Source: Candidatus Gastranaerophilales bacterium (GTDB lineage Bacteria; Cyanobacteriota; Vampirovibrionia; Gastranaerophilales; Gastranaerophilaceae). Taken from it: DNA of 64,000 nt. Below the pieces are notes generated by a model. The model searched no databases. It was not told the origin of the DNA and was given only the letters and a program-made list of their open reading frames with translations. The stretch spans positions 282 to 64,281 of the forward strand of contig CALVEN010000007.1 of assembly GCA_944326585.1 (NCBI GenBank), in the 5' to 3' direction. The translations under genes and the position numbers were made by a program. Below are positions 1 through 64,000 of the stretch, piece after piece. Positions within the stretch are counted from its first letter, which is position 1; each line of letters begins with the position of its first letter.

Positions 1-546
1 GCAGTTTGTACAGGATATAATGAATACGGTAATTGTACAGGGTGGAAATGTGACAATGGTGAAAGTCTGCCAAGCGATTATAATGGTCCTATGACGGAAT
101 GTTCATTTTTTACCGAAGAAGTATTTTTGAATACACTTAGAACAACAAAAATATGCAAAAATAACGCTTATGAACAAGGGTGTTTGCCAAAGGATTTCAG
201 GGGCGCTGATATGGCAAAAAAAGAAGAAAATCCCGATCAGGATTATGATCCGAATAGTACATTTTCGGATTCTCCAGTAAAAAATAGATATCCGGTATTT
301 GTTCTTGCAGATGGTACTTATGTAATAGGTTATGTTAGATATCCTATTACAATGCCGATTTTTGTCGCGGATATAAATGGGACTAAAGGTCCCAACAAAT
401 GGGGATATGATTTATTTGGATTCCAAATTCGAGGTGATTCAAAAAACGGCATAACCAAATTAGTAGATTATAATATCGCTATTGAAAAAGGCGGGAAAAC
501 TTTTCAGCAGATGTATAATGAAGCTTTCAATATTAATGCACAATAA
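1..546 (+). CDS. Prepilin-type (pilin-like) protein paralog, C-terminal part; the 5' end lies outside the window
   Basis: Frame 1 is open from nt 1. The tail (TKICKNNAYEQGCLPKDFRG...ADINGTKGPNKWGYDLFGF...KGGKTFQQM) aligns almost residue for residue with the C-terminal two thirds of the 51211..52137 product. Confidence 0.8.
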   Translation, partial: AVCTGYNEYGNCTGWKCDNGESLPSDYNGPMTECSFFTEEVFLNTLRTTKICKNNAYEQGCLPKDFRGADMAKKEENPDQDYDPNSTFSDSPVKNRYPVFVLADGTYVIGYVRYPITMPIFVADINGTKGPNKWGYDLFGFQIRGDSKNGITKLVDYNIAIEKGGKTFQQMYNEAFNINAQ

Positions 547-618
547 AGTATGATGTTGACCTTAACATCTTGCATAAATCGCTTTTTTCTTTTATAATCG
601 GAGAAAAAGGAGAGAAAA

Positions 619-867
619 ATGGCACAACAATTTAATCCGCAAAATGTTAAAACAAGAATTTCGGTTCTGGTTTTTATTAAAGGTTCAACAGCACCTTTGA
701 TTTTGTACGTTGAAAACCCGCAGGATTTGTATAATGAATTGACTCAGGCAATGAAATCTTCAACGGCAGTATTTATTGAAAAAGAAACAACAGGTCCTTT
801 GAAAAAAGTCTGCTTTGTATCTAATCAGATTGCGGCACTTGCTATGCAAGAGGAGCAGTACGTTTAA
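619..867 (+). CDS. Small hypothetical protein (82 aa)
   Basis: ORF preceded by GGAGAAAAAGGAGAG (SD-like). Its stop overlaps the next gene's ATG (TAATG). No family recognised. Confidence 0.5.
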   Translation: MAQQFNPQNVKTRISVLVFIKGSTAPLILYVENPQDLYNELTQAMKSSTAVFIEKETTGPLKKVCFVSNQIAALAMQEEQYV

Positions 868-1367
868 TGCATAAATCTTTATCAATAGAAGATCTTGAGG
901 GTGCTAAAAATAAGACCCTTCACTGTAAAATCGAGGAAAATATTGACGGTATTAATGCTGTAACACCCATTTCCGCTGACTTAACATTTTCATCACTTGG
1001 AGATTTCATAGAAGTCAAAGGAAATGTTAAGGGAATTGTTAAGCTTGAATGTGATTTGTGTCTTAAAGAATTTGAGTATAATCTTGATTTTGATATAGAT
1101 GAACTTTATGCAAAACACGCGCTAATTGAGGGTTCTGACGAATCGGGTCAGGAAATTGAAATTAAAGACGGACAATTTGTTACGGATTTGAACGGAGAAG
1201 ATGAAATTGATATTTATGACTTATTGTATCAATCTGTAATATTAAATTTACCAAATAAGAAAGTTTGTGGTATAAATTGTAATGGAGAGGATAAATTTTT
1301 GAAAGAAGAACAAATGTCCGATCCGAGAATGGATGTTTTTAAAAACATCAAAATAGAAGAAATATAA
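867..1367 (+). CDS. yceD: YceD/DUF177 family protein
   Basis: Acidic ~166-aa protein with paired Cys motifs (CDLC...CGINC), immediately upstream of rpmF. This is the conserved yceD-rpmF-plsX-fabH arrangement. Confidence 0.65.
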   Translation: MHKSLSIEDLEGAKNKTLHCKIEENIDGINAVTPISADLTFSSLGDFIEVKGNVKGIVKLECDLCLKEFEYNLDFDIDELYAKHALIEGSDESGQEIEIKDGQFVTDLNGEDEIDIYDLLYQSVILNLPNKKVCGINCNGEDKFLKEEQMSDPRMDVFKNIKIEEI

Positions 1368-1395
1368 GTAGTAAAAATAAAAAGGAAAAAGAAAA

Positions 1396-1767
1396 ATGGC
1401 AGTACCAAAGAAAAGAACAGGACATTCCGCACAGGGACACAGAAGAAGTAACTGGAAGGCTACAAAGCCCGAAACTACAAAATGCCCGAATTGCGGTGAA
1501 ACAAAATTAGCACATACAGTATGCACAGCATGCGGTTACTACAAAGGTAAAGCAGTAAGCATCAAATCACCTGACTATGTAGAAACCGTTGTTGAAAAGA
1601 AAAAACCTGCAAAAAAAGCAGCACCGAAAGCTAAAAAGGCAGAAAAAGCTGAAAAAGTTGAAGAAGTTGCAGAAGAAGTAAAAGCTGAAGAAACTTTGGA
1701 AGCTGAGGAAGCTAAAGCTGAAGTCGTCGATGAAGAAAAAGTAATCGAAGAAAAAGAAGCTGAATAA
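1396..1767 (+). CDS. rpmF: 50S ribosomal protein L32 with a long Lys/Glu/Ala-rich C-terminal extension
   Basis: N-terminus MAVPKKRTGHSAQGHRRSNWKA...CPNCGE...CTACGYYKG is canonical L32. About 65 extra low-complexity residues follow. Confidence 0.9.
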   Translation: MAVPKKRTGHSAQGHRRSNWKATKPETTKCPNCGETKLAHTVCTACGYYKGKAVSIKSPDYVETVVEKKKPAKKAAPKAKKAEKAEKVEEVAEEVKAEETLEAEEAKAEVVDEEKVIEEKEAE

Positions 1768-1844
1768 GTTTATAGCCTTTAAACGTCATCCCCGATGAGG
1801 GGATTGACGTAAAAGGGGAAGATAGTTGGCTTAGGAGAGGGAAA

Positions 1845-2900
1845 ATGACAAGAATAGCAATAGATGCAATGGGCGGCGATCATGCCCCGCACGAAATAGT
1901 AGCGGGAGCTGTTTGGGCTGCTCAGGATTATGGCGTAGCACTCGAATTGGTCGGGAAACAAGATAGAATTGAGCAGGAACTCGACAGAATTTCTCACGAA
2001 GGTTTTTATTCGGATTGCGGAAAGGCCGGAAAGCAGCATCGTATAAAAATTGACACTTCTAAGCTGGATATAAAAATTACCCATGCTTCCGAGATTATTG
2101 AAATGGGCGAGGCTCCGGGACAAGCTATCAGAAAGAAGAAAAAATCTTCAATAGTTTTGGCAGTTGATGCTGTTGCAACAGGCAGTTCCGACGCGGTTGT
2201 CGCAGCCGGTTCAACAGGTGCCGCTATGGCATCAAGTTTGTTCGGTCTGGGCAGAATCCCCGGAATTGACAGACCCGCAATTGCCGTAACTTTACCGACT
2301 ATTAAAAGACCGATTGTTGTTATTGACGCCGGTGCAAACAGTAATTGCAGCCCTGAAATGCTTTATCAGTTTGCCGTTATGGGAACAACTTTTTCTAAAA
2401 ACGTTTTAGGAATTGAGCATCCGCGTGTAGGCGTTTTGAATATCGGTGAAGAAGCCGGAAAAGGAAATGAGCTTGCACAACTTACTTATAAATTATTGGA
2501 AGAACATCAGGAAAGAATTAACTTTGTCGGAAATATTGAAGGTAAAGAAATTTTCCTGAGCGTTTGTGATGTTGTTGTGTGCGACGGTTTTGTCGGAAAC
2601 GTTGCGCTGAAAGTAACTGAAGGCACTTCTCAAATGTTATTCAGAATGCTTAAGCAGGAATTTAAAGCGGATTTATTGGGTAAAGTTATCGGACTTCTTG
2701 CAAAACCGTTTATGAAGAGAATTTACACCAAAATTAACTATGAAGAATTTGGCGGCGCATTACTTTTAGGCGTCAAAGGAATTACGGTAATCTCACACGG
2801 CAGAAGTAAAGCCTATGCGATTAAAAATGCCGTAAGAGTTGCAAAAGAGGCTGTCGAAACCGGTGTTAACGAGAAAATAGCAAAGTTTTATGAGGAATAA
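1845..2900 (+). CDS. plsX: Phosphate acyltransferase PlsX
   Basis: IAIDAMGGDHAP N-terminal motif, typical length, and position between rpmF and fabH. Confidence 0.9.
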   Translation: MTRIAIDAMGGDHAPHEIVAGAVWAAQDYGVALELVGKQDRIEQELDRISHEGFYSDCGKAGKQHRIKIDTSKLDIKITHASEIIEMGEAPGQAIRKKKKSSIVLAVDAVATGSSDAVVAAGSTGAAMASSLFGLGRIPGIDRPAIAVTLPTIKRPIVVIDAGANSNCSPEMLYQFAVMGTTFSKNVLGIEHPRVGVLNIGEEAGKGNELAQLTYKLLEEHQERINFVGNIEGKEIFLSVCDVVVCDGFVGNVALKVTEGTSQMLFRMLKQEFKADLLGKVIGLLAKPFMKRIYTKINYEEFGGALLLGVKGITVISHGRSKAYAIKNAVRVAKEAVETGVNEKIAKFYEE

Positions 2901-2904
2901 TAAT

Positions 2905-3921
2905 ATGGCAGATAAGTATATCCCTGTTAAAATTGCAGGTGTTGGTTACAGTTTACCTGAAGCGGTTGTTACAAACGATGATTTGACAAAATTATACGAA
3001 ACATCCGACGAATGGATTTATACACGTACGGGGATTAAGGAAAGACGTTTGGTTTCAGGCGACGAAGATGCAATTGATCTCGGGTTTGACGCTGCCAAAA
3101 AAGCGCTTGAAAAATCCGGAATTAAACCCGAAGAATTGGATTTGATTATTGCCGCATCATCTGCTCCTCCGCAGTTGTATCCTGCAATTGCATGCCATAT
3201 TCAATCAAGATTGGGAATTGAAACCGATATTCCGGCATTTGATATTACTGCGGCATGCTCAGGTTTAATCTACGGTATGCAGGTTGCAAAAGGTTTTATT
3301 AATTCCGGAATTTATAAAAATATTTTGATAGTTGCAACTGACAACAACTCAAGATATTTGGACTGGTCAGACAGAGGAACATCAATTCTGTTCGGCGACG
3401 GTGCGGGTGCCATGGTAATGACAGCATCCGATGACGGTTTAGATGATATTTTGTCAATTGATATTAAGGCAAAAGGTTCAATTGGTGAATTGATTTATAA
3501 AGATAATGTAGGCAAAAACTGTCCGCTTGTTGCGCCTTGTACAGAAAAAGACGGCTTTATCCATATGAACGGAAAAGAAGTTTACAAATTTGTTGTAAGA
3601 ATTTTGCCGCCATATATTGATGAAGTTATTGAAAAATCAGGTTTGAAAGCCGAAGATATTGATTATTTAATTCCGCATCAGGCAAACTTGAGAATTATTC
3701 AGGCGGTACAGGAAAGACTTCAATATTCGGACGAAAAAGTTATAACAAATATTAAATACTACGGAAACACATCTGCGGCATCAGTTCCTATTGCTCTGGC
3801 AGAAGGTGTAGAAAAAGGTACCGTTAAATTAGGCAGAGATAAAACAGCAATTCTTTGCGGTTTTGGTGCCGGTATGACATGGGGTGCTGCAATCGTAAGA
3901 CTCCGTGAAGGTATTTGTTAG
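2905..3921 (+). CDS. fabH: 3-oxoacyl-ACP synthase III
   Basis: Motifs AACSGLIYG (active-site Cys), HQANLRII, YGNTSAASVP, GFGAGMTWGA. I prefer ATG 2905 (GAGGA 8 nt upstream) over the track start at 2890. Confidence 0.9.
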   Translation: MADKYIPVKIAGVGYSLPEAVVTNDDLTKLYETSDEWIYTRTGIKERRLVSGDEDAIDLGFDAAKKALEKSGIKPEELDLIIAASSAPPQLYPAIACHIQSRLGIETDIPAFDITAACSGLIYGMQVAKGFINSGIYKNILIVATDNNSRYLDWSDRGTSILFGDGAGAMVMTASDDGLDDILSIDIKAKGSIGELIYKDNVGKNCPLVAPCTEKDGFIHMNGKEVYKFVVRILPPYIDEVIEKSGLKAEDIDYLIPHQANLRIIQAVQERLQYSDEKVITNIKYYGNTSAASVPIALAEGVEKGTVKLGRDKTAILCGFGAGMTWGAAIVRLREGIC

Positions 3922-4140
3922 TTCAAAAAATTTAAAAAATATTTATAAAAAGCCTTTTTTTATTATTAATGTTACAAAATGTAAAGGTAAATTCAGAATA
4001 GGCTGGAATGGGCTTATAATGGCTTTATAATATTATTTAATATATATGGTCGAATTATGTGTATGGCAAATATTCTGCGGCTAATGTTTTTATAAAAGAG
4101 AAAGCAATGTGTGCTTGAGAGTATAATAAAGGAGGATATT

Positions 4141-6150
4141 TTGACTGAAGTGAACAGAGTGGATTTGAACATGAATGCAAATGTTGTTGCATCTGACGGT
4201 AAATCCGTTGAAAATCGAAAGATGAATACTGTTTTCAATGAAGATGGTCAATTGAACAGGGTTGAAAAACAAGAATTACGAAGAAATGCTTCTGTAGATT
4301 TGACTAACAAAGAAATCAAACATTATTCACAAATGGAGGGCGGTGAGGCATTTTTAGATAAATATGCAAATGCCGTTAATATTAAAGATCAAAGTGAAAG
4401 AGAAATCGCTCGTAAAAAACTCGCACTTGACTTTTTTGTTGGCAATGATCCATACAACGATGTTGCTAATGAGATAAAAGCTGATTTGCGAAGATTCGGA
4501 GTTAATTCTGAAGAGCTGGAAAACAGATTAGAACAAAACAGGCTTAATTATCATCGTCCGAAAGTTACGATAAATTCGGAGTTTATTCCGGGTAGTATAA
4601 ATACAGCTCTTCCTGCAAGAATGCATGTTAACAAGGACCAGGACGGAAATATTACAAGTCTTACTTTGTATGAAGGTGATGAAGGTCTCAATAATGAGGA
4701 TGCTGCACCAACCAGAGTATTAGACAAAGAGGGTGAATATTTTGTCGACAAAGATGGTAAATATTACAGATTTAATGAAGAATCAAGTGTTTTATCGGAT
4801 GTAACAATAGCTGTTAATGCACAAAAAGCGGCTGCAGAACAAAAAGAAGAAAAGAAAATTGATGAGAAAAAAGAAGAACCGCCTAAATTCAGTGATATTA
4901 TGGCTAAAAATAATTCTGTTGTAATCGATGAAACCGGTTCTAAACAACGTTTAACAAGTGCAGAACAGTGGACAACAAATTTAAAAATTCCGAAAAATAC
5001 AGAATATAATGAGAACGGAGTTCCGGAAAAACTTGCAATAGAATTACCGTCAGATTACGGTGCAAAAGGTCCGGATGGTGTCGCTCAAAAAAGATATCAA
5101 ACTTTACAATTAGTTGATGCTGAAAATAATATTTATTCAGACAGAGCCGGCATTCGTCAATTCAAGTTGGAATTTGGTGAAGATGGAATTTCACTTGTTC
5201 AACAAAATATTGATGATAAAAAGGTCAAGGATTTTTTGAATCAGAATACTGAGCAAGTTTCTGAAACTGCTAAAGAGGCAGGCTTAAATGAAGTACAGAA
5301 AAAAATGGAAATTACAGCTGAGGAAGAATCAGGAGATATTATGTCGCAACTTTCTGACAGAAATAACTCTTGGGAAACATATACTCAGATTGGTACTGAT
5401 ATAGGTCATGTAACAGGTTCACACGGCTTGTTGGAAAAACTTGTTGATGAGCAGGATGTTACCGGAATTAAAACCTTTAATGACTTGAAACCGGCAATTG
5501 AAGGTTTGATGGCAAGAGTTCCTGAATCATTATATGATACTCCTGAATATAAAGCCGTACAGGAAGCAATTGACAAATTAGCTGAAGAGCCTGATGCAAA
5601 CATTAAGCACAGCTGGTTCAGACAGATTGGCGGTGATACTGATATAAGAAAACTGGACAAAGCTTTGATGAATTTGGCTAAAACTCATCTTGCCGGTACA
5701 ATTCAGGGCGCAAATCATGCAAATAATGCTTATTTGGTAGGCGGAAACGGTTCCGTTGTAATTGCTCCTGATAGAGAAAAAGGTGTTTTTGATACTGACG
5801 CTAAATTTACAATTAACGGCAATGTTTACTACCTGTATGAGGAACGTTCACTTATTGATAGAACGATTGACTTCCAGGATGTTGTTGAACACAAAGATGA
5901 TGATCATCGTGATTCTTTATCCTTAATTAGAAATGAGATTACCGGTAATGACAGGCATGGCGAGATTAAATTTAACGCTGAGCGTGCTGCTGAAAATGGA
6001 CAGTTATACTTCAAAAATCATGATACCGGTGAAAAGTTCGAAATTATTCTTGAAAACAATAATGCATATCTTATGGGTAAAGATAATGTTAAAGTCCTTT
6101 TGGAGGATATACTTAACGGCAGAGCACAGATGCCTGACCAAGTGGTATAA
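4141..6150 (+). CDS. Large hypothetical protein (~669 aa)
   Basis: Long ORF. AAGGAGG at 4129-4135 lies 5 nt before TTG 4141, so that start is more likely than the track start at 4111. No recognisable domains or signal peptide. Confidence 0.6.
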   Translation: MTEVNRVDLNMNANVVASDGKSVENRKMNTVFNEDGQLNRVEKQELRRNASVDLTNKEIKHYSQMEGGEAFLDKYANAVNIKDQSEREIARKKLALDFFVGNDPYNDVANEIKADLRRFGVNSEELENRLEQNRLNYHRPKVTINSEFIPGSINTALPARMHVNKDQDGNITSLTLYEGDEGLNNEDAAPTRVLDKEGEYFVDKDGKYYRFNEESSVLSDVTIAVNAQKAAAEQKEEKKIDEKKEEPPKFSDIMAKNNSVVIDETGSKQRLTSAEQWTTNLKIPKNTEYNENGVPEKLAIELPSDYGAKGPDGVAQKRYQTLQLVDAENNIYSDRAGIRQFKLEFGEDGISLVQQNIDDKKVKDFLNQNTEQVSETAKEAGLNEVQKKMEITAEEESGDIMSQLSDRNNSWETYTQIGTDIGHVTGSHGLLEKLVDEQDVTGIKTFNDLKPAIEGLMARVPESLYDTPEYKAVQEAIDKLAEEPDANIKHSWFRQIGGDTDIRKLDKALMNLAKTHLAGTIQGANHANNAYLVGGNGSVVIAPDREKGVFDTDAKFTINGNVYYLYEERSLIDRTIDFQDVVEHKDDDHRDSLSLIRNEITGNDRHGEIKFNAERAAENGQLYFKNHDTGEKFEIILENNNAYLMGKDNVKVLLEDILNGRAQMPDQVV

Positions 6151-6152
6151 TA

Positions 6153-6179
6153 AAAAGCCCCCGCAAGGGGGCTTTTTAT
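6153..6179 (+). terminator. Rho-independent terminator
   Basis: AAGCCCCCGCAAGGGGGCTT hairpin followed by a T-run, directly after the stop at 6150. Confidence 0.85.
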
Positions 6180-6270
6180 TATTTATCGGGTTTTAAATTG
6201 GTTTACAAAAGGTTTACTTTTAGTGTGTTTACTGTATAATAAGTTTAACGGAAGTGAGAGGGATATGAAT

Positions 6271-7218
6271 ATGGCGAAAAAGATAGCGTTTTTATTTCCT
6301 GGACAGGGTTCTCAATCTGTCGGCATGGGAAAAGATTTATATGAAAATTATGAAAGTGCAAAGACTGTTTTTGACACTGCGGACAGTGTTTTAAACAAAA
6401 GCATTTCAACAATTTGTTTTGAAGGACCGGAAGAAGATTTGAAACAAACAGTTAACACTCAGCCCGCAATTGTTACAATGTCAATTGCCGCAATGAAAGC
6501 TTTGACATCTCAAATTGATATCAAGCCGGATTACGTTGCAGGTCACAGCTTGGGTGAATATTGCGCTATGTATACGGCAGGTGTTATGTCTTTGGAAAAT
6601 ACTTTAAAATCTATCCAAAAAAGAGCTGACCTTATGGGTGCGACCAAAGGCGGAAGTATGGCTGCTGTTTTGAATGCATCTGAAGAACAGTTGAAAGCGG
6701 GCTTGGCTGAAGGTTCAAAAGTCGGCTATGTTGATGTCGCAAACTATAATTCACCCGCGCAGGTGGTTATTACGGGTGACGAAAATGCTGTTAAAGCCGC
6801 AGGCGATTATATGCTTGCAAACGGCGTAAGAAGGGTTGTGCCTCTTGCGGTTTCCGGCGCTTTTCATTCTAAATTTATGGAAAATGCAGGGCATGAATTT
6901 GCATCATTTATTTCAAATGTTGAATTAAATGACGCTTCAATTCCTGTAATTACAAACGTTGATGCTGAACCTACCGTAAACAGCTCTGATTTTAGAGAAA
7001 AAATGCCTAAACAGATCTATTCATCAGTACACTGGACACAAACTATTGAAAAAATGGTGTCTGATGGTGTTGAAATTTTTATAGAAATCGGGCCGGGCAA
7101 GGTTCTTGCAGGTTTGAACAAAAAAATCGCACCTGATGCGGTTGTATATAATGTTTATGACAAAGCATCTCTGGATGCAACGGTTTCTGCCCTTAGTGAA
7201 ATGATGGCAGGTGTATAG
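6271..7218 (+). CDS. fabD: Malonyl-CoA:ACP transacylase
   Basis: Motifs FLFPGQGSQSVGMG and GHSLGEY. Start taken at ATG 6271 (or 6265), downstream of GAGAGGG. Confidence 0.9.
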   Translation: MAKKIAFLFPGQGSQSVGMGKDLYENYESAKTVFDTADSVLNKSISTICFEGPEEDLKQTVNTQPAIVTMSIAAMKALTSQIDIKPDYVAGHSLGEYCAMYTAGVMSLENTLKSIQKRADLMGATKGGSMAAVLNASEEQLKAGLAEGSKVGYVDVANYNSPAQVVITGDENAVKAAGDYMLANGVRRVVPLAVSGAFHSKFMENAGHEFASFISNVELNDASIPVITNVDAEPTVNSSDFREKMPKQIYSSVHWTQTIEKMVSDGVEIFIEIGPGKVLAGLNKKIAPDAVVYNVYDKASLDATVSALSEMMAGV

Positions 7219-7253
7219 GATTGGGGTTTCCCCCGTAAATAAGGAGAAAAACA

Positions 7254-7985
7254 ATGACAGAAAGAAAAATTGCTTTAGTAACAGGCGGATCCCGCGGTAT
7301 TGGTTTGGCTTGTGCTATTGAACTTGCAAAAGCAGGCTGCGACATTATTATCAACGATATCTGTGATGCCGAAAAAGCTCAGCCGGCTTTGGATGAGATT
7401 AAAGCTTGCGGTGTTAACGCATATTTCTACAGCTTTGATGTTTCAAATGATCAGGCAGTTCAGGAAAATGTAGACAAAATGATTGCTGAACACGGTAAAA
7501 TTGATATCTTGTTGAACAACGCAGGTATTACAAAAGACGGTTTGTTCATAAGAATGGATATGGAACAGTGGGAAAGAGTTATCAAGATTAACCTTACAAG
7601 TGCATATTGTGTAACTCATGCCGTAATCAAACACATGATGAAAGCTCGTCAGGGTTCTATTATTAATATGTCAAGTATTGTAGGCCGCCACGGTAACGCA
7701 GGTCAGGCAAACTATTCAGCTTCTAAAGCAGGCTTAATCGGTTTGACTCAAACTCTTGCAAAAGAATTCGGCTCAAGAAACATCAGAGTTAACGCTGTAT
7801 GCCCAGGATTTATCCAAACAGCAATGACTCACGATTTGGCAAATATTGATGAGTATCTGAAAGCTATTCCGATGAAAAGACTCGGTACTCCGGAAGATAT
7901 TGCGAAAGTTGTTAAATTCCTTGCACTCGATACTGATTACGTTACAGGTCAGGCAATCGAAGTTGCAGGCGGTTTGATGTTATAA
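7254..7985 (+). CDS. fabG: 3-oxoacyl-ACP reductase
   Basis: SDR motifs VTGGSRGIG, NNAG, YSASKAG. Sits in the fab cluster. Confidence 0.9.
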   Translation: MTERKIALVTGGSRGIGLACAIELAKAGCDIIINDICDAEKAQPALDEIKACGVNAYFYSFDVSNDQAVQENVDKMIAEHGKIDILLNNAGITKDGLFIRMDMEQWERVIKINLTSAYCVTHAVIKHMMKARQGSIINMSSIVGRHGNAGQANYSASKAGLIGLTQTLAKEFGSRNIRVNAVCPGFIQTAMTHDLANIDEYLKAIPMKRLGTPEDIAKVVKFLALDTDYVTGQAIEVAGGLML

Positions 7986-8006
7986 TAGATTTTTATAAAT
8001 ATTATT

Positions 8007-8030
8007 AAGGCGGGCAAAGCCCGCCTTTTT
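8007..8030 (+). terminator. Rho-independent terminator after fabG
   Basis: AAGGCGGGCAAAGCCCGCCTT hairpin plus TTT. Confidence 0.8.
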
Positions 8031-8088
8031 CGTTAAAAATTTTTTAAGATGACTTGAATTATTGTAGCGTATATGCTACAATAATTGT

Positions 8089-8403
8089 ATGAAAGAAATC
8101 ATATACTATCAATGTTCTAATAAAAGAATTCCATTTATCGAGTGGTATGAATCTCTTGATAAAAGTATGAGATTAATTATTGATAAAAGAATATCAAAAA
8201 TTGAAAGAGGCTTGTATGGTGATCATAAAAGATTGTCGCAAGAATTATATGAATTTAGATTTTCCAACGGTTTAAGAATATATTATATGGAAAAAGGTGA
8301 AACAATAGTTCTATTATTAACAGGTGGTAATAAATCAAGACAAGATAAAGATATTGAATTGGCAAAAAGATATGTCAATGAATATAATGAAAGGATAAAA
8401 TGA
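8089..8403 (+). CDS. Type II toxin, RelE/HigB-like 'addiction module killer' family
   Basis: 104 aa. Typical layout (FIEWYESL...YGDHKRL...YEFRF..GLRIYY......LLLTGGNKSRQDKDI). Overlaps the downstream HTH gene by 4 nt. Confidence 0.75.
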   Translation: MKEIIYYQCSNKRIPFIEWYESLDKSMRLIIDKRISKIERGLYGDHKRLSQELYEFRFSNGLRIYYMEKGETIVLLLTGGNKSRQDKDIELAKRYVNEYNERIK

Positions 8404-8741
8404 TGCTGAATAAGAAAGAAAAAATATTATTAAATAGTTTTCCAAAACATCAAGATTGTCTTAAGCAAAGATTAAAGGAAGATCCGGAATATGCTCAAAT
8501 GTGGTTAAATAGTATATTGGAGGATTATTCTGAAACAAAAGATGTTAATGAATTGGTATATAATTTAAAGCCGTTAATTGAATCAACATATACTATATGT
8601 GAATTTGCAAAAATAATAGGTATACATCGTATAACTTTATATAAAATTTTTGCACGGAAAATGATACCAAGCATTGAAGTTTTGCATAAAATTTTTAGCG
8701 GTTTGGGATATGAATTAAAATTGTCTATAGATAAAACTTAG
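8400..8741 (+). CDS. HTH antitoxin ('addiction module antidote', HigA-like)
   Basis: 113 aa. C-terminal HTH (FAKIIGIHRITLYKIFARKMIPSIEVLHKIFSGLGYEL). Translationally coupled to the toxin (ATGA overlap). Confidence 0.7.
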   Translation: MMLNKKEKILLNSFPKHQDCLKQRLKEDPEYAQMWLNSILEDYSETKDVNELVYNLKPLIESTYTICEFAKIIGIHRITLYKIFARKMIPSIEVLHKIFSGLGYELKLSIDKT

Positions 8742-8889
8742 AAAGAGTAAACAGAGAAAACGCGCTGTCTATTCTTTGGATTGAGTAAAATCTTGAATGG
8801 TGTGCTTTTGTTCAGGAGCTTTGGTGTAGAAAGTATTTTTATTAACAAATATAGAATAATACTTAGAATGTAACAATTTTTTAAATCAG

Positions 8890-8917
8890 TTGCAAATTTA
8901 TCTTTAAATAGTATAAT
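8890..8917 (+). promoter_or_regulatory. Sigma70-like promoter for acpP
   Basis: TTGCAA (8890-8895), 16-nt spacer, TATAAT (8912-8917), upstream of acpP. Confidence 0.55.
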
Positions 8918-8960
8918 GATTATGACATATAGTGATACACTAATTTATGAGGAAGAAGAA

Positions 8961-9191
8961 ATGAGTACATTTGAAAAAGTTAAAAAAGTTGTAGTAGATC
9001 AGTTAAGCGTAGATGAAGCATTGGTTACTCCGCAAGCAAGCTTCACAGCTGATTTGGGTGCTGATTCATTAGATACAGTTGAATTGGTTATGGCATTTGA
9101 AGAAGAATTCGGCTGCGAAATCCCTGATGAAGAAGCTGAAAAAATCCAAACAGTTCAAGACGCTGTAAACTATATTGACTCACATTCATAA
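8961..9191 (+). CDS. acpP: Acyl carrier protein
   Basis: [20 protein letters not shown] phosphopantetheine-site motif. ATG 8961 preceded by GAGGAAGAAG. The track start at 8916 adds a non-homologous extension. Confidence 0.92.
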
Positions 9192-9279
9192 TCTGAATAA
9201 TATATTTATTCGTTGAAAAAGTTTGCGAGAGTGAGAAATATTCTCTCATTCTCGCATATTTATTGTAAAGGAATAGGAG

Positions 9280-10530
9280 ATGACAAAAAGAAGAGTAGTA
9301 ATCACAGGGCTGGGAGCAGTTTCGCCGTTTGGTGTCGGCGTTGATAAGTTATGGAACAGTCTTGTTGAAGGAAAAAGCGGAATAAGTACTTCCGAATCCA
9401 TTGATATATCAAAACACGTTGTAAAAATTTCCGGTGAAGTCAAAGACTTTGACCCTGAACAGTATTTGGATCCCAAAGAATCCAAAAGAATGGACAGATT
9501 TATTCAATTTGCAATGGTAGCGGCTGATGAGGCTATTGCTGATGCAAAATTGGAAGAAGTACATGACGTAGATCCTTATAGAATAGGTGTTATGGTAAGT
9601 TCTGCCGCCGGCGGTTTCAGAACTTTTGAAGAAAACCACAAACGTATTTTGGAAAAAGGACCGAACAAATGTTCACCGTTTACTATTCCGATGATGATTG
9701 TAAACATGCCCTCAGGCAGAATTTCCATAAAATACGGTTACAAAGGCGTAAACAAAGTTGTGGTTTCCGCATGTGCAACAGGTACCCACACAATCGGCGA
9801 TGCGTTCAGAACAATCCAATACGGCGACGCTGATATAGTAATTGCAGGCGGTACGGAAGCAACGATTTGTGATGTCGGTATCGGTGCATTTGCAAGTGCA
9901 AGAACACTTTCACACAGAAACGACGAGCCTGAAAAAGCTTCACGTCCGTTTGACAAAGACAGAGACGGATTTGTAATGTCAGAAGGTGCAGGCGTTTTAG
10001 TTCTGGAAGAATATGAGCATGCCAAAAAACGCGGTGCAAAAATTTACGCTGAAATCGTTGGTTACGGTCAGACAGCTGACGCTTATGACGTTGTTGCCCC
10101 GTGCCCTGACGGTAAAGGTGCAACTAAATCAATGGAATTTGCATTGCAGGATGCAGGTTTAAAAACCGGCGATATCCAGTATATCAACGCACACGGTACA
10201 AGCACCGGGCTTGGCGATGTTGCTGAATCTAATGCAATAGAAAGATTATTCGGCGACAAGCAGCAAAATCCCAACCTCCGCGTAAGTTCAACCAAATCAA
10301 TGCACGGGCATGTTTTGGGTGCAACGGGTGCTATTGAGGCTATTGCCTGCATAAAAACAATTAATGAAAACATTGTTCCTCCGACAATTAACCTTGATAA
10401 TCAGGACGAAAACGTCGGTAATTTGAATTATGTTCCTCATAAAGCCCAAAAAGCTGAGGTGCATGCCGCCCTTTCAAATTCTTTCGGATTTGGCGGGCAA
10501 AACGCTTCTTTGATATTTAAAGAAGTTTAG
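9280..10530 (+). CDS. fabF: 3-oxoacyl-ACP synthase II
   Basis: Motifs VVITGLGAVSP, SACATG, NAHGTST, GHVLGATG, NSFGFGGQN. Confidence 0.92.
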   Translation: MTKRRVVITGLGAVSPFGVGVDKLWNSLVEGKSGISTSESIDISKHVVKISGEVKDFDPEQYLDPKESKRMDRFIQFAMVAADEAIADAKLEEVHDVDPYRIGVMVSSAAGGFRTFEENHKRILEKGPNKCSPFTIPMMIVNMPSGRISIKYGYKGVNKVVVSACATGTHTIGDAFRTIQYGDADIVIAGGTEATICDVGIGAFASARTLSHRNDEPEKASRPFDKDRDGFVMSEGAGVLVLEEYEHAKKRGAKIYAEIVGYGQTADAYDVVAPCPDGKGATKSMEFALQDAGLKTGDIQYINAHGTSTGLGDVAESNAIERLFGDKQQNPNLRVSSTKSMHGHVLGATGAIEAIACIKTINENIVPPTINLDNQDENVGNLNYVPHKAQKAEVHAALSNSFGFGGQNASLIFKEV

Positions 10531-10536
10531 AATTTT

Positions 10537-10563
10537 AAAAAGCCCTCATTATGAGGGCTTTTT
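10537..10563 (+). terminator. Rho-independent terminator after fabF
   Basis: AAAAGCCCTCATTATGAGGGCTTTT hairpin with a T-run. Confidence 0.85.
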
Positions 10564-10576
10564 AAGGAGTTTAGTT

Positions 10577-11449
10577 ATGAAAAAGATTTTAATTTGTCTG
10601 TTTTTTTTGTTAATGTCATCTGCGTCTGTTTTTGCAATAGAAAGTTCTTCCGTTACCCCTGCTGATAAACTTTTACAAGATTCAGAAAATTTGCAATCCG
10701 ATTCTAATAAAGAAAAGGAAACAAATTTTGATGAAGTAAATTTTGATTTGTATATGGATACTTTACAAAAAAAAATAAAAAAAAATTGGAAACCTTTTCA
10801 TATAAATAAATCTGCAACGGCAGTAATTTCTTTTAGAATTGCAAAAGATGGTTCAATGAGTTATTGTAATGTCTTTAAGTCTTCAGGAATAGATTCTTTT
10901 GATGATATTGCGCTCAGAGCTGTTCATTTTTCTGCACCTTTTAATCCATTACCTGAAAAATATAATGGTGATTTCGTTAATATAGAATTTAAATTTGAGT
11001 ATAATGTGTATGGTTCAAAGGCAAAGATAAATAGGTATTCAATTTCAGAACACAAACACAATTTTGTAAATTATTCTATAGCAGAAAGTTCACCATCTAA
11101 ATTAATAGAAAGAAATTTACAATCGCGGGAATGTAAAAGAGTTTTTAAAAATTATATGAAAGACGTTAGCACAATTATTAGTTCTATGACATTTTCTTTG
11201 TATAAGCCATCAATAGTAAGAATTAAATTTTTTATTCAAAAGGATGGGACAGTAACCGGTCCTAAAATAAGTGCTTCCAATGGTAATAAGTTATTTAATA
11301 ATGAGGTTTTGGGGCAAATCAAAAATTTGCAATTTAATCCTATACCATCAGAGCTTAATTTAGAAAGTATTCCGGTTGAATATCAGTTTAATAATTATAT
11401 TATACCAAAACCTAAAACTATGGCAGACTATATATTACCAATACTGTAG
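10577..11449 (+). CDS. Secreted protein with two TonB-C-terminal-like domains
   Basis: N-terminal signal peptide (KKILICLFFLLMSSASVFA). Two ~80-aa segments resemble the TonB C-terminal fold (...ISFRIAKDGSMSYCNVFKSSG... and ...KFFIQKDGTVTGPKISASNG...). Confidence 0.5.
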   Translation: MKKILICLFFLLMSSASVFAIESSSVTPADKLLQDSENLQSDSNKEKETNFDEVNFDLYMDTLQKKIKKNWKPFHINKSATAVISFRIAKDGSMSYCNVFKSSGIDSFDDIALRAVHFSAPFNPLPEKYNGDFVNIEFKFEYNVYGSKAKINRYSISEHKHNFVNYSIAESSPSKLIERNLQSRECKRVFKNYMKDVSTIISSMTFSLYKPSIVRIKFFIQKDGTVTGPKISASNGNKLFNNEVLGQIKNLQFNPIPSELNLESIPVEYQFNNYIIPKPKTMADYILPIL

Positions 11450-11457
11450 TCTATAAG

Positions 11458-14400
11458 CTATTGATCAATCAAAACTCTGTCGAGGCAGACTTTTGGCGAG
11501 TATTTCCATTCGCGGTAGGTTATACGTTTGACCTTAAACCCGCAGCGTTCAAGGATTGCCTGTTTTTTCATATTGGAAACGGTTTGTTTTACGTTGTCTT
11601 CAACCCCGTCGATTTCCACAATGAATTTTTTATCCACCAATAAGTCAGCTTTCAAGCCTGCAATTTCGCTTCCCGCAAGAACTTCATGTCCGAGTTCGCG
11701 CATTTCAGATGCTATTTCGCGTTCAAGATTGTTTTTGTATTCGTTTTCGTCGATTTGCAAGTTTTCAAGCGCTGCTTGTTTATTCTGGTATTCTTTTATG
11801 TATGAAATATAGTTTCTGAAATGACCTTCCGGAAGGTTTGTTATGTCGCGCGAAACAAAGTTTACAACCTTGTATCTAGCACGGGTAATCGCAACGTTAA
11901 AGAGGTTCGGTTTTTGTAAAAATGTTGCGCTTTGTGCGTGGCTGTTGTTTGCAAAAGCCCATGACATAAGGATTATATCGCGTTCATCTCCCTGGAATGT
12001 ATGAGCTGTACCGATTTCTACCTGATGTTTTCTGAGCATATGATCTGACAGAACTTTTGAAACAGAGGTTTTCAACTGTTCCACCTGCGCTCTGAACGGT
12101 GAAATTATGCCGATAGATACAGGGTTATCGGGGTTTTTGCGTTCATCTTCTATAATTATTTCGTGTAACTTTTTGATTACGGCTTCGACTTCGGGAAGGT
12201 TGCGTGTTGCGTCATAATCAACTTTGCCTTCCGGCACTTCGACAAGTTCAAGAACCTTTTGACCGCCAAAGTCTTTTCTCATAACCCTTATTCTGTCGCC
12301 GTAAAATTCATGGTTTGAAAATTCTATAATCGGCGGCAGGCTTCTGAAATGTTCGTCAAGCATTACGGAATTCATTGAATAGTAATCCGCAAGGTCGAAC
12401 ATGGAATTTGTTCTGAAACGCCACATTAACTGATATTTGTCAGGAATTCCGTATTGATTTAAGAAAGACTGTTCTTTTGCTTTTTCTAAGAATGACAAAT
12501 GCGGTAATTGTTTGTCGTCGCCCACGATTACTGCGCGTTTTGCGCGGAACATTATCGGGAAGCAGCTTGCAATATCGCATTGTGACGCTTCATCAATAAT
12601 TGCAACGTCAAACATTCCGGGTTTCATAGGCAATGACCCTGAAACCGCATAAGTTGTTACGCACCAGCAGGGGAATGCCTCCAGAAGCGGTCTGAAATCT
12701 TCTTCTTCCAAAATGCGGTTTTGGAGATTTTTTTTGCGTTCAACAAGTGATTTTGCGTGAACTTTTAATCTCTGGCATTTTATCTGGTCGCGCAAAAGCC
12801 CTTTCAAAGCTTCGCGGCGTTTGTTTTTCAAGATATTTACCGCAAGATTTTTTTGTTTTTTCTTCATCTGGCGGATTTGTTCCATAAGCACATGGAGGTT
12901 GCCTGTTTTTTGAATATCAGCTTCAATTTTTCTTAAATTACAGTTCATAAGCGCAACTTCAAGCTCTGCGCTCAGTCTTGAAAGATTTTCATAATTTACG
13001 TCGAATTCGTTCAGTTTGAGAATTTTTTTAAGGTGTCTAAGGCTTGTAAAATTCGCGATATTGGCGAAAAATCCAGCTTTCTCCATATTGTTATGCAAAA
13101 TTTTTATGATTCCTGACACCATATCAATTTCGCTTTTTTTGAGCTGGGTTGTTATGAATTGCATTTGACCGATTGATTTTTCGTGTTCTGTTGTTTCTAA
13201 AGACAGGTCATGCCATTCACGTTCAAGCTTTATAATTTGTTCGCATTTTTTTTCTGTCTGGTTAAGCAAATTCAAATGCTCTTTCATATCTTTTGTGTCG
13301 ACAAGGAGGCTGTCTTCATAGTCGCTGTCAATGTCAACCTTGCCTGACAACAAGTCCTGCAGTTGGTAGCTCAATTGTTTTTGATAATTCAAACGCCCTG
13401 CACGCAGAGCCAAAAACGGCGCGCCGAGTTCATTCAAGCGTTCCGCAACAACGTCGACGGCTTTGTCCATGCGGGAAGCCACAAGAACTGTTTTTCCGTT
13501 TGCAATTAAGTGTGCGACAAGGTTTACGATTGTCTGAGATTTCCCTGTTCCCGGAGGACCTTGTACGGCTATGAATTTGCTGTTATCAATATTTTTGATA
13601 ACTTTTTCCTGTGAATCGCTTAATGATAAAGGAGTTATCGGGTAGAAATCAGTAATTTCATTCAAATCTTTTATCGGAACGGATTTTTCTTTTGCATGAA
13701 CATATTCATCATTAATTATGCTCAAAGCTGTTTCACGGTAAATTCCGCTCGGTTTTTCCGCAATCTGGGTTAATTCGTGCAGCACACCTGCGGTGACTGA
13801 CGGACGTTTTGTCAAAATTATTGCGCTTTGATAGGTTACAACAACTTTATCAACTTTTATTGAGGATTTTTGCGCTGTTTCGCGTTCTTCTTCTTCAATT
13901 AATTCGTCAATATTTTCCGAATCTATTTTTTCTTTGTAAAAATCTTTTGCTTCATCTTTGGAAATATTATCTTCTGTTTCGTTGTCATTTGAGGTTTGGC
14001 TGATTTCAATTTCAGGAACAACTGACTGTAAGGTTGTCAGAAATATGTCTAACTTTTCCTGTGTAATAGGCAAATCCGGCACTACATCCAGAATGCCTTC
14101 CAAAAGCAGGTCGACTTCATCTTCGTCATCGTTTTTTTTCATTAAAGCTGCAAGTGCGCCTGTATTCAGAGAAAGCATTTCATCCTGCGGTATACAGTTT
14201 ATGTTTACCCCGTTTCTTTCAAGCCGGCATGGGACATACAAAAGCGGAGTCAAAAATTCGTTTTGTTTTTTGGATTTGTTGTTTTTGCCAACAAGAAAAA
14301 GATAACCGTAAATCAGGTATTTGTCTTTTGTGCTTAATTCACTTTGAATCATGAGTTCCGTCAGCTTGCTGTCGGAACCGTCAAGTTTAAGATATTCTTC

Positions 14401-14586
14401 GCCGGTTGTGAATAATTGCTCTTCTCCGGGAAGAAAAATCCATTTGTTATCTTTATCTGCCTTAAGGTTGCGGAAAGTGGAACTTTTAACCTCTTCTCTT
14501 ACGCAATCGTGAAGATACTGGCTTAATTTTTTGATAAAACTGTTATTGAATGCCGAATTGATGGCTTTTGTTGCTTCTTGTAACAT
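11458..14586 (-). CDS. SF1 (DNA2/Upf1-like) helicase fused to a C-terminal DUF559/Vsr-like endonuclease domain
   Basis: Walker A GPPGTGKSQT. Other motifs VIVGDDKQLPH, HFRSLPPIIEFSN, TAHTFQGDERDII, NVAITRARYK. C-terminal ~100 aa (ADLLVDKKFIVEIDG...ERCGFKVKRITYREW) resembles a DUF559 restriction-endonuclease-like fold. Confidence 0.8.
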   Translation of the reverse strand: MLQEATKAINSAFNNSFIKKLSQYLHDCVREEVKSSTFRNLKADKDNKWIFLPGEEQLFTTGEEYLKLDGSDSKLTELMIQSELSTKDKYLIYGYLFLVGKNNKSKKQNEFLTPLLYVPCRLERNGVNINCIPQDEMLSLNTGALAALMKKNDDEDEVDLLLEGILDVVPDLPITQEKLDIFLTTLQSVVPEIEISQTSNDNETEDNISKDEAKDFYKEKIDSENIDELIEEEERETAQKSSIKVDKVVVTYQSAIILTKRPSVTAGVLHELTQIAEKPSGIYRETALSIINDEYVHAKEKSVPIKDLNEITDFYPITPLSLSDSQEKVIKNIDNSKFIAVQGPPGTGKSQTIVNLVAHLIANGKTVLVASRMDKAVDVVAERLNELGAPFLALRAGRLNYQKQLSYQLQDLLSGKVDIDSDYEDSLLVDTKDMKEHLNLLNQTEKKCEQIIKLEREWHDLSLETTEHEKSIGQMQFITTQLKKSEIDMVSGIIKILHNNMEKAGFFANIANFTSLRHLKKILKLNEFDVNYENLSRLSAELEVALMNCNLRKIEADIQKTGNLHVLMEQIRQMKKKQKNLAVNILKNKRREALKGLLRDQIKCQRLKVHAKSLVERKKNLQNRILEEEDFRPLLEAFPCWCVTTYAVSGSLPMKPGMFDVAIIDEASQCDIASCFPIMFRAKRAVIVGDDKQLPHLSFLEKAKEQSFLNQYGIPDKYQLMWRFRTNSMFDLADYYSMNSVMLDEHFRSLPPIIEFSNHEFYGDRIRVMRKDFGGQKVLELVEVPEGKVDYDATRNLPEVEAVIKKLHEIIIEDERKNPDNPVSIGIISPFRAQVEQLKTSVSKVLSDHMLRKHQVEIGTAHTFQGDERDIILMSWAFANNSHAQSATFLQKPNLFNVAITRARYKVVNFVSRDITNLPEGHFRNYISYIKEYQNKQAALENLQIDENEYKNNLEREIASEMRELGHEVLAGSEIAGLKADLLVDKKFIVEIDGVEDNVKQTVSNMKKQAILERCGFKVKRITYREWKYSPKVCLDRVLIDQ

Positions 14587-14634
14587 ACTTTCTCCTGCTT
14601 GTTTATTATATCATTTTACGCTAAAATATGGAAG

Positions 14635-15723
14635 ATGGACATCATCAGAATAAATGATAATTCAGATAAATTGTATTATATCGGGGGCATTGTCCGCGAT
14701 AAACTTCTCGGCGTCCAAAGTTTGGATGTTGATATTACGTATGTCGGCAATGCTATTGAATACTGCTCAAAATTCGGCGAAGTTATTCAGGAAAATCCTG
14801 ATTTCGGTACGGTACGTGTAAATGTCGGCGGGCGTGCAGTTGATTTTGCGTCCACCCGTGCGGAAGTTTATGAAAAAAAAGGACATTTGCCGGTCGTAAC
14901 TAAAATAGGTTGTTCTTTAAAAGAAGATGTTTTGCGGCGCGATTTTACCGTGAATGCGCTTGCAATGAGTGTTTCTACGGGTGAAATCGTGGATTATGCG
15001 GGCGGGCGTGAGGATTTGAAAAATAAACTTCTCAGGGTTTTGCATGATGAAAGTTTTATTGATGATCCGACAAGAATTATCCGTGCTTTGAAATTTCGCG
15101 TGCGGTTCGGGTTTGAATTGGAAGAACATACAAGACGCCTTCAAGAGGACTATCTGGCGCATATAAATTATGATATGTCTTATAAGCGCGTTAAAAAAGA
15201 ACTTATTGAAACTTTTAATCTTAATTCACAGCGTGCGTTTGAGATTTTTGTGAATGAAGGAATTTATAAGCTTGTTTCGCCTGAAAATTTTGAACTGCCA
15301 AAGATTAATATTGAAGAGCTTATAAAAAAATATCCGGTACAAAATATTTGGCTTGTTTACATAGGGCTTTTGCCGGATTTGTCACGGCTTGAGTTTACAA
15401 AAGAAGAAAGAAAAATTATTGAAGATGCTCGTACAATCGGTGACTTGAAAAATGATTTTGAAATTTATAAGGCTTTTGACGGACTTGCTTCGGAAAGTAT
15501 TTTGCTTTACGGAATTTTAAAGGATATGAGGGCTGTTGTAAGGTATCTTGATACGCTCGCTAATATAAAAATTTCTATAACCGGTGAAGATTTAAAACGT
15601 CTGGGAATTGCACCGTCACCCGAATATCAGAAAATTTTTGATTTTGTTTTGAAAGCAAAACTTGAAAATCCTAAAATTACTTTTGAAGATGAAATTCAGC
15701 TTGCCAAAAATTTTAAAAATTGA
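14635..15723 (+). CDS. cca: tRNA nucleotidyltransferase / poly(A) polymerase family (CCA-adding enzyme)
   Basis: Motifs GGIVRDKLLG, DVDI, RRDFTVNALA. ATG 14635 preferred over the track's TTG 14599. Confidence 0.8.
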   Translation: MDIIRINDNSDKLYYIGGIVRDKLLGVQSLDVDITYVGNAIEYCSKFGEVIQENPDFGTVRVNVGGRAVDFASTRAEVYEKKGHLPVVTKIGCSLKEDVLRRDFTVNALAMSVSTGEIVDYAGGREDLKNKLLRVLHDESFIDDPTRIIRALKFRVRFGFELEEHTRRLQEDYLAHINYDMSYKRVKKELIETFNLNSQRAFEIFVNEGIYKLVSPENFELPKINIEELIKKYPVQNIWLVYIGLLPDLSRLEFTKEERKIIEDARTIGDLKNDFEIYKAFDGLASESILLYGILKDMRAVVRYLDTLANIKISITGEDLKRLGIAPSPEYQKIFDFVLKAKLENPKITFEDEIQLAKNFKN

Positions 15724-15792
15724 TATAATAAATTCAAAAGGAGAATGATAGATATGACTAGTTTGAATAACGGGGGGGGGCGACTCTCCTAA
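15721..15792 (+). promoter_or_regulatory. Pilin-family expression cassette 1: extended -10, SD, ATG, poly-G, premature stop
   Basis: TGATATAAT 15721-15729; AAGGAGA 15738-15744; ATG 15745 and 15754 (in frame); G9 15772-15780; TAA 15790-15792. Short frame encodes M(ID)MTSLNNGGGRLS*. Confidence 0.7.
15772..15780 (+). repeat. G9 homopolymer (candidate slipped-strand tract)
   Basis: Nine consecutive G in an AT-rich context, at the same relative position as the tracts at 38022, 43499, 51035 and 60113. Confidence 0.95.
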
Positions 15793-15926
15793 GTAGACAG
15801 GACAAGGGTTTCGGCGGTATTGGTTTAGTAAAGTTACTAAGATACTATGGCACTAAGGCACTAAGAAGTAACATTCGTCATGGTAAGGCGGATCAATATA
15901 GTTGTATTCGCAGGGAACCTGTCATC

Positions 15927-17087
15927 TTGAACTGCCTGAGGCACGACAACATACTGGGCATTGGTCAACCTATAAACGTCATCCCGCATTTATTGCGGGA
16001 TCTCAATAAAAATATCAAGAGATTCTTCGCTGGCGCTCAGAATGACAAAACCGTGAGAAATGTAGGTCGCCTTTACTATGCCGACAGAAAAATTAACAGT
16101 CGGGTTAGTAAACCCGACCTACAAGTGACTATGGCTCAGAATGACATAAATACCTTCCCTCGCCCTACGGGAGAGGAATTAAGGGAGAGGGGGCTATCAG
16201 CTTATGATGAGATTTTGAAACGAGTTCAGGATGACAGAGTAGTGAGCGGAGCTCACAGTAAAGAACTTAACGTCCTAACGTCTTATCGTCTTAACGGCTT
16301 TAAAAAGAAAGCCGGTGCTACGCACGTAGACATGTCAGGCAACATTCGTTGTGCTGCGTTTACCCTCGCCGAGGTGCTTATCACCCTTGCCATAATCGGT
16401 ATTGTAGCAGCTTTGACTATTCCGACTCTTATAACGAATTATCAGAAAAAACAGACTGCATCAAAATTAAAACAAACATATTCAATAATCTCTCAGGCGC
16501 TTACAATGGCTCAAGCAGAGCATGGCGACACCACAACGTGGGAAGTTGCAGGAATTTACGATACTCCTACGAATGATACTAATTTTAATCATGAAGATGC
16601 AATAACGAAATTTACTACAAAATATTTTATGCCATATGTAAAGGTGGCAAAAGATTACGGGTACACGCAATATTCAAAGATAGGTTATGATGGTGACTAT
16701 CTTCCCGCCACAGGTCTTATTTCAAACAGTCGCAGTGCTTATGGGTATATACTGCTTTTATCCGGTAATGTTTTAATTAGAATTGGAATCGGAACCGGGT
16801 GTCTGAATAACGAGATAAATCCGGACGGTACTTGTGTTACTCGAACATACAAGAATATAGTATTCAAAGTGGATATAAACGGTTTTGACAAACCTAATGT
16901 GATTGGCAAAGATGTTTTTAATATGACGTTTGATTTACGCAAAAAAGTTTTCGGATTTCATAATTACGGTATAAGTACAAGACAGCGGTATTTGGATAAC
17001 TGTAAAAGTGATGAAGATGCACAAGTCTGCGGGTATCTGATATTTTTAGACGGATGGGAAATCAAAGATGATTATCCGTGGTTTTAG
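15927..17087 (+). CDS. Prepilin-type N-terminal cleavage/methylation-domain protein (pilin/pseudopilin-like), paralog 15
   Basis: AAFTLAEVLITLAIIGIVAALTIPT class III signal/hydrophobic helix at residues ~145-170 of the track ORF. C-terminal VDINGFDKPNVIGKDVF motif shared with paralogs. The frame stays open upstream to the G9 tract. Internal ATG 16332 gives a conventional MSGNIRCAA|FTLAE leader. Confidence 0.85.
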   Translation: MNCLRHDNILGIGQPINVIPHLLRDLNKNIKRFFAGAQNDKTVRNVGRLYYADRKINSRVSKPDLQVTMAQNDINTFPRPTGEELRERGLSAYDEILKRVQDDRVVSGAHSKELNVLTSYRLNGFKKKAGATHVDMSGNIRCAAFTLAEVLITLAIIGIVAALTIPTLITNYQKKQTASKLKQTYSIISQALTMAQAEHGDTTTWEVAGIYDTPTNDTNFNHEDAITKFTTKYFMPYVKVAKDYGYTQYSKIGYDGDYLPATGLISNSRSAYGYILLLSGNVLIRIGIGTGCLNNEINPDGTCVTRTYKNIVFKVDINGFDKPNVIGKDVFNMTFDLRKKVFGFHNYGISTRQRYLDNCKSDEDAQVCGYLIFLDGWEIKDDYPWF

Positions 17088-18048
17088 TTAAATATTTTGC
17101 TTTTAATTTCATTATTCTTTCAAAGGACTTTTCAATATTTTCGGAAAGTTCTTTGTCTTTAGAGGCTTTTTCGGCGACAAGTTCAATTGCGTTAATTGTT
17201 TCGGGTGCGGAATTTCTGTAGATAAACATATTTAATCCTGCCCGTATGCCCGTTTCTATTGCCTCAACTGTTCCGAATTTTGCAACTCCTTTCATCACCA
17301 TATCGTCAGAAATTGTAACCCCTTCAAATTCGAGTTTTTGTCTCAGGTAATCCAGAGCGTTTTTGCTCAGGCTTGCAGGAATTTTATTTTTTTCAAAGCA
17401 CGTGCAATGAAGGTGCGCTATCATTATCATTTCAATATTTTTTGCGCAGGCTTTGAAAGGTTTAATATGTGTTTTTTCCATTTCTTCAAGCGATAAGTTG
17501 ATTTCAGGTAATGTCAGGTGGCTGTCGGCGTTTGCATCTCCGTGTCCGGGGAAGTGTTTTGCGCAAGGTATTATTCCCATTTTCCGGTAAGCTTCGGATA
17601 CAATTTTTTCGGCCTTTATTACATCATCAGGATTTGAAGAAAACGCGCGTTCCCCTATTATAGGGTTATCAGGGTTTGTGTTTACGTCAATGCAGGGTGC
17701 AAAATTCAAATTTATTCCGTAATTTTTTAATTCTTTTGCGATTTTATAAGTTTGGTTCTCCAGAAAATTCAGCCCTTTTTCATAGGCGTATCCTGCAGAC
17801 AGATATTTTTTTCCGTTATGAATATTTTCAGTTCTTTCTACTCTTCCGCCTTCTTGATCAATCGACAGAAATGGCGGAGTTGTTGCTAATGACCGGCACT
17901 TTTGAATCATGGTTTTGAATTGTTCTTCGTTTTGAATATCCGGCGTAAAAAATATTATGCCGCCTAAATTGTTTTCAAGAGCCTTTTCATATCCGCCGCC
18001 TGAAGTTCCGAGTATAAACATCTGGTAAAGTTTTGAACGTATATCCAT
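17062..18048 (-). CDS. nagZ: Beta-N-acetylhexosaminidase (GH3)
   Basis: Motifs LSIDQEGGRVER and KHFPGHGDANADSHL. Confidence 0.85.
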   Translation of the reverse strand: MDIRSKLYQMFILGTSGGGYEKALENNLGGIIFFTPDIQNEEQFKTMIQKCRSLATTPPFLSIDQEGGRVERTENIHNGKKYLSAGYAYEKGLNFLENQTYKIAKELKNYGINLNFAPCIDVNTNPDNPIIGERAFSSNPDDVIKAEKIVSEAYRKMGIIPCAKHFPGHGDANADSHLTLPEINLSLEEMEKTHIKPFKACAKNIEMIMIAHLHCTCFEKNKIPASLSKNALDYLRQKLEFEGVTISDDMVMKGVAKFGTVEAIETGIRAGLNMFIYRNSAPETINAIELVAEKASKDKELSENIEKSFERIMKLKAKYLTKTTDNHL

Positions 18049-18108
18049 ACAAATTATTTTATCATATATTTTATATTAGAACTCAAATTTTTGTTGTATA
18101 TTATTGTT

Positions 18109-18825
18109 ATGTTTTATTTTGACAAAATTTCCGGCAAAAGTATTTTGAAATCCGATCTTATATCCGATATTGAGAATTTTTTTACCACACGTGAAAGTGT
18201 TTTAAAATCATCAGAACCCGATACGGAAAAAGCGGTTAAAAAGAATAAGGAGTTAATTTGTGAATATTTAGGAGTTGATGAGCTTATTTCTCCTGTTCAA
18301 ACCCATAGCAGTAATATTCAATATGCTGAAATCGGAAAAGCAGAATACCCTGATACGGATGCCTTGATTTTGACAAATAATCAACAGGCAGTATTTTTGA
18401 ATTTTGCGGATTGCACACCTGTTGTTTTGTATGATAAAAAACAGCATATTGCCTCTGTTGCACACGCAGGTTGGCGCGGAACAGTTCAAAAAATTGCGGT
18501 CAAAACAATTGAATTTATGAGGTCAAATCCTGAAAATATTCAGGCTGTAATCGGTCCTGCAATTTCAATGTGCTGCTATAATGTAGGAACGGAAGTCTTT
18601 GAAGGCTTAAAGTCTACCGTAAAAAATTTTGACGGGTTGTATAAATTAGAAAATAATGAAATTTTTGTTGATTTGAAAGGAATTAATGCAAGGCAGCTCA
18701 GGGAATTTGGAGTTTTGGAAATAGATATCTGTCCTTATTGCACGTTTTGTGATAATGATATGTTTTATTCTTATAGAAAAGAAAATGCTACCACCAGCCG
18801 TCATAGTGCTGTTATAAAATTATAA
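18109..18825 (+). CDS. pgeF: Peptidoglycan editing factor PgeF / YfiH (DUF152, laccase-domain) family
   Basis: Motifs TDALI, ADCTPVVLYD, AHAGWRGT, CCYNVG, FYSYRKE. Confidence 0.8.
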   Translation: MFYFDKISGKSILKSDLISDIENFFTTRESVLKSSEPDTEKAVKKNKELICEYLGVDELISPVQTHSSNIQYAEIGKAEYPDTDALILTNNQQAVFLNFADCTPVVLYDKKQHIASVAHAGWRGTVQKIAVKTIEFMRSNPENIQAVIGPAISMCCYNVGTEVFEGLKSTVKNFDGLYKLENNEIFVDLKGINARQLREFGVLEIDICPYCTFCDNDMFYSYRKENATTSRHSAVIKL

Positions 18826-18922
18826 ATCTTAACAAAACGTAAAGTTTTTTTGGTATTTTAACAAAAAAAAATATTTTTGATTTTATATTCTGATGAATAC
18901 TTAATATGAAAGGTTAAATTTT

Positions 18923-20203
18923 ATGTACATTCTCCCTGTATCTGTAAGTCAGAATTCTTTAAATGGTATCTCTCAGAAAAAACAAGTTAATACTTTTTCA
19001 AAACAGCATAAAGCTGATGAGGTTTCATTTACCGGCGGTTTGCGTCCCGAAATTATAAAAAATCAGCTGAAAATATATTTAAGTCAAGATATCTGGGCAG
19101 AACATTTAAATGTAAAAATGCCTGAAGCTCCTATAGAAAAAGAAGCTATACTTGAAGTTTTACAAAACAGGTTAAAGCTCGACAGATTTGCAAGACTTTG
19201 TAATGAAAAAGCAAGATTAAAAACGAAAGTAATTGAGTTGAATAATCTTATGGAAAAGGATCCTTTAAACCCGAATTTGCCTAAATTGCGACAGGAACTT
19301 GAAAATAAAGGTAATTTGTCATCGGTGTTTAAAACTTTGGACAAGCAGATTGAAATTGAATCAAAGAAAAATAAACCTGCTCTGGATTATTTTAAAAATT
19401 TGGATAAACTTGAAGATGAATATTTGAGTAAACGTTTGGTCAGATATACAAAGATGGATAAATTCTGGCACAAAATCCTCAATAATAATATTAATAAAGA
19501 CGGAAAATATTCTACAAAAGAATTGATTGATATTATATCAAATGATAAAGTGTCTGTTAATACTGTGAAAAATGTTTCCAAACCATTATCTAAAAAAGAA
19601 CTCCTTTTAAAGGCTGAAAAAGAATATGAACAATATTTAAGAGAAAATATTGATATTTACGAAGGGCGTATTGACCATACAGATGATGTTCTTAAAGGAC
19701 GTCAATTTGTTAAGGATGTAAACAAGGAGATTATACAAAAATATCCCGGTATTGAAAAAAATATTGTTAACTTATTTAGGGCAGTAGAAAAAAAATACAA
19801 GTTTAAGACAAGACAACTTCCAAATGTGCAGGTCTATCCTATAGAGGAAATATGGAAAGATATGCGTGTTGTAGAAGCTGATATGAAGGATGCATTAAAA
19901 GATATTGCAACTTTAAAAGAGCATATAGCACTTTGCCCTGAAAATAAGGTGTTTAAAGAAACTCTTGATTCCCGTGAAAAAGTAGTCGAAAAATTAAAAC
20001 AAGACTGGATAGAAGGGATGAAAATCAGTTTGAATTATGAAAATACCAACCGCGAAATATTCAAAGAAGTAAACGGATTGCCTGTATATGAGTATTTAGC
20101 AGGCGAAAACAAAATTATAAAAAAACACAGAGCCGCACTTGCTGTTTATGAAGCAAATAAAGGCGTTATCCCTGATAATTATTGGAAAGAAATCTTAGGA
20201 TAA
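18923..20203 (+). CDS. Hypothetical Lys/Glu-rich, probably coiled-coil protein
   Basis: 426-aa ORF. No recognisable domain. Confidence 0.55.
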   Translation: MYILPVSVSQNSLNGISQKKQVNTFSKQHKADEVSFTGGLRPEIIKNQLKIYLSQDIWAEHLNVKMPEAPIEKEAILEVLQNRLKLDRFARLCNEKARLKTKVIELNNLMEKDPLNPNLPKLRQELENKGNLSSVFKTLDKQIEIESKKNKPALDYFKNLDKLEDEYLSKRLVRYTKMDKFWHKILNNNINKDGKYSTKELIDIISNDKVSVNTVKNVSKPLSKKELLLKAEKEYEQYLRENIDIYEGRIDHTDDVLKGRQFVKDVNKEIIQKYPGIEKNIVNLFRAVEKKYKFKTRQLPNVQVYPIEEIWKDMRVVEADMKDALKDIATLKEHIALCPENKVFKETLDSREKVVEKLKQDWIEGMKISLNYENTNREIFKEVNGLPVYEYLAGENKIIKKHRAALAVYEANKGVIPDNYWKEILG

Positions 20204-20230
20204 AGTTTTATTATATTTTAGATATATAAA

Positions 20231-20307
20231 AAGATAATCCGATTATGTGGACTCCCGCACCCTCTGTCGCCAGTTGGCTCGGAAGGGAGATTTACCGTAT
20301 CAGATTA
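20231..20307. repeat. GC-rich palindromic island closed by a 10/11-nt inverted repeat
   Basis: GATAATCCGAT...ATCAGATTATC encloses CTCCCGCACCCTCTGTCGCCAGTTGGCTCGGAAGGGAG. Same CCCTC/GGGAG hairpin style as the modules in the pilin leaders, mfd and 63669-63860. Confidence 0.6.
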
Positions 20308-20414
20308 TCCATTACCAGTATAACTCGTTTTTGAAAGTATTTCAAGAATGATATCAAGAAATATGATTAGAATTTGGGATATATAGAAATTGTACTGCGC
20401 GCCGTAGACGGCGT

Positions 20415-21342
20415 ATCTACAATAGTAGAAATTTAGTATAGGTATTAAACCGGCAATTATACAATGCACTGCGGTGGCGATCTACAATAGTAGAAATTTA
20501 ATATAGGTATTAAACTCGTGGAGTAAATCAACGTGCTTGCCCATCTACAATAGTAGAAATTTAATATAGGTATTAAACAAATAGAATCATCAAAAGGCAC
20601 CTTTTAATCTACAATAGTAGAAATTTAATATAGGTATTAAACATGGTTCGTCTGCCTTATATTCGCTTCGGATCTACAATAGTAGAAATTTAATATAGGT
20701 ATTAAACTTCAAGACCGCCAAACATGCCCAAAATATCTACAATAGTAGAAATTTAATATAGGTATTAAACATTGCGTCAAACCTTGGCAACGGCAAATCT
20801 ACAATAGTAGAAATTTAATATAGGTATTAAACAGGAAGATTATGAACAACAAGAAGAATAATCTACAATAGTAGAAATTTAATATAGGTATTAAACAAAA
20901 AATCATGACAATAATACACGCTTTATCTACAATAGTAGAAATTTAATATAGGTATTAAACATCAATTTTGCAACAGCAAGTATCAGTGATCTACAATAGT
21001 AGAAATTTAATATAGGTATTAAACATGACAAGATATGAAGATAGTTTCGTCTATCTACAATAGTAGAAATTTAATATAGGTATTAAACAGCCGAAGCGAG
21101 CCTTCACACACTGGAGGATCTACAATAGTAGAAATTTAATATAGGTATTAAACGAGGCTATGGTAGTTTCTGGCGATGTATCTACAATAGTAGAAATTTA
21201 ATATAGGTATTAAACAAATGAATGCATATCTTGATACGGCGGAATCTACAATAGTAGAAATTTAATATAGGTATTAAACAACTCTCGGGCATCAATGCTA
21301 CTTCATATCTACAATAGTAGAAATTTAATATAGGTATTAAAC
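20415..21342 (-). CRISPR. Type V-A CRISPR array, 15 repeats and 14 spacers
   Basis: 36-nt repeat, minus-strand reading GTTTAATACCTATATTAAATTTCTACTATTGTAGAT. This carries the Cas12a crRNA handle AAUUUCUACU-AUU-GUAGAU. Repeat starts on the + strand: 20415, 20480, 20543, 20607, 20672, 20735, 20797, 20861, 20925, 20989, 21053, 21118, 21180, 21244, 21307. Spacers are 26-29 nt. The leader-distal repeat (20415-20450) has one substitution. Confidence 0.97.
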
Positions 21343-21479
21343 CCTTAGAAGGTAATTTTTACCTATTTTTGGATATTTTATTGTCAAAGTACGACATATT
21401 TGGTTATATTTCATCTCATTTAATACCTATATTTATAATTTTTTTATATTAAGACTCAGGTTTGTACAAATCTAGTAAA
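21343..21479 (-). promoter_or_regulatory. CRISPR leader
   Basis: AT-rich 137 nt between the cas2 stop and the first repeat. The degenerate repeat is at the opposite end of the array. Confidence 0.75.
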
Positions 21480-21755
21480 CTAATCTACTATTATTATATC
21501 ACTTTCTTCATTTTTTAAAAAGCCATATTTAGAAATTTTACAATTTTCACTTGTTTCTATTATTAAAACACTATCAGTTTGTTTAAATAAATTTTTAAAA
21601 ACACTATCTATTTCATTTTTTATAATATCTAATAATCGTTTGCTATTTTGTATTTTATATACAGAAAATTGCATTCGGTTCCCGTATTTTCGTAAAAATT
21701 TTGAAAATTGTGTTCTTAATTTATCATCCGCTATATCATAACTTACTAATATCAT
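21480..21755 (-). CDS. cas2: CRISPR-associated endoribonuclease Cas2
   Basis: MILVSYDIADDKLRTQFSKFLRKYGNRMQFSVYK is a canonical Cas2 N-terminus. 4-nt overlap with cas1. Confidence 0.92.
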   Translation of the reverse strand: MILVSYDIADDKLRTQFSKFLRKYGNRMQFSVYKIQNSKRLLDIIKNEIDSVFKNLFKQTDSVLIIETSENCKISKYGFLKNEESDIIIVD

Positions 21756-22710
21756 AAGACCGCCTTTGGGAATTTATTTATATCATCATCTTTCATAAAC
21801 CATCTGTAATATTGTTGTATAAAATCAAAAATATTTTCTTTATAATTCAATATTTCTTCTAAAATTTGACAAACAAAATTGTTGCTGTCTTTCCAATCTA
21901 ATTGATATTGTTCTTTATGTTGTGTAAATTTATAATTTTCTATTTGTTTTAAATTTATCATTTTCCTTATTTTATAATCCACAATAGGTCTAAATGGTTC
22001 TATAATATCGCATACTAAAGATTTTCTTTTATAAAATTCTTTATGTAAATTACCTTTATAAATGTCAAAACCGTATATGTTTAATATTGCTTCTATATAA
22101 TTAAATAATACAGTATACCCTATATCTAAAAGTAAATTTATTTTATCTCTTTTTACTCTCGGCTGGCGTCCCTGCCAATCAAAAGGTTTAAACATCCTAT
22201 TAAAATAAATTTTTGCACATGTTCCCTCAATGCCCATAATTTCGTAATTATTATAATCAGACTTTGATAATTTATTTATTGAATCATTTAATTTTTTTAT
22301 TCCGTCTTTAAATTCTTTATCTCTTAATTTCTTTAAAAAATTTCTTTGATTAGATATTTTATTTATAATCAATTGCTTCGCAATTTCTTCACTGCGAGTT
22401 GTTATATATTGTTTTTCATGAAGTAAAAAATTACCTTCCAATACAAAATTTATTGTTGAGTAAACTTTAAAACCGGGTGTAAATAATACTATTGAAAATC
22501 CAAATTTTTTGCTCCTTGAAATTATTCCGCTTGTTAAGGTAATACCACCAACTATAAAAAGTGCAAATAAATTATAGCAACTTAATTGAAATTTAATTTT
22601 ATCTTCTTTGTCAAAGATTACAACATTATCATTTTTGAAGGAAATTTTGTCCCTTCATGCGTAAAGACAATTATAACTTTTTTCTCTAAAAAATCTGGTT
22701 TGGTCAGCAT
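21752..22710 (-). CDS. cas1: CRISPR-associated integrase Cas1, interrupted by a 1-nt frameshift near codon 23
   Basis: ATG 22710 overlaps the cas4 stop (ATGCTGA) and encodes MLTKPDFLEKKVIIVFTHEGTK. The -1 frame continues ISFKNDNVVIFDKEDKIKFQLSCYNLFALFIVGGITLTSGIISRSKKFGFSIVLF... into the track ORF 21752..22441. One extra A in the A4 run at 22645-22648 would give a 319-aa Cas1. Confidence 0.88.
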
Positions 22711-23264
22711 AATAAACTCCTGTCACAGCTTGGTTCATATATACAATTTTTACATTTGTCTATATTTTGTGCTTTAAATGTATGAATATCAAAATCGTGA
22801 ATATCCTTGATTAACTTTCGGAATTTGTTATCAGTTTCTTGGTCTTCTTTAGGGAGTTTGATGTCATAATTTTTATTATCTTTAATACTGTGAAATCTTA
22901 TTTTTTTAACTTCATAACCCATCTCAATTAATGCATAATATTGTGCATATAATTGAAATACATAACCGTCGTATATTTTTATTATTTTATTCTTTCGTTC
23001 GGTTAAAATACCTGTTTCTATATCAAATGTATCAATCTTTCCGGCAATATTAAATTCTGAACAAAATATGTTTATTCCCTGTAAAATAGTTTTTTTATCC
23101 GAATATAATTGTTTGTCAATTGTCTTATGAGCATTAGTTCCTGAAGTTTGTTTTGTTGATTGATACACAGATTTTTCTAATGTCCCGTATAACTTATGAA
23201 AATAAATTGATACGGGACAAAAGATAAAATCATTTAGATATGAGATTAATATTGTTTCTTCCAT
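22704..23264 (-). CDS. cas4: CRISPR-associated exonuclease Cas4
   Basis: N-terminal Cys (FCPVSIYF), RecB-like D...ERK core, C-terminal CKNCIYEPSC cluster. 1-nt overlap with cas12a (TAATG). Confidence 0.9.
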   Translation of the reverse strand: MEETILISYLNDFIFCPVSIYFHKLYGTLEKSVYQSTKQTSGTNAHKTIDKQLYSDKKTILQGINIFCSEFNIAGKIDTFDIETGILTERKNKIIKIYDGYVFQLYAQYYALIEMGYEVKKIRFHSIKDNKNYDIKLPKEDQETDNKFRKLIKDIHDFDIHTFKAQNIDKCKNCIYEPSCDRSLLC

Positions 23265-26200
23265 TATTCACTATCAAGTTCTTGTATATAAGTTAACCAG
23301 TCAGAATTTTTTATTGCATAAGCTATTTTTTCACCTCCATTTGTATGCTTTATACGATTAAGGATAATTAGTCCTTTTCTGGCTATATTATAAGCTCCGT
23401 TCGCGTCAGCATTTTGAGGCAAAGAATTATCACAACATCTTGAATCAAAGAAAAATCCTTTTTTATTTTTTATCGGTGATAATATATAATCTTTTTCGTT
23501 ACCTGTAATACTATTTCTTAATTGTACTAAAAGCTTAAATAAAATTCCAAAACCATTAAATCCGTCTTTTTCGGCAACTGCATTAAAGAATTTTGTATCC
23601 GCCTTGTCAAGTATTTCATTTTTTATGTTTTGATAATCTATATTATATTTATCAAATAAAATTTGAAATTCCTTGGTTAAATTTACGGTAATATTATCCC
23701 ATTCATTATTCTTCTTAGGATTTCGGAATGTTCGTATTCTGTCACCGTATGTACAAAGAGTCCATTCAGTTCTGTTTCCGGAAGATTTATCACTGAAATT
23801 TTTATAATCAAAATTAAATTCAAAATAATTTTCTTGATTATTAAATTTTATAAAATTAAATTTTTTAATAAATTCTTTATCAACTTTTTTTAAATCAAAT
23901 AAATTTACAAAACCCGTAGTCGGATCAATTTTACTCGTCCACACTGCAGGAATATAAAATATTATTCCATTTTGTTTTGTACTATTTATTTCTTTTGTTG
24001 CAAGCTGGTATGCATTCATCAATCCGCCCTGTTCAAATTTGTTTTGAATTGATTTATCAACAAGATAACTTAGTTTATCAATTAATTTTGTTTCAAATTT
24101 ATCATATACGGATTTTTCGACTTTTTTTCTTGAATTTTTAAAGCCGCTATTTAAATCTTCCAGTACTATAATGGCATTGTATTTGAACATTAAACGGGTA
24201 AGTTCATGCACAACCTGACTCATATATCCTTCTTTTAATTCTTTTATGTTTTGAATAGTACCCCACGATTTTCTATTGGCATCTCTTTCGGCCTCTTTTC
24301 TTTCGAGTAAATCATGGTAATTTGTATTTTCGATTATATTTAAAGAACGTTGTTCAATAATTTCACCGTTCATGTTGATAACGCTTATGTATAGAAGATG
24401 TCTTTCGCCTCTATCAATACCTATAATGTGAATATCATCAGAGTTTTTAATTTCATTGTTTGTAAAATCATTTAATTTGTTTATGTTTTGTGCTTTAAAA
24501 TTCAATGTAATCGGAACATGGAACTGAAATTTATCCAATGTAAATCTTTTATCTTTGATTAAATCATATTCAAAAGTACTGTATTTTTTAGGATTATCAG
24601 GGTTTTTATTTTCAATGGGTTCATTTTTAGGATGAGTTACTTTTGTTTCAATACTCTTTTTTCTGTAGAAAATTTCCGCTCCGCCGTTTAATTGATATAT
24701 GACATCTTTTAAGTTGTCTGCATCAAATAAGGCTCTCCAATACATTGTATGCAGATTCGGACGACCTTTTGAATATTTTGAAAAATCTTTGTTATAAATT
24801 TGGAAAAGATAAAGTTTACCTTCTTCTACAAGTTGATTTATGTAACTTTCAGAAATATTTGTAAAAGAAATTTTATATCCTTGCAGCTCAACTTCCCGAT
24901 AAAATTGACTTATATCTTGATATGTATTAGTATCCGAAAATTTAAAGTTGAATTTTGACCAGTCTTCATGCTTATTTATAGATTGTTTATAAAAATCTAT
25001 TAGTTCATGACAAAATCCTAAATCAAAATTTGCTCCTTTTTTATATAATCCTTTTTCATATTTGGCTATCAATTCATCGGAAGGATTAAATTCTTCTTTT
25101 CTGGAGTCTGAAAATAATACTTTTGGAAGCATTTTATTGGGACCGGGAAGCAATTTATATTCTATTTTTTCATAATATGATAAAGCTGACTCTTTATCAT
25201 TATTAATAAAAATTTTTCTGTTATTTTTATTGATAATTCCAATGTAATAATTTCCGTCTTTAATTAACAATGTCCCTAAATTTGCTTCTTCTTTATTCAA
25301 GTCCCAGCCGCTTAAAAAAGTAGGGCAATCAAAATTAAGTTTAAATTTTTCGACAGAATAAGGTTTTTTGGTTAAATAATTTCTTGTTTTGTTATAAACC
25401 GGAATTATTTCAGATAACAGTTCATAATTAAGCGAATTATAAAATTCTAAATCTGTTTCAATTGATTTGTTTTTCGGAATAAGGTGTTTTATAAGCATCT
25501 GTACATTTTTTAGTGAATCAAGGAAATCTTTTATTTTTTCAACTGCTTTTTTGTCTTGTATCAATTGTGTAGATGTTTCATCATATTCTTTTTCAAGTAT
25601 AGGTTTTACTTCAGAATAAGTTTTATCTATGAGTTTAAAATGTTCATTTATTTTATCTTTAAAATAGTTATAAAGTTTACCTTCATTGTTGCTATCTTTG
25701 TCATATTTTGATATAAGTTCTTCAATTCTATAAAGTGAAATTTCTTTAATTTTTTTTAATTCGTTATCTTTTTTGTCTGTATATTTTTCTGTTCCGTAAG
25801 CCAGTTTACCTTTATAATTATTGTCATATTCCATACTCAAAAGATAATTAATATAGCCCCAATCTTTGTAGATATTTTGGCTTATTCCTGTATTATCATC
25901 CAGAATTAAATAAATTTCTTCTGTATTATAGTTAGATATATTTTCAATAACATTTTCAAATGATTTATTTTCTATGAAAGCATCAGAAAATATTTTAAAA
26001 TAGTTATTAATGAGCTCAGTTACCTGTTTATCAGATTCAATCGTATTAAATTTAAAAGAAACAGAATTTGCATCACTTAAAATTTGCTTATAAAGCTGTT
26101 TTAATTTTGGGATTTTAATTTTTGTATCTTGAATATATTTATTTACTATTTCATTTATACCCTGTATTTTTTTATCATTTGTTGCTTTTCCGGAAATAAT

Positions 26201-26923
26201 AAGATTATATTCTTCAATTTGCCTTTGATTTAAAACATGTGTATAATTTTCAACGGTAGAAAAATATTCATCACAATCAAGTCCTAAATTTTGTTTTATT
26301 GTGTTTTTTATTTCAGGAATATTTTCTGAAATTTTATTAAATGCTTTAATATTCTTTAAATAAATAGGCAGATTTTCATTAATTAACCTGTAAGCTATAG
26401 ACGTATGTTTTTCTTCATTTGAATACATATTTTTTCGGTTTGTATCAAAACCTGAAAAATACGTTGTGAATTTTTCAAACACTTTTATTTCTTCAAGGAT
26501 TTCATTGTTGTTTTTATAATATTCTTGTAAATTTTTATTAATCATGTCTTTTCCAAAAAGAGTATTATATTTGGAATTCTTAGTAAATCTATCGGAAATT
26601 TTTTGACGTAATAATTTTTCTATACTTGAAAATTCTTTTTCTTCTTTTTCAGATAAATTTTGGCGGTTAAAAAATTCTGTATATTGTATTAATAAACATT
26701 TAAAATTTTCATCATTAAAATTATCCAAACATTCATTAATGAAATATTTATGATATTCATCACAATATTTTTTAATTTTTTGATATAATATCGCCTTTTT
26801 TTCATCTTCTTTTAAAATATATTCCGCAAAATACTCCTTTGTTTTTCCAATCGGAATAAGCTCAAATCTTAAAGTTTTTGAAACTTTAAATAAATTGTGA
26901 AAACAGTCATAAAAATTTTTCAT
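23264..26923 (-). CDS. cas12a: Cas12a (Cpf1), type V-A effector, 1219 aa
   Basis: N-terminus FKVSKTLRFELIPIGKT. RuvC-I IGIDRGERHLLY, RuvC-II IVLEDLNSGFK, RuvC-III DADANGAYNIARKG. AGGAG lies 6 nt before the ATG. The repeat type matches. Confidence 0.95.
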   Translation of the reverse strand: MKNFYDCFHNLFKVSKTLRFELIPIGKTKEYFAEYILKEDEKKAILYQKIKKYCDEYHKYFINECLDNFNDENFKCLLIQYTEFFNRQNLSEKEEKEFSSIEKLLRQKISDRFTKNSKYNTLFGKDMINKNLQEYYKNNNEILEEIKVFEKFTTYFSGFDTNRKNMYSNEEKHTSIAYRLINENLPIYLKNIKAFNKISENIPEIKNTIKQNLGLDCDEYFSTVENYTHVLNQRQIEEYNLIISGKATNDKKIQGINEIVNKYIQDTKIKIPKLKQLYKQILSDANSVSFKFNTIESDKQVTELINNYFKIFSDAFIENKSFENVIENISNYNTEEIYLILDDNTGISQNIYKDWGYINYLLSMEYDNNYKGKLAYGTEKYTDKKDNELKKIKEISLYRIEELISKYDKDSNNEGKLYNYFKDKINEHFKLIDKTYSEVKPILEKEYDETSTQLIQDKKAVEKIKDFLDSLKNVQMLIKHLIPKNKSIETDLEFYNSLNYELLSEIIPVYNKTRNYLTKKPYSVEKFKLNFDCPTFLSGWDLNKEEANLGTLLIKDGNYYIGIINKNNRKIFINNDKESALSYYEKIEYKLLPGPNKMLPKVLFSDSRKEEFNPSDELIAKYEKGLYKKGANFDLGFCHELIDFYKQSINKHEDWSKFNFKFSDTNTYQDISQFYREVELQGYKISFTNISESYINQLVEEGKLYLFQIYNKDFSKYSKGRPNLHTMYWRALFDADNLKDVIYQLNGGAEIFYRKKSIETKVTHPKNEPIENKNPDNPKKYSTFEYDLIKDKRFTLDKFQFHVPITLNFKAQNINKLNDFTNNEIKNSDDIHIIGIDRGERHLLYISVINMNGEIIEQRSLNIIENTNYHDLLERKEAERDANRKSWGTIQNIKELKEGYMSQVVHELTRLMFKYNAIIVLEDLNSGFKNSRKKVEKSVYDKFETKLIDKLSYLVDKSIQNKFEQGGLMNAYQLATKEINSTKQNGIIFYIPAVWTSKIDPTTGFVNLFDLKKVDKEFIKKFNFIKFNNQENYFEFNFDYKNFSDKSSGNRTEWTLCTYGDRIRTFRNPKKNNEWDNITVNLTKEFQILFDKYNIDYQNIKNEILDKADTKFFNAVAEKDGFNGFGILFKLLVQLRNSITGNEKDYILSPIKNKKGFFFDSRCCDNSLPQNADANGAYNIARKGLIILNRIKHTNGGEKIAYAIKNSDWLTYIQELDSE

Positions 26924-27154
26924 ACTACACTCCTAATTATTATTTTTTATATTATGATATAATATTTTATCATAAAAAATGTATTTTACATTTAAAATTC
27001 ACGCATAAAATAAAGATATTTTTTATAGGTTATTATTTGTCAATAATATAGATTTGCAATTTTGGGCAATATTAAATGTAAATTTATGGAAAAGAGTAAC
27101 TGATAAAAATTACAATGAAATTTGAAGTATCTTCTTGATTAAGGAATATATAAA

Positions 27155-27183
27155 TTGACAAAACAGATAAAAATGGATATAAT
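27155..27183 (+). promoter_or_regulatory. Consensus sigma70 promoter for the fic gene
   Basis: TTGACA (27155-27160), 17-nt spacer, TATAAT (27178-27183). Confidence 0.7.
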
Positions 27184-27209
27184 TGGATAAAAATGGGTAT
27201 AAACGGATA

Positions 27210-28283
27210 ATGGTTAAAGAATCTGATATTAAAATTCCTAATCAAATGCTAACAATTATATCTGAACTTGACGAGTTCAAAGGCAGCTGGAAACTTTTAG
27301 GACAAATGATGCCCGAAAGGTTAAAGACACTCAAAAAAGTGGCTACCATTGAAAGCGTTGGTTCTTCTAACCGTATTGAAGGGAATAAGCTTACAGATAA
27401 GCAGGTTGAAAAGCTTTTATCCAATATAACAAAACAATCTTTTGCTACGAGAGATGAGCAGGAAGTTGCAGGATATGCAAGGTTAATGGATACAATTTTT
27501 GATGACTATGAAGTTATTCCATTGACAGAAAATTATATTAAGCAGCTGCATAAAATACTTTTGCAATATTCAACAAAAGACGAAAAACAAAGGGGTGAAT
27601 ATAAAAAGATTTCAAACGCCGTTGCCGCTTATGATGAAAAAGGTCAGGAGCTTGGTATAGTTTTTGAAACGGCTGCTCCTTTTGAAACACCTTTGAGAAT
27701 GGAAGAGCTTGTTAATTGGACAAGAAAAAACCTTGAAGATAAATTTTTCCATCCTTTAATTGTAATCGGGATTTTTATTGTCGAGTTTTTAGCAATTCAT
27801 CCGTTTGAAGACGGAAATGGCCGATTATCAAGAGCGTTGACTTGTTTATTACTCATGAAAGCCGGTTATACTTATATTTCTTACTGTTCACTGGAAGCAG
27901 TTATTGAAGATAACAAAGAGGGCTATTACAGAGCATTAAGACAAACACAAACAACATTGAGCAATAAAAACCCTGATTTTGAACCGTGGCTGTTATTCTT
28001 TTTGAAATCATTACAAAAACAGAAAATAAGGCTGGAATACAAATTAAATCAAAATAATATCAGTACAAATTCCAATACATCTGATTTATCCGAATTAGAA
28101 TATAAAATTTTAAAATATTTTGACGAAAATGAAAGCGGAACTATTTTAAAACTTGTCGAATATACCCAATCAAATAGAAATACAATTAAAAAAGCCGTTT
28201 CAAGTTTAGTTGATAAGAAATATTTGATTTTACATTCAAAAGGGCGCGGAGCCTGGTATTCTAAAGTAGATAACCATGCATAA
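27210..28283 (+). CDS. Fic/DOC family protein with a C-terminal winged-helix domain
   Basis: Canonical Fic motif HPFEDGNGRLSRAL. The track start TTG 27183 lies inside the -10 box, so ATG 27210 is preferred. Confidence 0.88.
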   Translation: MVKESDIKIPNQMLTIISELDEFKGSWKLLGQMMPERLKTLKKVATIESVGSSNRIEGNKLTDKQVEKLLSNITKQSFATRDEQEVAGYARLMDTIFDDYEVIPLTENYIKQLHKILLQYSTKDEKQRGEYKKISNAVAAYDEKGQELGIVFETAAPFETPLRMEELVNWTRKNLEDKFFHPLIVIGIFIVEFLAIHPFEDGNGRLSRALTCLLLMKAGYTYISYCSLEAVIEDNKEGYYRALRQTQTTLSNKNPDFEPWLLFFLKSLQKQKIRLEYKLNQNNISTNSNTSDLSELEYKILKYFDENESGTILKLVEYTQSNRNTIKKAVSSLVDKKYLILHSKGRGAWYSKVDNHA

Positions 28284-28439
28284 AATCTTTGAAGAAGCTA
28301 TTGAAACTTAAAGGACTCTTTTTATTTACGGAAAAATTTTTTAAAAATTGCATTAATAAATTTTTTTAAATAGGCAAAAATCAGCTGCCGCCTTGGGAAT
28401 GCTATTAAAAAGAGGCTATAAAAAGCCTCTGAATTTTAA

Positions 28440-28835
28440 TGGTGGAGACGGTGGGACTCGAACCCACGTCCAAAATGGACCAACATAAACCTCTACGTGT
28501 GTAGATACTCATTTTCTCGGCTGATTCAGGAAAGTATCACTACCCTTAAATCAGCCAAAGTATTTTTTTCGGAAATACTTAACCTTTAATGGTTATCTTG
28601 ATACGCCTACCATCATCAACGTACTGCGTCTTGCATAAGTGGACCCCAACAGCCGGCAAGCTGGGCTATTGAAGTGGCTGACTGCGTCTTACGCAGCAAG
28701 AGCGTATGCTCTTGAAAAATCAGCTTTAATTACGTTGTCTTTAGCATTTAATTTGCTATGCTCGTTGATAACCGAGAACAGCGCTCGGACACGCAGCTTA
28801 TATCAATCATCATCCTGTCAAATCCGGACGTCCCC
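28440..28835 (-). ncRNA. ssrA: tmRNA (SsrA), one-piece
   Basis: 5' GGGGACGTCCGGATTTGACAGG. 3' GACGTGGGTTCGAGTCCCACCGTCTCCACCA. Acceptor stem GGGGACG/CGUCUCC with G3:U. Tag reading frame AKDNVIKADFSRAYALAA* (GCT AAA GAC ... GCT GCG TAA). Confidence 0.93.
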
Positions 28836-28846
28836 ATGAAATGTTA

Positions 28847-28972
28847 TTTGGGACGTCAGCTCCTGTGGAGTTTTTATCAAAACTCTTACGTCGCTATTGT
28901 TGAGTAAAGTCTTGTCTTGCAGTTCTGCAAGCCAGACTTTTACTCCGGCTTACGCCTTTTCGGACGTCCCCA
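28847..28972 (-). other. Structured segment upstream of ssrA that repeats the tmRNA 5' end
   Basis: Minus strand: TGGGGACGTCCG (28972-28961) ... CTTGCAGAACTGCAAG hairpin ... GCTGACGTCCCAAA (28860-28847). The outer arms are complementary through the GACGTC core. Confidence 0.5.
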
Positions 28973-28994
28973 TATTTCAAAGTTCAGTATTTAC

Positions 28995-29022
28995 ATTATA
29001 AACGTAATTTTTTAAATTTCAA
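28995..29022 (-). promoter_or_regulatory. Sigma70-like promoter upstream of ssrA
   Basis: Minus strand: TTGAAA (29022-29017), 16-nt spacer, TATAAT (29000-28995). Confidence 0.55.
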
Positions 29023-29206
29023 GCCCTTTAATTCATGTTACGAAATGTAAATACAAATTTATTTTTGTCTGAAATTCTTGTGCGGCGGTGGATTTGACTC
29101 CATAAAAAATAGTATTTTTAAATTTTTATATTAAAGAAAATAATAAATCATGACGTAAACAGGGTATATAGAAGGTTATGATGTGTAATACGAAAGGAGA
29201 AAACTC

Positions 29207-30754
29207 ATGCCGGGTCCTGATAATTTTAACAGTGGATTTTTATGGGGAAAGAAAGATGTACAGACGGATTATGTTTCAATAACGCCTGAACAACAGGCTG
29301 AAATTGACAAAGCTAATGCAAATGCTGAGGCGGCGAGAAATTCTGAGGCGCTACAGCAAGGTTTGAGTAATAAACAACCTGATTTGGATAAAGGTGTCGT
29401 GTTTGAGAGAAGTAATTTGCCATTGCTGACTGAAGAACAGGTTTTAGCAAATCAGGGTGAGATTCGACCGGCAGACCCGTGGATTACCAGAACTTATAAT
29501 AATACTGTTTATCATGTGAGAAATTTTTTCAAAGAACTCGGAAAATCTGTTCTGGGCGGTGGTTTACTTGTTGGTGGAGGCGCTTTGATGCTTCTTGGTT
29601 CAATGCAGTCTTGTTCAAAAGAAGAGCCTATGTCTCCTCCGGATGCTGGTGCCAGTGTTACATTCCTGCGTAAGGATGCGGCAGATTATGTTGTTAATTA
29701 TTTGAATACTCACGATACAATAGTTAATGTTCAAACAGGTGAAGAAATTCCGATATGTAAAGAAACTGATGACGGTGTTAAATTTACATACGGGTATGAC
29801 TATGATGCAAAAACTGATGCGGTAAGTCCGTATATAGATTTCGGCAACGGTTTGAAACTTCCTATTTTTATGGATCCTTTGCCGGATTTAACTGACGGGA
29901 ATATAATTGATTATATTAATATTATCGGTGATGAACTGGCTACATCTGACGGAGTAAATTATGACTTTAAGCTTGAAGATGACAAAGCTCAGGTAGAATT
30001 TGACAACGGATTAACACATAATATTGGTGATGATATAACTTTGAATCCGGACGGTACTACAGCAAAATTATCTGCAATGTTGGCAAGTGTAAACTTGGCT
30101 CAACCGGAACAAAATTCCACTAAAATTGCATTGGAACTTGAAACAGGTGAAGGTTCATACGGTAACGGTACCCCCGGGTTTGCAATGAATATAGTAACAC
30201 CTGCACGTCTTAAGGATATTACATCAGGTAATCCGACGGTTAAAGGTAATGTCGGCGGATATGATTTTGAAGGTCAGACTAAACAGGCTCAGTCAGGTAC
30301 TTTACAGCTTGAAGTAAACGGTAAAATTATATCTAATGCACAAGACGGTATTATTATTAAAAATGCCAACGGTGATGAAGTTTATATGCAGGCAGAAAAA
30401 GGTTTTGACCTACAGTCACAGTGGGATGAACCCGGTCAGGATTACAATTTATTTGACGGTGTTGTTGTTTATGTCAAAGAAGCCGGTTCTGATGTGTTTA
30501 AAGAAAAATTCATTATGTCTAAATTCGATGATGCACATACCGATATTGGCATAATTGACAGAGAAAACGGTGCTATTGTACAAAATTATCCAAGTACTAT
30601 GACTGCATTTGATACATATGGTGCAATTGAGGCTGAAGATTATTATAATGATAAAGAGGATAATTTGAATGATGCCTATACTACGGCTGATTCCAACTTC
30701 AGGTATTTGAATCAATTTGAAGCCCAAGCGAATGCCGATGTTGATATTTACTAA
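29207..30754 (+). CDS. Hypothetical membrane-anchored or lipoprotein-like protein (515 aa)
   Basis: AAGGAGAAAAC before the ATG. One hydrophobic segment ends in ...LLGSMQSC after a ~120-aa N-terminal region. No domain recognised. Confidence 0.6.
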   Translation: MPGPDNFNSGFLWGKKDVQTDYVSITPEQQAEIDKANANAEAARNSEALQQGLSNKQPDLDKGVVFERSNLPLLTEEQVLANQGEIRPADPWITRTYNNTVYHVRNFFKELGKSVLGGGLLVGGGALMLLGSMQSCSKEEPMSPPDAGASVTFLRKDAADYVVNYLNTHDTIVNVQTGEEIPICKETDDGVKFTYGYDYDAKTDAVSPYIDFGNGLKLPIFMDPLPDLTDGNIIDYINIIGDELATSDGVNYDFKLEDDKAQVEFDNGLTHNIGDDITLNPDGTTAKLSAMLASVNLAQPEQNSTKIALELETGEGSYGNGTPGFAMNIVTPARLKDITSGNPTVKGNVGGYDFEGQTKQAQSGTLQLEVNGKIISNAQDGIIIKNANGDEVYMQAEKGFDLQSQWDEPGQDYNLFDGVVVYVKEAGSDVFKEKFIMSKFDDAHTDIGIIDRENGAIVQNYPSTMTAFDTYGAIEAEDYYNDKEDNLNDAYTTADSNFRYLNQFEAQANADVDIY

Positions 30755-30785
30755 AAAAAAGAGTCCTGCGGGACTCTTTTTTTAT
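30754..30785 (+). terminator. Rho-independent terminator
   Basis: A-run, GAGTCCTGCGGGACTC hairpin, T-run. Confidence 0.85.
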
Positions 30786-30799
30786 GCTATAATTTCGTT

Positions 30800-31204
30800 A
30801 TGAAAAAAACTCTGGCACAATTTGTTCAGGAAAAAAGGGATAATTTAGGACTTTCACCAAAGGGGCTGGCATCACGGTCAAACCTTGATTTAGCTTTGAT
30901 TGAAGATATTGAAGCAGGAAAAGAATTGTTTTTATCAGTGACCGTAAGACAAAATCTCGCTAAAGGACTTAAATGTCATCCGGAAGAGATAAGGAGACTG
31001 GAAAAGGATTTTAGAAATGATTTTGTGTCGCCGCAGATTATTGAAAGCCTTAAAGATTTGATATTAAACGGTGCGGGCGGGCTTAAATGTCCCAAATGCG
31101 GTGCGCCTCTTGTGACAAAAATTGAGCGGATGTACGATTTGGAAGATAATCTTGTCTTGCATCCAAAAGCCCATTGTACAAAGTGTGTTTTTCAAATTCA
31201 TTAA
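30800..31204 (+). CDS. XRE-type HTH protein with a C-terminal zinc ribbon
   Basis: N-terminal HTH (LAQFVQEKRDNLGLSPKGLASRSNLDLALIEDIE). C-terminal CPKCG...CTKC. Confidence 0.65.
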   Translation: MKKTLAQFVQEKRDNLGLSPKGLASRSNLDLALIEDIEAGKELFLSVTVRQNLAKGLKCHPEEIRRLEKDFRNDFVSPQIIESLKDLILNGAGGLKCPKCGAPLVTKIERMYDLEDNLVLHPKAHCTKCVFQIH

Positions 31205-31230
31205 AAAGCACCTTTTAAAAGGTGCTTTTT
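31204..31230. terminator. Bidirectional rho-independent terminator
   Basis: AAAAAGCACCTTTTAAAAGGTGCTTTTT between convergent genes. Confidence 0.85.
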
Positions 31231-31233
31231 AAG

Positions 31234-32115
31234 TTATTCATCATCTTCTGTTTTAACCATTTCATCATTCAACAGGGCATCAATTTCGTCTTTGGTAATT
31301 GCATCTGCTTTGACTTCAATATAATGGTCTTCTGTCGGCGGGTATTCAGGTGTTCCCGGTGATAAGAAACCTACTAAAAGTACGTTTTCGCCGTATTGAT
31401 CTTTATTGAGGTAACCTCTGCCGACAACACCTTTTTGTACGTATTTGCCGTTGTATTCACCTGAGGTTGCTTTAGGATATACATAAATTGAATCTTTGCC
31501 GTTTGAATGAGCGAAAGTTTTGAATCCGTCCTCATTGAACATCAAACCGCTTATGTTATCAATCTCGGTTCCGTCAGGTTTTACAATTGTAATTTCACCC
31601 GGTTTAACTTTTGTTATGCGGATGTCATTTTTGATTGTATCAGCAATAACATGGTCATAGCGGGTTTCGTATTCGTTTGATAACGGGAGGTTTAATTCAA
31701 TATATTCCGGACGGTTAAAATCCCATTGTCTTTTGCCTTCGGCATATCTTAAGGCTTTATCTGATTTGTCGCCGTTGAGGTCATCTATAGGAAGGTCTAA
31801 ATAATCATTTCCCCATGTGAGGAGAGAATCCTGAACTGACCAATCCAAAACAGGTTCTTCGTCTTCCGGCGGGCATGGCGGGTAAAATGGCATTTCAACT
31901 GATGCACTTGCGCTCACTTCAATTTTATCGCATGATGTCGGAAGTGTTGCGACAGGGACTAAAAATAATGCTGCTGCAACCGGTCCTGATAATTTGCTCA
32001 TAAAACGATTTGAGGGTTGTGCCTGTTGGATTTCAGAATTTTTCTTTTCGGCTTTCTTTTCTTTTCTGCCTTCAAAATTTACATTGCTGAAAGAATTTAT
32101 AGCGTTAACTTGCAT
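31234..32115 (-). CDS. Hypothetical membrane-anchored or lipoprotein-like protein (293 aa)
   Basis: ORF with GGAGG before the ATG. Hydrophobic segment ...AAALFLVPVATLPTSC after a ~40-aa charged N-terminus. Confidence 0.6.
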   Translation of the reverse strand: MQVNAINSFSNVNFEGRKEKKAEKKNSEIQQAQPSNRFMSKLSGPVAAALFLVPVATLPTSCDKIEVSASASVEMPFYPPCPPEDEEPVLDWSVQDSLLTWGNDYLDLPIDDLNGDKSDKALRYAEGKRQWDFNRPEYIELNLPLSNEYETRYDHVIADTIKNDIRITKVKPGEITIVKPDGTEIDNISGLMFNEDGFKTFAHSNGKDSIYVYPKATSGEYNGKYVQKGVVGRGYLNKDQYGENVLLVGFLSPGTPEYPPTEDHYIEVKADAITKDEIDALLNDEMVKTEDDE

Positions 32116-32210
32116 GTCAGATGCCTCCTATAATTATGATTATACTAAAAACAAACACAAAAATACTTGCTAATTCTAAGATTGTGGCTTTACATTTATT
32201 TACAAATATT

Positions 32211-33227
32211 TTATTGCTGTGAAAGTTTTTCTCTGACAAGTTTTTCGATTTCAGCAAGGATATCGGGATTTGCCGCAAGATATTCTTTTGCTTTATCTCT
32301 GCCCTGTCCTAATTTTTCATCATTATAGCTGAACCATGCGCCTGCTTTTTTAACAATATCAAGGTTAACCGCAACATCAAGAATATTGCCGATTTTGCAA
32401 ATACCTTTGCCGAAAATAATATCAAATTCAGCAGTTCTGAAAGGAGGAGCAACTTTATTTTTTACAACCCTTACTCTGACGTGGTTTCCGACGTCGCCGT
32501 CTTCACCTTTCAAACCTTCAACGCGTTTAATTTCCATACGAACGCTTGCGTAATATTTCAAAGCGTTGCCGCCGGTTGTTGTTTCCGGATTTCCGTACAT
32601 AACCCCGATTTTCATACGCAGCTGGTTAATGAAGATAACGGTTGTATTTGTTTTTCCGATAATACCGGTGAGTTTTCTCAAAGCTTTTGACATCAAACGC
32701 GCCTGCAAGCCCATTTGCTGATCTTCCATAGAGCCTTCAATTTCGGCTTTAGGCACAAGTGCAGCTACGGAATCCACAACCACAACGTCAACAGCACCTG
32801 ATCTTACCAGTTCTTCCGTAATATCAAGAGCTTGTTCACCTGTATCAGGCTGCGAAATTAATAAATCATCAATTTGGACGCCGAGATTTTTCGCATATTC
32901 AGGATCAAGAGCGTGTTCTGCGTCAACAAATGCCGCAATGCCGCCGCGTTTTTGGCATTCGGCAACTATATGCTGCGCAAGTGTTGTTTTACCTGAGCTT
33001 TCAGGTCCATATATTTCTATAATACGTCCGCGGGGAATTCCGCCGATACCGAGTGCAATATCAAGTGCCAAAGCCCCTGTCGGAATTGCGTCAACATTTA
33101 CTGTCGCTTTATCTCCGAGCTTCATTATGGAGCCTTTACCAAAATCTTTTTCAATTTTTTCGATGGCTAGTTTAAGTGCTTTGTTTCTTTCTTCTGTATT
33201 CGTTGTGAGTTCTTCTTTTACGGCCAT
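32211..33227 (-). CDS. recA: Recombinase RecA
   Basis: GPESSGKTT Walker [11 protein letters not shown] and [32 protein letters not shown] are highly conserved RecA blocks. Confidence 0.97.
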
Positions 33228-33238
33228 TTTCTATTCCT

Positions 33239-33715
33239 CTATTCCCATACGTGGCGTTCTTTTTTCTTATATAAACCCAAACCGACGTGTTTGTAACTGT
33301 TCAGGTCATTTTTTAACTGATAAACTTCTTTATTCAAATCAATAATTTTTTGCTTCAAAGTTTCGTTATCGGTTTTGCAGCGGATAAGTTCAACCACAAC
33401 CTCATCCATTCCTTCAAGTTTTTCATCAATAACTTTTGCAATTTTATCGCTGAGGGTTGTTTCCATATTTCGTATTGATGTCAAAATATTAGCTACTGCG
33501 GAGGTGTTTCTTTCAACCGGATAGGACATTGTTTTTTGAGCTTGAATTTCTCTTAAATGTTTTACTTCATCATAAGAAAAATAAGTTTGACCTTTAGCAT
33601 TTTTTTTAGGCAAAATAGATGCCCGTTTGCAAAGGTCTACAATTTCTTTGTTATCAGCGTTAAGAATATTTCTCACTTGCTGCGGTGATAAAGTTTTAGC
33701 TCCTGTGTCTTCCAT
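33239..33715 (-). CDS. Hypothetical protein with an N-terminal MerR/excisionase-like HTH and a coiled coil
   Basis: 158-aa ORF directly upstream of recA. ...GQTYFSYDEVKHLREIQ... resembles a MerR-type wing. The C-terminal half has a heptad-like pattern. Confidence 0.45.
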   Translation of the reverse strand: MEDTGAKTLSPQQVRNILNADNKEIVDLCKRASILPKKNAKGQTYFSYDEVKHLREIQAQKTMSYPVERNTSAVANILTSIRNMETTLSDKIAKVIDEKLEGMDEVVVELIRCKTDNETLKQKIIDLNKEVYQLKNDLNSYKHVGLGLYKKKERHVWE

Positions 33716-33830
33716 TTTTTTTCATATCCCTCAAATTTTCCCCACTTATATTTTATTAAATTTGTTGAAAAAAGACAAATAATTTAAGTATATTCTTGTT
33801 ACATCGCTTAATATAATAAACTTTATTTAA

Positions 33831-33858
33831 AAAAAAGCCCCTGTTTGGGGCTTTTTTT
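33831..33858 (-). terminator. Rho-independent terminator after rpmB
   Basis: AAAAAAAGCCCCTGTTTGGGGCTTTTTTT, symmetric A/T flanks. Confidence 0.8.
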
Positions 33859-33881
33859 AACTGTTTTAACATACTCAAGAA

Positions 33882-34073
33882 TTATATTGCTTTTTGGACT
33901 TTTCCTGCTCTTAAGCAAGACGTGCAAACTTTAATTCTTTTAGTTTGACCGTTAACAACGGCTTTTACTGTTTGCAGGTTAGGTTCTTGAGTGTGTACGA
34001 TTTGTTTATGCGAAAAGGTTAATTTCGCTGCTTTAATCGGTTTTTTACCGCAAATTTCACATTGTTTTGACAT
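33882..34073 (-). CDS. rpmB: 50S ribosomal protein L28
   Basis: MSKQCEICGKKP...SHKQ....Q.PNLQ...........R.KVCTSCLRAGKV is a typical L28. Confidence 0.88.
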   Translation of the reverse strand: MSKQCEICGKKPIKAAKLTFSHKQIVHTQEPNLQTVKAVVNGQTKRIKVCTSCLRAGKVQKAI

Positions 34074-34154
34074 AATTTTATTCCTTTTCTAGCTAGTTGT
34101 GTAATTTAATAATATATTAAAAATCAAAATAATCAAGAGTCATGTTAAATTCGC

Positions 34155-34724
34155 TTAACGTATTTTCCTGCCGAGGGATAATCCTGCCGGAAGATTAAGT
34201 ACGACGTTTTCGTAATCGGGGTGATTATTTATTCCGTCAATAAAGCTTTGGGTTTTTTCTTTATGCGAAAGTATATTGTCACAGCATATAAATCCGCCCG
34301 GTACCAGATGCGGGTGGATTAGATTAAAATATTCTATATACTCTTTTTTATTTGCATCAATAAATGCAAAATCTATTTTGAAATCCTCCGGTAAATCCTT
34401 TAAAACATCACAGGCTGAGCCTTGTATAATTGAGATTACGTCATTAATTCCGCAGGTTTTAAAATTTTCTCTCGCAATGGAAAATCTTTTTTCCCAGAAT
34501 TCAATTGTTGTTAAATGTCCGCCGGTTTCTTTGAGCGCTTTGCCAAGCCATATTCCGGAATACCCGTTTGAAGTGCCGATTTCCAGTGCATTTTTACAGT
34601 TTGCGGCTTTTATAAGCGTATAAATAAATTCACCCGTGACTCTTGAAATATTCCAAAAATTTTTCTGTGTTTTTTCAAGTTCTGATAAAATATTTTCCGT
34701 GGTTATGTCAAAATATTCCGTCAT
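34155..34724 (-). CDS. Class I SAM-dependent O-methyltransferase (caffeoyl-CoA OMT-like)
   Basis: ALEIGTSNGYSGIWL SAM-binding loop, FIDANKKEY, and typical length. Confidence 0.75.
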   Translation of the reverse strand: MTEYFDITTENILSELEKTQKNFWNISRVTGEFIYTLIKAANCKNALEIGTSNGYSGIWLGKALKETGGHLTTIEFWEKRFSIARENFKTCGINDVISIIQGSACDVLKDLPEDFKIDFAFIDANKKEYIEYFNLIHPHLVPGGFICCDNILSHKEKTQSFIDGINNHPDYENVVLNLPAGLSLGRKIR

Positions 34725-36151
34725 TTGTTAATTTTCGGCACCTTATCCGTTACTACTATTGTTCTTATGGGAACTTCTATGGGGCTTATTTTAATTACTT
34801 CTTTTTTTATCATATCCAAAACGCAATAAATTGACGCTCTTGTGTCTGAAATTATTGCGAGATTGGTTCCTTCAATCGGATATATATTCGTCGCAAAACC
34901 GTTTGTATTTAAATAAATAGTATCGGTCATTTCGTCCGTTTTTGTGTCAATAACCTGAATTACATTGCCTTCGGCTCCGAGAATGAAAATATTATTTTCA
35001 AACGCCAGCATATCAACAGGTTTTGCCGTTATTTCAATTTCCGCAATCAGACCGTTTGTGTCGTAATCTATTATTGCTAGGTGATTTTTGGTGCGGCTTG
35101 TTATGTATAATTTGTTATTACTGAACGCTATTTTAGACACATTCGGGAATTTTCCGATATCCTTTAAGAGGTAATTGTTATCAAGTTCAATTGCCCAGAT
35201 TTCGTTTGTTTTTTTGTCAACATAAAATATTTTTGTACCGTCAGCGCTGAGCGTTAATCTTTCGCACATGCCGTTTATTTTTATTTGTTTTGAAAGGGTC
35301 ATTGTTTCAAGATTTACTATATAGATGCTTGAATCCTCCGGACTTGAAACATATGCTATTTTTTTAGCATTATCAACAAGGATTTCTTCGGGATGAGTTG
35401 TAAAAAGAATTTCCTTTATTACATCTTCATCGGCAAGAGATATAACGTTCAAGGCGTTGCTTCCGAACCCTGTTACAAGCAGAAATTTATTGTTGTATCC
35501 TTTCATGGAATTCGGCACATGTTTTTGGGAAAGCGCATAAGCAGGTGATTTGCTTTCGGAATTTATTACCTGAATGTTTTTTGAATATCCGGTTGCTATA
35601 TAAAACGTTTTGTTTTTAAGCGCCGGAACAGGAGTTACGGAGGTTTGCACATTTGTATGTTTTACCTGCGGAACTTCAACTTTTAATCCGGGATTTTCGT
35701 CAAGTGTAATATTGAGGTTCCCGATAATTCCCTTTAGATTTTCCGGAATAATTAATCCGCGTGGGACAAGCATATCCTGAGGTAAAAGACCGTTTCTTAT
35801 TTCATCCGGAGCATTAACAGGTGAAATTACGGTTTTTTTACCGCTTGCGTCGTTAATTACCTTCAACAGTGCAAAATTGTTATTGAAAATTATTGCCTCG
35901 GGTTTATCTTTTAACCTTTTATTCGCCGGAATTGTGGATTTGATGATGATATTATCGACCTCCTGAGGTTTTGCCGGAAATAACGGCAGATAAAGAGTTG
36001 CGTCAGGTAAAATTATTACCCCGTCAAATCGGAATTCCGTTTTAGGAAATGTGGAATTGATATAATTTTGCATATTTGCAGGAATTTTTGCGGCAAAACT
36101 TATGTTTGTGCTTATAAAGATAAAAAAGAGTAATAATATAAGTTTACGCAT
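34721..36151 (-). CDS. Secreted beta-propeller repeat protein (YVTN/YncE-like)
   Basis: Signal peptide MRKLILLLFFIFISTNISFA. Repeated ~40-aa blocks (...YVSSPEDSSIYIVNLET..., ...FYVDKKTNEIWAIELD..., ...LYITSRTKNHLAIIDY...). Confidence 0.6.
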   Translation of the reverse strand: MRKLILLLFFIFISTNISFAAKIPANMQNYINSTFPKTEFRFDGVIILPDATLYLPLFPAKPQEVDNIIIKSTIPANKRLKDKPEAIIFNNNFALLKVINDASGKKTVISPVNAPDEIRNGLLPQDMLVPRGLIIPENLKGIIGNLNITLDENPGLKVEVPQVKHTNVQTSVTPVPALKNKTFYIATGYSKNIQVINSESKSPAYALSQKHVPNSMKGYNNKFLLVTGFGSNALNVISLADEDVIKEILFTTHPEEILVDNAKKIAYVSSPEDSSIYIVNLETMTLSKQIKINGMCERLTLSADGTKIFYVDKKTNEIWAIELDNNYLLKDIGKFPNVSKIAFSNNKLYITSRTKNHLAIIDYDTNGLIAEIEITAKPVDMLAFENNIFILGAEGNVIQVIDTKTDEMTDTIYLNTNGFATNIYPIEGTNLAIISDTRASIYCVLDMIKKEVIKISPIEVPIRTIVVTDKVPKINK

Positions 36152-37274
36152 TGTTAAAAACTCCTTTAACTTTTGACATCAAAGATTCTTGAGGTTTTTT
36201 ATTAGTGTCAAGTTCATATAATCTGCGATAAAGATTTTTTTCTTCATCCGTAAGCTGCGTCGGGGTTTTAACCGTTACAACCACTATATGATCGCCCCTT
36301 TGGGAAGGTCTTGAAATAACCGGTACTCCGGCCCCCTTTATTTTTATTGTATTACCGCTTTGAATTCCTGCTTGAATTTGAATTTTTTGTTCTCCGTCAA
36401 GAGTTTTAATTATAATTTCGTCGCCCAAAACCGCCTGCGCCGGTGAAATTTCAAGCATTGTATACACATTTAAACCGTCGCGCTGGAAGTATTCGGAAGG
36501 TTTTACATGCAAAACAACAAATAAATCGCCTGCGTGTCCGCCGTTTATACCTGCATCTCCTTCTCTTGAAACACGGATTTTTGACATGTTATCTACGCCT
36601 GCAGGAATTTTTATTTCAATTTTCTTTTCTTTTTCAATTCTGCCGTGACCTTTACATGCAGGGCAAGGGGTTTCAATTTTTTGACCGGAACCGTGGCAAT
36701 CCGGGCATGTACTTATTTGGGTAAATGCACCCAGAGGAGTCCTTGCAACTGTTTGAACCTGTCCTGTTCCTCCGCATGTTTTACAGGTTACCGGTTTTGA
36801 ACCTTTTGCCGCGCCTGTTCCTCCGCATTCCGTACAGGTTTCCAGATGATCAAATTTAATTTCCTTATTTGTGCCGAAAATTGCCTGTTCAAATTCAATC
36901 TCAATATCAAGTCTTAAGTCATCACCGGGCTGCGGTGCATTCGGATCCGGTCTGCCTGTGCCAAAGCCGAAACCCATTCCGCCGAAAAATGAATTAAATA
37001 TATCATTCAAATCACCAAATCCGCCTGCAAACGGTCCGCCGGTGTCAAATCCTGCATTTTTCAAGCCGTCTTCACCAAAACGGTCATATGTGGCGCGTTT
37101 GTTGTCATCCATTAATGTTTCGTATGCTTTACCCAGTTCTTTGAATTTTTCTTCGGCATCGGGAGCTTTGTTAACATCAGGGTGATATTTTCGTGCCATT
37201 TTTCTGAAAGCTGATTTTATTTCATCTTTTGTTGCGTCTTTTGATACTCCGAGTATTTCGTAATAATCTGCCAT
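36144..37274 (-). CDS. dnaJ: Molecular chaperone DnaJ
   Basis: J-domain DYYEILGV...HPD. G/F region. Four CxxCxGxG repeats. Confidence 0.95.
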   Translation of the reverse strand: MADYYEILGVSKDATKDEIKSAFRKMARKYHPDVNKAPDAEEKFKELGKAYETLMDDNKRATYDRFGEDGLKNAGFDTGGPFAGGFGDLNDIFNSFFGGMGFGFGTGRPDPNAPQPGDDLRLDIEIEFEQAIFGTNKEIKFDHLETCTECGGTGAAKGSKPVTCKTCGGTGQVQTVARTPLGAFTQISTCPDCHGSGQKIETPCPACKGHGRIEKEKKIEIKIPAGVDNMSKIRVSREGDAGINGGHAGDLFVVLHVKPSEYFQRDGLNVYTMLEISPAQAVLGDEIIIKTLDGEQKIQIQAGIQSGNTIKIKGAGVPVISRPSQRGDHIVVVTVKTPTQLTDEEKNLYRRLYELDTNKKPQESLMSKVKGVFNNA

Positions 37275-37291
37275 TCTTCCTCAATACCATT

Positions 37292-37858
37292 CTAATTTTC
37301 GGCTGTTGCTACATTTACTAACGACGGGCGGAGAACTTTATCTCCCATTTTATACCCCTTTTGCAAAACATTTATAATGGTATGTTCGGGGTGTTCGCTT
37401 GTCGGGGTCTGCATTACGGCTTCATGAAAATTCGGATCAAATTGTTTGCCTTCGGCTTCAATCTCTTCCAAACCCAATTTTTGCAATGTTTCCAGAACCT
37501 GTTTATGAACAAGGTTAAAGCTGTCTTTAACCTGTTTGCAATCTTCCACATTTTCTAATGCTTTTTCACCGCGTTCAAAATTATCAAGGATTTCCGTCAT
37601 TTTTTTAAGGGCATTTTCTGCCCCGTATTTTAAAAGGCTTTCGCGTTCTTGTTCCTGTCTTTTACGGTAATTATCAAAATCTGCGGCAAGTCTTATATAC
37701 TGTTGATTTAATTTGTCATATTCTTCTTGAAGTTTGTTATCTTCAGTATCGGAAGTTGTTTCTTCTTCAATATTTTGTTCTTCTGAAATTTCAGGTTGTT
37801 CTGTGTGTTCAAGTTCCGCGTCTTTTTTAAACGGATTGTTATTGTTTTTGTGACTCAT
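37292..37858 (-). CDS. grpE: Nucleotide exchange factor GrpE
   Basis: RLAADFDNYRKR motif and a typical C-terminal beta domain. Adjacent to dnaJ. Confidence 0.9.
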   Translation of the reverse strand: MSHKNNNNPFKKDAELEHTEQPEISEEQNIEEETTSDTEDNKLQEEYDKLNQQYIRLAADFDNYRKRQEQERESLLKYGAENALKKMTEILDNFERGEKALENVEDCKQVKDSFNLVHKQVLETLQKLGLEEIEAEGKQFDPNFHEAVMQTPTSEHPEHTIINVLQKGYKMGDKVLRPSLVNVATAEN

Positions 37859-37968
37859 AATTTTCCCCTCGTTTAATTATATTATAAGTTATCAAAAGTA
37901 ATAAACAAGTTAAATTTATTATTTTTTAATATTTGAAAAATTGTTTTGTTGCTTTAAATTGAAAAATT

Positions 37969-38063
37969 TGATATAATAAACCCAAAACAAGGAGAGTGTT
38001 GATATGACTAGTTTGAACAACGGGGGGGGGCGACTCCTCCAGGTACAGATAGCAAGGTTTTAG
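37969..38063 (+). promoter_or_regulatory. Pilin-family expression cassette 2
   Basis: TGATATAAT 37969-37977; GGAGAG 37991-37996; ATG 38004; G9 38022-38030; stop TAG 38061-38063. Short frame encodes MTSLNNGGGRLLQVQIARF*. Confidence 0.7.
38022..38030 (+). repeat. G9 homopolymer
   Basis: Nine G. Position equivalent to the other four tracts. Confidence 0.95.
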
Positions 38064-38239
38064 GCGGTATTGGTTGTGTAAAGTTACTAAGATACTATGG
38101 CACTAAGGCACTAAGAAGTAACAGAAAAGTAGGTCGGCATTACCATGCCGACAGAAAAGTTTACTGTCGGGTTAGTAACCCTGACCAACGCGTTACAGAA
38201 AGAATTGACACAACCCCTGAAACAAATTATAATTCTAAT

Positions 38240-39079
38240 ATGATAAACTATAAATCAGAAAACAAAAACGTGAGAGAAGTTCAGTGTAACCACACCCCTC
38301 ACTCTACTCACTCGACTCAAGCAAAACGTGTCGCGTTTACTCTGGCGGAGGGTGCTACGCACGTAGACATGTCAGACAACATTCGTCGTGTGGCATTCAC
38401 TCTGGCGGAAGTTTTGATAACCCTTGCCATAATAGGTATTGTGGCAGCTGTGACAATTCCGACGTTAATAACAAAGTATCAAGAGAAGCAGACAGTAACA
38501 AGGTTTAAGTGGATATATTCAACATTAGCGAATGCTTTCACTATGGCTGTTGCGGAAAACGGGGCGCCTGAAACTTGGGATTTGAATAGTGCTGAAGATA
38601 TGGCAAATATTTTGTCAAAATATATGAGAATTAGTGAAAAATGTTATAATACCGCTGGTTGTTTGCCTCCGGATTTAAATATTGTTGCATTGACTGGCGA
38701 AATGCGTTATACATTACCCGGCAATGCAAATTATGTAAAATCACGTTTTAATAACGGCATAAGCCTTATGTGGTTTGAGCCTCATAAAGGGTGCAGTTAT
38801 TCTTATATTGATACTGATGGCAACCAAATAGATGTAGAAAACAGTTGCGGCTCTTTGTACGCTTTTATCTCAACGAATCGTACAAACAGATATGGTCTTG
38901 ACCATTTTGTTTTTACAGTTACACCGAAGGGAATATTGCCGGGCGGTTATGATTATAATGACAGCAATATAAAGCGGAATTGCACAAAAAATTGGACATC
39001 CGATGGTAATACAAATGGTGCTACCTGCGGGGAATGGATAAGACGCTGGGGTAATGCGGATTATTGGTATGATAATTAA
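38240..39079 (+). CDS. Prepilin-type N-terminal cleavage/methylation-domain protein, paralog 38
   Basis: RRVAFTLAEVLITLAIIGIVAAVTIPTLITKYQEKQT. The frame is open upstream to the G9 tract. Internal ATG 38369 gives MSDNIRRVA|FTLAE. Confidence 0.85.
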   Translation: MINYKSENKNVREVQCNHTPHSTHSTQAKRVAFTLAEGATHVDMSDNIRRVAFTLAEVLITLAIIGIVAAVTIPTLITKYQEKQTVTRFKWIYSTLANAFTMAVAENGAPETWDLNSAEDMANILSKYMRISEKCYNTAGCLPPDLNIVALTGEMRYTLPGNANYVKSRFNNGISLMWFEPHKGCSYSYIDTDGNQIDVENSCGSLYAFISTNRTNRYGLDHFVFTVTPKGILPGGYDYNDSNIKRNCTKNWTSDGNTNGATCGEWIRRWGNADYWYDN

Positions 39080-39106
39080 AAAAAACCGGTTTTAAACCGG
39101 TTTTTT
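39078..39106. terminator. Bidirectional terminator
   Basis: A-run, CCGGTTTTAAACCGG hairpin, T-run, between convergent genes. Confidence 0.8.
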
Positions 39107-39605
39107 ATCTGTAGTTTGTGAATTGCAGCGGATAATCGTATTTGTCTTCGTTTTGTCTGAGCATTTGGATTACCTTTTGTAAATCGTCTTTGTCTTTGCC
39201 GGAAACTCTTACGCTGTCGCCTTGAATTGACGGCTGAACTTTCATTTTCATATCTTTAATATCAGCTGAAATCTTTTTGGCAAGCTCCGGTGTCAGACCT
39301 TTTTTGAGTTTGTAAACCTGTCTTACATTCCCGCCCAAAGCGTTTTCAACAGGCTGCGGATCCAATATTCTTATACTCAGATTTCTTTTCACGAGTTTTG
39401 ACTGCAAGATATCGTAAATGTTGCGTAATTTTGTTTCATCTTTAGTCGTTATTGTGATGGATTTGTCAGCATCCAAATTTATGTCCGAATTCGAATCTTT
39501 CAGGTCAAATCTTGATGAAACTTCGCGTTTTACCTGATCAACAGCATTTACGAGCTCTTGTCTGTCAAATTCTGATACTACATCAAAACTGCAATCTTTT
39601 GCCAT
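39105..39605 (-). CDS. yajQ: YajQ family (UPF0234) nucleotide-binding protein
   Basis: SFDVVSEFDRQELVNAVDQVKREVSSRFDLK is a typical YajQ N-terminus. ~165 aa. Confidence 0.85.
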   Translation of the reverse strand: MAKDCSFDVVSEFDRQELVNAVDQVKREVSSRFDLKDSNSDINLDADKSITITTKDETKLRNIYDILQSKLVKRNLSIRILDPQPVENALGGNVRQVYKLKKGLTPELAKKISADIKDMKMKVQPSIQGDSVRVSGKDKDDLQKVIQMLRQNEDKYDYPLQFTNYR

Positions 39606-39633
39606 AATAACCCCCTTTTTTGTAAATTATAAC

Positions 39634-39665
39634 ATAAAAAAGGTAAGAATTGAATTCTTACCTTT
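39634..39665 (-). terminator. Rho-independent terminator
   Basis: Minus strand: AAAGGTAAGAATTCAATTCTTACCTTTTTT after the 39681..40097 gene. Confidence 0.75.
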
Positions 39666-39680
39666 AAAGGGGAATGTATA

Positions 39681-40097
39681 TTAAGGGCTTTTCTTTTTAA
39701 ACAGACCGGCAAGATGATTCCATCCTTTAATAATGCCTTGTTTTGCATTATTAAATAAATTCACGCCTTTTGTTTTTGCCGTATTAAGACCTGCTTTAAT
39801 TTTTGGTCCCAATTTAGGTAAATTTATTTTCGGAGCTTTAAACTTTTTGCCCAGAAGAATCGCCGCAAGAGTTAAGATACCTCCGATTATTGCCGTATTT
39901 CTTATGGTATGTTTTGTTTCTTTATTTTTTTCTTCTAATTTTTCAAATTTGTCATTATTTAATACAGGTCGCATCGGAGCAACGCCGTAATAAGGATAAG
40001 CGCCGTACATTGGCATTATCGGCATAGGACTCATCATAAAACTGCTTGGAATATCCTGATATATTACAGGTGTTGTCATCATATTTTCAAAATCCAT
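39681..40097 (-). CDS. Hypothetical Met/Pro/Tyr-rich protein with one TM helix
   Basis: 138-aa ORF. TM segment AIIGGILTLAAILLG. Lys-rich tail. Confidence 0.5.
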   Translation of the reverse strand: MDFENMMTTPVIYQDIPSSFMMSPMPIMPMYGAYPYYGVAPMRPVLNNDKFEKLEEKNKETKHTIRNTAIIGGILTLAAILLGKKFKAPKINLPKLGPKIKAGLNTAKTKGVNLFNNAKQGIIKGWNHLAGLFKKKSP

Positions 40098-40226
40098 AAC
40101 CTAATTCTCCAATTACACATTACCTTATTTATATAAAGTTTTTTTGTTTTAACTAATTTACTTATTTTTATATTTTGTAAATTTATGTAACAACAAAACA
40201 TTTGTTTTTCGGTTATAATTAATTTT

Positions 40227-41237
40227 ATGAAACGTATTATTGATGCAAATTTAAACAGAGCCTGTGAGGCGTTGAGGGTTCTGGAAGAGATAGCAAGATT
40301 TTTGGTTGAAGATAAAAATATATCGGCTGATTTAAAAAATATCCGGCATACATTGAATTCGCTGCAGGATGCCGATTATGCAGAATTGCTTCTGGCTCGT
40401 GATACTGAGGGTGATATTGGTGTTAGTATAAAAAATCCTGATAAACGTTCGGGTATTGAAACTATTTTTAAAGCTAATATTAAGCGCTTGCAGCAGGCCT
40501 TGAGAGTTCTTGCGGAATATTGCTCCGAGAATTTTGATATGCTGGAAAATTTGCGTTATAAATCATATACTCTGGAGAAAAATATGTGGGATAAATTAAA
40601 AGAAAAATATAATAAATTTATGCTTGAGGACAAAAAACTTTATCTTGTCACAAATTCCGATAAATTTGAATCCGAGGATTTATTTTTGGATGCTGTTGCA
40701 TCAGCTTTAAAAGGCGGGGTCGATATTTTGCAGCTCAGAGAAAAAAATATGCCCGCAAATAAAATTATTGAACTCGGCAAAAAAGTCAAATTACTTTGTG
40801 CGGAATACGGTGCAACATTTATTGTGAATGACAGAGTAGATATAGCATATGTTTTGGATGCCGACGGCGTGCATTTGGGGCAGGATGATATGGATATTGA
40901 ATCCGCCAGAAAAATTCTCGGAAATAATGCAATAATCGGGATTTCAACCCATGCTCCGGCTCAAGCTCAAAAAGCTGCTGCAGATGGGGCTGATTATATA
41001 GGTATGGGACCCGTATTTACAACACCTACAAAACCCGGCAGGCAGTCAGTGGGATTAGAATATGTAAAATGGGTAAGTGAAAATATTAAAATTCCGGCGT
41101 TTGCAATCGGCGGAATTGATTTAGATAATGTTCAAGATGTAGTAAATGCAGGCGCTAAAAAGATTGCTGTTGTCAGGGCAATTATAAATTCTGATAACCC
41201 TGAAAAAGCAGCGCAGGAATTTTTGAAAGTTTTATAG
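40227..41237 (+). CDS. thiE: Thiamine-phosphate synthase with an N-terminal extension domain
   Basis: The C-terminal ~200 aa is ThiE-like (LQLREK..., VNDRVD, GVHLGQDD, GISTH, GADYIGMGPVFTTPTK, AIGGI). Confidence 0.85.
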   Translation: MKRIIDANLNRACEALRVLEEIARFLVEDKNISADLKNIRHTLNSLQDADYAELLLARDTEGDIGVSIKNPDKRSGIETIFKANIKRLQQALRVLAEYCSENFDMLENLRYKSYTLEKNMWDKLKEKYNKFMLEDKKLYLVTNSDKFESEDLFLDAVASALKGGVDILQLREKNMPANKIIELGKKVKLLCAEYGATFIVNDRVDIAYVLDADGVHLGQDDMDIESARKILGNNAIIGISTHAPAQAQKAAADGADYIGMGPVFTTPTKPGRQSVGLEYVKWVSENIKIPAFAIGGIDLDNVQDVVNAGAKKIAVVRAIINSDNPEKAAQEFLKVL

Positions 41238-41262
41238 TATAATCTTTTTAAAAGGAGATGGT

Positions 41263-42630
41263 ATGTACGGAATAATTTTAGCAGGCGGTTCAGGAAGCAG
41301 ATTGTGGCCTTTATCCAGAGAGTTGTATCCAAAACAGCTTTTGAACCTTAATTCGGATAAAAGTCTTTTGCAGACAACGTTTGAAAGGCTTAATTTGTTT
41401 TTGCCTGCTGATAAAATTTTGAGTATTACAAATACTAAACATGCGGCTAATGTTAAAATGCAGGTCGATAAAAAAAGTCTTGTATTATCAGAGCCCGTTT
41501 CAAAAAATACTGCTCCCGCAATTGCGCTTTCCGTAAAATATCTTACGGAAAAAACAAATTCCGATCCGATTGTGCTTGTTATGCCTTCAGATTTGGAAAT
41601 AAAAGATGTTGAAAAATTTCAAGAAGCTGTTAATAAGGCAGTAAGGCTTGCACAGGAAGATTTTATTGTAACTTTCGGCGTAAAGCCTTTATATCCGGAA
41701 ACAGGTTTCGGGTATATTAAGGCTGACAGTACAGGCAGAGTCGAAAAATTTGTGGAAAAACCTTCTCAAATCACAGCTCAAGATTATCTAAAAGACGGCA
41801 GTTATTTTTGGAACAGCGGTATTTTTATGTTTAAAGCCTCGGTTATTTTAAATGAAATATCCGATTTCGCTCCGGAAATTGCCTCTGTTCTCGGGAAGTT
41901 TGACTTTACTGAAAATGATAATGTTCCCTATACCGAATTTGAAAAAATGCCGAATATTTCAATAGATTATGCTGTTATGGAAAAATCCAAAAATATCTCT
42001 ATGGTGGAGCTTGAATGTGACTGGAAAGATTTGGGTTCGTGGCAGTCTATTTATGATGTGAGTAAAAAAGATTCAAACGGAAATGTTTTTGTCGGGCATG
42101 TGCTGGATAAAGATTCAAAAGGTTCTCTTGTTTACGCATCATCAAAACTCGTTGCAACTATCGGGCTTGAAGATACCGTAATTGTTGAAACGGAAGATGC
42201 GATTCTTGCGTGTAAAAAAGACAGAACGCAGGAAGTAAAAGAAATCTACGAAACTTTAAAACAGCAGCACGATGATACACAAATGGTTCATAAAACAGTT
42301 TACAGACCATGGGGATTTTATACCGTTATTGCAGCGGGAAAAGGTTTTCAGACCAAAATTATTCACGTAAATCCGGGGCAGAAATTATCCGTGCAGTCGC
42401 ATAATTTCAGAAGTGAACACTGGGTTGTTTTGAGCGGTACGGCAAAAGTTGTTCTGGAAAGCAGAGATTATATTTTGTCTCCGGGACACAGTATTGATAT
42501 TCCCGTTAAAGCAATTCATTCTCTGCAGAATCCCTTTAATGAAGATGTCGAGGTTATTGAAGTTCAAAAAGGCGATGTGCTCTCAGAAGACGATATTATC
42601 AGATATGAAGATATGTACGGCAGAGTGTAG
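41263..42630 (+). CDS. manC: Mannose-1-phosphate guanylyltransferase / mannose-6-phosphate isomerase
   Basis: LAGGSGSRLWPLSR N-terminus. C-terminal cupin (YRPWG...SVQSH..RSEHWVV..G). Confidence 0.88.
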   Translation: MYGIILAGGSGSRLWPLSRELYPKQLLNLNSDKSLLQTTFERLNLFLPADKILSITNTKHAANVKMQVDKKSLVLSEPVSKNTAPAIALSVKYLTEKTNSDPIVLVMPSDLEIKDVEKFQEAVNKAVRLAQEDFIVTFGVKPLYPETGFGYIKADSTGRVEKFVEKPSQITAQDYLKDGSYFWNSGIFMFKASVILNEISDFAPEIASVLGKFDFTENDNVPYTEFEKMPNISIDYAVMEKSKNISMVELECDWKDLGSWQSIYDVSKKDSNGNVFVGHVLDKDSKGSLVYASSKLVATIGLEDTVIVETEDAILACKKDRTQEVKEIYETLKQQHDDTQMVHKTVYRPWGFYTVIAAGKGFQTKIIHVNPGQKLSVQSHNFRSEHWVVLSGTAKVVLESRDYILSPGHSIDIPVKAIHSLQNPFNEDVEVIEVQKGDVLSEDDIIRYEDMYGRV

Positions 42631-43402
42631 CCAAATCTTTGTAATAACCTTCGTCTAAAAGTTCATTGAATATTTGGGCTGATGTCGGGGCAAGCTTTTT
42701 TGCATATTCTTTATCAAGATATAATCCTTCAACAAAACGTGCAAAAAGTTCGGTCGGTCTTGCATAATATTTTTTACTTTTGTTGATTTTGGCGGAAATC
42801 CGTGCCTGTTTTTTCTGATAAGATTTTAGTCTTATATATGCTGCAAAAGCTTCCGGCATATCGGGGAAATCATTTTCTATTGTGTCTATTGTATAAATTC
42901 TTGAATCTTTCCTCCAGAATCCGCGGATTAATTTGATCCTGTCGTATTTTAAAAGGTATTTTGCATCGGATTTTTTAATATATTTTTCAAATTCTTTGAA
43001 GCGTTTTGACCGCATAAATTTCGGGTAATCCCTTTTGATAATATTTTCCTGCTCTTTTATTTTTTCTTTTACAAGATTTTTATGATATTCAAGTTTTCTG
43101 CATAATGAATTTTCATCGACAAAGTTGGTAACCTTTAATAATTCGGTTTTAATCAACGGATCGGATGTTTTAAAAAGAACCTCAAGACTGCCGCCTGTTT
43201 TTGGCATATCGGGTTCAATTTTTGAATGAACGTAGTGTGCAAATTCGTGTATCAGAGTCGGAATTTTTTTATATTCGGGCAGATTTTTCGAAATATCAAT
43301 ACGGTTTTTTAAGAAAAATCCGTGATGCCCCCGTGCTTTGGTTGTTGTGTGAATTTCTATCCCCAGACTTTTGAAATATTTAATAAGTTCCTTTGCTTCC
43401 AT
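42599..43402 (-). CDS. Hypothetical protein with an HExxH motif (possible zinc metallopeptidase)
   Basis: 267-aa ORF with LIHEFAHYVH. No other recognisable feature. Confidence 0.45.
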   Translation of the reverse strand: MEAKELIKYFKSLGIEIHTTTKARGHHGFFLKNRIDISKNLPEYKKIPTLIHEFAHYVHSKIEPDMPKTGGSLEVLFKTSDPLIKTELLKVTNFVDENSLCRKLEYHKNLVKEKIKEQENIIKRDYPKFMRSKRFKEFEKYIKKSDAKYLLKYDRIKLIRGFWRKDSRIYTIDTIENDFPDMPEAFAAYIRLKSYQKKQARISAKINKSKKYYARPTELFARFVEGLYLDKEYAKKLAPTSAQIFNELLDEGYYKDLATLCRTYLHI

Positions 43403-43440
43403 AAATTTATTATACTATAATTGCCTAAATTGATAAAGTG

Positions 43441-43510
43441 TGGTATATTATAGAAAACAAGGAGAGTGCAAATGGAAGATATGACTAATTTGAATAACGG
43501 GGGGGGAGCG
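43441..43510 (+). promoter_or_regulatory. Pilin-family expression cassette 3 (in frame)
   Basis: TGGTATATT 43441-43449; GGAGAG 43461-43466; ATG 43472 and 43481; GGGGGGGGAG 43499-43508. There is no stop afterwards. Confidence 0.7.
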
Positions 43511-44608
43511 ACTCTTCTAAGTAGGCAGGACAAGGGTTTTGACGGTATATTTTGGGAAAAGTTACTAAGATACTATGATACTAAGGCAGTAAGAAGTAAC
43601 AGAAAAGTAGGTCGGCATTACTATGCCGACAGAAAAGTTTACCGTCGGGTTAGTAAACCCGACCTACAAGAGAATATGGCTCAGAATGACAAGAATATCA
43701 TCCCTCGCCCCTTGGGGAGAGGGTGTCACGAAGTGACAGGAGAGGGGCTAAGTGACAAAAATGTGAGCAAAGCTCACAGAAAACGCTTAGTGCCTTACTG
43801 CCTTAGTAACTTAGTATCTTCACAAAAAGCCGCGTTTACCTTAGCAGAGGTTTTGATAACCCTCGGCATAATCGGTATTGTGGCAGCGATGACAATTCCG
43901 ACACTTATTACGAATTATCAGGAAAAACAAACAATTTCCAAATTACAAAAAGTCTACGCGTCTTTAAAGAATGCATTTGAACTTGCAAAAGTTGAGCATG
44001 GTGATTATGAAACCTGGTCGTGGAATCAGATTCCTGTAACCAATGGCGCGCGAACACAATATTTTTGGGAAACATATATTTTCCCGCATTTAAAGATTGC
44101 TAAAAAATGTTTCCCGATAACAACGGAATGTGTCGCAGAGGGTATTACAAAATTGAATGGTACGGCTGAATCTGTTGTTACATCTACACATGGTGCTTTT
44201 GTTTTATATGACGGTACATATGTTTATACGTGGGCTGGAGGTTCCGGTTTTCATCCGCATATTTGGGTGTATGCTGATATCAACGGTGAGGCAAAGCCAA
44301 ACGTGGTAGGCAAAGATATATTTACTATGTTTTTCTCGCCAAAAAATCCAGGGAATAAAATCGGCTCGTTTGATGACGATAATAATTTTGTTGACTCAGG
44401 AAAATTATCAACCCCTGCTTACGGATTAAGTTTGTATGGAGATGTAAACGGGGTTACCGTTGAAGATCTTATGGATCCGAATTTTGTTCTGGAAACTGAC
44501 ACAGGTGCCAAGCAAAAACATTGTTGTACCACAGAAGGCACAGGGTATATGTGCGGTGCGGCAATAAAATTAAACGGCTGGAAATTTCCCGACGGTTATC
44601 CCAGATAA
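43472..44608 (+). CDS. Prepilin-type protein, paralog 43; the whole long leader is in frame with the cassette ATG
   Basis: Single ORF MEDMTNLNNGGGATLLSRQDKGF...QKAAFTLAEVLITLGIIGIVAAMTIPTLITNYQEKQT...ADINGEAKPNVVGKDIF. Confidence 0.85.
   Translation: MEDMTNLNNGGGATLLSRQDKGFDGIFWEKLLRYYDTKAVRSNRKVGRHYYADRKVYRRVSKPDLQENMAQNDKNIIPRPLGRGCHEVTGEGLSDKNVSKAHRKRLVPYCLSNLVSSQKAAFTLAEVLITLGIIGIVAAMTIPTLITNYQEKQTISKLQKVYASLKNAFELAKVEHGDYETWSWNQIPVTNGARTQYFWETYIFPHLKIAKKCFPITTECVAEGITKLNGTAESVVTSTHGAFVLYDGTYVYTWAGGSGFHPHIWVYADINGEAKPNVVGKDIFTMFFSPKNPGNKIGSFDDDNNFVDSGKLSTPAYGLSLYGDVNGVTVEDLMDPNFVLETDTGAKQKHCCTTEGTGYMCGAAIKLNGWKFPDGYPR
43499..43506 (+). repeat. G8 homopolymer followed by A-G (an interrupted 10-nt tract)
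   Basis: GGGGGGGGAG occupies the position where the OFF copies have G9. Confidence 0.95.
43517..43872 (+). repeat. 356-bp leader cassette, apparently identical to 51052..51407
   Basis: A by-eye base-by-base comparison found no mismatch between the two intervals. The flanks diverge at once on both sides. Confidence 0.8.
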
Positions 44609-44610
44609 AG

Positions 44611-44634
44611 AAAGCTCCCTTCGGGGAGTTTTTT
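44611..44634 (+). terminator. Rho-independent terminator
   Basis: AAAGCTCCCTTCGGGGAGTTTTTT. Confidence 0.85.
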
Positions 44635-44721
44635 GTTTACATATTTTAAAATATTTACATCATACGGTTGTAGTTGTATTATTATTTTAGTAGACAATTA
44701 CAGACTTTGAGGAATTAAAAA

Positions 44722-46044
44722 TTGGTTGAAAAATTTTATATAAAAGGCGGAACTCCGCTCAGAGGTGAGGTTTTGATAGGCGGCGCAAAAAATTCAGTCC
44801 TGAAATTAATGGCTGCGGCACTTCTGGCAAAAGGTGAATCAAAAATTTATAATGTGCCTGAATTGACTGATGTTGAAATTATGCTTCAAGTTATCAACAG
44901 TTTAGGTGTTAAAACTTCATATAATAAAGAAGAAAAATCTTTAACAATTGATGCGACAGAGATTACGAATATTACCGCGAAATATGAACTGGTAAGTAAA
45001 ATGAGGGCATCATTTAATGTTTTAGGCGCTCTTGTTTCCCGCTGCAAAGAAGCTATTGTTGCACTTCCCGGCGGATGTGCAATAGGAGAACGCAGAGTTG
45101 ATTTTCACATAAAAGGGCTTGAGGCGCTCGGTGCAAAATTAAAAATAGAAAACGGTTATGTTCATGCAAAAGCAAGCAAACTTATCGGAGCTGAAATTTG
45201 TCTGGACTTGCCGTCAGTCGGTGCGACGGAAAACTTGATGCTTGCGGGTGTTTTTGCGGAAGGCTCCACAAGAATTCAAAACGCGGCTCAGGAGCCGGAA
45301 ATCGTTGATTTGGCAAACTTTTTGAATGCAATGGGTGCGGATATTATAGGTGCCGGAACATCAGAAATTGTTATTAACGGCGTAAAACCTGAGGATATGC
45401 ACCCGATAGAATATACAACAATCCCTGACAGAATTGAGGCAGGAACTTATATGGCGGCTATTGTTGGCACTAAAGGCAAGGCCGTTATAAGAAATATTTA
45501 TCCTGCGCATTTGTCTTTTTTTACGGATAAATTATTGAAAATGGGTGCAAATATTAAGCTTGTTGACCCGACATCAATAGAAGTTTCAAATAAAAACAGA
45601 TTAAATTCAATAAATTTCGTAACCCAGCCTTATCCGGGTTTTCCGACTGATTTGCAGTCAATGGCAATGACGCTTTTGACAACTGCAAACGGTGTGGGAA
45701 TTATTACGGAAAGTTTGTATGAAAACAGATTTATGCAGGTGCCTGAATTAAGACGTATGGGAGCTGATATTCATCAGGACAGAAACCATGCCATTATAAA
45801 AGGTGTAAAAAAACTCACAGGGGCAACTCTTACGGCAAGTGACCTGAGAGCCGGTGCTGCACTTGTTGTTGCGGCATTAATGGCAGATGGCAATTCCGTT
45901 ATTGAAAAATTACATCATATAGATAGAGGATACGAAAATTTTGAAAATAAGATAAGATTGTTAGGAGGCAAAATAGAGAGAAAAGATGAGGTAATATCTC
46001 CTGTTGAGCTTACGGAGGAAATACGAAATGAGTCCTACATATAA
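44722..46044 (+). CDS. murA: UDP-N-acetylglucosamine 1-carboxyvinyltransferase
   Basis: Typical MurA blocks: IKGGTPLRGEVLIGGAKNS, LPGGCAIGERRVDFH, PYPGFPTDLQ. TTG start. Confidence 0.93.
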   Translation: MVEKFYIKGGTPLRGEVLIGGAKNSVLKLMAAALLAKGESKIYNVPELTDVEIMLQVINSLGVKTSYNKEEKSLTIDATEITNITAKYELVSKMRASFNVLGALVSRCKEAIVALPGGCAIGERRVDFHIKGLEALGAKLKIENGYVHAKASKLIGAEICLDLPSVGATENLMLAGVFAEGSTRIQNAAQEPEIVDLANFLNAMGADIIGAGTSEIVINGVKPEDMHPIEYTTIPDRIEAGTYMAAIVGTKGKAVIRNIYPAHLSFFTDKLLKMGANIKLVDPTSIEVSNKNRLNSINFVTQPYPGFPTDLQSMAMTLLTTANGVGIITESLYENRFMQVPELRRMGADIHQDRNHAIIKGVKKLTGATLTASDLRAGAALVVAALMADGNSVIEKLHHIDRGYENFENKIRLLGGKIERKDEVISPVELTEEIRNESYI

Positions 46045-46366
46045 ACGCTGGTATGATCATGACCCGTTACTTTTGGAAGTAATTGAGCTTTTGCGTAATT
46101 ATCAGAATGAATTGCATGCTCAGGCTGAAATTTTTCTGCAAAAAATTGAAGAAAAAGTTTCTAAAGAAACGGTTGACAAATTTTATGCCATGGTCAAACC
46201 CGTTAATGCCAATAACCGCTGGTATGATAAGGATCCTGTAATTTCCAAAACAGTCGAGATTTTGAGAATTGTTCCGCCGGAAGCTCAAAAGATTTGCGCT
46301 CAGAATTTTATCAAAACACTTAAAGAAATGGGTATTGATTATAAAAGCCCCAATGCTCAGCAATAA
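46028..46366 (+). CDS. Small protein with two 'RWYDxDP' repeats (paralog of 54294..54668)
   Basis: GGAGGA before ATG 46028. YKRWYDHDPLLLEVIELL and NNRWYDKDPVISKTVEIL. Confidence 0.6.
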   Translation: MSPTYKRWYDHDPLLLEVIELLRNYQNELHAQAEIFLQKIEEKVSKETVDKFYAMVKPVNANNRWYDKDPVISKTVEILRIVPPEAQKICAQNFIKTLKEMGIDYKSPNAQQ

Positions 46367-46368
46367 TA

Positions 46369-49300
46369 ATGTTAAATATTGATTGTTTATCCGGTGAAAA
46401 ATTTTTAGAATACAGAGATTATGTTAAAAAATCATGGTCTTTTGCGGTTACGGGGTTAACTTCGCTTTTAAGGCTTTTGTTAGTCAAAAATGCCCGTGAC
46501 TATTCTAAAAAGAAGATTTTACTTGTTACATCAACCGAGCAGAATGCATTAAAGTTTCAAAACGATTTTAAAAGAGGTTTTGATATTGATGCCGCGTTAA
46601 TTCCTTTTCAAAATATTTCAATGTATGAAGGAGTTTCGCCGAATTTGTATGAATATTTTGAGCAGATAAAAATTTTGCGGCAAAAACCTGATTTAGTTAT
46701 TTGTCCCGTTAAAACCTTGCTTGAAAAGTTTCCGGATGAAGAATTTTTTGAGAAAAATTCTTTAAAAATAAAAGTAGGCGATGAGGTTAATTTAAAAGAA
46801 TTAAGTCAAAAGCTTGTTAATCTCGGATACAAACGCGCCACTATGGTCAGTGATATAGCTGAATTCAGCATAAGGGGCGATATTGCGGATATTTTTTCAC
46901 TGGACGATAACCCTGTAAGAATTGAATTATGGGGAGATGAAGTTGTAGACATCAGGTATTTTAACAATGAAACTCAAAAATCAGTCGAAAAGGCAAAAGA
47001 GATTGAGATTTTACCTGTATATAAATTTGTGCTTGATGAAAACAGTCCGAAACTCAATGAAGAAGACGAAGGGTATTTTGAAGGGATTGAAGTTTATCAG
47101 AATTATTTTAATGACAACCTTGTCGGGGTTTTGGATTATTTAAAAGATTATATAATTGTTTTTGACGAAACGTCCGAAATTTACTCAAAATATGAATTTG
47201 TTGCGCAGAATTTGGAAAAACAGCTTGAAGAAAATTCGAAACTTGAGCTTTTAAAACCGTTAAAGGGCAAAAATCATTTTACTTTTGAAGAATTTTTGAG
47301 AAAAACGTCTTATTTTGTAAAAATCGGTCTTAATAATTTTATAGACGGCGAAATGGATGATATTATTGAATTTAATGCCATGCCGCTTCAAAATTTTGAG
47401 GCGAATTTAGATGCAATAGCCGATTTTATAAAAGAACATAGCCCTCTGGGAGAGGGAAGAATTTCAACGCAAGGAACTAGCGTTAGAAATTCGGGTGAGG
47501 GTGGATACAAAATAATTGTTGCAACGGATTACCCTGAACGTGTCAAGCAAATTTTGAGTGAGCGGGAAATATTTGACGTTGAATATACTGAAAGCCTTGC
47601 AAGCGCAGGATGTATTCTTGAGGATTGCAAAACAATTGTAATGACCGATAGAGAGCTGTTTAATAAACGTTCCAAAGAAATCACCGCGGCAAAACGTTCA
47701 TATTACAAGGAAAAACCGGAATTTATCGAAAATATAAATGATATTCAAGAAGGAGAATACGTTGTTCATACAATTCACGGGGTCGGGATTTACAGAGGGC
47801 TTACCCAGCAGGAGATTGACGGGCAGCTGAAAGATTACCTGACAATCGAATATGCTGCAAAAGACAGGCTTCACATCCCTGCAGAACAAATTAACATGCT
47901 TGTCAGATACCGCGGCTCCGGAAATATCAAGCCGAAACTTTCCAGAATGGGCGGTAAAGATTGGGAAAACACTAAAGCCAGGGTTAAAAAAGAAGTTGAA
48001 GCTGTTGCGTATGACCTTTTAAGGCTTTATGCAAGACGAAAAATGCAAAAAGGATTTCAGTTTTTGCCTGATACCACATGGCAGGTGGAAATGGAAGAAG
48101 CCTTTGAATTTGTTGAAACTCCCGATCAAATGCGTGCAATAAACGAAGTCAAGGCTGATATGGAAAGTGATGAGCCTATGGACAGACTAATTTGCGGGGA
48201 TGTGGGTTTTGGTAAAACTGAAGTTGCAATGAGGGCAATTTTTAAAGCCGTAACTTCCGGCAAGCAGGTGGCGGTTGTTGTTCCTACGACTATTCTTGCG
48301 CTTCAGCATTTTCAAACAATGTCTGAAAGGTTTAAGCCTTTTGGAGTTCATGTTGAATTGCTTTCAAGGTTCAGGAGTAAAAAGGAGCAGAAAGACACCG
48401 TAAAAAATCTTGCAACCGGCTCTTGTGACGTGGTAATCGGAACCCACAGGCTTTTGCAGGACGGAATTGTATTCAAAGATTTGGGGCTTCTGGTAATTGA
48501 TGAAGAACACAGATTTGGAGTAAGACATAAGGAAAAACTTAAACAACTGCGTGAAAATATTGATATTATAACGATGTCGGCAACGCCTATTCCCAGAACC
48601 CTTTATATGTCGTTATCTGGAATTAAAGATATGTCGGTTATTAATACTCCTCCAAAAAACAGGCTTCCTATAAAAACCTATGTCGGCGAGTGGAATGAAA
48701 ATATGGTTAAAAATGCCATTATCCATGAGCTTGACCGCGAAGGACAGGTTTTTTATCTTTATAATCGTGTTGAAACTATTGAAGAATTCAAATTTCATCT
48801 GCAAAAACTTGTCCCCAATGCCCGAATTGCCGTAGGACACGGACAGATGGACGAAAAACAGCTTGAAGAAGTGATAGTCGATTTTGCAAACCATGAATAT
48901 GATATTCTTCTTGCAACAACAATTATTGAAAACGGAATTGATATTCCTAATGCAAATACAATGATTATCCATGATGCCGACAGATTCGGACTTGCGCAGT
49001 TGTATCAATTAAGAGGCCGTGTCGGTCGTTCCCAAAGACAGGCTTATTGCTATTGTTTTTACAGAAAAAGTAAAGAGATTACAAAAGACGCAGTACACAG
49101 ATTAAAAGCCATAAAAGAGTTTACAACACTCGGAAGCGGTTATCAAATCGCATTAAGGGATGTCGAGATAAGAGGGGTCGGGAATATTCTCGGCACCAAG
49201 CAGCACGGCCATATGATAAATGTCGGTTTTGATACATATTGTCAGCTTCTTGAAGAAACTGTTCAGGAGCTGCAAGGTCATTATGTGGAAAAATCCGAAC

Positions 49301-49773
49301 CCACTATTGTTGATATAAATGTAACGGCATTTATTCCGGATGAATGGGTTGGGTCTGCCGATCAAAAAATGATAGAATACAAACGTCTGGCGGATGTAAA
49401 ATCTCAGCTTGAATTGGATTATATAACCGAGGAGTGGAAAGACAGATTTGCAAAACCTCCCGAAAGCGTTGAAAATTTAATAAAATTAATCAAAATCAGG
49501 CTTGCCGCAACCGATGTAAAGATTTCGCTTATACGTGAGACTTCTGAAAATATAAGGATTTATACTCCATTCACCCAGCCCGAGTGGAATATAATTCAAA
49601 AAGCGCTTCCCGGGAATATATTAAAACGTATTAAGTTCACGCTTGCGCCGAAATCTTGTGAGGAAGGCAATTCAATTGTTTTATTAAACAATTCATATAT
49701 GAATTTTGATGAAGTATTTAACATTTTAACGGATTTGTTTTATTATATTTATAAAGTCAGTCATGAATATTAA
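46369..49773 (+). CDS. mfd: Transcription-repair coupling factor Mfd
   Basis: CarD-like EGEYVVHTIHGVG. Helicase motifs GDVGFGKTEVAMRA, DEEHRFGV, MSATPIPRT. TRG motif region. Length 1134 aa. Confidence 0.95.
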   Translation: MLNIDCLSGEKFLEYRDYVKKSWSFAVTGLTSLLRLLLVKNARDYSKKKILLVTSTEQNALKFQNDFKRGFDIDAALIPFQNISMYEGVSPNLYEYFEQIKILRQKPDLVICPVKTLLEKFPDEEFFEKNSLKIKVGDEVNLKELSQKLVNLGYKRATMVSDIAEFSIRGDIADIFSLDDNPVRIELWGDEVVDIRYFNNETQKSVEKAKEIEILPVYKFVLDENSPKLNEEDEGYFEGIEVYQNYFNDNLVGVLDYLKDYIIVFDETSEIYSKYEFVAQNLEKQLEENSKLELLKPLKGKNHFTFEEFLRKTSYFVKIGLNNFIDGEMDDIIEFNAMPLQNFEANLDAIADFIKEHSPLGEGRISTQGTSVRNSGEGGYKIIVATDYPERVKQILSEREIFDVEYTESLASAGCILEDCKTIVMTDRELFNKRSKEITAAKRSYYKEKPEFIENINDIQEGEYVVHTIHGVGIYRGLTQQEIDGQLKDYLTIEYAAKDRLHIPAEQINMLVRYRGSGNIKPKLSRMGGKDWENTKARVKKEVEAVAYDLLRLYARRKMQKGFQFLPDTTWQVEMEEAFEFVETPDQMRAINEVKADMESDEPMDRLICGDVGFGKTEVAMRAIFKAVTSGKQVAVVVPTTILALQHFQTMSERFKPFGVHVELLSRFRSKKEQKDTVKNLATGSCDVVIGTHRLLQDGIVFKDLGLLVIDEEHRFGVRHKEKLKQLRENIDIITMSATPIPRTLYMSLSGIKDMSVINTPPKNRLPIKTYVGEWNENMVKNAIIHELDREGQVFYLYNRVETIEEFKFHLQKLVPNARIAVGHGQMDEKQLEEVIVDFANHEYDILLATTIIENGIDIPNANTMIIHDADRFGLAQLYQLRGRVGRSQRQAYCYCFYRKSKEITKDAVHRLKAIKEFTTLGSGYQIALRDVEIRGVGNILGTKQHGHMINVGFDTYCQLLEETVQELQGHYVEKSEPTIVDINVTAFIPDEWVGSADQKMIEYKRLADVKSQLELDYITEEWKDRFAKPPESVENLIKLIKIRLAATDVKISLIRETSENIRIYTPFTQPEWNIIQKALPGNILKRIKFTLAPKSCEEGNSIVLLNNSYMNFDEVFNILTDLFYYIYKVSHEY
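47441..47504 (-). mobile_element. GC-rich palindromic element lying in frame inside mfd
   Basis: GCCCTCTGGGAGAGGGAAGAATTTCAACGCAAGGAACTAGCGTTAGAAATTCGGGTGAGGGTGG. Its reverse complement shares CCCTCACCCGAATTTCTA...GAAATTCT.CCCTCTCCC with the intergenic copy at 63672..63726. Confidence 0.7.
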
Positions 49774-49789
49774 ATAAGGAGACATTTAT

Positions 49790-50917
49790 ATGAAGGGAAA
49801 AAAATTACTTGCAACACTTGCGGTATCGGCAGTATTGTTTGCAGGCTGCGGTCTTAAATCTCATGAGGCCGTTATTAAGGTAAATGATAAAGTCATTACT
49901 CAGGCACAATTTGACAAAGCTTTTGACAAACAGGCAGATAATTCCGTATTTGCAAGAATGGGTATAAAAATTAAAGAAAATCCAAACGGATTTATGTATT
50001 TGATGATTAAAGAAAGAGTCACCAATGAATTAATTATTAAGGCTTTATTGGACGAAGAAATCGCAAAACGTAAAATTAAAGTTACAAATGATGACGTAAA
50101 TCAAGCAGTTAAAGAAATTATTGATAAAGTAGGTTCTAAAGAACAGCTTAATTTGATATTAAAGCAAAACGGAATTACATCTTCTCAGTTTAGAAATGAT
50201 TTAAAAGAAGAAGTCAGGATGAAAAAACTTGCTTTGCAGCTGGGCGACAGCAGTGTTTCTGATGCGGAAGCAAAAAAATTCTATGACGAGAATGTCGCAA
50301 GATTCAAATATCCGGAAAAAGTCAGAGCATCGCATATTTTGGTTTCCGCAAATCCTGTTGAAATCGAAGAAATTATAACTTCTGACCCGAAAAATAAAGA
50401 TTTAAAAGCCGACGAAATTAAAATTAAAGTAAACGAAGAACTTAATGCAAGAAAAGCTAAGGCTGACAAATTATATAACGAGGCAAAGGCTGACATTGGT
50501 AATTTCGCCAAACTCGCAAAAGAAAATTCCGATGACACAACAACTGCCGTAAAAGGCGGTGATTTAGGATTTTTTGCTAAAGAAGAAATGGTTCCGGAAT
50601 TTTCAAAAGCCGCTTTTGCACAACGTCCTAATACAGTGTCACCTGTTGTTAAATCACAATACGGTTATCACATTATTCTTGTGACTGACAGAATGGAAGC
50701 CGGTCAGGAACCTTTTGAAAAAGCAAAAGTTGAAATCCAAAATTATTTGACTAATCAAAAACAACTTAAACTTCTTGATGATTTGACTGAATCTTTGAAG
50801 AAAAATGCAAAAATTGAATTTGTAAATTCAGAATATGATCCGAAAAATATTCAGGATAAGCTTCAAAAAGAAGTCAAACAGCAAGTAGAAAATGCAAAAC
50901 CGAAAGCTGAAAAATAG
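49790..50917 (+). CDS. Peptidyl-prolyl cis-trans isomerase, parvulin type (PrsA/SurA-like lipoprotein)
   Basis: Lipobox LFAGC. Parvulin domain ASHILV...GGDLGFF...SQYGYHIILV. Confidence 0.85.
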   Translation: MKGKKLLATLAVSAVLFAGCGLKSHEAVIKVNDKVITQAQFDKAFDKQADNSVFARMGIKIKENPNGFMYLMIKERVTNELIIKALLDEEIAKRKIKVTNDDVNQAVKEIIDKVGSKEQLNLILKQNGITSSQFRNDLKEEVRMKKLALQLGDSSVSDAEAKKFYDENVARFKYPEKVRASHILVSANPVEIEEIITSDPKNKDLKADEIKIKVNEELNARKAKADKLYNEAKADIGNFAKLAKENSDDTTTAVKGGDLGFFAKEEMVPEFSKAAFAQRPNTVSPVVKSQYGYHIILVTDRMEAGQEPFEKAKVEIQNYLTNQKQLKLLDDLTESLKKNAKIEFVNSEYDPKNIQDKLQKEVKQQVENAKPKAEK

Positions 50918-50922
50918 TTGAT

Positions 50923-50952
50923 AAAAAAGCACCCCGCAAGGGGTGCTTTTTT
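50923..50952 (+). terminator. Rho-independent terminator
   Basis: AAAAAAGCACCCCGCAAGGGGTGCTTTTTT. Confidence 0.88.
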
Positions 50953-50973
50953 CTTGCCAAAAATTCTAATTTT

Positions 50974-51055
50974 TGATATAATAAACCTAAAAAGAAGGAG
51001 AGCTAAAATGGAAGATATGACTAGTTTTAATAACGGGGGGGGGCGACTCTCCTAA
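50974..51055 (+). promoter_or_regulatory. Pilin-family expression cassette 4
   Basis: TGATATAAT 50974-50982; AAGGAGAG 50996-51001+; ATG 51008 and 51017; G9 51035-51043; TAA 51053-51055. Short frame encodes MEDMTSFNNGGGRLS*. Confidence 0.7.
51035..51043 (+). repeat. G9 homopolymer
   Basis: Nine G. Position equivalent to the other tracts. Confidence 0.95.
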
Positions 51056-51407
51056 GTAGGCAGGACAAGGGTTTTGACGGTATATTTTGGGAAAAGTTAC
51101 TAAGATACTATGATACTAAGGCAGTAAGAAGTAACAGAAAAGTAGGTCGGCATTACTATGCCGACAGAAAAGTTTACCGTCGGGTTAGTAAACCCGACCT
51201 ACAAGAGAATATGGCTCAGAATGACAAGAATATCATCCCTCGCCCCTTGGGGAGAGGGTGTCACGAAGTGACAGGAGAGGGGCTAAGTGACAAAAATGTG
51301 AGCAAAGCTCACAGAAAACGCTTAGTGCCTTACTGCCTTAGTAACTTAGTATCTTCACAAAAAGCCGCGTTTACCTTAGCAGAGGTTTTGATAACCCTCG
51401 GCATAAT
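51052..51407 (+). repeat. 356-bp leader cassette, apparently identical to 43517..43872
   Basis: See 43517..43872. Confidence 0.8.
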
Positions 51408-52137
51408 TGGGATAGTAGCAGCAATGACAATCCCGACGATATCGCGTAATATTCAGCATGCCGTACTAAAAAATCAATTCAAGAAATTCTACAGCACTTT
51501 CTGGCAGGCGGTAATCGGTATACAGACAAAAGGAGGCAGACCTGTACAGTGTTATTACTGGGATGGCGCAAATCCATATACGGGCAAATGCACCCCGACA
51601 TGTGATGAAGATGAAAAAAATCAATACGGTAACTGTACTGTATATAGGTGTGCGGAAACAGGAGAACCCATTCCGACGGATATAAACGGAAAGTCTTCGG
51701 AGTGCAGTGATTTTTATGAGGAATTGTTTTTAAAAACATTAAAGACAACAAAAATATGTAAAGATAAGGCATATGAACAGGGGTGCCTGCCGGAAGACTT
51801 CAGAGGTGTGGATGTTGTAAAATCAGAACAAAATCCGGATAAAGAATATGACCCTGCAGGAATTTTTGCTGATTCCCCTGTGAAAAATAATTATCCTGTC
51901 TTTGTGTTAGCTGACGGAACATATATTGTAGGTTATGCTCGTTATTTAGCGGGTTTGCCTATTTTTGTCGTGGACATAAACGGGACTAAAGGTCCAAACA
52001 AATGGGGTTATGATATATTTTCTTTTAGCTTGAGGGGTAATGCGCAAACCGGAATAAATAAATTGAATAGTGCAACTTATGCAACGGAAAAAGGCGGGAA
52101 AACTTTTCAGCAGATGCTGGACGAATGTTTTAAATAG
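51211..52137 (+). CDS. Prepilin-type protein, paralog 51
   Basis: QKAAFTLAEVLITLGIIGIVAAMTIPT, then a mature domain unrelated to paralog 43 but homologous to the partial gene at 1..546. The frame is open upstream to the G9 tract. Confidence 0.85.
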   Translation: MAQNDKNIIPRPLGRGCHEVTGEGLSDKNVSKAHRKRLVPYCLSNLVSSQKAAFTLAEVLITLGIIGIVAAMTIPTISRNIQHAVLKNQFKKFYSTFWQAVIGIQTKGGRPVQCYYWDGANPYTGKCTPTCDEDEKNQYGNCTVYRCAETGEPIPTDINGKSSECSDFYEELFLKTLKTTKICKDKAYEQGCLPEDFRGVDVVKSEQNPDKEYDPAGIFADSPVKNNYPVFVLADGTYIVGYARYLAGLPIFVVDINGTKGPNKWGYDIFSFSLRGNAQTGINKLNSATYATEKGGKTFQQMLDECFK

Positions 52138-52648
52138 TTGATAAAAACGTTACAAATTTATCGCTGTATTTTTTTTGTTTGATGAGTTTATAACCGCAAA
52201 AATCAACATCGTCAACGTGTTCCAGAATTATTATATTAGAGGCAATATTTTTTATTGCCTCTAAACTTTTTTCGTAAATCCCTGAAAAGTACGGCGGGTC
52301 AATATAGATTACGTCAAATTCGCGGTCAAATTTAGAGCAGATTTTTAAGCTGTCACCAACAAATAATTCAGGTGCATTATCAAATTTTTTAAAATTATTT
52401 TTAATGACGGCAGCGGCTTTCGGGTTCTTTTCGATTGCAACGACGGATTCAAATCCTCTGGAGATTGCTTCCAGCCCCATAATACCGGATCCCGCATACA
52501 TATCAAGAAAACTTTTGTCTTCAAAATCTATCATTGACTGCAGAGTATTAAAAACACTCATTCTCACCTTGGACAGCGTCGGACGGGTAATATTTTCATC
52601 CGGTGCGGTAATTTTTCGCCCCTTATATTTTCCTGCAGTTATAATCAT
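52130..52648 (-). CDS. rsmD: 16S rRNA (guanine966-N2)-methyltransferase
   Basis: Motifs RPTLSKVRMSVFN, DMYAGSGIMGLEAISRG, IYIDPPY. ATG 52648 chosen; the track extension to 52771 is not homologous. Confidence 0.8.
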   Translation of the reverse strand: MIITAGKYKGRKITAPDENITRPTLSKVRMSVFNTLQSMIDFEDKSFLDMYAGSGIMGLEAISRGFESVVAIEKNPKAAAVIKNNFKKFDNAPELFVGDSLKICSKFDREFDVIYIDPPYFSGIYEKSLEAIKNIASNIIILEHVDDVDFCGYKLIKQKKYSDKFVTFLSTI

Positions 52649-52704
52649 ATTAACTATTTTACAACGAATAAAATTTAGTGTATAATTAATATCACGGAGA
52701 GGAA

Positions 52705-54012
52705 ATGACGGAAAATAAAAAAACAGATGTAATAGTCGTTGGTGCAGGTCCGGCCGGTATTTCGTGCGCAATTACAATTGCAAGAGCAGGCAAAAAAGTT
52801 GTTTTGATTGAGCGCGGAAGTTTTGCGGGCAGTAAAAATGTCTTTGGCGGCGCGATTTATACACAGCCGACAAAAGAAATTTTTCCGGATTTTGAAACGT
52901 CTGCACCGCTTGAAAGGCGTAATGTTGAACATAAATTCGCTATTTTAGGTGAAGATGACAGCACTGTTGTTTCTTATAAAAATAAAACAGAAACTGCCGG
53001 AAGTTATACGGTAATTCGCGCAAAATTTGACCGTTGGATGGCGGAAGAAGCCAAAAAGGCGGGGGTTTATCTTGTTGAAAAGACCGTTGTAAAAGAGCTT
53101 TTGACTGAAAACGGCAAGGTCACCGGTGTCAGTACAGAGCTTGAAGATTATTACGCGGATATTGTTGTTCTTGCGGACGGTGTCAATTCACTTCTTGCAA
53201 AACAGATCGGTTTGCGTGAAGATATTCAGCCAAAAGATGTTGCGCTAAGTGTGAAAGAGGTTATTAAGCTTGATAAAAACATAATTAACGACAGGTTTAA
53301 TATATCGGATGACGAGGGGTGTATTTATGAAATTTTCGGCGGTCCGATGCTCGGGATGTTAGGGCTGGGCTTTATGTATACAAACCGGAATTCAATAACT
53401 ATCGGTCTGGGGATTACGTTAAGCGAGCTTGTTGAGCGCGGAATACGTCCGTATGACATGTTGGAAGAATTAAAAAAACATCCGACTATTGCACCTTTGA
53501 TAAAAGGGGGAGAACTTGAGGAATACTCAGCGCATTTGATTCCGGAAGGCGGGTATAATAAGGTTCCGAAACTTTTTGCGGATGGTGTTATGATTGCGGG
53601 TGACGCGGCGATGCTTGTTAATAATCTTCACTGGGAAGGTACAAACCTTGCTATGATTAGCGGTAAGCTTGCTGCTGAAACTGCTCTTGAAGCTTTAAAT
53701 AAAAATGATTTTTCCGCCAAAACCTTGCGGCTTTATGAAGAAAAACTTAAAAATTCCTTTGTTATGAAGGATTTGAAGACATATAAAGATTTGATGGATA
53801 TTGCACATAAAAAAAGCGATGCGTTTTTGGATTACTATCTGAGAACGGTTAACGGGTTTTTCAAAATGTTTACATCCGTTGACAGTGTTCCGAAACGTCA
53901 AAAATATTATAATTTTGTAGGAACTTTCTTTAAAGAACGGAAGTTTATGAATATAATAAGTGATATCCTGCATGGAATTAGGCTTTTGTGGAGCATCTTA
54001 AAATGGTACTAG
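52705..54012 (+). CDS. fixC: FAD-dependent oxidoreductase, FixC/ETF-quinone oxidoreductase family
   Basis: VVGAGPAG dinucleotide fold, ~435 aa, followed by a FixX-like ferredoxin. Confidence 0.75.
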   Translation: MTENKKTDVIVVGAGPAGISCAITIARAGKKVVLIERGSFAGSKNVFGGAIYTQPTKEIFPDFETSAPLERRNVEHKFAILGEDDSTVVSYKNKTETAGSYTVIRAKFDRWMAEEAKKAGVYLVEKTVVKELLTENGKVTGVSTELEDYYADIVVLADGVNSLLAKQIGLREDIQPKDVALSVKEVIKLDKNIINDRFNISDDEGCIYEIFGGPMLGMLGLGFMYTNRNSITIGLGITLSELVERGIRPYDMLEELKKHPTIAPLIKGGELEEYSAHLIPEGGYNKVPKLFADGVMIAGDAAMLVNNLHWEGTNLAMISGKLAAETALEALNKNDFSAKTLRLYEEKLKNSFVMKDLKTYKDLMDIAHKKSDAFLDYYLRTVNGFFKMFTSVDSVPKRQKYYNFVGTFFKERKFMNIISDILHGIRLLWSILKWY

Positions 54013-54278
54013 AAGATAAATTGTTTACAGTTAAATATACGCCTGATACGGTTTCTCATTTGACACCGGATAATGAAATGTGTAAAATTTGTACGAACAG
54101 GATTTGTACAAAGATTTGTCCTGCTAATGTTTATGAGTGGGATGAAACACACCAAAAACTTATCGTAAATTTTGAAAACTGTCTGGAATGCGGCGCATGC
54201 AGAATTGCCTGTGCAAAACAGAGTTTAAAGTGGGAATACCCCAAGGGCACAAAAGGAGTTACTTTTAAATTAGGATAA
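53988..54278 (+). CDS. fixX: Ferredoxin-like protein FixX
   Basis: 96 aa. Cys pattern C..C....C...CP ... C..C..C...C. Overlaps the fixC 3' end. Confidence 0.75.
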   Translation: MEHLKMVLEDKLFTVKYTPDTVSHLTPDNEMCKICTNRICTKICPANVYEWDETHQKLIVNFENCLECGACRIACAKQSLKWEYPKGTKGVTFKLG

Positions 54279-54293
54279 AAAGGAGACGGAAAG

Positions 54294-54668
54294 ATGAAAG
54301 AAGAGTATAGCAATCACCAAAGACGCTGGTATGACAAAGATCCCGTATTATCGCAGGCAGTAAGTACGCTTGAGCATAGCGATGATCAAACTCAAATCAG
54401 AATCGCTTTGAATTTGATTAAAATTATCATTGAACACAACATTGAAGATGAAAAGTTTGAAGCTGTTGAGGATATTATTAATGCTGTCGGGTCAGGTTTG
54501 GACGACAACAGAAAAGGTCGCTGGTACGATATAGATACCACACTCAGAACAGCCATGAATATGCTTCAGAATTGTCCTGAAGCAACTCAACATGTTATTG
54601 CAAAAGAAATGGCAAAAATGGTTGTTGATAAGATTAAAACTGACGATTCTGACGAGGGTGAAGAATAG
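54294..54668 (+). CDS. Small protein with two 'RWYDxD' repeats (paralog of 46028..46366)
   Basis: GGAGACGG SD. QRRWYDKDPVLSQAVSTL and KGRWYDIDTTLRTAMNML. Confidence 0.6.
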   Translation: MKEEYSNHQRRWYDKDPVLSQAVSTLEHSDDQTQIRIALNLIKIIIEHNIEDEKFEAVEDIINAVGSGLDDNRKGRWYDIDTTLRTAMNMLQNCPEATQHVIAKEMAKMVVDKIKTDDSDEGEE

Positions 54669-54671
54669 TAT

Positions 54672-55235
54672 TTATAAGCCGACTGTTCTGAATATCATAT
54701 AGTATCTGTGAGCACCCCAGTATACAACAAGTGACAGGAAGTTGTTATCCAGATCGGTTGCTTCAAGGTAAGTTTGAGGTGCGGGTTTTCTTTTGGAATT
54801 TTGAAAATGTTTTCCGACAAAATCCAGAAAGTTTATATGCACTTTTTGTGACCATGTTAATTGCGGTTTTGGAAGGTTTTCGTCATAGAAAAATTCCGGC
54901 GTTATATCTCTTTCATACACGGGGATTATGTATTTGATTTTGCCTTGAACTTTAAACAGCATATACCATTTGCCTTCGTGTTCTCTCGGAGTCAGAAGGT
55001 AGTAGCCCGGTTCTATGGTGATTGTTTTGAAAAATAAAGGTCCTGTGAGGCGGAATAAAGGATAAGGCGACCATGAAGTGTCTTTCATGTCGTAATATTC
55101 TCCGGGGTCAATATTGTGAACGTATTTGTGTTCCGGAACGGGTAAATCTCTGTAGATTTGTTCGTAATCCACCTCTTTTGCCGCTGCACACAAAGCAAAC
55201 ATCATTAAAAATAAGGTTACAAGAATTTTTCTCAT
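54672..55235 (-). CDS. Secreted hypothetical protein
   Basis: Signal peptide MRKILVTLFLMMFALCAAA. No domain recognised. Confidence 0.55.
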   Translation of the reverse strand: MRKILVTLFLMMFALCAAAKEVDYEQIYRDLPVPEHKYVHNIDPGEYYDMKDTSWSPYPLFRLTGPLFFKTITIEPGYYLLTPREHEGKWYMLFKVQGKIKYIIPVYERDITPEFFYDENLPKPQLTWSQKVHINFLDFVGKHFQNSKRKPAPQTYLEATDLDNNFLSLVVYWGAHRYYMIFRTVGL

Positions 55236-55290
55236 AACCTTATTTTAATAAATTTTTCTCTAAAATCAATCAGCTAAAAAACGTAAAAGT

Positions 55291-55590
55291 TTAGCCGTAT
55301 ATAACAATATAATCTTTTTCAATTTCTTTTTGAAAAGATTCGGGTAATTGTTTTAATTCATGAATATCAACAATGAACGGTATATTACTTTCATTGATAA
55401 GGGCTTTTAAATCATAAATATTTTTATCGTCTCCGTGAAAATCTTTTACTGCCAAATCCAAATCACTGCCGGAATGAGCTTCATTTTTTATTCTGCTTCC
55501 GTAAGCCCAGATTTCTGCGTGAGGGCAATAACTGTCAAAAACGTCAGTCAGCATTTTCAGATATTCAGGTTTGATAAATAATTCAGCCAT
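55291..55590 (-). CDS. Minimal nucleotidyltransferase (MNT) antitoxin
   Basis: YGSRIKNEAHSGSDLDLAV (GS...DxD motif), 99 aa. Overlaps the upstream HEPN gene by 8 nt. Confidence 0.8.
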   Translation of the reverse strand: MAELFIKPEYLKMLTDVFDSYCPHAEIWAYGSRIKNEAHSGSDLDLAVKDFHGDDKNIYDLKALINESNIPFIVDIHELKQLPESFQKEIEKDYIVIYG

Positions 55591-55996
55591 TACTTATAAT
55601 ATCCTCAAGGTGATAGACATCTTTCAAAAAGTCGTCCATTAGAGTCAAAGTTTCTTCCGCAAATGCTTTGCCGTAATCGTGTGCGGTGTTGTTGCGGTTG
55701 TCGCGGTAATTCATCCAGCGGATAACTTCATCTTCCGTCAAAAGAGAATGTTTATTTGCTTCTCTGAATAAATCTTTAAAAGTCAGTGTATCAACGGCTT
55801 TTTTGCTCGCAAAAAAAGGTGTAAGACGTTTTTTCAAAAGTTTTCCGCTTTGTTCAAGCGTAATCTCAAAACTTTTTACCAGAGAATTGCGGTACATTTC
55901 ATAATCAATTGTTCCTTCCGGTACGGTTTTAATCAATTGATATGATTTTTCAAGCGTTTCAATACATCTTTCAAGATATTCAGTATTAATAGTCAT
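55583..55996 (-). CDS. HEPN-domain toxin (HI0074-type nucleotidyltransferase substrate-binding protein)
   Basis: 137 aa. RNNTAH (Rx4H) HEPN motif. Paired with the MNT gene. Confidence 0.8.
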   Translation of the reverse strand: MTINTEYLERCIETLEKSYQLIKTVPEGTIDYEMYRNSLVKSFEITLEQSGKLLKKRLTPFFASKKAVDTLTFKDLFREANKHSLLTEDEVIRWMNYRDNRNNTAHDYGKAFAEETLTLMDDFLKDVYHLEDIISNG

Positions 55997-56007
55997 TAAA
56001 TACCCCG

Positions 56008-57471
56008 TTATATATTAGCTAATTTTGTATAGTAATCGTTTACGCGTTCAAATTTGTGCGCTGCATTGAACAATTTAGCTTCCTGCAATTGCGGTGCAAG
56101 GATTTGCAAGCCTATCGGCATACCGTCTCTGTCAAATCCTGCAGGAACGCTCAATCCCGGAATACCTGCAAGGTTTGCGCTGATTGTTGCAATATCTGTC
56201 AAATACATTGCTAACGGATCATTTGATTTTGCACCGAGTTCAAATGCAGTGTTCGGGCATGTCGGTGAAATTAATACATCAGCTTTTTTGAACGCTTCAA
56301 CAAAATCCTGCGTTACTAATGCTCTCATCTGTTGTGCTTTTTTATAATAAGCATCATAGTAGCCGGAGCTTAGAGCATAAGTTCCGAGCATTATACGGCG
56401 TTTGACTTCCGGGCCAAAACCTTCTGCACGGGTTTTTGTGTACATTTCAAGAAGATTTTTAGCATCAGGTGTTCTGTAACCGTATCTTACACCGTCAAAA
56501 CGTGCAAGGTTTGATGAGCATTCAGCTGTTGCAAGAATATAGTAAATTCCGATTGAATGTTTCAAATTCGGCAGAGAAATTTCAACAATTTCGGCGCCGA
56601 GTTTTTTGTAGCATTCAATGGCATTTTCAACGGCTTTCTGGACATCTTCCGACAATCCTTCCGACATTAATTCTTTTATAACACCGACTCTTAAGCCTTT
56701 TATATCATTATTCAGGCTTGAGGCGTAGTGTTCTACCGGAAGATTCAATGATGTAGAATCTTTAGGGTCGTGACCTGAGATAACTTCTAAAAGATTTGCC
56801 GCATCTTCAACCGTTCTTGCAAAAGGTCCGATCTGATCAAGTGATGATGCAAATGCTATTAGTCCGTATCTTGAAACACGTCCGTAGGTCGGCTTCATAC
56901 CTACAATTCCGCAGAATGATGCCGGTAATCTTATTGATCCGCCCGTATCGGAACCCAGTGACAGAGTAACTTCGCATGATGCAACACTTGCTGCTGAACC
57001 GCCCGAGGAGCCTCCGGGAACTTTGTTTAAATCCCACGGGTTATGAACTTTTTTGAATGCGGAGTTTTCGTTTGAAGAACCCATTGCAAATTCGTCTAAG
57101 TTAGCTTTTCCTAAAATAGGAACGAGATTATCAAGTAATTTTTGTGAAATAGTTGCGTTGAAAGGTGATACAAAATTTTCCAAAATTTTGCTTGAAGCGG
57201 TTGTTTTTGAACCGACTAAATTCATGTTATCTTTCAAAGCGAGCGGAATACCGGCCAGAAGCGGTAATTCTTCCCCGCGTGCAATTTTTTCGTCAACTTT
57301 TTTTGCTGTTTCCAGTGCTGTTTCTTCAGTTAAAGAATTAAACGCACCTAATTTTTCATCAATTTCTTTTATTCTTTTCAAAGCTGCCTGCGTGAGTTCT
57401 ACAGCTGAAATTTCTTTATTTTTCAAGGCTTTGGCTTGTTCTGTCGCCGGTTTTCTTAAAAGCTCGTTCAT
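56008..57471 (-). CDS. gatA: Glu-tRNA(Gln)/Asp-tRNA(Asn) amidotransferase subunit A
   Basis: Amidase signature GGSSGGSAASVA. Typical length and N-terminus. Confidence 0.93.
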   Translation of the reverse strand: MNELLRKPATEQAKALKNKEISAVELTQAALKRIKEIDEKLGAFNSLTEETALETAKKVDEKIARGEELPLLAGIPLALKDNMNLVGSKTTASSKILENFVSPFNATISQKLLDNLVPILGKANLDEFAMGSSNENSAFKKVHNPWDLNKVPGGSSGGSAASVASCEVTLSLGSDTGGSIRLPASFCGIVGMKPTYGRVSRYGLIAFASSLDQIGPFARTVEDAANLLEVISGHDPKDSTSLNLPVEHYASSLNNDIKGLRVGVIKELMSEGLSEDVQKAVENAIECYKKLGAEIVEISLPNLKHSIGIYYILATAECSSNLARFDGVRYGYRTPDAKNLLEMYTKTRAEGFGPEVKRRIMLGTYALSSGYYDAYYKKAQQMRALVTQDFVEAFKKADVLISPTCPNTAFELGAKSNDPLAMYLTDIATISANLAGIPGLSVPAGFDRDGMPIGLQILAPQLQEAKLFNAAHKFERVNDYYTKLANI

Positions 57472-57534
57472 ATTTTCTCCTTAAAAGCTATCTTATGAAA
57501 AAATTGTATGACAAAAATAAGTTGTTGTAAATGG

Positions 57535-57681
57535 GGATTTATATAGCAAATTACACAGATACTATAAAAAATGCGTCATTCTGAGAGCTTTAGCCCGAAG
57601 AATCTCATTTATTAAGATACTTCGCTAACGCTCAGTATGACGCTGTTTTGAAAATTGCGGCAGAATTTGCTATATAAATCC
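57535..57681. mobile_element. 147-bp palindromic (MITE-like) element with perfect 18-bp terminal inverted repeats
   Basis: GGATTTATATAGCAAATT (57535-57552) against AATTTGCTATATAAATCC (57664-57681). The interior is also an imperfect palindrome (GCGTCATTCTGAG...CTCAGTATGACGC; AGCTTTAGCCCGAAGAATCT...AGATACTTCGCTAACGCT). Confidence 0.8.
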
Positions 57682-57740
57682 ATGTAAATGATTATGATAT
57701 TTTAAGTGATTTTGTGTTAAGATTACATCGGGGAATTTAT

Positions 57741-58916
57741 ATGAAAGCATTGAAATCAATGAGATTACATATAGGAATTTTCGGCAAAACAAATGTCGGA
57801 AAATCGTCGCTTTTGAATAAAATTTCAAATCAGAGTGTTTCTATTGTATCAGATGTCGCGGGAACGACTACTGATGTTGTTGAAAAATCAATGGAGCTTT
57901 TGCCGGTGGGGCCAGTAACTTTTTTGGATACGGCAGGACTTGATGATAAAACAGATTTGGCTGAAAAGCGTATTGAAAAAACAATGAAATTTGTCAACCG
58001 CTGTGATGTGGCGGTTGTTGTCTGTGATTATAACGGTATTGATGATTATGAAAAAAATCTCATTGAAAAATTTGAAGAACTTAAAATACCTTATCTTATT
58101 GTAGTCAATAAAAGCGACGTAAAAGAAATTAAACTTTCGGGGTATGAAAATATCCTGTACACATCAACCGTAAGTGATAAAGATATTGTGTTTAAGTTTA
58201 AAGAAGCACTTGTAAGGCTTTTGCCGGAGGACTTTGTAAACACTCCGAAAATCGCAGGCGATCTTGTTCCTGAAAAAAGCACGGTAATTCTTGTTGTACC
58301 GATTGATAAAGAAGCTCCGAAAGGCAGAATTATCTTGCCGCAGGTGCAGACAATAAGGGATTTGCTTGATAGTAATTGTCTTCCTTATGTTGTGAAAGAA
58401 ACCGAATTAAAAGATGCGCTGGATAATTTAAAAACTCCGCCTGCTCTTGTTATCACTGACTCGCAGGCATTTAAAAAAGTTGCGGAAATTGTTCCGGAAA
58501 ATATTCCTCTCACGTCTTTTTCAATACTTTTTGCAAGATTAAAAGGTGATTTGAAAGAATTTGTGAACGGTGCCGAGGCAATTGCAAATTTAAACGACGG
58601 CGACAGAGTTCTTATACTTGAAAGCTGCTCTCATCACGCAATTGACGATGATATCGGAAGGGTTAAAATCCCGAACTGGCTTAAGCAAAAGACCGGTAAA
58701 GATTTGATTATTGAAAATTATTCGGGACATGATTTTCCCGATATAACCCCGTACAAGCTTATAATACATTGCGGGGCGTGTATGACAAACCGTCGTGAGG
58801 TTTTATCAAGAATTTTAATTGCAAATGAAAAAAATATTCCGATAACAAATTACGGCATTGTAATTTCATACTGCCTCGGAATTTTGCCAAGGGCCGTTAA
58901 AGTGTTTAGTATTTAG
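57741..58916 (+). CDS. hydF: [FeFe]-hydrogenase maturation GTPase HydF
   Basis: GKTNVGKSSLLN P-loop, DTAG, NKSD. C-terminal CSHH...HCGACM cluster-binding motif. Confidence 0.85.
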   Translation: MKALKSMRLHIGIFGKTNVGKSSLLNKISNQSVSIVSDVAGTTTDVVEKSMELLPVGPVTFLDTAGLDDKTDLAEKRIEKTMKFVNRCDVAVVVCDYNGIDDYEKNLIEKFEELKIPYLIVVNKSDVKEIKLSGYENILYTSTVSDKDIVFKFKEALVRLLPEDFVNTPKIAGDLVPEKSTVILVVPIDKEAPKGRIILPQVQTIRDLLDSNCLPYVVKETELKDALDNLKTPPALVITDSQAFKKVAEIVPENIPLTSFSILFARLKGDLKEFVNGAEAIANLNDGDRVLILESCSHHAIDDDIGRVKIPNWLKQKTGKDLIIENYSGHDFPDITPYKLIIHCGACMTNRREVLSRILIANEKNIPITNYGIVISYCLGILPRAVKVFSI

Positions 58917-58922
58917 AAATAT

Positions 58923-59948
58923 CTAACTGCAAGAATGTTTGCCGTCCCAGGATAAATCATCACAATCCCAGTAATCCATATTGCCGTTATAAATTACCCA
59001 TGCAGTACATGTTACATTATTTCCCGTATAAGTTTTGTTCAGACAGGCATTCTCAAAAGATGAACCGATATATGTTCTGTTCGGCATTCCTTGCGGTAAA
59101 ATCCCATCGCGATATATATCAAATTTAAATACGTCTTTTCCGATTTGATTTGGTGATGCGCTTCCGTTTAAATCTACGGTAATGGTTCCGCAATTTCTAA
59201 AATACAATTCACGTTCTTCAGTGGAATTTTTATATGCTTGACACCATACTTCTGCAGCGTTGTCGCCGTTCGCCCCTAAAAATTTTATTGAAGTGCCGTT
59301 ATTGAGTATAAAGGTTTTTTTCATTCTTCCCGGATTGTCCAGATGAGATTTATTCAGCTTGTAGTAATCTTTACCCCAGCAGGCTGTATATATTTTTTCA
59401 TAATTGCTTGCTTCACATGTTTTTAAAATTTTAAGAAATTGCGGCATAATTTTATTGTATATCGGTTCTATATCATATCTATTATTTGCTCCCCAAAAAT
59501 TAATTGGTCCATATTCCTTAATTGCCATATCAAATGCACTGTTCAGGATACTGTAGGTGTGTTTTAATTTTGTTACGAATACTTTTTCTTGATAATTCGC
59601 AACTAGTATCGGAATAGTCATAGCAGCCACAACACCGATAATTGCCAGAGTAATTAGAACCTCCGCCAAAGTAAAGGCGGGTTTTTTAGAAGATACTAAG
59701 TTACTAAGGCAGTAAGGCACTAAGAATTTACTGTGAGCTTCGCTCACTAATTCTTCCCTCCCGCCCTTGAGGGGGAGGGTTAGGGTGGGGGGAATTTTTT
59801 GAGATCCTTCGGCTATCGCCTCAGGATGACCTGTAAAATTACACAGAGACCCCGAATGTTGTCGTGCCTCAGGCACCTCAGGATGACATGATACTTCCGT
59901 CATCCCGGACTTGTTCCGGGATCTTATTTTATCTATTAGATCCCGCAA
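58923..59948 (-). CDS. Prepilin-type protein, paralog 59
   Basis: KKPAFTLAEVLITLAIIGVVAAMTIPILVANYQEK...VDLNGSASPNQIGKDVFKF. The frame is open upstream to the C11/G11 tract. Confidence 0.85.
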   Translation of the reverse strand: MRDLIDKIRSRNKSGMTEVSCHPEVPEARQHSGSLCNFTGHPEAIAEGSQKIPPTLTLPLKGGREELVSEAHSKFLVPYCLSNLVSSKKPAFTLAEVLITLAIIGVVAAMTIPILVANYQEKVFVTKLKHTYSILNSAFDMAIKEYGPINFWGANNRYDIEPIYNKIMPQFLKILKTCEASNYEKIYTACWGKDYYKLNKSHLDNPGRMKKTFILNNGTSIKFLGANGDNAAEVWCQAYKNSTEERELYFRNCGTITVDLNGSASPNQIGKDVFKFDIYRDGILPQGMPNRTYIGSSFENACLNKTYTGNNVTCTAWVIYNGNMDYWDCDDLSWDGKHSCS

Positions 59949-60100
59949 TAAATGCGGGATGACGTATAAGGATTGTCCAAGCTCAAGTGTAATGTCCTGC
60001 CTTTGGCAGTGCGGGATGACGTTTATAGTTTGTAGATTTATTTTTTCACAAAGATTTTTATTTTTTTGAGATGCTGAAACCAGTTCAGCATGACCGGAGG

Positions 60101-60197
60101 TTAAGCTAACTGCCCCCCCCCCCTGAATGAAAAGTAGTTGTTATGCGTATTTGCGCCCATTTTTTAACCTCCAAGTATTCTGTTACTTATTATATCA
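60101..60197 (-). promoter_or_regulatory. Pilin-family expression cassette 5 (minus strand)
   Basis: Minus strand: TGATATAAT (60197-60189); GGAGG (60172-60168); ATG 60160; G11 (60123-60113); TAA 60103-60101. Short frame encodes MGANTHNNYFSFRGGGQLA*. Confidence 0.7.
60113..60123 (-). repeat. G11 (C11 on the + strand) homopolymer
   Basis: Eleven consecutive C on the + strand. Confidence 0.95.
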
Positions 60198-60220
60198 TTT
60201 TTTTTGAATTTTACAAGAAT

Positions 60221-61072
60221 TTATAACAATTCTTTCAAATAATTAGGCAGTGCAAAGCGTGCCATGTGGTAATCTTTGTTATAAATTTTGCAGGTTTTTG
60301 TAATTTCACTGCAGCGTCTTTCATCAATGTATGAAAGCGGTTCAACATTTTCTGAACAAAATGCCCATGCCCAGTATCCGCCGGGATATGTCGGGATGTT
60401 TGAGGTGTAAGTTGAACATACCGGGAATACTTTTTTCAACAAGTCATACATTTTTTTGATTTCTTGTTTGTTTACAAAAGGTGATTCAGATTGTGCAGCC
60501 ATAATGCCGCCTTCTTTGAGGGAATTTTTTACGTTAGTGTAAAATTCTTCCGTAAACAAACCTTCACCCGGTCCCATGGGATCTGTTGAATCAATCAGAA
60601 CAATATCAAATTCGTTTTTCTTATCTTTAATATATTCAATTGCATCTTGAACGAGGATTTCCACTTTCGGGTTATCAAGCCCGCATGATATTGTCGGAAG
60701 ATATTTTTTGCACGCATCAATAACCATTCCGTCAATTTCGCAAAGCACAACGCGTTCGACTGTATCGTGTTTTAAAACTTCTCTAACCGTGCCGCCGTCG
60801 CCGCCGCCGATTACAAGAACGGATTTCGGGCATTTGTGGTTCATCATCGGAATATGTGCAATCATTTCGTGGTAATGGTATTCGTCGCCTTCGGTAGTCA
60901 TCATTAAATCGTCAAGTGTCAAAACGCGTCCGAGTGCGCTTTCTGTTTCAAAAACCTCTACTTTTTGAAATTCGGATTGCTCTGAAAATAATACTTTTCC
61001 TGCTTTTATTGCAATTCCGAATCCGGATGGTGTAATTTCATGATAATATCCGTTTTCTATTCCGTTTTTCAT
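60221..61072 (-). CDS. speE: Polyamine aminopropyltransferase (spermidine synthase)
   Basis: VLVIGGGDGGTVREV and IDSTDPMGPGEGLF. Confidence 0.9.
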   Translation of the reverse strand: MKNGIENGYYHEITPSGFGIAIKAGKVLFSEQSEFQKVEVFETESALGRVLTLDDLMMTTEGDEYHYHEMIAHIPMMNHKCPKSVLVIGGGDGGTVREVLKHDTVERVVLCEIDGMVIDACKKYLPTISCGLDNPKVEILVQDAIEYIKDKKNEFDIVLIDSTDPMGPGEGLFTEEFYTNVKNSLKEGGIMAAQSESPFVNKQEIKKMYDLLKKVFPVCSTYTSNIPTYPGGYWAWAFCSENVEPLSYIDERRCSEITKTCKIYNKDYHMARFALPNYLKELL

Positions 61073-61389
61073 TAATTTTTATCTCCCATAATATGTATAT
61101 GCAGGTGGAAAACTTCCTGTCCTGCTTCTTTTCCTGTATTTATAAGTGTTTTATATGATTTCAAACCTGCTTTTTTTGCGGCAGCTTTGACTGTCATCAT
61201 AAGTTCGCCCAACAATTCTTTATCATCAAGTTCATTTAATGATGCGACGTGAATTCTCGGTACAACAAGCATGTGAACCGGTGCTTTCGGATTTATGTCA
61301 TTAAACACAACCGCATGCTCATTTTCCAATACAAATTCAGTGCCGAAATCTCCGTTTATAATCTTACAAAAAATGCAATTTTCGTCCAT
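61072..61389 (-). CDS. HIT family protein
   Basis: CIFCKII and the histidine triad HLHIHIMG. ATG 61389 preferred. Confidence 0.88.
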   Translation of the reverse strand: MDENCIFCKIINGDFGTEFVLENEHAVVFNDINPKAPVHMLVVPRIHVASLNELDDKELLGELMMTVKAAAKKAGLKSYKTLINTGKEAGQEVFHLHIHIMGDKN

Positions 61390-61514
61390 AATTTTACCTC
61401 TTTTGCTCAATTTTATAACAGATATTTTAAAATTTCAAAATTTTTTAAAAAAATGTTAACCGACTTGCCAATAAATTTTTCCTAATGTAAAATATTAATA
61501 CTTGGGAGGAATAA

Positions 61515-62708
61515 ATGCCGAAGTTAGCGGAACAATATGACAGAAGGCAATTTTATGCGGACGTAAAGCCTACTTACCCCAGAATAAGTGAGGTGCGTCC
61601 TTTAAGAACGTACGGGAAACCCGCTTATACTCCAAGACCTGTTCATTTGCAGGTTAATAAAAAGAAGGTCAGACGAAATAATATTTTGCACAAAATTATT
61701 TCTACGGTTTTCTTTACGCTGATTGCCGTTTTTGTTTTGCCTCTTGGATTTCATAGAGTAACAATGTCATTTTTGCACGGTTCTCCTTATCCTGAGATTA
61801 AAACGGATTATCATGCTCTGAGGTTTCCGACAACAGATTATCTGGCAAATGATTTGTTATTTAACCGGCGTTATTTGACGGGTGTTGAGATTAAAAAACC
61901 CCAAATGCAAAAGATTTCCGAAACTTACAGGATGGGCGATTTGGAAATAAGTCTTAAAAATTTAATGGCTCAATATCCTTCCATTTATCCGTCAATTTAT
62001 GTCTGGCAGTATGAAACCGAAAAGTTTGCAGATATTAATGCGTCCGAAATTTTTTCCGCCGCAAGTATTATTAAACTTCCTGTTTTGATTGAACTTTTCA
62101 AATCTGTTGAGGCCGGGCAAGTGTCGCTTGATGATAAAATGATCCTGACGGATTATTATAGAGCCGAAGGTTCAGGCAGTTTGCAGTTCAAGGCGGAAAA
62201 TTCCAACTGGACTCTTGATGATCTCGCAAGAATTATGGTGACGGAATCTGATAATTCCGCAACCAATATGATTATGTCAAAAATCGGTTCAATGGTTGAT
62301 GTTAACAGAGCCATAAGAAGCTGGGGTTTAAACAGCACATATGTACAAACATGGCTTCCCGATTTGACTGGAAATAACCATACAACCGCGCGCGATTTGG
62401 GAACAATGCTTTATAATATTGATAATAACCCGAATTTTTTGGATATATCTTCACGGGAAAAAATATTTGATTATATGGGGCATGTTCATAATAACCGTTT
62501 AATTCAGGCAGGGCTTGGACCGGGCGCATTATTTATGCACAAAACAGGCGACATAGGCAAGATGCTTGGTGATGCCGGAATTGTTTTTGCGCCGAACGGG
62601 AAAAAATATATTGTCGTAATCCTTGCTAACCGCCCGCATAATTCTGTTCTGGGTAAAGATTTTATCGTAAAAGCGTCCGAAATTATCTACAATTATATGG
62701 TGAGATAA
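61515..62708 (+). CDS. Membrane-anchored serine hydrolase, class A beta-lactamase family
   Basis: N-terminal TM helix. SxxK (ASIIK), SDN (ESDNSA), KTG (HKTGDIG). Confidence 0.75.
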   Translation: MPKLAEQYDRRQFYADVKPTYPRISEVRPLRTYGKPAYTPRPVHLQVNKKKVRRNNILHKIISTVFFTLIAVFVLPLGFHRVTMSFLHGSPYPEIKTDYHALRFPTTDYLANDLLFNRRYLTGVEIKKPQMQKISETYRMGDLEISLKNLMAQYPSIYPSIYVWQYETEKFADINASEIFSAASIIKLPVLIELFKSVEAGQVSLDDKMILTDYYRAEGSGSLQFKAENSNWTLDDLARIMVTESDNSATNMIMSKIGSMVDVNRAIRSWGLNSTYVQTWLPDLTGNNHTTARDLGTMLYNIDNNPNFLDISSREKIFDYMGHVHNNRLIQAGLGPGALFMHKTGDIGKMLGDAGIVFAPNGKKYIVVILANRPHNSVLGKDFIVKASEIIYNYMVR

Positions 62709-63658
62709 TGCTGAAAGATCTTCTGGAAGCGAAAAATTGTTTCAAACTTGTTTGCGGTGCCGGAAATGAGGACGCCAAGGAAGTTGAAAAACTCGTGGCG
62801 GTTTATGCAAAAGCAGGATGCAAATTTTTTGATTTGTCGGCATCTGAGGAGATTATTGATGCGGCAAGATGCGGGCTTGAATTTGCCGGAGTTAATGATG
62901 CTTATTTGTGTGTTAGTGTCGGGATAAAAAATGATCCGCATGTCAATAAAGCCGTTGTGGATTATGAAAAATGTATTTCCTGTTACTCTTGCGATAGTGT
63001 ATGTCCTCAAGGCGCCATAAAGTTTGCAAAAGTTAAAAAATATAAATGTATCGGCTGCGGCAGATGTGCAAAAATTTGCCCAAAAGGTGCAATATCTTAT
63101 GTTTCTGAAGAAAAAGATTTACGTGAAGTTTTGCCGCCTCTTATCTCAAAAGGAATTGATTGTATTGAATTTCATGCAATGGGACTAAATGATGATGAAA
63201 TTTGGCAAAAATGGACTTATATAAACGAAATTTACACAGGAATTTTAAGCCTCTGCACAAGCCGCGGCAAATTAAGCGACGAAAAACTTGTTGAAAGAGT
63301 TAAAAAACTTACCTTTATCAGAGAGCCTTATACGACGATTGTTCAGGCTGACGGATTCCCTATGAGCGGCGGGAAAGATGATTTTAAGACAACGCTGCAG
63401 GCTGTTGCAACCGCTGAAATTATTCAGAATGAAAATTTGCCCGTATATCTTTTACTCTCAGGCGGTACAAATTCCAAAACCGCGGAACTTGCTAAAATGT
63501 GCGGAATTAATGCAAACGGAGTTTCTGTAGGCTCTTTTGCAAGAAAAATTGTTAAAAAATACATTGATCGCGAGGATTTTTTGCGTAATGAATTGGTGTT
63601 CAATGATGCGGTTAATGTCGCTAAAGAATTAATTAGCAAAAGCAATATGCAGAATTAA
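62708..63658 (+). CDS. 4Fe-4S dicluster-domain protein, LdpA-like
   Basis: FKLVCGAGNED N-terminus. CISCYSCDSVCP and CIGCGRCAKICP. The resemblance to cyanobacterial LdpA is from memory only. Confidence 0.5.
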   Translation: MLKDLLEAKNCFKLVCGAGNEDAKEVEKLVAVYAKAGCKFFDLSASEEIIDAARCGLEFAGVNDAYLCVSVGIKNDPHVNKAVVDYEKCISCYSCDSVCPQGAIKFAKVKKYKCIGCGRCAKICPKGAISYVSEEKDLREVLPPLISKGIDCIEFHAMGLNDDEIWQKWTYINEIYTGILSLCTSRGKLSDEKLVERVKKLTFIREPYTTIVQADGFPMSGGKDDFKTTLQAVATAEIIQNENLPVYLLLSGGTNSKTAELAKMCGINANGVSVGSFARKIVKKYIDREDFLRNELVFNDAVNVAKELISKSNMQN

Positions 63659-63668
63659 TGTCAGGCAA

Positions 63669-63860
63669 AACCCTCACCCGAATTTCTAAACTCGCTGGTG
63701 CTCGTCAAGAAATTCTACCCTCTCCCTCTGGGAGAGGGGTGGCTGAGCCACGACATCATGTTTGATAATTTTGGTATGCCTATTCATGTCTTTGTTAGGG
63801 GTGCCAAAGGCACGACAATACAATGTCATTCTGAGCGCCAGCGAAGAATTCCGGTTGCAG
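63669..63860. repeat. Cluster of GC-rich hairpin modules (intergenic)
   Basis: CCCTCACCCGAATTTCT...AGAAATTCTACCCTCTCCCTCTGGGAGAGGGG; GTGGCTGAGCCAC; GTGCCAAAGGCAC; GTCATTCTGAGCGCCAGCGAAGAAT. The same module types occur in the pilin leaders, mfd and 57535-57681. Confidence 0.7.
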
Positions 63861-64000
63861 GTCGTTATGGTAATACCTGTAAAGTATCTTGTTGAAAGCA
63901 CGATATACAAGCTAATCAGCAATACAAAGAGCATATATAGAGTCAGCCTCGCGTGAACTTGATTTGCCAGCGCAAGTCCTAATAACTTCGAATTGGCGAA

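Follow-up and report, generated by a model that had tools for sequence, protein, structure and literature searches.

The mfd gene of Candidatus Gastranaerophilales bacterium carries, within its reading frame, a copy of a dispersed repeat, which is probably non-autonomous and a near-neutral passenger in a permissive loop of the encoded transcription-repair coupling factor Mfd. The gene lies in a stretch of 64,000 nt of contig CALVEN010000007.1, which will be referred to as the window. Judged from its core sequence, the repeat family appears to be confined, as far as sampled, to the Gastranaerophilales (Melainabacteria/Vampirovibrionia). Since a number of further housekeeping genes also contain in-frame copies of this family, it is RPE-like, representing the phenomenon known from the palindromic elements of Rickettsia (RPEs) in a new phylum-level lineage, and no new kind of biology.

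The Repeat Copies in the Window

The product of the host gene (Table 1) matched Mfd entries of the PDB with E values of 2e-201 to 8e-194. Pfam analysis detected UvrB_inter (residues 132-220), CarD_TRCF_RID (460-514), DEAD (584-745), Helicase_C (784-888) and TRCF (983-1066), which is the domain order of Mfd/TRCF: UvrB-interaction module, RNA-polymerase-interacting domain (RID), superfamily-2 translocase and TRCF C-terminal domain. The original prediction had described mfd as an essential-type gene; mfd is conserved and has a housekeeping role, but it is not generally essential.

Table 1: Positions of mfd, the two repeat copies and their parts in the window.
Feature	Position	Strand	Details
mfd (transcription-repair coupling factor), host gene	46369..49773	+	ORF and translation; intact, 1134 aa
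Repeat copy in mfd	47442..47501	-	60 nt, antisense to mfd, in frame; exact core matches
C-box CCCTCACCC (element strand), 5' end of element	47493..47501	-	flank unconserved beyond position -2
SL1 hairpin, type A: GAATTTC-T-AACGC / loop / GCGTT-GAAATTC	47459..47492	-	DNA fold, covariation
Shortened SL2: CCCTCT-CCC-AGAGGG (element strand)	47442..47456	-	DNA fold
Intergenic family copy	63671..63739	+	69 nt; SL1 type B 63680-63715; full 9-bp SL2 63718-63738

According to the conceptual translation, the repeat adds 20 Gly/Ser/Glu-rich residues to a variable loop of Mfd and keeps the frame open; together with flanking bases it encodes residues 358-379, which read SPLGEGRISTQGTSVRNSGEGG. The insert is located outside every Pfam domain, and this region did not align to solved Mfd structures. 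In an AlphaFold2 model, which was poor overall (26-sequence alignment, mean pLDDT 55) and was used for local secondary structure only, the insert was predicted as coil (pLDDT <50) between a helix (347-357) and a strand (381-385). A reading of the insert as intein, intron or recoding site was rejected, as it is too small, lacks splice or cleavage motifs and simply continues the frame.

The mfd copy is the reverse complement of the intergenic copy, which starts 13 nt past the stop codon of the ORF at 62708-63658. Both the in-frame repeat, originally placed at 47441-47504, and its relation to a second copy, placed at 63672-63726, were thus borne out with slightly refined borders (47442-47501 and 63671-63739), the second of which now also takes in the 3' arm of SL2. 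Exactly two matches in the window were found for CCCTCACCCGAATTTCTA (47484-47501, minus strand; 63671-63688, plus strand) and likewise for GAAATTCTnCCCTCTCCC (47448-47465, minus; 63709-63726, plus), compared to chance expectations of 0.07 and 0.09 matches, respectively; a two-match outcome was obtained in none of 100 shuffles. No further family copies were detected in the window when up to 3 mismatches were allowed. The two copies belong to different sub-types, the stem of the mfd copy being type A (...TTGAAATTC) and that of the intergenic copy type B (...AAGAAATTC), and neither is therefore a recent copy of the other. The SL2 of the mfd copy is 6 nt shorter than that of its closest family members (L054, L020 and L044), which have CCCTCTCCCAAAGGTAGAGGG.

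Architecture of the Repeat Family

Members of the family are about 66-78 nt long (full range 60-83 nt, mode 70), have a GC content of 51% versus 36% for the genome and share the layout A(C/A), CCCTCACCC, an AT-rich 12-bp hairpin (SL1), T(A/T), and CCCTCTCCC-loop-GGGGCGAGGG, the last forming the GC-rich hairpin SL2. The ends are sharp, conservation extending from position -2 to the G-run of SL2; the invariance of the C-box CCCTCACCC across copies is built into the search pattern. As an inverted repeat, the termini match imperfectly over 9 nt (5' CCCTCACCC against reverse-complemented GGGGCGAGGG), and the 3' box GGGGCGAGGG pairs with the internal CCCTCTCCC rather than with the 5' CCCTCACCC. Folded as DNA, the element forms two adjacent, independent hairpins (z -6.2 to -6.8); for SL1 of the mfd copy a folding energy of -14.6 kcal/mol was obtained (z -6.2 and -6.8).

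The base of SL1 is the invariant GAATTTC/GAAATTC, and SL1 is 99.4% paired. Its inner three pairs covary, with all four Watson-Crick pair types present and nearly no G.T pairs. Doubly changed cells numbered 57 compared to 17.2 +/- 2.9 in shuffled data, the observed value being reached in none of 500 shuffles, and controls with a slid register gave at most 4. RNAalifold recovered only the invariant 7 bp from the mixed-sub-type alignment, since the pairing register differs between the sub-types; covariation became visible after splitting by sub-type. Some copies carry inserts of 60-200 nt nested inside the SL2 loop. A search of Rfam with the window and ten element-bearing loci revealed no family for the repeat, tmRNA being the sole match.

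Distribution and Coding Context

The 18-mer core, which the original prediction had proposed to search for, was present in GTDB species representatives (at least 118 genome stretches) and in gut and rumen metagenomes (at least 120 stretches). Among the matches listed, all named genomes belong to Gastranaerophilales, Melainabacteria, 'Vampirovibrio' or 'Cyanobacteria UBA', except two MAG contigs labelled Muribaculaceae. The searched viral contigs and plasmids contained zero family copies, and therefore no vector is suggested. Because the collection searches demanded the exact 18-mer and these counts are lower bounds, the census is biased to well-preserved copies.

The large majority of classifiable copies (142 of 159, ~89%) lie outside long ORFs; the coding fraction is ~5% for conserved genes and ~11% if pilin-type ORFs are included. 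In-frame copies were identified in NagA, PanC, class I fumarase, an Fe-S/CCG oxidoreductase and a FolC-like gene. Host proteins were also sought by peptide queries: a tandem 45-aa query yielded 9 candidates and 1 match, and a search of 1.84 billion representatives with a 30-aa window yielded 1 match (E = 9.5e-4). Since such short queries are underpowered, the host census was based on the DNA pattern and ORF analysis. A random intragenic insertion would keep the ORF open in only ~12% of cases, as estimated from a mean of 2 out of 6 stop-free frames and from 36% of element lengths being multiples of 3.

In view of the copies in other conserved genes, the proposal of an RPE-like family that tolerates in-frame insertions was right. 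The additional suggestion that coding insertions are selected for was not supported, as most copies are situated outside long ORFs, few intragenic insertions would keep the frame, and polymorphism within Mfd peaks in the insert (see below).

History of the Insertion Site

Each of the 52 protein variants with an identity of at least 99% contains the insert, whereas the 97%-identical P0053 and every more distant Mfd orthologue are without it, and alignment thus identifies the segment as the lineage-specific insertion that had been anticipated. The same 60-mer was found on seven other contigs of the species with only two differences, both synonymous, and was recovered in independent assemblies from different samples. 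Excision of the 60 nt from mfd yields ...KEH-S-GYK..., comparable to empty orthologues such as P0083 (KEKSGYK). In a sister clade, short-form relatives of the repeat occupy both this codon boundary and another loop of Mfd, with two copies in one gene in the case of P0102; these inserts differ in sequence and length.

In a neighbour-joining (NJ) tree, built from protein distances and carrying no resampling support, the window clade falls within a group of relatives with a different 18-nt extra at the same Ser/Gly boundary. Insertion into an empty site does not by itself account for the history of the site, and replacement or gene conversion must hence be invoked. No filled/empty polymorphism at the mfd insert was observed within the species among the sampled contigs and variants; mobility is therefore deduced from distribution rather than observed. 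Filled/empty pairs among the fetched loci were limited to distant comparisons, e.g., L075 versus window positions 1335-1354.

Within the insert, 7 out of 22 residues are polymorphic compared to 4.9% elsewhere in Mfd (Fisher p = 8e-5), and no other stretch of 22 residues in the protein varies as much. Most changes are GC-to-AT, and non-conservative replacements (G->R, G->D, G->E, P->S) are among them. Such polymorphism is in line with a passenger that is tolerated rather than with a module under selection.

Proposed Mobilisation and Origin of the Insert

Target-site duplications were searched for in 131 copies (k = 3-6, offsets 0-2), and the observed counts equalled those of shuffled pairings; at the mfd junction no more than 1 nt is shared. 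The TATT/TATT flanking the NagA copy was considered as a duplication and dismissed as coincidence in light of this family-wide result. A motif scan for HUH/Y1 enzymes in all ORFs of the 245 element-bearing sequences (1.7 Mb) gave no match, which is weak evidence because the scan used regular expressions only. No insertion sequence (IS) with ends matching the repeat was seen in the sampled loci (~1.7 Mb of fragments).

We propose that a 60-nt copy landed in, or was copied into, a Ser/Gly codon boundary of mfd, located in a helix-strand loop of the poorly conserved Mfd region that separates the UvrB-interaction module from the RNA-polymerase-interacting domain, where it would be read out as 20 extra Gly/Ser/Glu-rich residues. 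It would persist because its length is a multiple of 3, it is free of stop codons in that frame and the loop is permissive, and it may be regarded as a near-neutral passenger in slow decay. In the weakest step of this explanation, spread of the family might be catalysed in trans by a hairpin-recognising enzyme, as in REP/RAYT or IS200/IS605 single-strand transposition, a tentative suggestion made by analogy.

Alternatively, the element could have been exapted, its flexible Gly-rich loop or an mRNA hairpin being of benefit to Mfd, perhaps through modulation of autoinhibition or expression. Fixation in all 52 variants and in the eight sampled contigs of the species, the repeated gain of inserts in the same Mfd loop of related lineages and a stable fold of the insert as RNA (-21.3 kcal/mol, z -3.35) would be in accordance with such a role. 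Nevertheless, we consider it quite improbable given the high polymorphism of these 22 residues with non-conservative changes, the absence of the insert from the nearest species, the unlike sequence and length of the sister-clade inserts and the 89% of the family found outside long ORFs. Arrival by recombination is unlikely as well. In this case a full copy would have overwritten a decayed older relic, the 18-nt xEFNxx segment, by gene conversion, which might explain the nesting of the window clade within carriers of that segment at the identical Ser/Gly boundary, the element-like GAATTT and G-rich tail of the segment and the absence of target-site duplications throughout the 131 copies. However, similarity of the 18-nt segment to the element is weak, it is not obtained by any simple deletion of the 60-mer, usable homology amounts to a few bases, and the nesting depends on the NJ tree described above.

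The imperfect 9-nt inverted repeat at the termini and the small, multi-copy and sharp-ended nature of the repeat recall a classical MITE, i.e., a deletion derivative of an IS moved by the DDE transposase of that IS via terminal inverted repeats. This origin is very unlikely considering the lack of target-site duplications relative to shuffled pairings (k = 3-6, 131 copies), the GC-rich sequence without TA ends, the two side-by-side hairpins in place of one end-to-end stem and the lack of an IS with matching ends in the sampled loci. Nothing but the short length of the element speaks for a chance similarity of low-complexity GC-rich sequence or for an assembly artefact. That reading is already refuted by the shuffling results (0 of 100 for the two-copy matches), by hundreds of copies with conserved architecture and by the insert being shared between independent assemblies from different samples.

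Comparison with Known Systems

As far as PMC2229807 describes them, the RPEs of Ogata et al. (2000, 2002) are 105-146 bp long and form a single long stem-loop from paired ends with a terminal inverted repeat of ~12 bp; for R. conorii, ORFs are reported to contain 19 of the 44 RPE-1 copies (Ogata et al. 2000, 2002, via PMC2229807 and PMC10969869). Within the scope of these accounts, both families are small, hairpin-forming, non-coding by origin, intergenic as well as in frame in housekeeping genes and restricted to one bacterial lineage, with inserts that are apparently tolerated and not beneficial. As in RPEs, the in-frame insertions in mfd, NagA, PanC, class I fumarase and the Fe-S/CCG oxidoreductase leave the genes undisrupted. 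In contrast to RPEs as described there, the present family is about half the size (60-78 nt), consists of two adjacent hairpins plus a third C-box instead of a single stem, is GC-rich in an AT-rich genome and is far less often coding (~5% or ~11%) than RPE-1. Judged from its hosts, which are Gastranaerophilales and thus belong to a different phylum, common descent with RPEs is implausible.

Bacterial MITEs with ORFs (the 107-bp form of Correia/NEMIS, ERIC/IRU, YPAL and Anabaena MITEs) are likewise non-autonomous, multi-copy and mainly intergenic, with some stop-free frames and occasional in-frame fusions to host genes (PMC2229807, PMC10969869). Unlike these, the Gastranaerophilales family tested negative for target-site duplications, has no TA termini, is not A+T-rich and is shorter, and a parent IS was not found in the sampled loci. 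With REP/REPIN elements the family shares short GC-rich imperfect palindromes, compensatory stem changes, a lack of target-site duplications and a mainly extragenic location, and with the mosaic BIMEs of E. coli the clustering with other small repeats in intergenic mosaics (PMC3116915). Unlike REPs, which comprise 20-40 nt with a GTAG head, it starts with A(C/A)CCCTCACCC, is longer and bipartite and also occurs inside genes, and no RAYT-like gene was found in the sampled loci (regular-expression scan of 245 sequences, 1.7 Mb). GTAGG-headed hairpins do occur in these genomes as separate repeats, and in L075 they flank the element. The REP/REPIN-RAYT system would be the most likely mechanistic analogue. 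In the cyanobacteria, the sister lineage of Melainabacteria, small dispersed repeats (SDRs) of 21-27 nt and the MITE Nezha reportedly enter genes as well as one another and leave no obvious duplications (Elhai et al. 2008; Zhou et al. 2008); the nesting in SL2 loops resembles this behaviour.

In-frame 'selfish' palindromes in housekeeping genes were first presented as a peculiarity of Rickettsia. That an unrelated family in free-living gut relatives of cyanobacteria behaves alike argues for a general phenomenon, for which small stop-poor repeats and purifying selection suffice and intracellular lifestyle is not the cause. For annotation and phylogenomics, lineage-specific Gly/Glu-rich segments in conserved markers, many spurious small ORFs and broken assemblies have to be expected. 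The strictly Watson-Crick covariation and the absent target duplications provide a handle for finding the mobilising enzyme, and recurrent insertions in two Mfd loops map insertion-tolerant positions. We know of no cultured genetic system in this lineage.

Small Repeats in Pilin-Like Genes

The expectation that the same family supplies pilin leaders was partly supported, namely by other genomes, in which 9 of 159 copies are true family members in long ORFs running into pilin-type N-termini, and not by the window. Here, the 5' regions of pilin-like genes contain related C-box/G-box hairpin modules (e.g., 43702-43750) and no family copy in a search allowing up to 3 mismatches. It is conceivable, although rather doubtful, that small repeats of Gastranaerophilales regularly give rise to translated sequence and are mobilised by an undescribed hairpin-recognising system that leaves no target-site duplications.

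All five pilin-like genes of the window possess stop-free extensions of 111-195 codons that are a mosaic of such small repeats. At the head of every extension stand a promoter-like site, a ribosome-binding site, an ATG and a poly-G tract; among these tracts, a single one (G8) is in frame. On this doubtful reading, such repeat-built extensions would be translated into pre-sequences of ~117 aa and switched phase-variably.

A repeat element inserted in mfd

The mfd gene lies in the order grpE, pilin-like gene, aroA, mfd and surA-like gene in a window with a GC content of 36%. Its product matched solved Mfd structures with E values down to 2e-201 and carries the Pfam domains UvrB_inter (132-220), CarD_TRCF_RID (460-514), DEAD (584-745), Helicase_C (784-888) and TRCF (983-1066). 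Residues 358-379 (SPLGEGRISTQGTSVRNSGEGG) are encoded by a segment that had been predicted to be a repeat matching, in reverse complement, an element near 63672-63726. This was confirmed by two exact blocks, CCCTCACCCGAATTTCTA(A) and GAAATTCTnCCCTCTCCC, common to the reverse complement of the mfd segment and 63671-63726. Each block occurs twice in the window compared to 0.07 and 0.09 expected by chance, and two matches for either block were obtained in none of 100 dinucleotide-preserving shuffles.

Features of the window and in-frame copies of the element at other loci (L-numbers)
Feature	Position	Strand	Remarks
mfd (complete Mfd, 1134 aa)	46369-49773	+	ORF; encloses 47441-47504
mfd copy	47442-47501		refined limits; 60 nt
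Intergenic copy	63671-63739		refined limits
Pilin-like gene	15771-17087	+	poly-G 15772-15780 (G9)
Pilin-like gene	38012-39079	+	poly-G 38022-38030 (G9)
Pilin-like gene	43454-44608	+	poly-G 43499-43506 (G8)
Pilin-like gene	51034-52137	+	poly-G 51035-51043 (G9)
Pilin-like gene	58923-60140	-	poly-G 60113-60123 (G11)
tmRNA gene	28440-28835	-	Rfam RF00023, 135.6 bits
Short-form copies, P0102 Mfd gene	L122 ~1190-1230 and ~1640-1680
NagA	L054		66-nt insert; ~22 extra residues vs solved NagA structures
PanC	L168		insert within Pantoate_ligase match, E = 6e-99
Class I fumarase	L233		insert within Fumerase domain
Fe-S/CCG oxidoreductase	L192		insert between Fer4 and CCG domains
FolC-like Mur-ligase protein	L224		element's right arm degenerate

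Alignment of Mfd orthologues, proposed as a check with the original prediction, clearly demonstrated a lineage-specific insertion. Among the 120 best Mfd homologues, all 52 variants with ≥99% identity to the window protein contained the segment, and the same 60-mer was detected in seven more contigs of the window species from other samples, with two synonymous changes as the sole differences. In the next relatives, with 97% to 89% protein identity, the site holds only S-xEFNxx-G, and in more distant orthologues (1106-1114 aa) it is empty. Excising exactly the mfd copy joins AAA GAA CAT AG to T GGA TAC AAA and yields KEHSGYK, which is how empty orthologues read at this site (KEKSGYK in P0083). 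At most one base is in common at the junction, and thus no target-site duplication (TSD) exists there.

The insert is located outside all Pfam domains, ~80 residues before the RID and within residues 210-412, a region without alignment to solved Mfd proteins. We take this position to be that of D3 in E. coli Mfd, a region of poor conservation reportedly described by Deaconescu and coworkers in 2006. In an AlphaFold2 model, which is poor overall (mean pLDDT 55), residues 358-380 are predicted as coil (pLDDT <50) between a helix (347-357) and a strand (381-385). Across the 52 near-identical alleles, seven of the 22 insert residues were variable compared to 4.9% of the other 1112 (Fisher p = 8e-5), making the insert the most variable 22-residue stretch of Mfd. 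The changes (S→N, P→S, G→A, G→R, G→E, T→M, G→D) are mostly GC-to-AT and non-conservative.

Recurrent insertion at one boundary of Mfd

A neighbour-joining tree of protein distances places the window clade within a group of relatives carrying an 18-nt xEFNxx extra at the identical Ser/Gly boundary. The locus of the nearest sister species (L119) is 91-94% identical to the window in DNA and therefore represents a different species; its 18-nt extra at 4075-4092, GCTGAATTTAATGACGGC (AEFNDG), looks unrelated to the 60-nt element, lies exactly at the same boundary and is common to a whole clade. Members of a sister clade (~80% identical) carry short-form or other variants there and in a second loop directly after the UvrB-interaction domain. 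The gene for one of these homologues, P0102, contains the same 37-nt short form CCCTCGCCCCTTGYGGGAGAGGGACTGAGGGAGAGGG in frame in each of these two loops, whereas P0101 of the same clade has it in neither. Still longer composite inserts were observed in P0113 (L124), resulting in a 1196-aa Mfd.

The Ser/Gly boundary has thus been struck by at least three separate events. Comparison of the empty sites revealed no common sequence motif, and the recurrence is probably due to permissive loops rather than to target specificity. The 18-mer might be what is left of an earlier copy; the present mfd copy might have arrived either by transposition or by conversion.

Architecture of the element

The element consists of A(C/A), CCCTCACCC, hairpin SL1, T(A/T) and a second hairpin, SL2, composed of CCCTCTCCC, 3 to 4 nt and GGGGCGAGGG(G). 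Conservation sets in sharply at position -2 and extends to the G-run, with unconserved flanks on both sides, and the element is therefore a discrete unit. Family members are 65-83 nt long (mode 70) with a mean GC content of 51% compared to 36% for the genome; the mfd copy (60 nt) falls below the whole range. The base of SL1, GAATTTC/GAAATTC, is invariant, and above it two registers occur: type A with a bulged T, ending ...TTGAAATTC (mfd copy), and type B with an A.A mismatch, ending ...AAGAAATTC (63671 copy). The sub-group of the mfd copy (L020, L038, L044, L054) has the loop TCGTTCC and the SL2 CCCTCTCCC-AAAGGT-AGAGGG, 6 nt of which are missing in mfd. The short form lacks SL1 (CCCTCGCCCCTTGYGGGAGAGGG-ACT-GAGGGAGAGGG). 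Some copies (L040, L079, L085, L086, L114) contain nested inserts of 60-200 nt in the SL2 loop; these have the ends TTGGATT...AAATCCGC, lie within ~300 nt downstream of the core, are in part apparently highly structured and matched no Rfam family.

Both folding and covariation show that the hairpins are real. Each strand of the mfd copy, folded as single-stranded DNA, gave the two predicted hairpins (-14.6 kcal/mol; z-scores -6.2 and -6.8), a fold equalled in none of 200 shuffles. In 48 type-A copies, 99.4% of SL1 cells are paired, and the three inner pairs span all four Watson-Crick types (at one pair GC 17, CG 10, UA 10, AU 5). Doubly changed cells numbered 57 compared to 17.2 ± 2.9 in shuffles (0 of 500 as high) and at most four in registers slid by 1-3 columns; type B showed the same covariation pattern. 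G.T pairs are nearly missing from SL1, which would fit selection acting on the DNA itself or on the two strands alike better than a one-strand RNA reading.

Distribution and genomic positions

The original prediction had called for a search with the 18-mer core, which revealed further copies in at least 118 stretches of GTDB representatives (one genome per species) and at least 120 further metagenome stretches; viral contigs and plasmids gave no matches. Among the matches listed, named records belong to Gastranaerophilales, Melainabacteria, "Vampirovibrio sp." and "Cyanobacteria bacterium UBA", the rest being gut or rumen MAGs, with the exception of two contigs of 2.9 and 21 kb from bins labelled Muribaculaceae. 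By our own arithmetic, ~17 matches over all taxa are expected by chance in 596 Gb, and chance therefore does not account for the observed concentration in a single order. It follows that the window, too, almost certainly stems from Gastranaerophilales. In RUG14125 (L019, L029, L032, L039) and BRZ_GG bin1 (L067, L068, L097, L099, L115), the element is part of larger composite repeats that are nearly identical within each genome and share flanking sequence for tens of bases on either side. Their frequent location at contig ends suggests that these units were amplified recently and cause breaks in assemblies.

Among 159 classifiable two-armed copies, 142 (89%) have no long ORF running across them, nine (6%) lie in long ORFs continuing into a pilin-type N-terminus (FTLAEVLITLGIIG...) and eight (5%) in other long ORFs. 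Five further in-frame hosts support an RPE-like family (RPE, Rickettsia palindromic element) tolerating in-frame insertions, as had been proposed, whereas the suggestion that coding sites are selected for is not supported, with 89% outside long ORFs. The antisense frame ...GEGRIS..RNSGEG is used in mfd, NagA and fumarase, the sense frame PSPEFL... in PanC and the FolC-like protein, and the sense frame TLTRIS... in the Fe-S protein. A copy has on average only ~2 stop-free frames out of 6, and 36% of the lengths can be divided by three, so that approximately 1 in 8 random intragenic insertions leaves the ORF open. Random insertion followed by purifying selection would produce this distribution, and a bias towards coding sites need not be assumed.

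Pilin-like genes

The same family had also been proposed to supply the pilin leaders. This is partly supported by the nine copies in ORFs reaching pilin-type N-termini; in the window's five pilin-like genes the family was not found, and their 5' regions carry related C-box/G-box modules. One of these (43702-43750) is the module also inserted in frame in a sister-clade Mfd (PLVPCGRGCHKVTGEGE in P0100). In all five genes (AFTLAEVLITL...), the pilin motif is preceded by a stop-free stretch of 111-195 codons, formed by a mosaic of small repeats and headed by a promoter-like TTGATATAAT, AAGGAGAG (RBS), ATG and a poly-G tract. Only in the G8 copy is the frame open from the ATG (43473) into the pilin domain (to 44608). 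The tract varies between strains, with G8 lacking the AG after it, or G9, in others. From these tracts, the paralogues look like candidates for slipped-strand phase variation with an unusually long (~117 aa) pre-sequence, which would imply that the repeat-built pre-sequence is translated.

Mobilisation and relation to known repeats

A classical MITE mechanism is disfavoured, as no TSDs were found across 131 copies. In intergenic regions, the element forms mosaics together with REP-like hairpins that have a GTAGG head. Such REP/REPIN-like repeats, in which a palindrome follows the head (GTAGGTCGGCATTACTATGCCGAC ... GTCGGGTTAGTAAACCCGACCTAC, inverted), were observed at ~43606-43668 of the window, around the element in L075 and in pilin 5' regions. 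Because of this co-occurrence, element-bearing genomes may possess a RAYT-type system (HUH/Y1 transposase). A regex scan for HUH/Y1 motifs, in itself weak evidence, found no transposase in 1.7 Mb of element-bearing loci. The best guess, though a rather doubtful one, is that the element would be mobilised in trans by a DNA hairpin-recognising enzyme, by analogy to REP/RAYT and IS200/IS605.

In its behaviour the element resembles RPEs and ORF-bearing MITEs (PMC2229807, PMC10969869), but it differs from RPEs in size and shape and from MITEs in lacking duplications. Compensated stems and the lack of duplications are shared with REPs, whereas the GTAG head is absent. No Rfam family matched the element in the window and ten element-bearing loci, no intrinsic-terminator signature was found at the intergenic copy, and full-text literature searches retrieved no account of repeats of this kind from Melainabacteria or Gastranaerophilales. 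The element is a new family of an already known kind. It generalises a Rickettsia "peculiarity", is relevant to annotation and provides a putative lead towards a mobilisation system.

A perfect 26-nt inverted pair (TGTCATTCTGAGCGCCAGCGAAGAAT; 16022-16047 and 63824-63849) belongs to another dispersed family ("GTCATTCTGAGC...") present in many of the loci examined, and window positions 63729-63853 are 89% identical to L089. A type V-A CRISPR-Cas locus (20402-26923) is located in a low-GC island (25-28%), comprising an array of 15 repeats (20402-21342; repeat end ...AATTTCTACTATTGTAGAT on the minus strand) and the minus-strand genes cas2, cas1, cas4 and cas12a (1219 aa), as assigned by Pfam.

Follow-up and report, generated by a model that had tools for sequence, protein, structure and literature searches.

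Organization of locus 4

Locus 4 occupies positions 50954-52137, on the plus strand, of the window, which is the whole 64,000-nt stretch of a Candidatus Gastranaerophilales contig that was analysed, and lies downstream of a PpiC/SurA-like gene (49790-50917) identified by NCBIfam. Between the two, a hairpin followed by a T run (AAAAGCACCCCGCAAGGGGTGCTTTT, 50925-50950, plus strand) is visible in the sequence and is a probable terminator for the PpiC/SurA-like gene; it is one of a family of like hairpins found 3' of other genes, and was not listed by the consensus scan. With a terminator at this position, locus 4 would be its own transcription unit. A sigma-70-type promoter-like site (50954-50982, plus strand) follows, which in the consensus scan agrees at 11 of 12 positions and consists of TTGCCA, a 17-nt spacer, and TATAAT, with a TG before the -10; TGATATAAT, starting at 50974, is the extended -10 of this site, and the promoter block as a whole is common to loci 1, 2, and 4. 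The Shine-Dalgarno sequence AAGGAGAG (50995-51002, plus strand), conserved in the paralogs, lies 5 nt upstream of the ATG at 51008, and the homopolymer of nine G residues that is the proposed switch (51035-51043, plus strand) makes up codons 10-12 of the reading frame opened by this ATG. The first-pass annotation had placed the -10 element, the Shine-Dalgarno sequence, the ATG, the G9 tract, and the TAA at 51053, and all of these coordinates are exact.

The length of the tract determines what is read from ATG 51008. With G9, the frame encodes MEDMTSFNNGGGRLS and ends at TAA 51053-51055 (51008-51055, plus strand), which is the OFF product. With one additional G, the frame reads ATLLSRQDKGFDGIFWEKLLRYYDTKAVRSN... 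without a stop and continues into the listed ORF at 51211-52137, so that the earlier claim of a +1G frame joining the ORF at 51211 holds. ATG 51008 thereby joins the pilin frame at G10 (3n+1) and yields a product of 376 residues, while the two off frames stop 3-5 codons past the tract, G9 at TAA 51053 and G8 or G11 at TAG 51057. A phase-variable locus is recognised by a homopolymer of about 7 nt or more in the 5' coding region, as is the case for G9 at locus 4, and by the behavior just described, in which one length class is full length and the other two stop early.

In the pilin frame, the leader (or pro-region) extends from 51043 to 51369 on the plus strand, comprises 109 codons without a stop, and ends in ...SSQKA just before A↓FTLAE, with the arrow marking the predicted cleavage site; the other two frames over the same region contain 9 and 11 stops. 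The leader is 120 residues long when counted from ATG 51008, and 53 residues when counted from ATG 51211. The mature pilin-like protein (51370-52137, plus strand, including the stop codon) starts with F1-T-L-A-E5 and consists of an N-terminal hydrophobic helix joined to a cysteine-rich head of 200 residues. Outside the tract, no lesion is present in the promoter, the Shine-Dalgarno sequence, the 109-codon open leader, or the 255-codon domain.

The pilin-like product

The locus 4 protein scores above the curated cut-offs for TIGR02532 (19.3 bits, cut-off 16.3) and for Pfam N_methyl (PF07963; 22.5, cut-off 21.2), and presents (G/A)↓F-T-L-x-E followed by a hydrophobic helix, the pattern of prepilin-type sequences. 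An AlphaFold2 model of the mature domain (pLDDT 91.4) consists of a helix over residues 3-55 and then an alpha/beta head. Type IV pilins and pseudopilins share the FTLAE motif with its Glu5, a hydrophobic helix that exceeds the profile cut-offs, and possibly the arrangement of a helix (53 residues as modelled here) leading to a globular head, but differ from the locus 4 protein in carrying Gly rather than Ala at position -1 and in having leaders of 5-30 residues instead of about 120. Ala is found at -1 in all five complete window loci and in the homologs examined, and the usual prepilin leader of roughly 5-30 residues, basic and with Gly at -1, is not what is found here. Both the length of the leader, at more than 100 residues, and the Ala at -1 are unusual among prepilins, and count against reading the locus as a pilin switch.

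Comparison of the model with the PDB by Foldseek returned no significant match, the top one being the ETEC type IVb pilin (E = 0.45, TM 0.21-0.25). Likewise, Pfam DUF6613 (PF20318) does not match locus 4 and scores 19.8 against locus 3, below the cut-off of 24.3; many locus 3 homologs carry a precomputed DUF6613 domain, and the class of head domain at locus 4 differs from that at locus 3. No papers on DUF6613 were found in the literature searched, coverage of which was incomplete. Neither a prepilin peptidase nor pilus assembly genes were found among the window ORFs scanned, which are part of all ORFs, and this too counts against the pilin-switch reading. The genes pilA, pilB, pilC, pilD, and pilT have been reported from a Gastranaerophilus genome of the termite gut (PMC5877343). 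The leader would probably be removed by prepilin peptidase at A↓FTLAE.

A family of tract-bearing loci in the window

Five complete loci in the window share one design, and a sixth is represented by its 3' end (91-546, at the left edge of the window). At each locus the order is promoter, Shine-Dalgarno sequence, ATG, 6-13 codons, G tract, long leader, and pilin start, with the shared sequence A↓FTLAEVLITL(G/A)IIG(I/V)VAA followed by a variable head of about 200-250 residues. Locus 1 (tract at 15772-15780, plus strand; 192-codon open leader) and locus 2 (tract at 38022-38030, plus strand) are both G9 and off, and the MAG locus L001, which is related to locus 2, is G10 and in frame. The tract of locus 3 (43499-43508, plus strand) reads G8AG and is in frame with the ORF at 43472-44608; locus 3 is on because a synonymous change of GGG to GGA gives an interrupted tract of 10 nt. 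Locus 5 lies on the minus strand (60113-60123), has G11 (C11 on the plus strand), and is off; its pre-tract peptide and leader differ from the others, and its pilin ORF is 58923-59948. None of the four pure G tracts in the window is on, and each needs one more G.

The first-pass annotation had named locus 3 the in-frame paralog of locus 4, a reading that is supported, and had listed the differences between them, each of which was recovered: G8AG against G9, one C/T change (43516 against 51051), and MTNL against MTSF in the codons before the tract. Elsewhere the two loci are 99% identical over 300 nt (43500-43799 against 51035-51334), a case of gene conversion in the leader. The G8AG allele is also present on other contigs, and in L003, L004, and L005, which are syntenic with locus 3, the tract is G9 and off.

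Tracts of this kind are exceptional in the window, which has a G+C content of 35.7%. The background of G/C runs over the 64 kb reaches a maximum of 6 nt, and the longer ones are G9 (three instances), G8 (one), and C11 (one). These long G/C tracts are not due to chance, because all five are at the same place in the leaders of pilin-like genes.

The region between tract and FTLAE is equally distinctive. In five out of five window loci the pilin frame has no stops over 108-192 codons, and each of the other frames has 9-18. That the pilin frame is open, although the leaders vary in length and content, indicates that its openness is held by selection, and a selectively open frame in turn indicates that the leader is translated from the upstream ATG. 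Homologs of the leader region are found translated through. The same openness at all five loci backs the central claim made for locus 4 at the outset, that it is a pilin gene one G out of frame.

In Neisseria, pilin variation depends on gene conversion with silent pilS cassettes, promoterless and truncated donors that recombine into one expression locus, a plan that the locus 4 family does not follow. A promoter-like site, a Shine-Dalgarno sequence, an ATG, and a complete gene are present at every locus, so that each is an expression locus in its own right and none is a silent donor, and a silent-cassette reading of the pilE/pilS type was rejected on these grounds. For the same reason the term "cassette", applied to locus 4 in the first-pass annotation, is misleading.

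An inserted element within the leader

The leaders of loci 3 and 4 contain a block of about 260 nt that is bounded by inverted repeats, and at locus 4 this is a MITE-like insertion (51094-51355, plus strand) of nested palindromic modules that keeps the reading frame. Its terminal inverted repeats lie at 51094-51128 and 51321-51355, with 27-nt arms that are 93% complementary. The syntenic L003 is an empty site, in which the leader reads ...GGTTTAGTA followed directly by TCTTCAC..., and the clean absence of the block from L003 identifies it as an inserted MITE-like element. The pairing of 51102-51128 with 51329-51355 had also been considered as an invertible switch or an RNA structure, a reading that was rejected since the whole block is cleanly missing in L003. 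A search of the whole window against Rfam at gathering thresholds returned tmRNA only, with no known RNA family over the conserved leader.

Within the window, the palindromic modules are found in pilin leaders only, and all leader modules keep the frame open. A related module is present in frame inside mfd. The distance from tract to FTLAE ranges in other loci from about 20 to 250 codons, and leader length variants differ by whole codons (a 9-nt indel; 88 against 97 codons). The leader probably tolerates insertions because it would be removed by prepilin peptidase.

Tract alleles in other assemblies

Both states of locus 4's own gene are represented among database proteins. The cluster formed at 90% identity around the locus 4 protein includes off members, which are 308-residue calls on 10 contigs, one of them of 296 residues, and comprise P0312, the 308-residue window protein itself, and P0053. 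The on members P0311, P0314, and P0317 are found on 4 contigs, are 373-376 residues long, and begin M...GGGATLL, as expected if locus 4 is one G out of frame. P0311, a database protein found on two contigs, aligns without a gap over 376 of 376 residues with the product that locus 4 would have after gaining one G, at 94% identity. Thus, the on allele that had been predicted for this locus exists in nature.

At the DNA level, copies of locus 4 are G9 in three out of three cases (the window, L002, and L035), and the on alleles are seen as proteins only. L002 was dropped as an independent replicate, being 100% identical to the window over 3953 nt. L035 is from an independent strain whose DNA is 96.6% identical to the window, and combines G9 with the pre-tract sequence MEVMTSLDN, as in the on protein P0311.

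A wider search shows the same alternation at other members of the family. With locus 3 as the query, a protein search found more than 7,500 relatives, and many of the full-length ones start with Met, about 8-12 residues, and GGGAT(L/P)L, the expected in-frame reading of G10. Among the listed members of five clusters at 90% identity, full-length proteins beginning M...GGGAT (or RGGAT) are found on 32 contigs and 5'-truncated ones on 95. A scan of the genome collection with the DNA pattern of pre-tract codons plus tract gave a single match, L001, and the same pattern found no match in JGI metagenomes.

Orthologous loci in different assemblies differ essentially only in tract length, and hence in frame, which is further support for the one-G claim. 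The comparisons that follow are each between copies of one syntenic locus with otherwise near-identical flanks. AAC-G9 in L007 is off, and its counterpart in L013, AAC-G10, is on; AAT-G9 is the off form in L006 and L010, for which L011 and L012 carry AAT-A-G9 and are on. The ortholog of locus 1 is G9 in L014, L015, and L018 and G10 in L016 and L017, with a 463-residue product. Seven samples are G9 at the DeoC-SulP locus, where L029 is G11, in the other off frame. Polymorphism in tract length among close relatives is thus found at the orthologs of locus 1, at those of locus 3, and at two further loci. Not all changes in the tract alter the frame: in L039, a C-to-G substitution extends the tract to G10 with the frame unchanged, and the gene stays off. 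A shortened in-frame G6A tract is present in L033 and L034, in the ortholog of the sixth window paralog.

A census of 59 tracts, drawn from the window and 46 fetched loci, comprises 47 that are G9 and off, 4 that are G10 and on, 2 that are G11 and off, 5 that are interrupted and in frame, and 1 that is G10 by substitution and off, proportions that are biased because most look-ups began from off-state proteins. All off tracts but one are in the same off frame.

Alternative readings of the tract

One alternative is that the predominant G9 is itself the functional, fixed state, with no switching at the DNA level. Pilin would then be supplied in a low and constant amount, either by -1 ribosomal frameshifting programmed at G GGG GGG or by slippage of RNA polymerase that puts an extra G in the transcript. 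The 47 G9 tracts in the census of 59 would suit such an arrangement, as every pure G9 needs the same one-base shift, and the tracts of loci 1-4, all of which were folded, can pair with a following CUCUCC-type motif in a small hairpin. A programmed site would, however, be conserved in length and have no need of in-frame alleles, and in-frame DNA alleles are common (G10, A+G9, G8AG, and G6A), with about a quarter of the contigs in the five clusters in frame, while the G11 of L029 falls in the other off frame. Furthermore, the RNA that follows the tract folds no more stably than shuffled sequence does (z-scores of -0.1 to -1.6). With in-frame alleles this frequent and downstream folds not significant, the locus does not have the features expected of programmed -1 frameshifting or transcriptional slippage. 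Known slippery heptamers and slippage-prone runs are also mostly A/U-rich, and a fixed, functional G9 is considered unlikely. The dominance of G9 and the near-uniformity of the off frame count against a switch, in that both also fit a fixed G9 decoded at a low level by polymerase or ribosome slippage.

A second alternative is that the tract has no bearing on pilin synthesis: translation would begin internally, for instance at ATG 51211, and the stretch from ATG through tract to stop would be a short regulatory upstream ORF or 5' UTR. Gene callers do use ATG 51211, or an equivalent internal Met, in most assemblies. This choice of start would leave unexplained why no stop interrupts the pilin frame over the 108-192 codons that precede FTLAE at five loci with different leaders, where the other frames are stop-rich, and why length variants of the leader come in whole codons. 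In addition, no Shine-Dalgarno sequence is correctly spaced from any of the internal in-frame start codons at locus 4, ATG 51211 itself lies within a repeated module, and a start at 51211 would still leave a leader of 53 residues. Internal initiation is accordingly very unlikely.

It is also highly improbable that the G9 tract is an artefact of sequencing or assembly, in which a true G10 lost one G in the consensus. Long homopolymers are indeed error-prone, and four out of four pure tracts in the window are one base short of in-frame; but G9 is found repeatedly, in dozens of short-read assemblies that are independent of one another and come from several pipelines (as judged by contig names such as NODE_, k87_, scaffold_, and ONAT22), and a single sample, ERZ28614272, yields tracts of both lengths alike (G10 in L013; G9, G9, and G10 in L017). 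The window also has many A or T runs of 7-9 nt, and its long genes, such as the ORFs of 1134, 1219, and 1042 residues, are unbroken. The near-identical locus 3 had been offered as an internal control for the rate of sequencing error, a use for which it is not clean because its tract is interrupted (G8AG).

Finally, decay of a redundant paralog through a one-way inactivating frameshift, which the many and mostly off paralogs and the failure to find an on allele of exactly this sequence might suggest, can hardly be entertained for a gene that is otherwise intact, that has on alleles of its ortholog at 94% identity, and that shares with many loci a single-base state not expected from independent decay.

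A proposed slipped-strand switch in the leader

Locus 4 is probably a slipped-strand poly-G contingency switch, placed in the translated leader of one gene out of a large pilin family whose members would each be switched independently. The proposal is built on the anatomy of the locus and its frame relations, on the selective openness of the pilin frame, and on the polymorphism of orthologs between samples and the ON alleles of this gene, all of which are established. Transcription would begin at the gene's own promoter and translation at ATG 51008, with the poly-G tract as codons 10-12 (GGG GGG GGG), and the rest of the leader and the pilin domain would be in frame only at 3n+1 (G10). Slipped-strand mispairing in replication would alter the length of the tract. 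In the G9 state, the ribosome would halt at TAA 51053 after 15 codons, no pilin would be made, and the gene would be OFF; gain of one G would turn it ON. The changes in length probably arise by replication slippage, and may occur at high, reversible rates within a population. Because each paralog has a separate tract, a population would express shifting subsets of pilins with different heads. The benefit may lie in variation of a surface structure, for instance in adhesion, or in escape from phage or IgA.

Comparison with known phase-variable systems

Switching of this type has well-known counterparts. In Neisseria, the type IV pilus genes pilC1 and pilC2 carry a poly-G tract where the signal peptide is encoded, and frameshifts there switch them on and off. 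PilC is no pilin subunit but an adhesin and assembly factor associated with the pilus, and is encoded in two copies, in contrast to the large family of pilin-like proteins described here.

In organization the family resembles the opa genes, of which Neisseria has 11 that are phase variable (PMC11868660). In both cases, surface-protein paralogs are dispersed in the genome, each has its own promoter and start, the slippage-prone repeat is in a leader that is cleaved or, in the pilin family, predicted to be, and independent switching gives, or in the pilin family would give, changing subsets of expressed proteins. The differences are that opa has a CTCTT pentamer in the signal-peptide region instead of a homopolymer, that its products are outer-membrane beta-barrel adhesins rather than pilins, that its leader is a short Sec signal peptide as opposed to a pro-region of more than 100 residues, and that the host is a proteobacterial pathogen and not a gut melainabacterium.

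With respect to the tract itself, the parallel is with pilC and with the AT-rich Campylobacter jejuni, which has tens of intragenic G/C tracts of 8-11 nt (PMC3401435; PMC4965091). The modal length of poly-G/C tracts in C. jejuni is nine, and G8 tends to gain and G11 to lose repeats (PMC3401435). This length-dependent mutational bias fits a toggle between G9 and G10, and the dominance of G9 in the present family parallels that in C. jejuni. The genes switched in C. jejuni are, in contrast, mostly glycosyltransferases, genes for capsule or flagellar modification, and restriction enzymes, with no paralogous pilin family that has a common promoter-leader block.

A literature search, itself incomplete, found no relevant report of phase variation or of pilins in Melainabacteria. 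The mechanism is classical; the novelty lies in the lineage of the host, in how large the family is, and in a leader of 110-250 residues made up of in-frame mobile-element modules.

Implications for the Gastranaerophilales

A broader model can be put forward tentatively, and may well not hold in all its parts. In it, the Gastranaerophilaceae would run an opa-like, one-of-many type IV pilin system with dozens of paralogs that are gated by G9/G10 and have different heads, and the tract would lie in an exceptionally long pro-region, of 110-250 residues, into which MITE-like palindromic elements can land and be tolerated. Only insertions that preserve an open frame would survive, since the pro-region would be removed by cleavage at A↓FTLAE ahead of pilus assembly. 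Coding-region insertions that are tolerated because the part of the protein that contains them is probably discarded would make the in-frame modules of this leader a rare case.

The RecA sequence assigns the window to the gut Melainabacteria, family Gastranaerophilaceae: the nearest RecA proteins that carry a name are 90-91% identical and belong to 'Candidatus Gastranaerophilaceae bacterium', 'Candidatus Melainabacteria bacterium 35_41', and 'Clostridium sp. CAG:967'.

Most genes of this kind have been called from arbitrary internal starts, so that their true N-termini, and with them their on or off states, have been missed. The Gastranaerophilales are uncultured, non-photosynthetic gut relatives of the cyanobacteria, and their interactions with host, phage, and other microbes are almost unknown. 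If the proposed switch is true, a family of independently switched pilins would give these bacteria a highly variable cell surface, as in host-adapted pathogens, and the G count at each locus in metagenomic reads would be a measurable trait across hosts and over time.

Tract length and expression state

In the pilin-like paralogs of the window, a pure G9 tract leaves the pilin frame disconnected from its upstream ATG (off), and G10 joins the two (on). A locus from one other sample (L039, 1264-1273) shows another route to G10: a C-to-G substitution immediately 5' of the tract (AAC to AAG) makes the run G10 with the frame unchanged and the gene off. The on/off state therefore cannot be read from tract length alone. 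At the FabF-pilin locus (L014-L023, about 8001-8050), the G9 alleles have TTG as the start codon after the Shine-Dalgarno sequence, and an ATG overlapping the Shine-Dalgarno sequence is a putative start. Because this ATG is in the pilin frame, gene callers predict a full-length, 380-residue protein despite G9 (P0161, 31 contigs).

The left edge of the window cuts a sixth pilin paralog, the 3' end of which lies at 91-546 on the plus strand, and which has a head domain of the same class as that of locus 4 (71-89% identity to 51711-52133). In its ortholog on two other contigs (L033, 3001-4125; L034, 194-1318), the tract is both shortened and interrupted (G6-A) and is in frame, and looks like a locked-on allele.

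Modular leaders and exchange between paralogs

The pilin leaders consist of nested, palindromic MITE-like modules that keep the reading frame in all cases (51094-51355, 43559-43820, 15831-16260, 38081-38190 and 59690-60030 in the window). One composite leader element of ~260 nt is bounded by terminal inverted repeats, AAGTTACTAAG... on one side and ...CTTAGTAACTT on the other; its empty site is found at a syntenic locus of another sample (L003, 3085-3125). In locus 2, the codons for AFTLAE, the expected prepilin peptidase cleavage site, are doubled (38333-38410), with a 42-nt module, GATHVDMSDNIRRV, between the copies. This arrangement looks like an insertion with an 18-nt target duplication, positioned exactly at the cleavage site. 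The same 42-nt module is found 5' of AFTLAE in locus 1 (16314-16373), and is also present in the database protein P0051.

Over a 300-nt stretch (43500-43799 versus 51035-51334), loci 3 and 4 have leaders with 99% identity, yet their head domains differ, which indicates recent gene conversion or recombination among these paralogs. In two loci from other assemblies (L004 and L005), a promoter region of the locus-4 type lies upstream of a locus-3-type gene, and EPSP synthase is found 3' of that gene, matching locus 3.

Other genes in the window

A type V-A CRISPR-Cas locus occupies 20402-26923 on the minus strand, where Cas12a/Cpf1 (23264-26923, 1219 residues), Cas4 (22704-23264) and Cas1 (21752-22441) are encoded with an array of 15 repeats of ~36 nt each (ATCTACAATAGTAGAAATTTAATATAGGTATTAAAC; about 20415-21342, period 62-65). 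The tmRNA gene (28440-28835, minus strand) specifies the tag peptide AKDNVIKADFSRAYALAA.

Within the window, the leader modules were seen in pilin leaders only. Mfd (mfd, 46369-49773) includes a 22-residue stretch, SPLGEGRISTQGTSVRNSGEGG (47441-47505), similar to the palindromic modules as translated in pilin leaders, for which the counterpart is PRPLGRGCHEVTGEG in loci 3 and 4, and MGEGRISTRGTSVRNSGEGW at the N-terminus of the database proteins P0208 and P0209. This similarity suggests that an element of the pilin-leader type inserted in frame into mfd, a housekeeping gene.

Follow-up and report, generated by a model that had tools for sequence, protein, structure and literature searches.

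A candidate poly-G frame switch and a long, putatively translated leader ahead of a type-IV-pilin-like gene in the Gastranaerophilales

We present evidence that a pilin-like gene from an uncultured gut bacterium of the Gastranaerophilales, here called locus 5, is probably a phase-variable contingency gene for a type-IV-pilin-like surface protein, in which a poly-G tract prone to slipped-strand mispairing would act as a translational switch. Judging from the sequence features described below, we put the probability of this reading at about 0.77. The gene lies on the minus strand of a 64-kb stretch of DNA with 35.7% GC, referred to as the window, in which four further pilin-like genes (loci 1–4) are found; a promoter-like site, a Shine-Dalgarno (SD) sequence, an ATG and a tract are present at each of the five copies.

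To our knowledge, the Gastranaerophilales are common uncultured gut relatives of the Cyanobacteria whose surface biology is almost unstudied. If each gene of a large pilin-like family stands behind its own hypermutable G tract, surface filaments or pseudopilins would be displayed stochastically and combinatorially, and in pathogens such variation is the classic answer to antibodies, phages and changing attachment sites.

The elements of locus 5 are listed here by their positions in the window, with a slash marking the predicted cleavage site of the prepilin in this list and in the text that follows it.

60189–60216, minus strand: promoter-like site of sigma-70 type, with TTGTAA at 60216–60211, a 16-nt spacer and the extended -10 TGaTATAAT, which is TGATATAAT, at 60197–60189
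60168–60172, minus strand: Shine-Dalgarno sequence GGAGG, with a 7-nt spacer to the ATG at 60160
60101–60160, minus strand: short ORF of the present OFF phase, from ATG 60160–60158 through MGANTHNNYFSFRGGGQLA to the stop codon TAA at 60103–60101
60113–60123, minus strand: candidate frame switch of locus 5, a poly-G tract that is G11 in the coding direction and C11 on the plus strand
59676–60112, minus strand: leader of 437 nt with hairpin modules, 145 codons and 0 stops in the pilin frame
59745–59747, minus strand: candidate internal start GTG with GGAGG 9 nt upstream, which would give a 24-aa prepilin leader, MSEAHSKFLVPYCLSNLVSSKKPA/F
59593–59678, minus strand: codons for the class III cleavage site and the hydrophobic helix, A/FTLAEVLITLAIIGVVAAMTIPILVANYQEK, 86 nt, which is also the crossover zone of the hybrid discussed below
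58923–59675, minus strand: mature pilin-like protein, 250 aa and a stop, with the Cys-rich C-terminus NMDYWDCDDLSWDGKHSC

The promoter-like site opens 5 nt past the stop codon of speE (60221) and is the top-scoring one in the region, with 10/12 matches plus the TG extension. The 13 codons that lead from ATG 60160 to the tract encode MGANTHNNYFSFR, and the TAA follows 3 codons beyond the tract. Any tract of 3n G's (6 or 12, for example) joins ATG 60160 to the pilin frame. Adding one G to the G11 of the window gives ...RGGGAVSLTSGHAELVSASQKNKNL...VIPHLLRDLIDKIRS...KKPA/FTLAEV, and this predicted reading frame matches the ORF called in another metagenome assembly (L006), where the tract is G12. 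The initial annotation of this DNA had placed the -10, the GGAGG, ATG 60160, the G11 and the stop at 60103 exactly where we find them, and its claim that one extra G opens a frame into the pilin was borne out on recomputation, with no stop down to 58923.

The tracts stand out from the composition of the window. There are 12 G/C runs of length 5, 1 of length 6, 0 of length 7 and then 5 of length 8–11, where the expected number of runs of at least 8 is between 0.13 (independent bases) and 0.29 (first-order Markov model). All five long runs have G on the coding strand, follow a short ATG-initiated peptide with an SD and precede the only five FTLAEV pilin ORFs of the window. Ahead of each tract stands a -10 of the TGnTATAAT type, which takes the TGATATAAT form before loci 1, 2 and 4 as well as before locus 5. 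The remaining four tracts are the following.

15772–15780, plus strand: locus 1 tract, G9 (OFF); the pilin ORF ends at 17087
38022–38030, plus strand: locus 2 tract, G9 (OFF); G9, G10 (ON) and G11 in other strains
43499–43508, plus strand: locus 3 tract, G8-A-G, an interrupted G10 (ON), within a continuous ORF at 43466–44608
51035–51043, plus strand: locus 4 tract, G9 (OFF); G9, G10 (ON) and G11 in other strains

The pilin loci are scattered through the window as single copies among genes for fatty-acid synthesis, recA, grpE/dnaJ, mfd, murA, speE, hydF and gatA. At the five loci the pilin frame stays open over the 108–192 codons from tract to pilin, while the other five frames of the same leaders hold 4–18 stops each; for the leader of locus 5 the comparison is 0 stops in 145 codons with 7–14 stops in each other frame. 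The probability of finding no stop in the leader of locus 5, estimated from 5000 dinucleotide shuffles, is 2e-4, and it is at most 2e-4 at each of the five loci. The arrangement of tracts and open leaders is more than chance.

The length of the tract at locus 5 was compared among strains by means of an exact look-up of the SpeE protein, which led to ten other metagenome assemblies whose flanks are 95–99.8% identical to those of the window. More generally, the strain sampling consists of ENA and Logan assemblies reached via neighbouring genes and covers loci 2–5; for locus 1, a look-up of the neighbouring PolyA_pol protein found no record. The -10 of locus 5, TGATATAAT, was found in 10/10 of the orthologous assemblies and the GGAGG in 9/10, the exception being GGCGG in L008. 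The tract itself differs as follows.

G6: in frame (ON), in L001
G11: out of frame (OFF), in six other assemblies and in the window
G12: in frame (ON), in L006 and L008
G-A-G6: out of frame (OFF), in L010

Across these assemblies the tract has no uniform in-frame length, and the consensus is OFF in 8/11 with the window included. In the ON alleles of L001, L006 and L008, ORFs of 441, 477 and 437 aa, respectively, are called from the upstream ATG, whereas lengths other than 3n lead to a stop 3–7 codons past the tract. The alignment of orthologous loci, which had been proposed as a check along with the initial annotation, thus shows tracts of different length between conserved flanks and backs a frame switch. 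These lengths come from consensus assemblies, in which short-read homopolymer counts carry some error, but the gap between G6 and G11 or G12 is well beyond homopolymer error. Other loci vary in the same manner: at locus 2 the tract is G9 in 5 assemblies, G10 (ON) in 5 and G11 in 1, and at locus 4 it is G9, G10 (ON, with a 376-aa ORF) or G11. In the L091 assembly the tract appears as 13 consecutive G's, with the ORF ON. Single samples combine different states: ERZ28613582 pairs G11 at locus 5 with G10 at locus 2, and ERZ24773240 has G6 at locus 5 and G9 at locus 4; these combinations, read from consensus assemblies, argue for independent switching of the loci. As in known contingency loci, a slippable tract of at least 8 nucleotides lies in the 5' coding region, its length varies, and the variation toggles between a full and a truncated frame. 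DNA-pattern scans of JGI metagenome contigs with the pre-tract sequences of locus 5 and loci 1–4 gave no match.

The protein behind the candidate switch resembles a type IV pilin at its N-terminus. The N-terminus encoded at locus 5, KKPA/FTLAEVLITLAIIGVVAAMTIPILV, has the cleavage context A/FTLAEVLITLAIIG. It carries Ala at -1, where homologs have Gly or Ala, Phe at +1 and Glu at +5, within a stretch of some 20 hydrophobic residues. The Pfam model N_methyl (PF07963) matches with 25.4 bits against a cut-off of 21.2, and the locus 3 protein gives weak N-terminal matches to the NCBIfam models for PpdD, ComGE and GspG. In an AF2 model of the mature protein, with a pLDDT of 78.9, residues 4–56 form a long helix and several strands of a beta domain come after it. 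A Foldseek search of this model against the PDB returned nothing significant, the best pilin being gonococcal 1ay2 at E = 2.3. More than 6,000 homologs of the locus 5 protein were found, most of which are annotated with N_methyl and/or DUF6613. In our own hmmscan, DUF6613 (PF20318) has no match in locus 5 and reaches 19.7 bits in locus 3, below the cut-off of 24.3; PF20318 is present in the precomputed annotation of P0001, a protein identical to that of locus 5, and of most homologs. No published account of DUF6613 was found in the literature searched. Genes for a prepilin peptidase or for pilus assembly were not found within the 64-kb window; pilB, pilC, pilD and pilT have been reported in a termite Gastranaerophilus genome (PMC5877343).

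With these elements in place, the switch could work in the following way. Transcription would start at the extended -10 promoter just past speE, and ribosomes would initiate at ATG 60160 behind the GGAGG. Thirteen codons on, the length of the G tract would set the frame, as can be read directly from the codons, with G11 leading to the stop and the OFF state. With 3n G's, translation would instead cross a leader of about 90–150 residues and run on through the class III signal peptide into the pilin. The tract length would be altered by slipped-strand mispairing at replication, which is suggested by the differences in tract length between near-identical strains. In the ON state the prepilin would insert with its leader in the cytoplasm, and, if class III precedent holds, a prepilin peptidase would cut between Ala at -1 and Phe at +1 and the leader would be lost. 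The same switch would apply to all five FTLAEV-type genes of the window and to many in the order, and out of a large pilin repertoire a cell could display a subset that changes over time.

The most unusual part of this scheme is the leader. The ON form would carry a leader of 162 aa in the window if the tract were G12, of 106–143 aa in L001, L006 and L008, and of up to about 190 aa elsewhere. Since class III signal peptides have leaders of 6–26 aa (PMC4471445), the ON-form leaders would be the longest by far; the ON form does not have the short hydrophilic leader of that class, and locus 5 would fit it only if GTG 59747 were the start. Among strains the post-tract leader of locus 5 measures 170, 254, 275, 380, 437 or 446 nt, in each case 2 mod 3. 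All six lengths are open, and the combinations of modules differ by whole modules, with alignable indels of 57, 30+3+24 and 12+264 nt. The suggestion made in the initial annotation that selection acts on the architecture rather than on the sequence is supported by these module-swapped leaders, which stay open and in one register. Its remark that most leader modules differ from those of loci 1–4 stands in broad terms and needs qualification, as locus 5 shares VIPHLLRDL and LPEARQH with locus 1 and the 36-nt module LVPYCLSNLVSS with loci 3 and 4.

Several modules are palindromic. Hairpins with an 8-bp stem and a 5-nt loop are found at 60071–60091, 59940–59960 and 59902–59922, and one with a 7-bp stem at 59756–59779; GTCATCC and GGATGAC flank the hairpin modules. 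The predicted fold of the leader RNA is far more stable than that of shuffles (z = -7.6). Modules are seen in both orientations within leaders. An Rfam scan of the whole window matched only a tmRNA and no family in any leader. A protein search with the leader alone returned 13 matches, mostly contig-end fragments, in which the only domains were N_methyl or DUF6613, and by this search the leader appears to be without relatives outside the present pilin context. In a codon-position comparison, shared leader modules held 0–3 substitutions per pair, and a third-position bias of 4/1/14 was traced to the helix-coding segment, not to the leader. If the leader is discarded, the sole constraint on it would be to stay open and in register, and a constraint on openness and register only would explain why it is a mosaic of palindromic modules swapped among paralogs and strains.

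The same design extends across the order. Among species representatives of the Gastranaerophilales, a tract of G8–G13 stands at the start of the leader in 23/78 pilin-like genes, and 22 of these 23 tracts are out of frame (OFF), 9 in the +1 and 13 in the +2 register, so that both registers occur. Across species the leaders range without a gap from 12 to 180 aa. The shortest ones, among them L011 and P0017, have the tract within a leader peptide of normal length (M..AGGGGLYKANCG/FTLAEV, for example), and L011 lacks any start codon between the tract and G/FTLAEV. We infer that the G tract originally lay within a prepilin leader of normal length and that palindromic repeats then piled up downstream of it, where they would be tolerated because the leader stays cytoplasmic and is cut off. 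We read the bias of consensus alleles towards OFF as a sign that few paralogs are ON per cell. The bias would be equally compatible with a functional state other than the in-frame one, and it is chiefly this bias that keeps the following alternatives alive.

One alternative holds that the leader is a structured 5' UTR, that the pilin is made from an internal start (at locus 5 the GTG at 59747), and that the G-tract mini-ORF is either an indirect modulator, acting through hairpin opening or mRNA stability, or irrelevant. The start in question has GGAGG and a 9-nt spacer, and locus 1 has a weaker counterpart, but loci 2, 3 and 4 lack any internal start with an SD 4–12 nt upstream, and at locus 5 both the SD and GTG 59747 fall within predicted hairpin stems. 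The strongly structured leader RNA, the predominance of out-of-frame consensus alleles and the internal starts that gene callers choose in OFF alleles (as in P0001) speak for a UTR, as does the length of 6–26 aa of known prepilin leaders (PMC4471445). A UTR gives, however, no reason why the pilin frame should be free of stops at five loci (P at most 2e-4 each), nor why six leader lengths should be in register with the upstream ATG. The modules do gather stops where they are truly non-coding: in the 3' intergenic region 63660–63912, which also contains them, there are 5 stops in about 85 codons and the frame is not kept open. Minimal members, moreover, hold the tract in a short leader, and L011 allows no internal start. 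We therefore regard an internal start as the main source of pilin as unlikely. Some leaky internal initiation may occur in the OFF state, and, more speculatively, the strong predicted RNA structure of the leader may mask such starts in that state.

A second alternative places the slippage in the RNA polymerase or the ribosome. In bacteria, long A/T runs are an established site of slippage during transcription. Slippage of this kind, or ribosomal frameshifting on the G run, would yield a constant in-frame fraction, and the tract would be a throttle and not a heritable switch. The excess of out-of-frame alleles, +1 and +2 alike (9 and 13 of 22), is compatible with such a throttle, and transcriptional slippage, known as it is on A/T runs, could coexist with switching at the DNA level. 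The lack of a consistent direction of shift nevertheless makes a single programmed frameshift unlikely, and the DNA length varies among near-identical strains and reaches in-frame lengths. The interrupted tract of locus 3, which is the same in four other assemblies and is thus fixed in frame in five with the window, likewise suggests that the frame of the DNA matters. On this evidence slippage during expression is quite improbable as the whole explanation.

It is very improbable that the copies are decaying, frameshifted paralogs or that their length differences are artefacts of sequencing and assembly, for although most copies are out of frame, short-read homopolymers are error-prone and many contigs end in these repeats, every allele has an intact leader and body with no other lesion, the promoter, SD and ATG have been retained, the tract is found again at this position in independent assemblies and in many species, the gap between G6 and G11/G12 is too big for a miscount, and in-frame alleles are common (5/11 at locus 2, for example).

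Three other mechanisms were considered and rejected. A long-range inverted repeat in leaders 1–4 could have marked an invertible segment acting as the switch, but the reverse strand of each leader has 4–14 stops per frame. A G-quadruplex was set aside by reasoning, the tract being a single G11 run without four separated G-runs. Variation from silent cassettes of the pilE/pilS type was dismissed, as none of the five copies lacks a promoter-like site, SD, ATG or tract of its own.

Locus 5 of the window is also a hybrid. Similarity to the speE-linked locus of other strains reaches down to 59593 and no further, and from 59678 on the window is 96.6% identical to another pilin locus, which lies between MnmE/HTH and HydF in L091. 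The speE-side and HydF-side homologies overlap in the 86-nt helix-coding stretch 59593–59678, and the junction protein P0001 occurs in one contig only. By sequence comparison, the hybrid could be either a true recombination between paralogs (an inversion, for example) or an assembly chimera. A more far-reaching reading, which we offer as tentative and consider rather doubtful, is that leader modules and conserved anchors drive recombination among expression-competent paralogs while slippage selects those that are made, which would constitute a new, self-contained form of surface variation in a gut commensal and make the leaders a working part of it. The helix-coding segment would then anchor one end and the promoter with its mini-ORF and G tract the other, and switches, leaders and variable domains would be reshuffled among dozens of paralogs, again a doubtful proposal. 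If this recombination takes place, the hybrid at locus 5 would be one example of it, and the leaders would be the longest processed prepilin leaders known.

The frame switch that we favour for locus 5 resembles several known systems and departs from each. A genic G(9-20) tract is present in Neisseria pilC (PMC5953494). In the neisserial loci pilC1/pilC2, pglA, lgtA and those of the Opa type, whose repeats fall in the signal-peptide region, as here, a repeat tract in the 5' coding region of a pilus- or surface-related gene sets the frame and varies in length among strains, and as in the Opa case a multi-copy family is concerned whose members appear to switch independently. Unlike pilC, which encodes an accessory protein, the switched gene here encodes the pilin-like subunit itself, and unlike in the neisserial loci the tract and the signal peptide would be set apart by as many as about 190 translated leader residues, in an uncultured gut Melainabacteria host. 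With Neisseria pilE/pilS the family shares many paralogs, a conserved 5' helix segment, variable 3' domains and a possible exchange at the conserved segment, but there are no silent promoterless cassettes and there is no evident G-quadruplex motif or dedicated expression site.

The proteins described here share with type IV pilins in general (PMC4471445) an N-terminal motif, here Gly or Ala before FTLAEV, with about 20 hydrophobic residues and Glu5; they match the N_methyl model and are predicted to have a helix followed by a beta domain. They differ in that the ON leader at locus 5 would have about 100–160 aa, often with Ala at -1 in this family, and in that the mature domain is Cys-rich, of the DUF6613 type and without a significant match to a solved structure. 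In contrast to pilus operons, the paralog family is very large and scattered among housekeeping genes. For the leader modules a different comparison applies. Rickettsia palindromic elements and REP/MITE-like hairpins are short modules that recur in-frame or between genes. By description, the modules found here are similar in being hairpins that occur in both orientations and in both translated and intergenic DNA; they differ from the Rickettsia elements in standing in tandem in a leader that would be discarded, not singly within functional proteins.

No prior description of phase variation or of a homopolymeric pilin switch in Melainabacteria or Gastranaerophilales was found in the literature searched. 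The switch mechanism is known; the host and the gene family are new, and the very long, mosaic translated leader is unusual. The leader raises the questions of what length of class III leader a prepilin peptidase can process and at which sites in coding sequence selfish palindromic repeats can establish themselves.

The homologous loci in species representatives come nearly all from gut metagenome-assembled genomes (MAGs) of Candidatus Gastranaerophilales/Melainabacteria, MEL.A1 included. Loci of this kind explain why contigs of such MAGs often break and why their gene calls disagree, in that the called genes start inside the leader and the first ~70–190 codons of the ON-form frame are missed. 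'Brachyspira sp. CAG:484' and 'Clostridium sp. CAG:967', which are among the sources of the Gastranaerophilales homologs, are misnamed genomes.

Among the species-representative genomes (homologous loci L011-L090), the consensus tract is out of frame in 22 of the 23 tract-bearing pilin genes, which is a stronger bias toward the OFF state than the two-thirds expected with random tract length. In OFF alleles the start is placed by gene callers inside the leader, the stop-free stretch with hairpin modules between the tract and the pilin. The pilin-related features of the window considered here are as follows.

15850-15890, KLLRYYGTKALRSN-encoding module close to the 5' end of leader 1
38100-38140, the same module near the 5' end of leader 2
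38340-38400, AFTLAEGATHVDMSDNIRRVA duplicate within locus 2
43499-43508, locus 3 tract, G8-A-G (an interrupted G10), in frame
43570-43610 against 43786-43821, inverted pair of leader 3
51105-51145 against 51321-51356, inverted pair of leader 4
59593-59678, minus strand, join of locus 5, inside an 86-nt conserved helix-coding stretch
Within 63660-64000, minus strand, 3'-terminal part of a sixth pilin-like gene, which belongs to a different subfamily, ending in ...SIYALCIAD with the stop near 63914

The G8-A-G of locus 3 is identical in four other assemblies (L102-L105), and this interrupted, in-frame tract may represent a locked-ON allele.

Relative to the homologous loci L005 and L091, the window's locus 5 combines two different pilin loci in one hybrid. 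The 5' portion corresponds to the locus linked to speE in other strains; the 3' portion, together with the downstream hydF and gatA, belongs to a second, different pilin locus. The protein spanning the junction (P0001) is found in a single contig only. Either paralogs have truly recombined here (by inversion), or the hybrid is a chimera of the assembly. Many metagenome contigs (L097-L101, L103-L105, L113-L115) end in or just past pilin leaders, and the repeat modules therefore appear to break assemblies.

Leaders 1-4 carry the KLLRYYGTKALRSN module close to their 5' ends. Its reverse complement is the LVPYCLSNLVSS module, which is present at the 3' ends of leaders 3, 4 and 5; consequently, leaders 3 and 4 hold a long-range inverted repeat, which is open in both orientations. 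Immediately 5' of the real AFTLAEV, many family members carry AFTLAEGATHVDMSDNIRRVA, which repeats the signal-peptide start in degenerate form (for example, locus 2, homologous proteins P0002, P0040 and P0082, and homologous loci L027, L059, L064 and L080). The duplicate includes a GGAGG 17 nt upstream of an in-frame ATG.

In other strains the sixth pilin-like gene encodes 509-514 aa with the N-terminus MGANRHNNYFSPRGG... In the window, downstream of this gene, lie ~250 nt of the hairpin modules also found in the leaders (e.g., FFAGAQND), which here contain stops and are situated between convergent genes.

The window also contains a type V-A CRISPR-Cas locus (cas genes at 21752-26923, minus strand), a tmRNA gene and an SF1 helicase-like protein with partial, sub-cut-off matches to anti-phage models (ProA, PLuB helicase-like, Hhe).

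11458-14586, minus strand, SF1 helicase-like protein, 1042 aa
20410-21342, CRISPR array, 15 or more repeats (plus-strand sequence ATCTACAATAGTAGAAATTTAATATAGGTATTAAAC), spacing ~64 nt
21752-22441, minus strand, short Cas1
22704-23264, minus strand, Cas4
23264-26923, minus strand, Cas12a/Cpf1 (TIGR04330, 1259 bits)
28440-28835, minus strand, tmRNA gene (Rfam RF00023, 135.6 bits)
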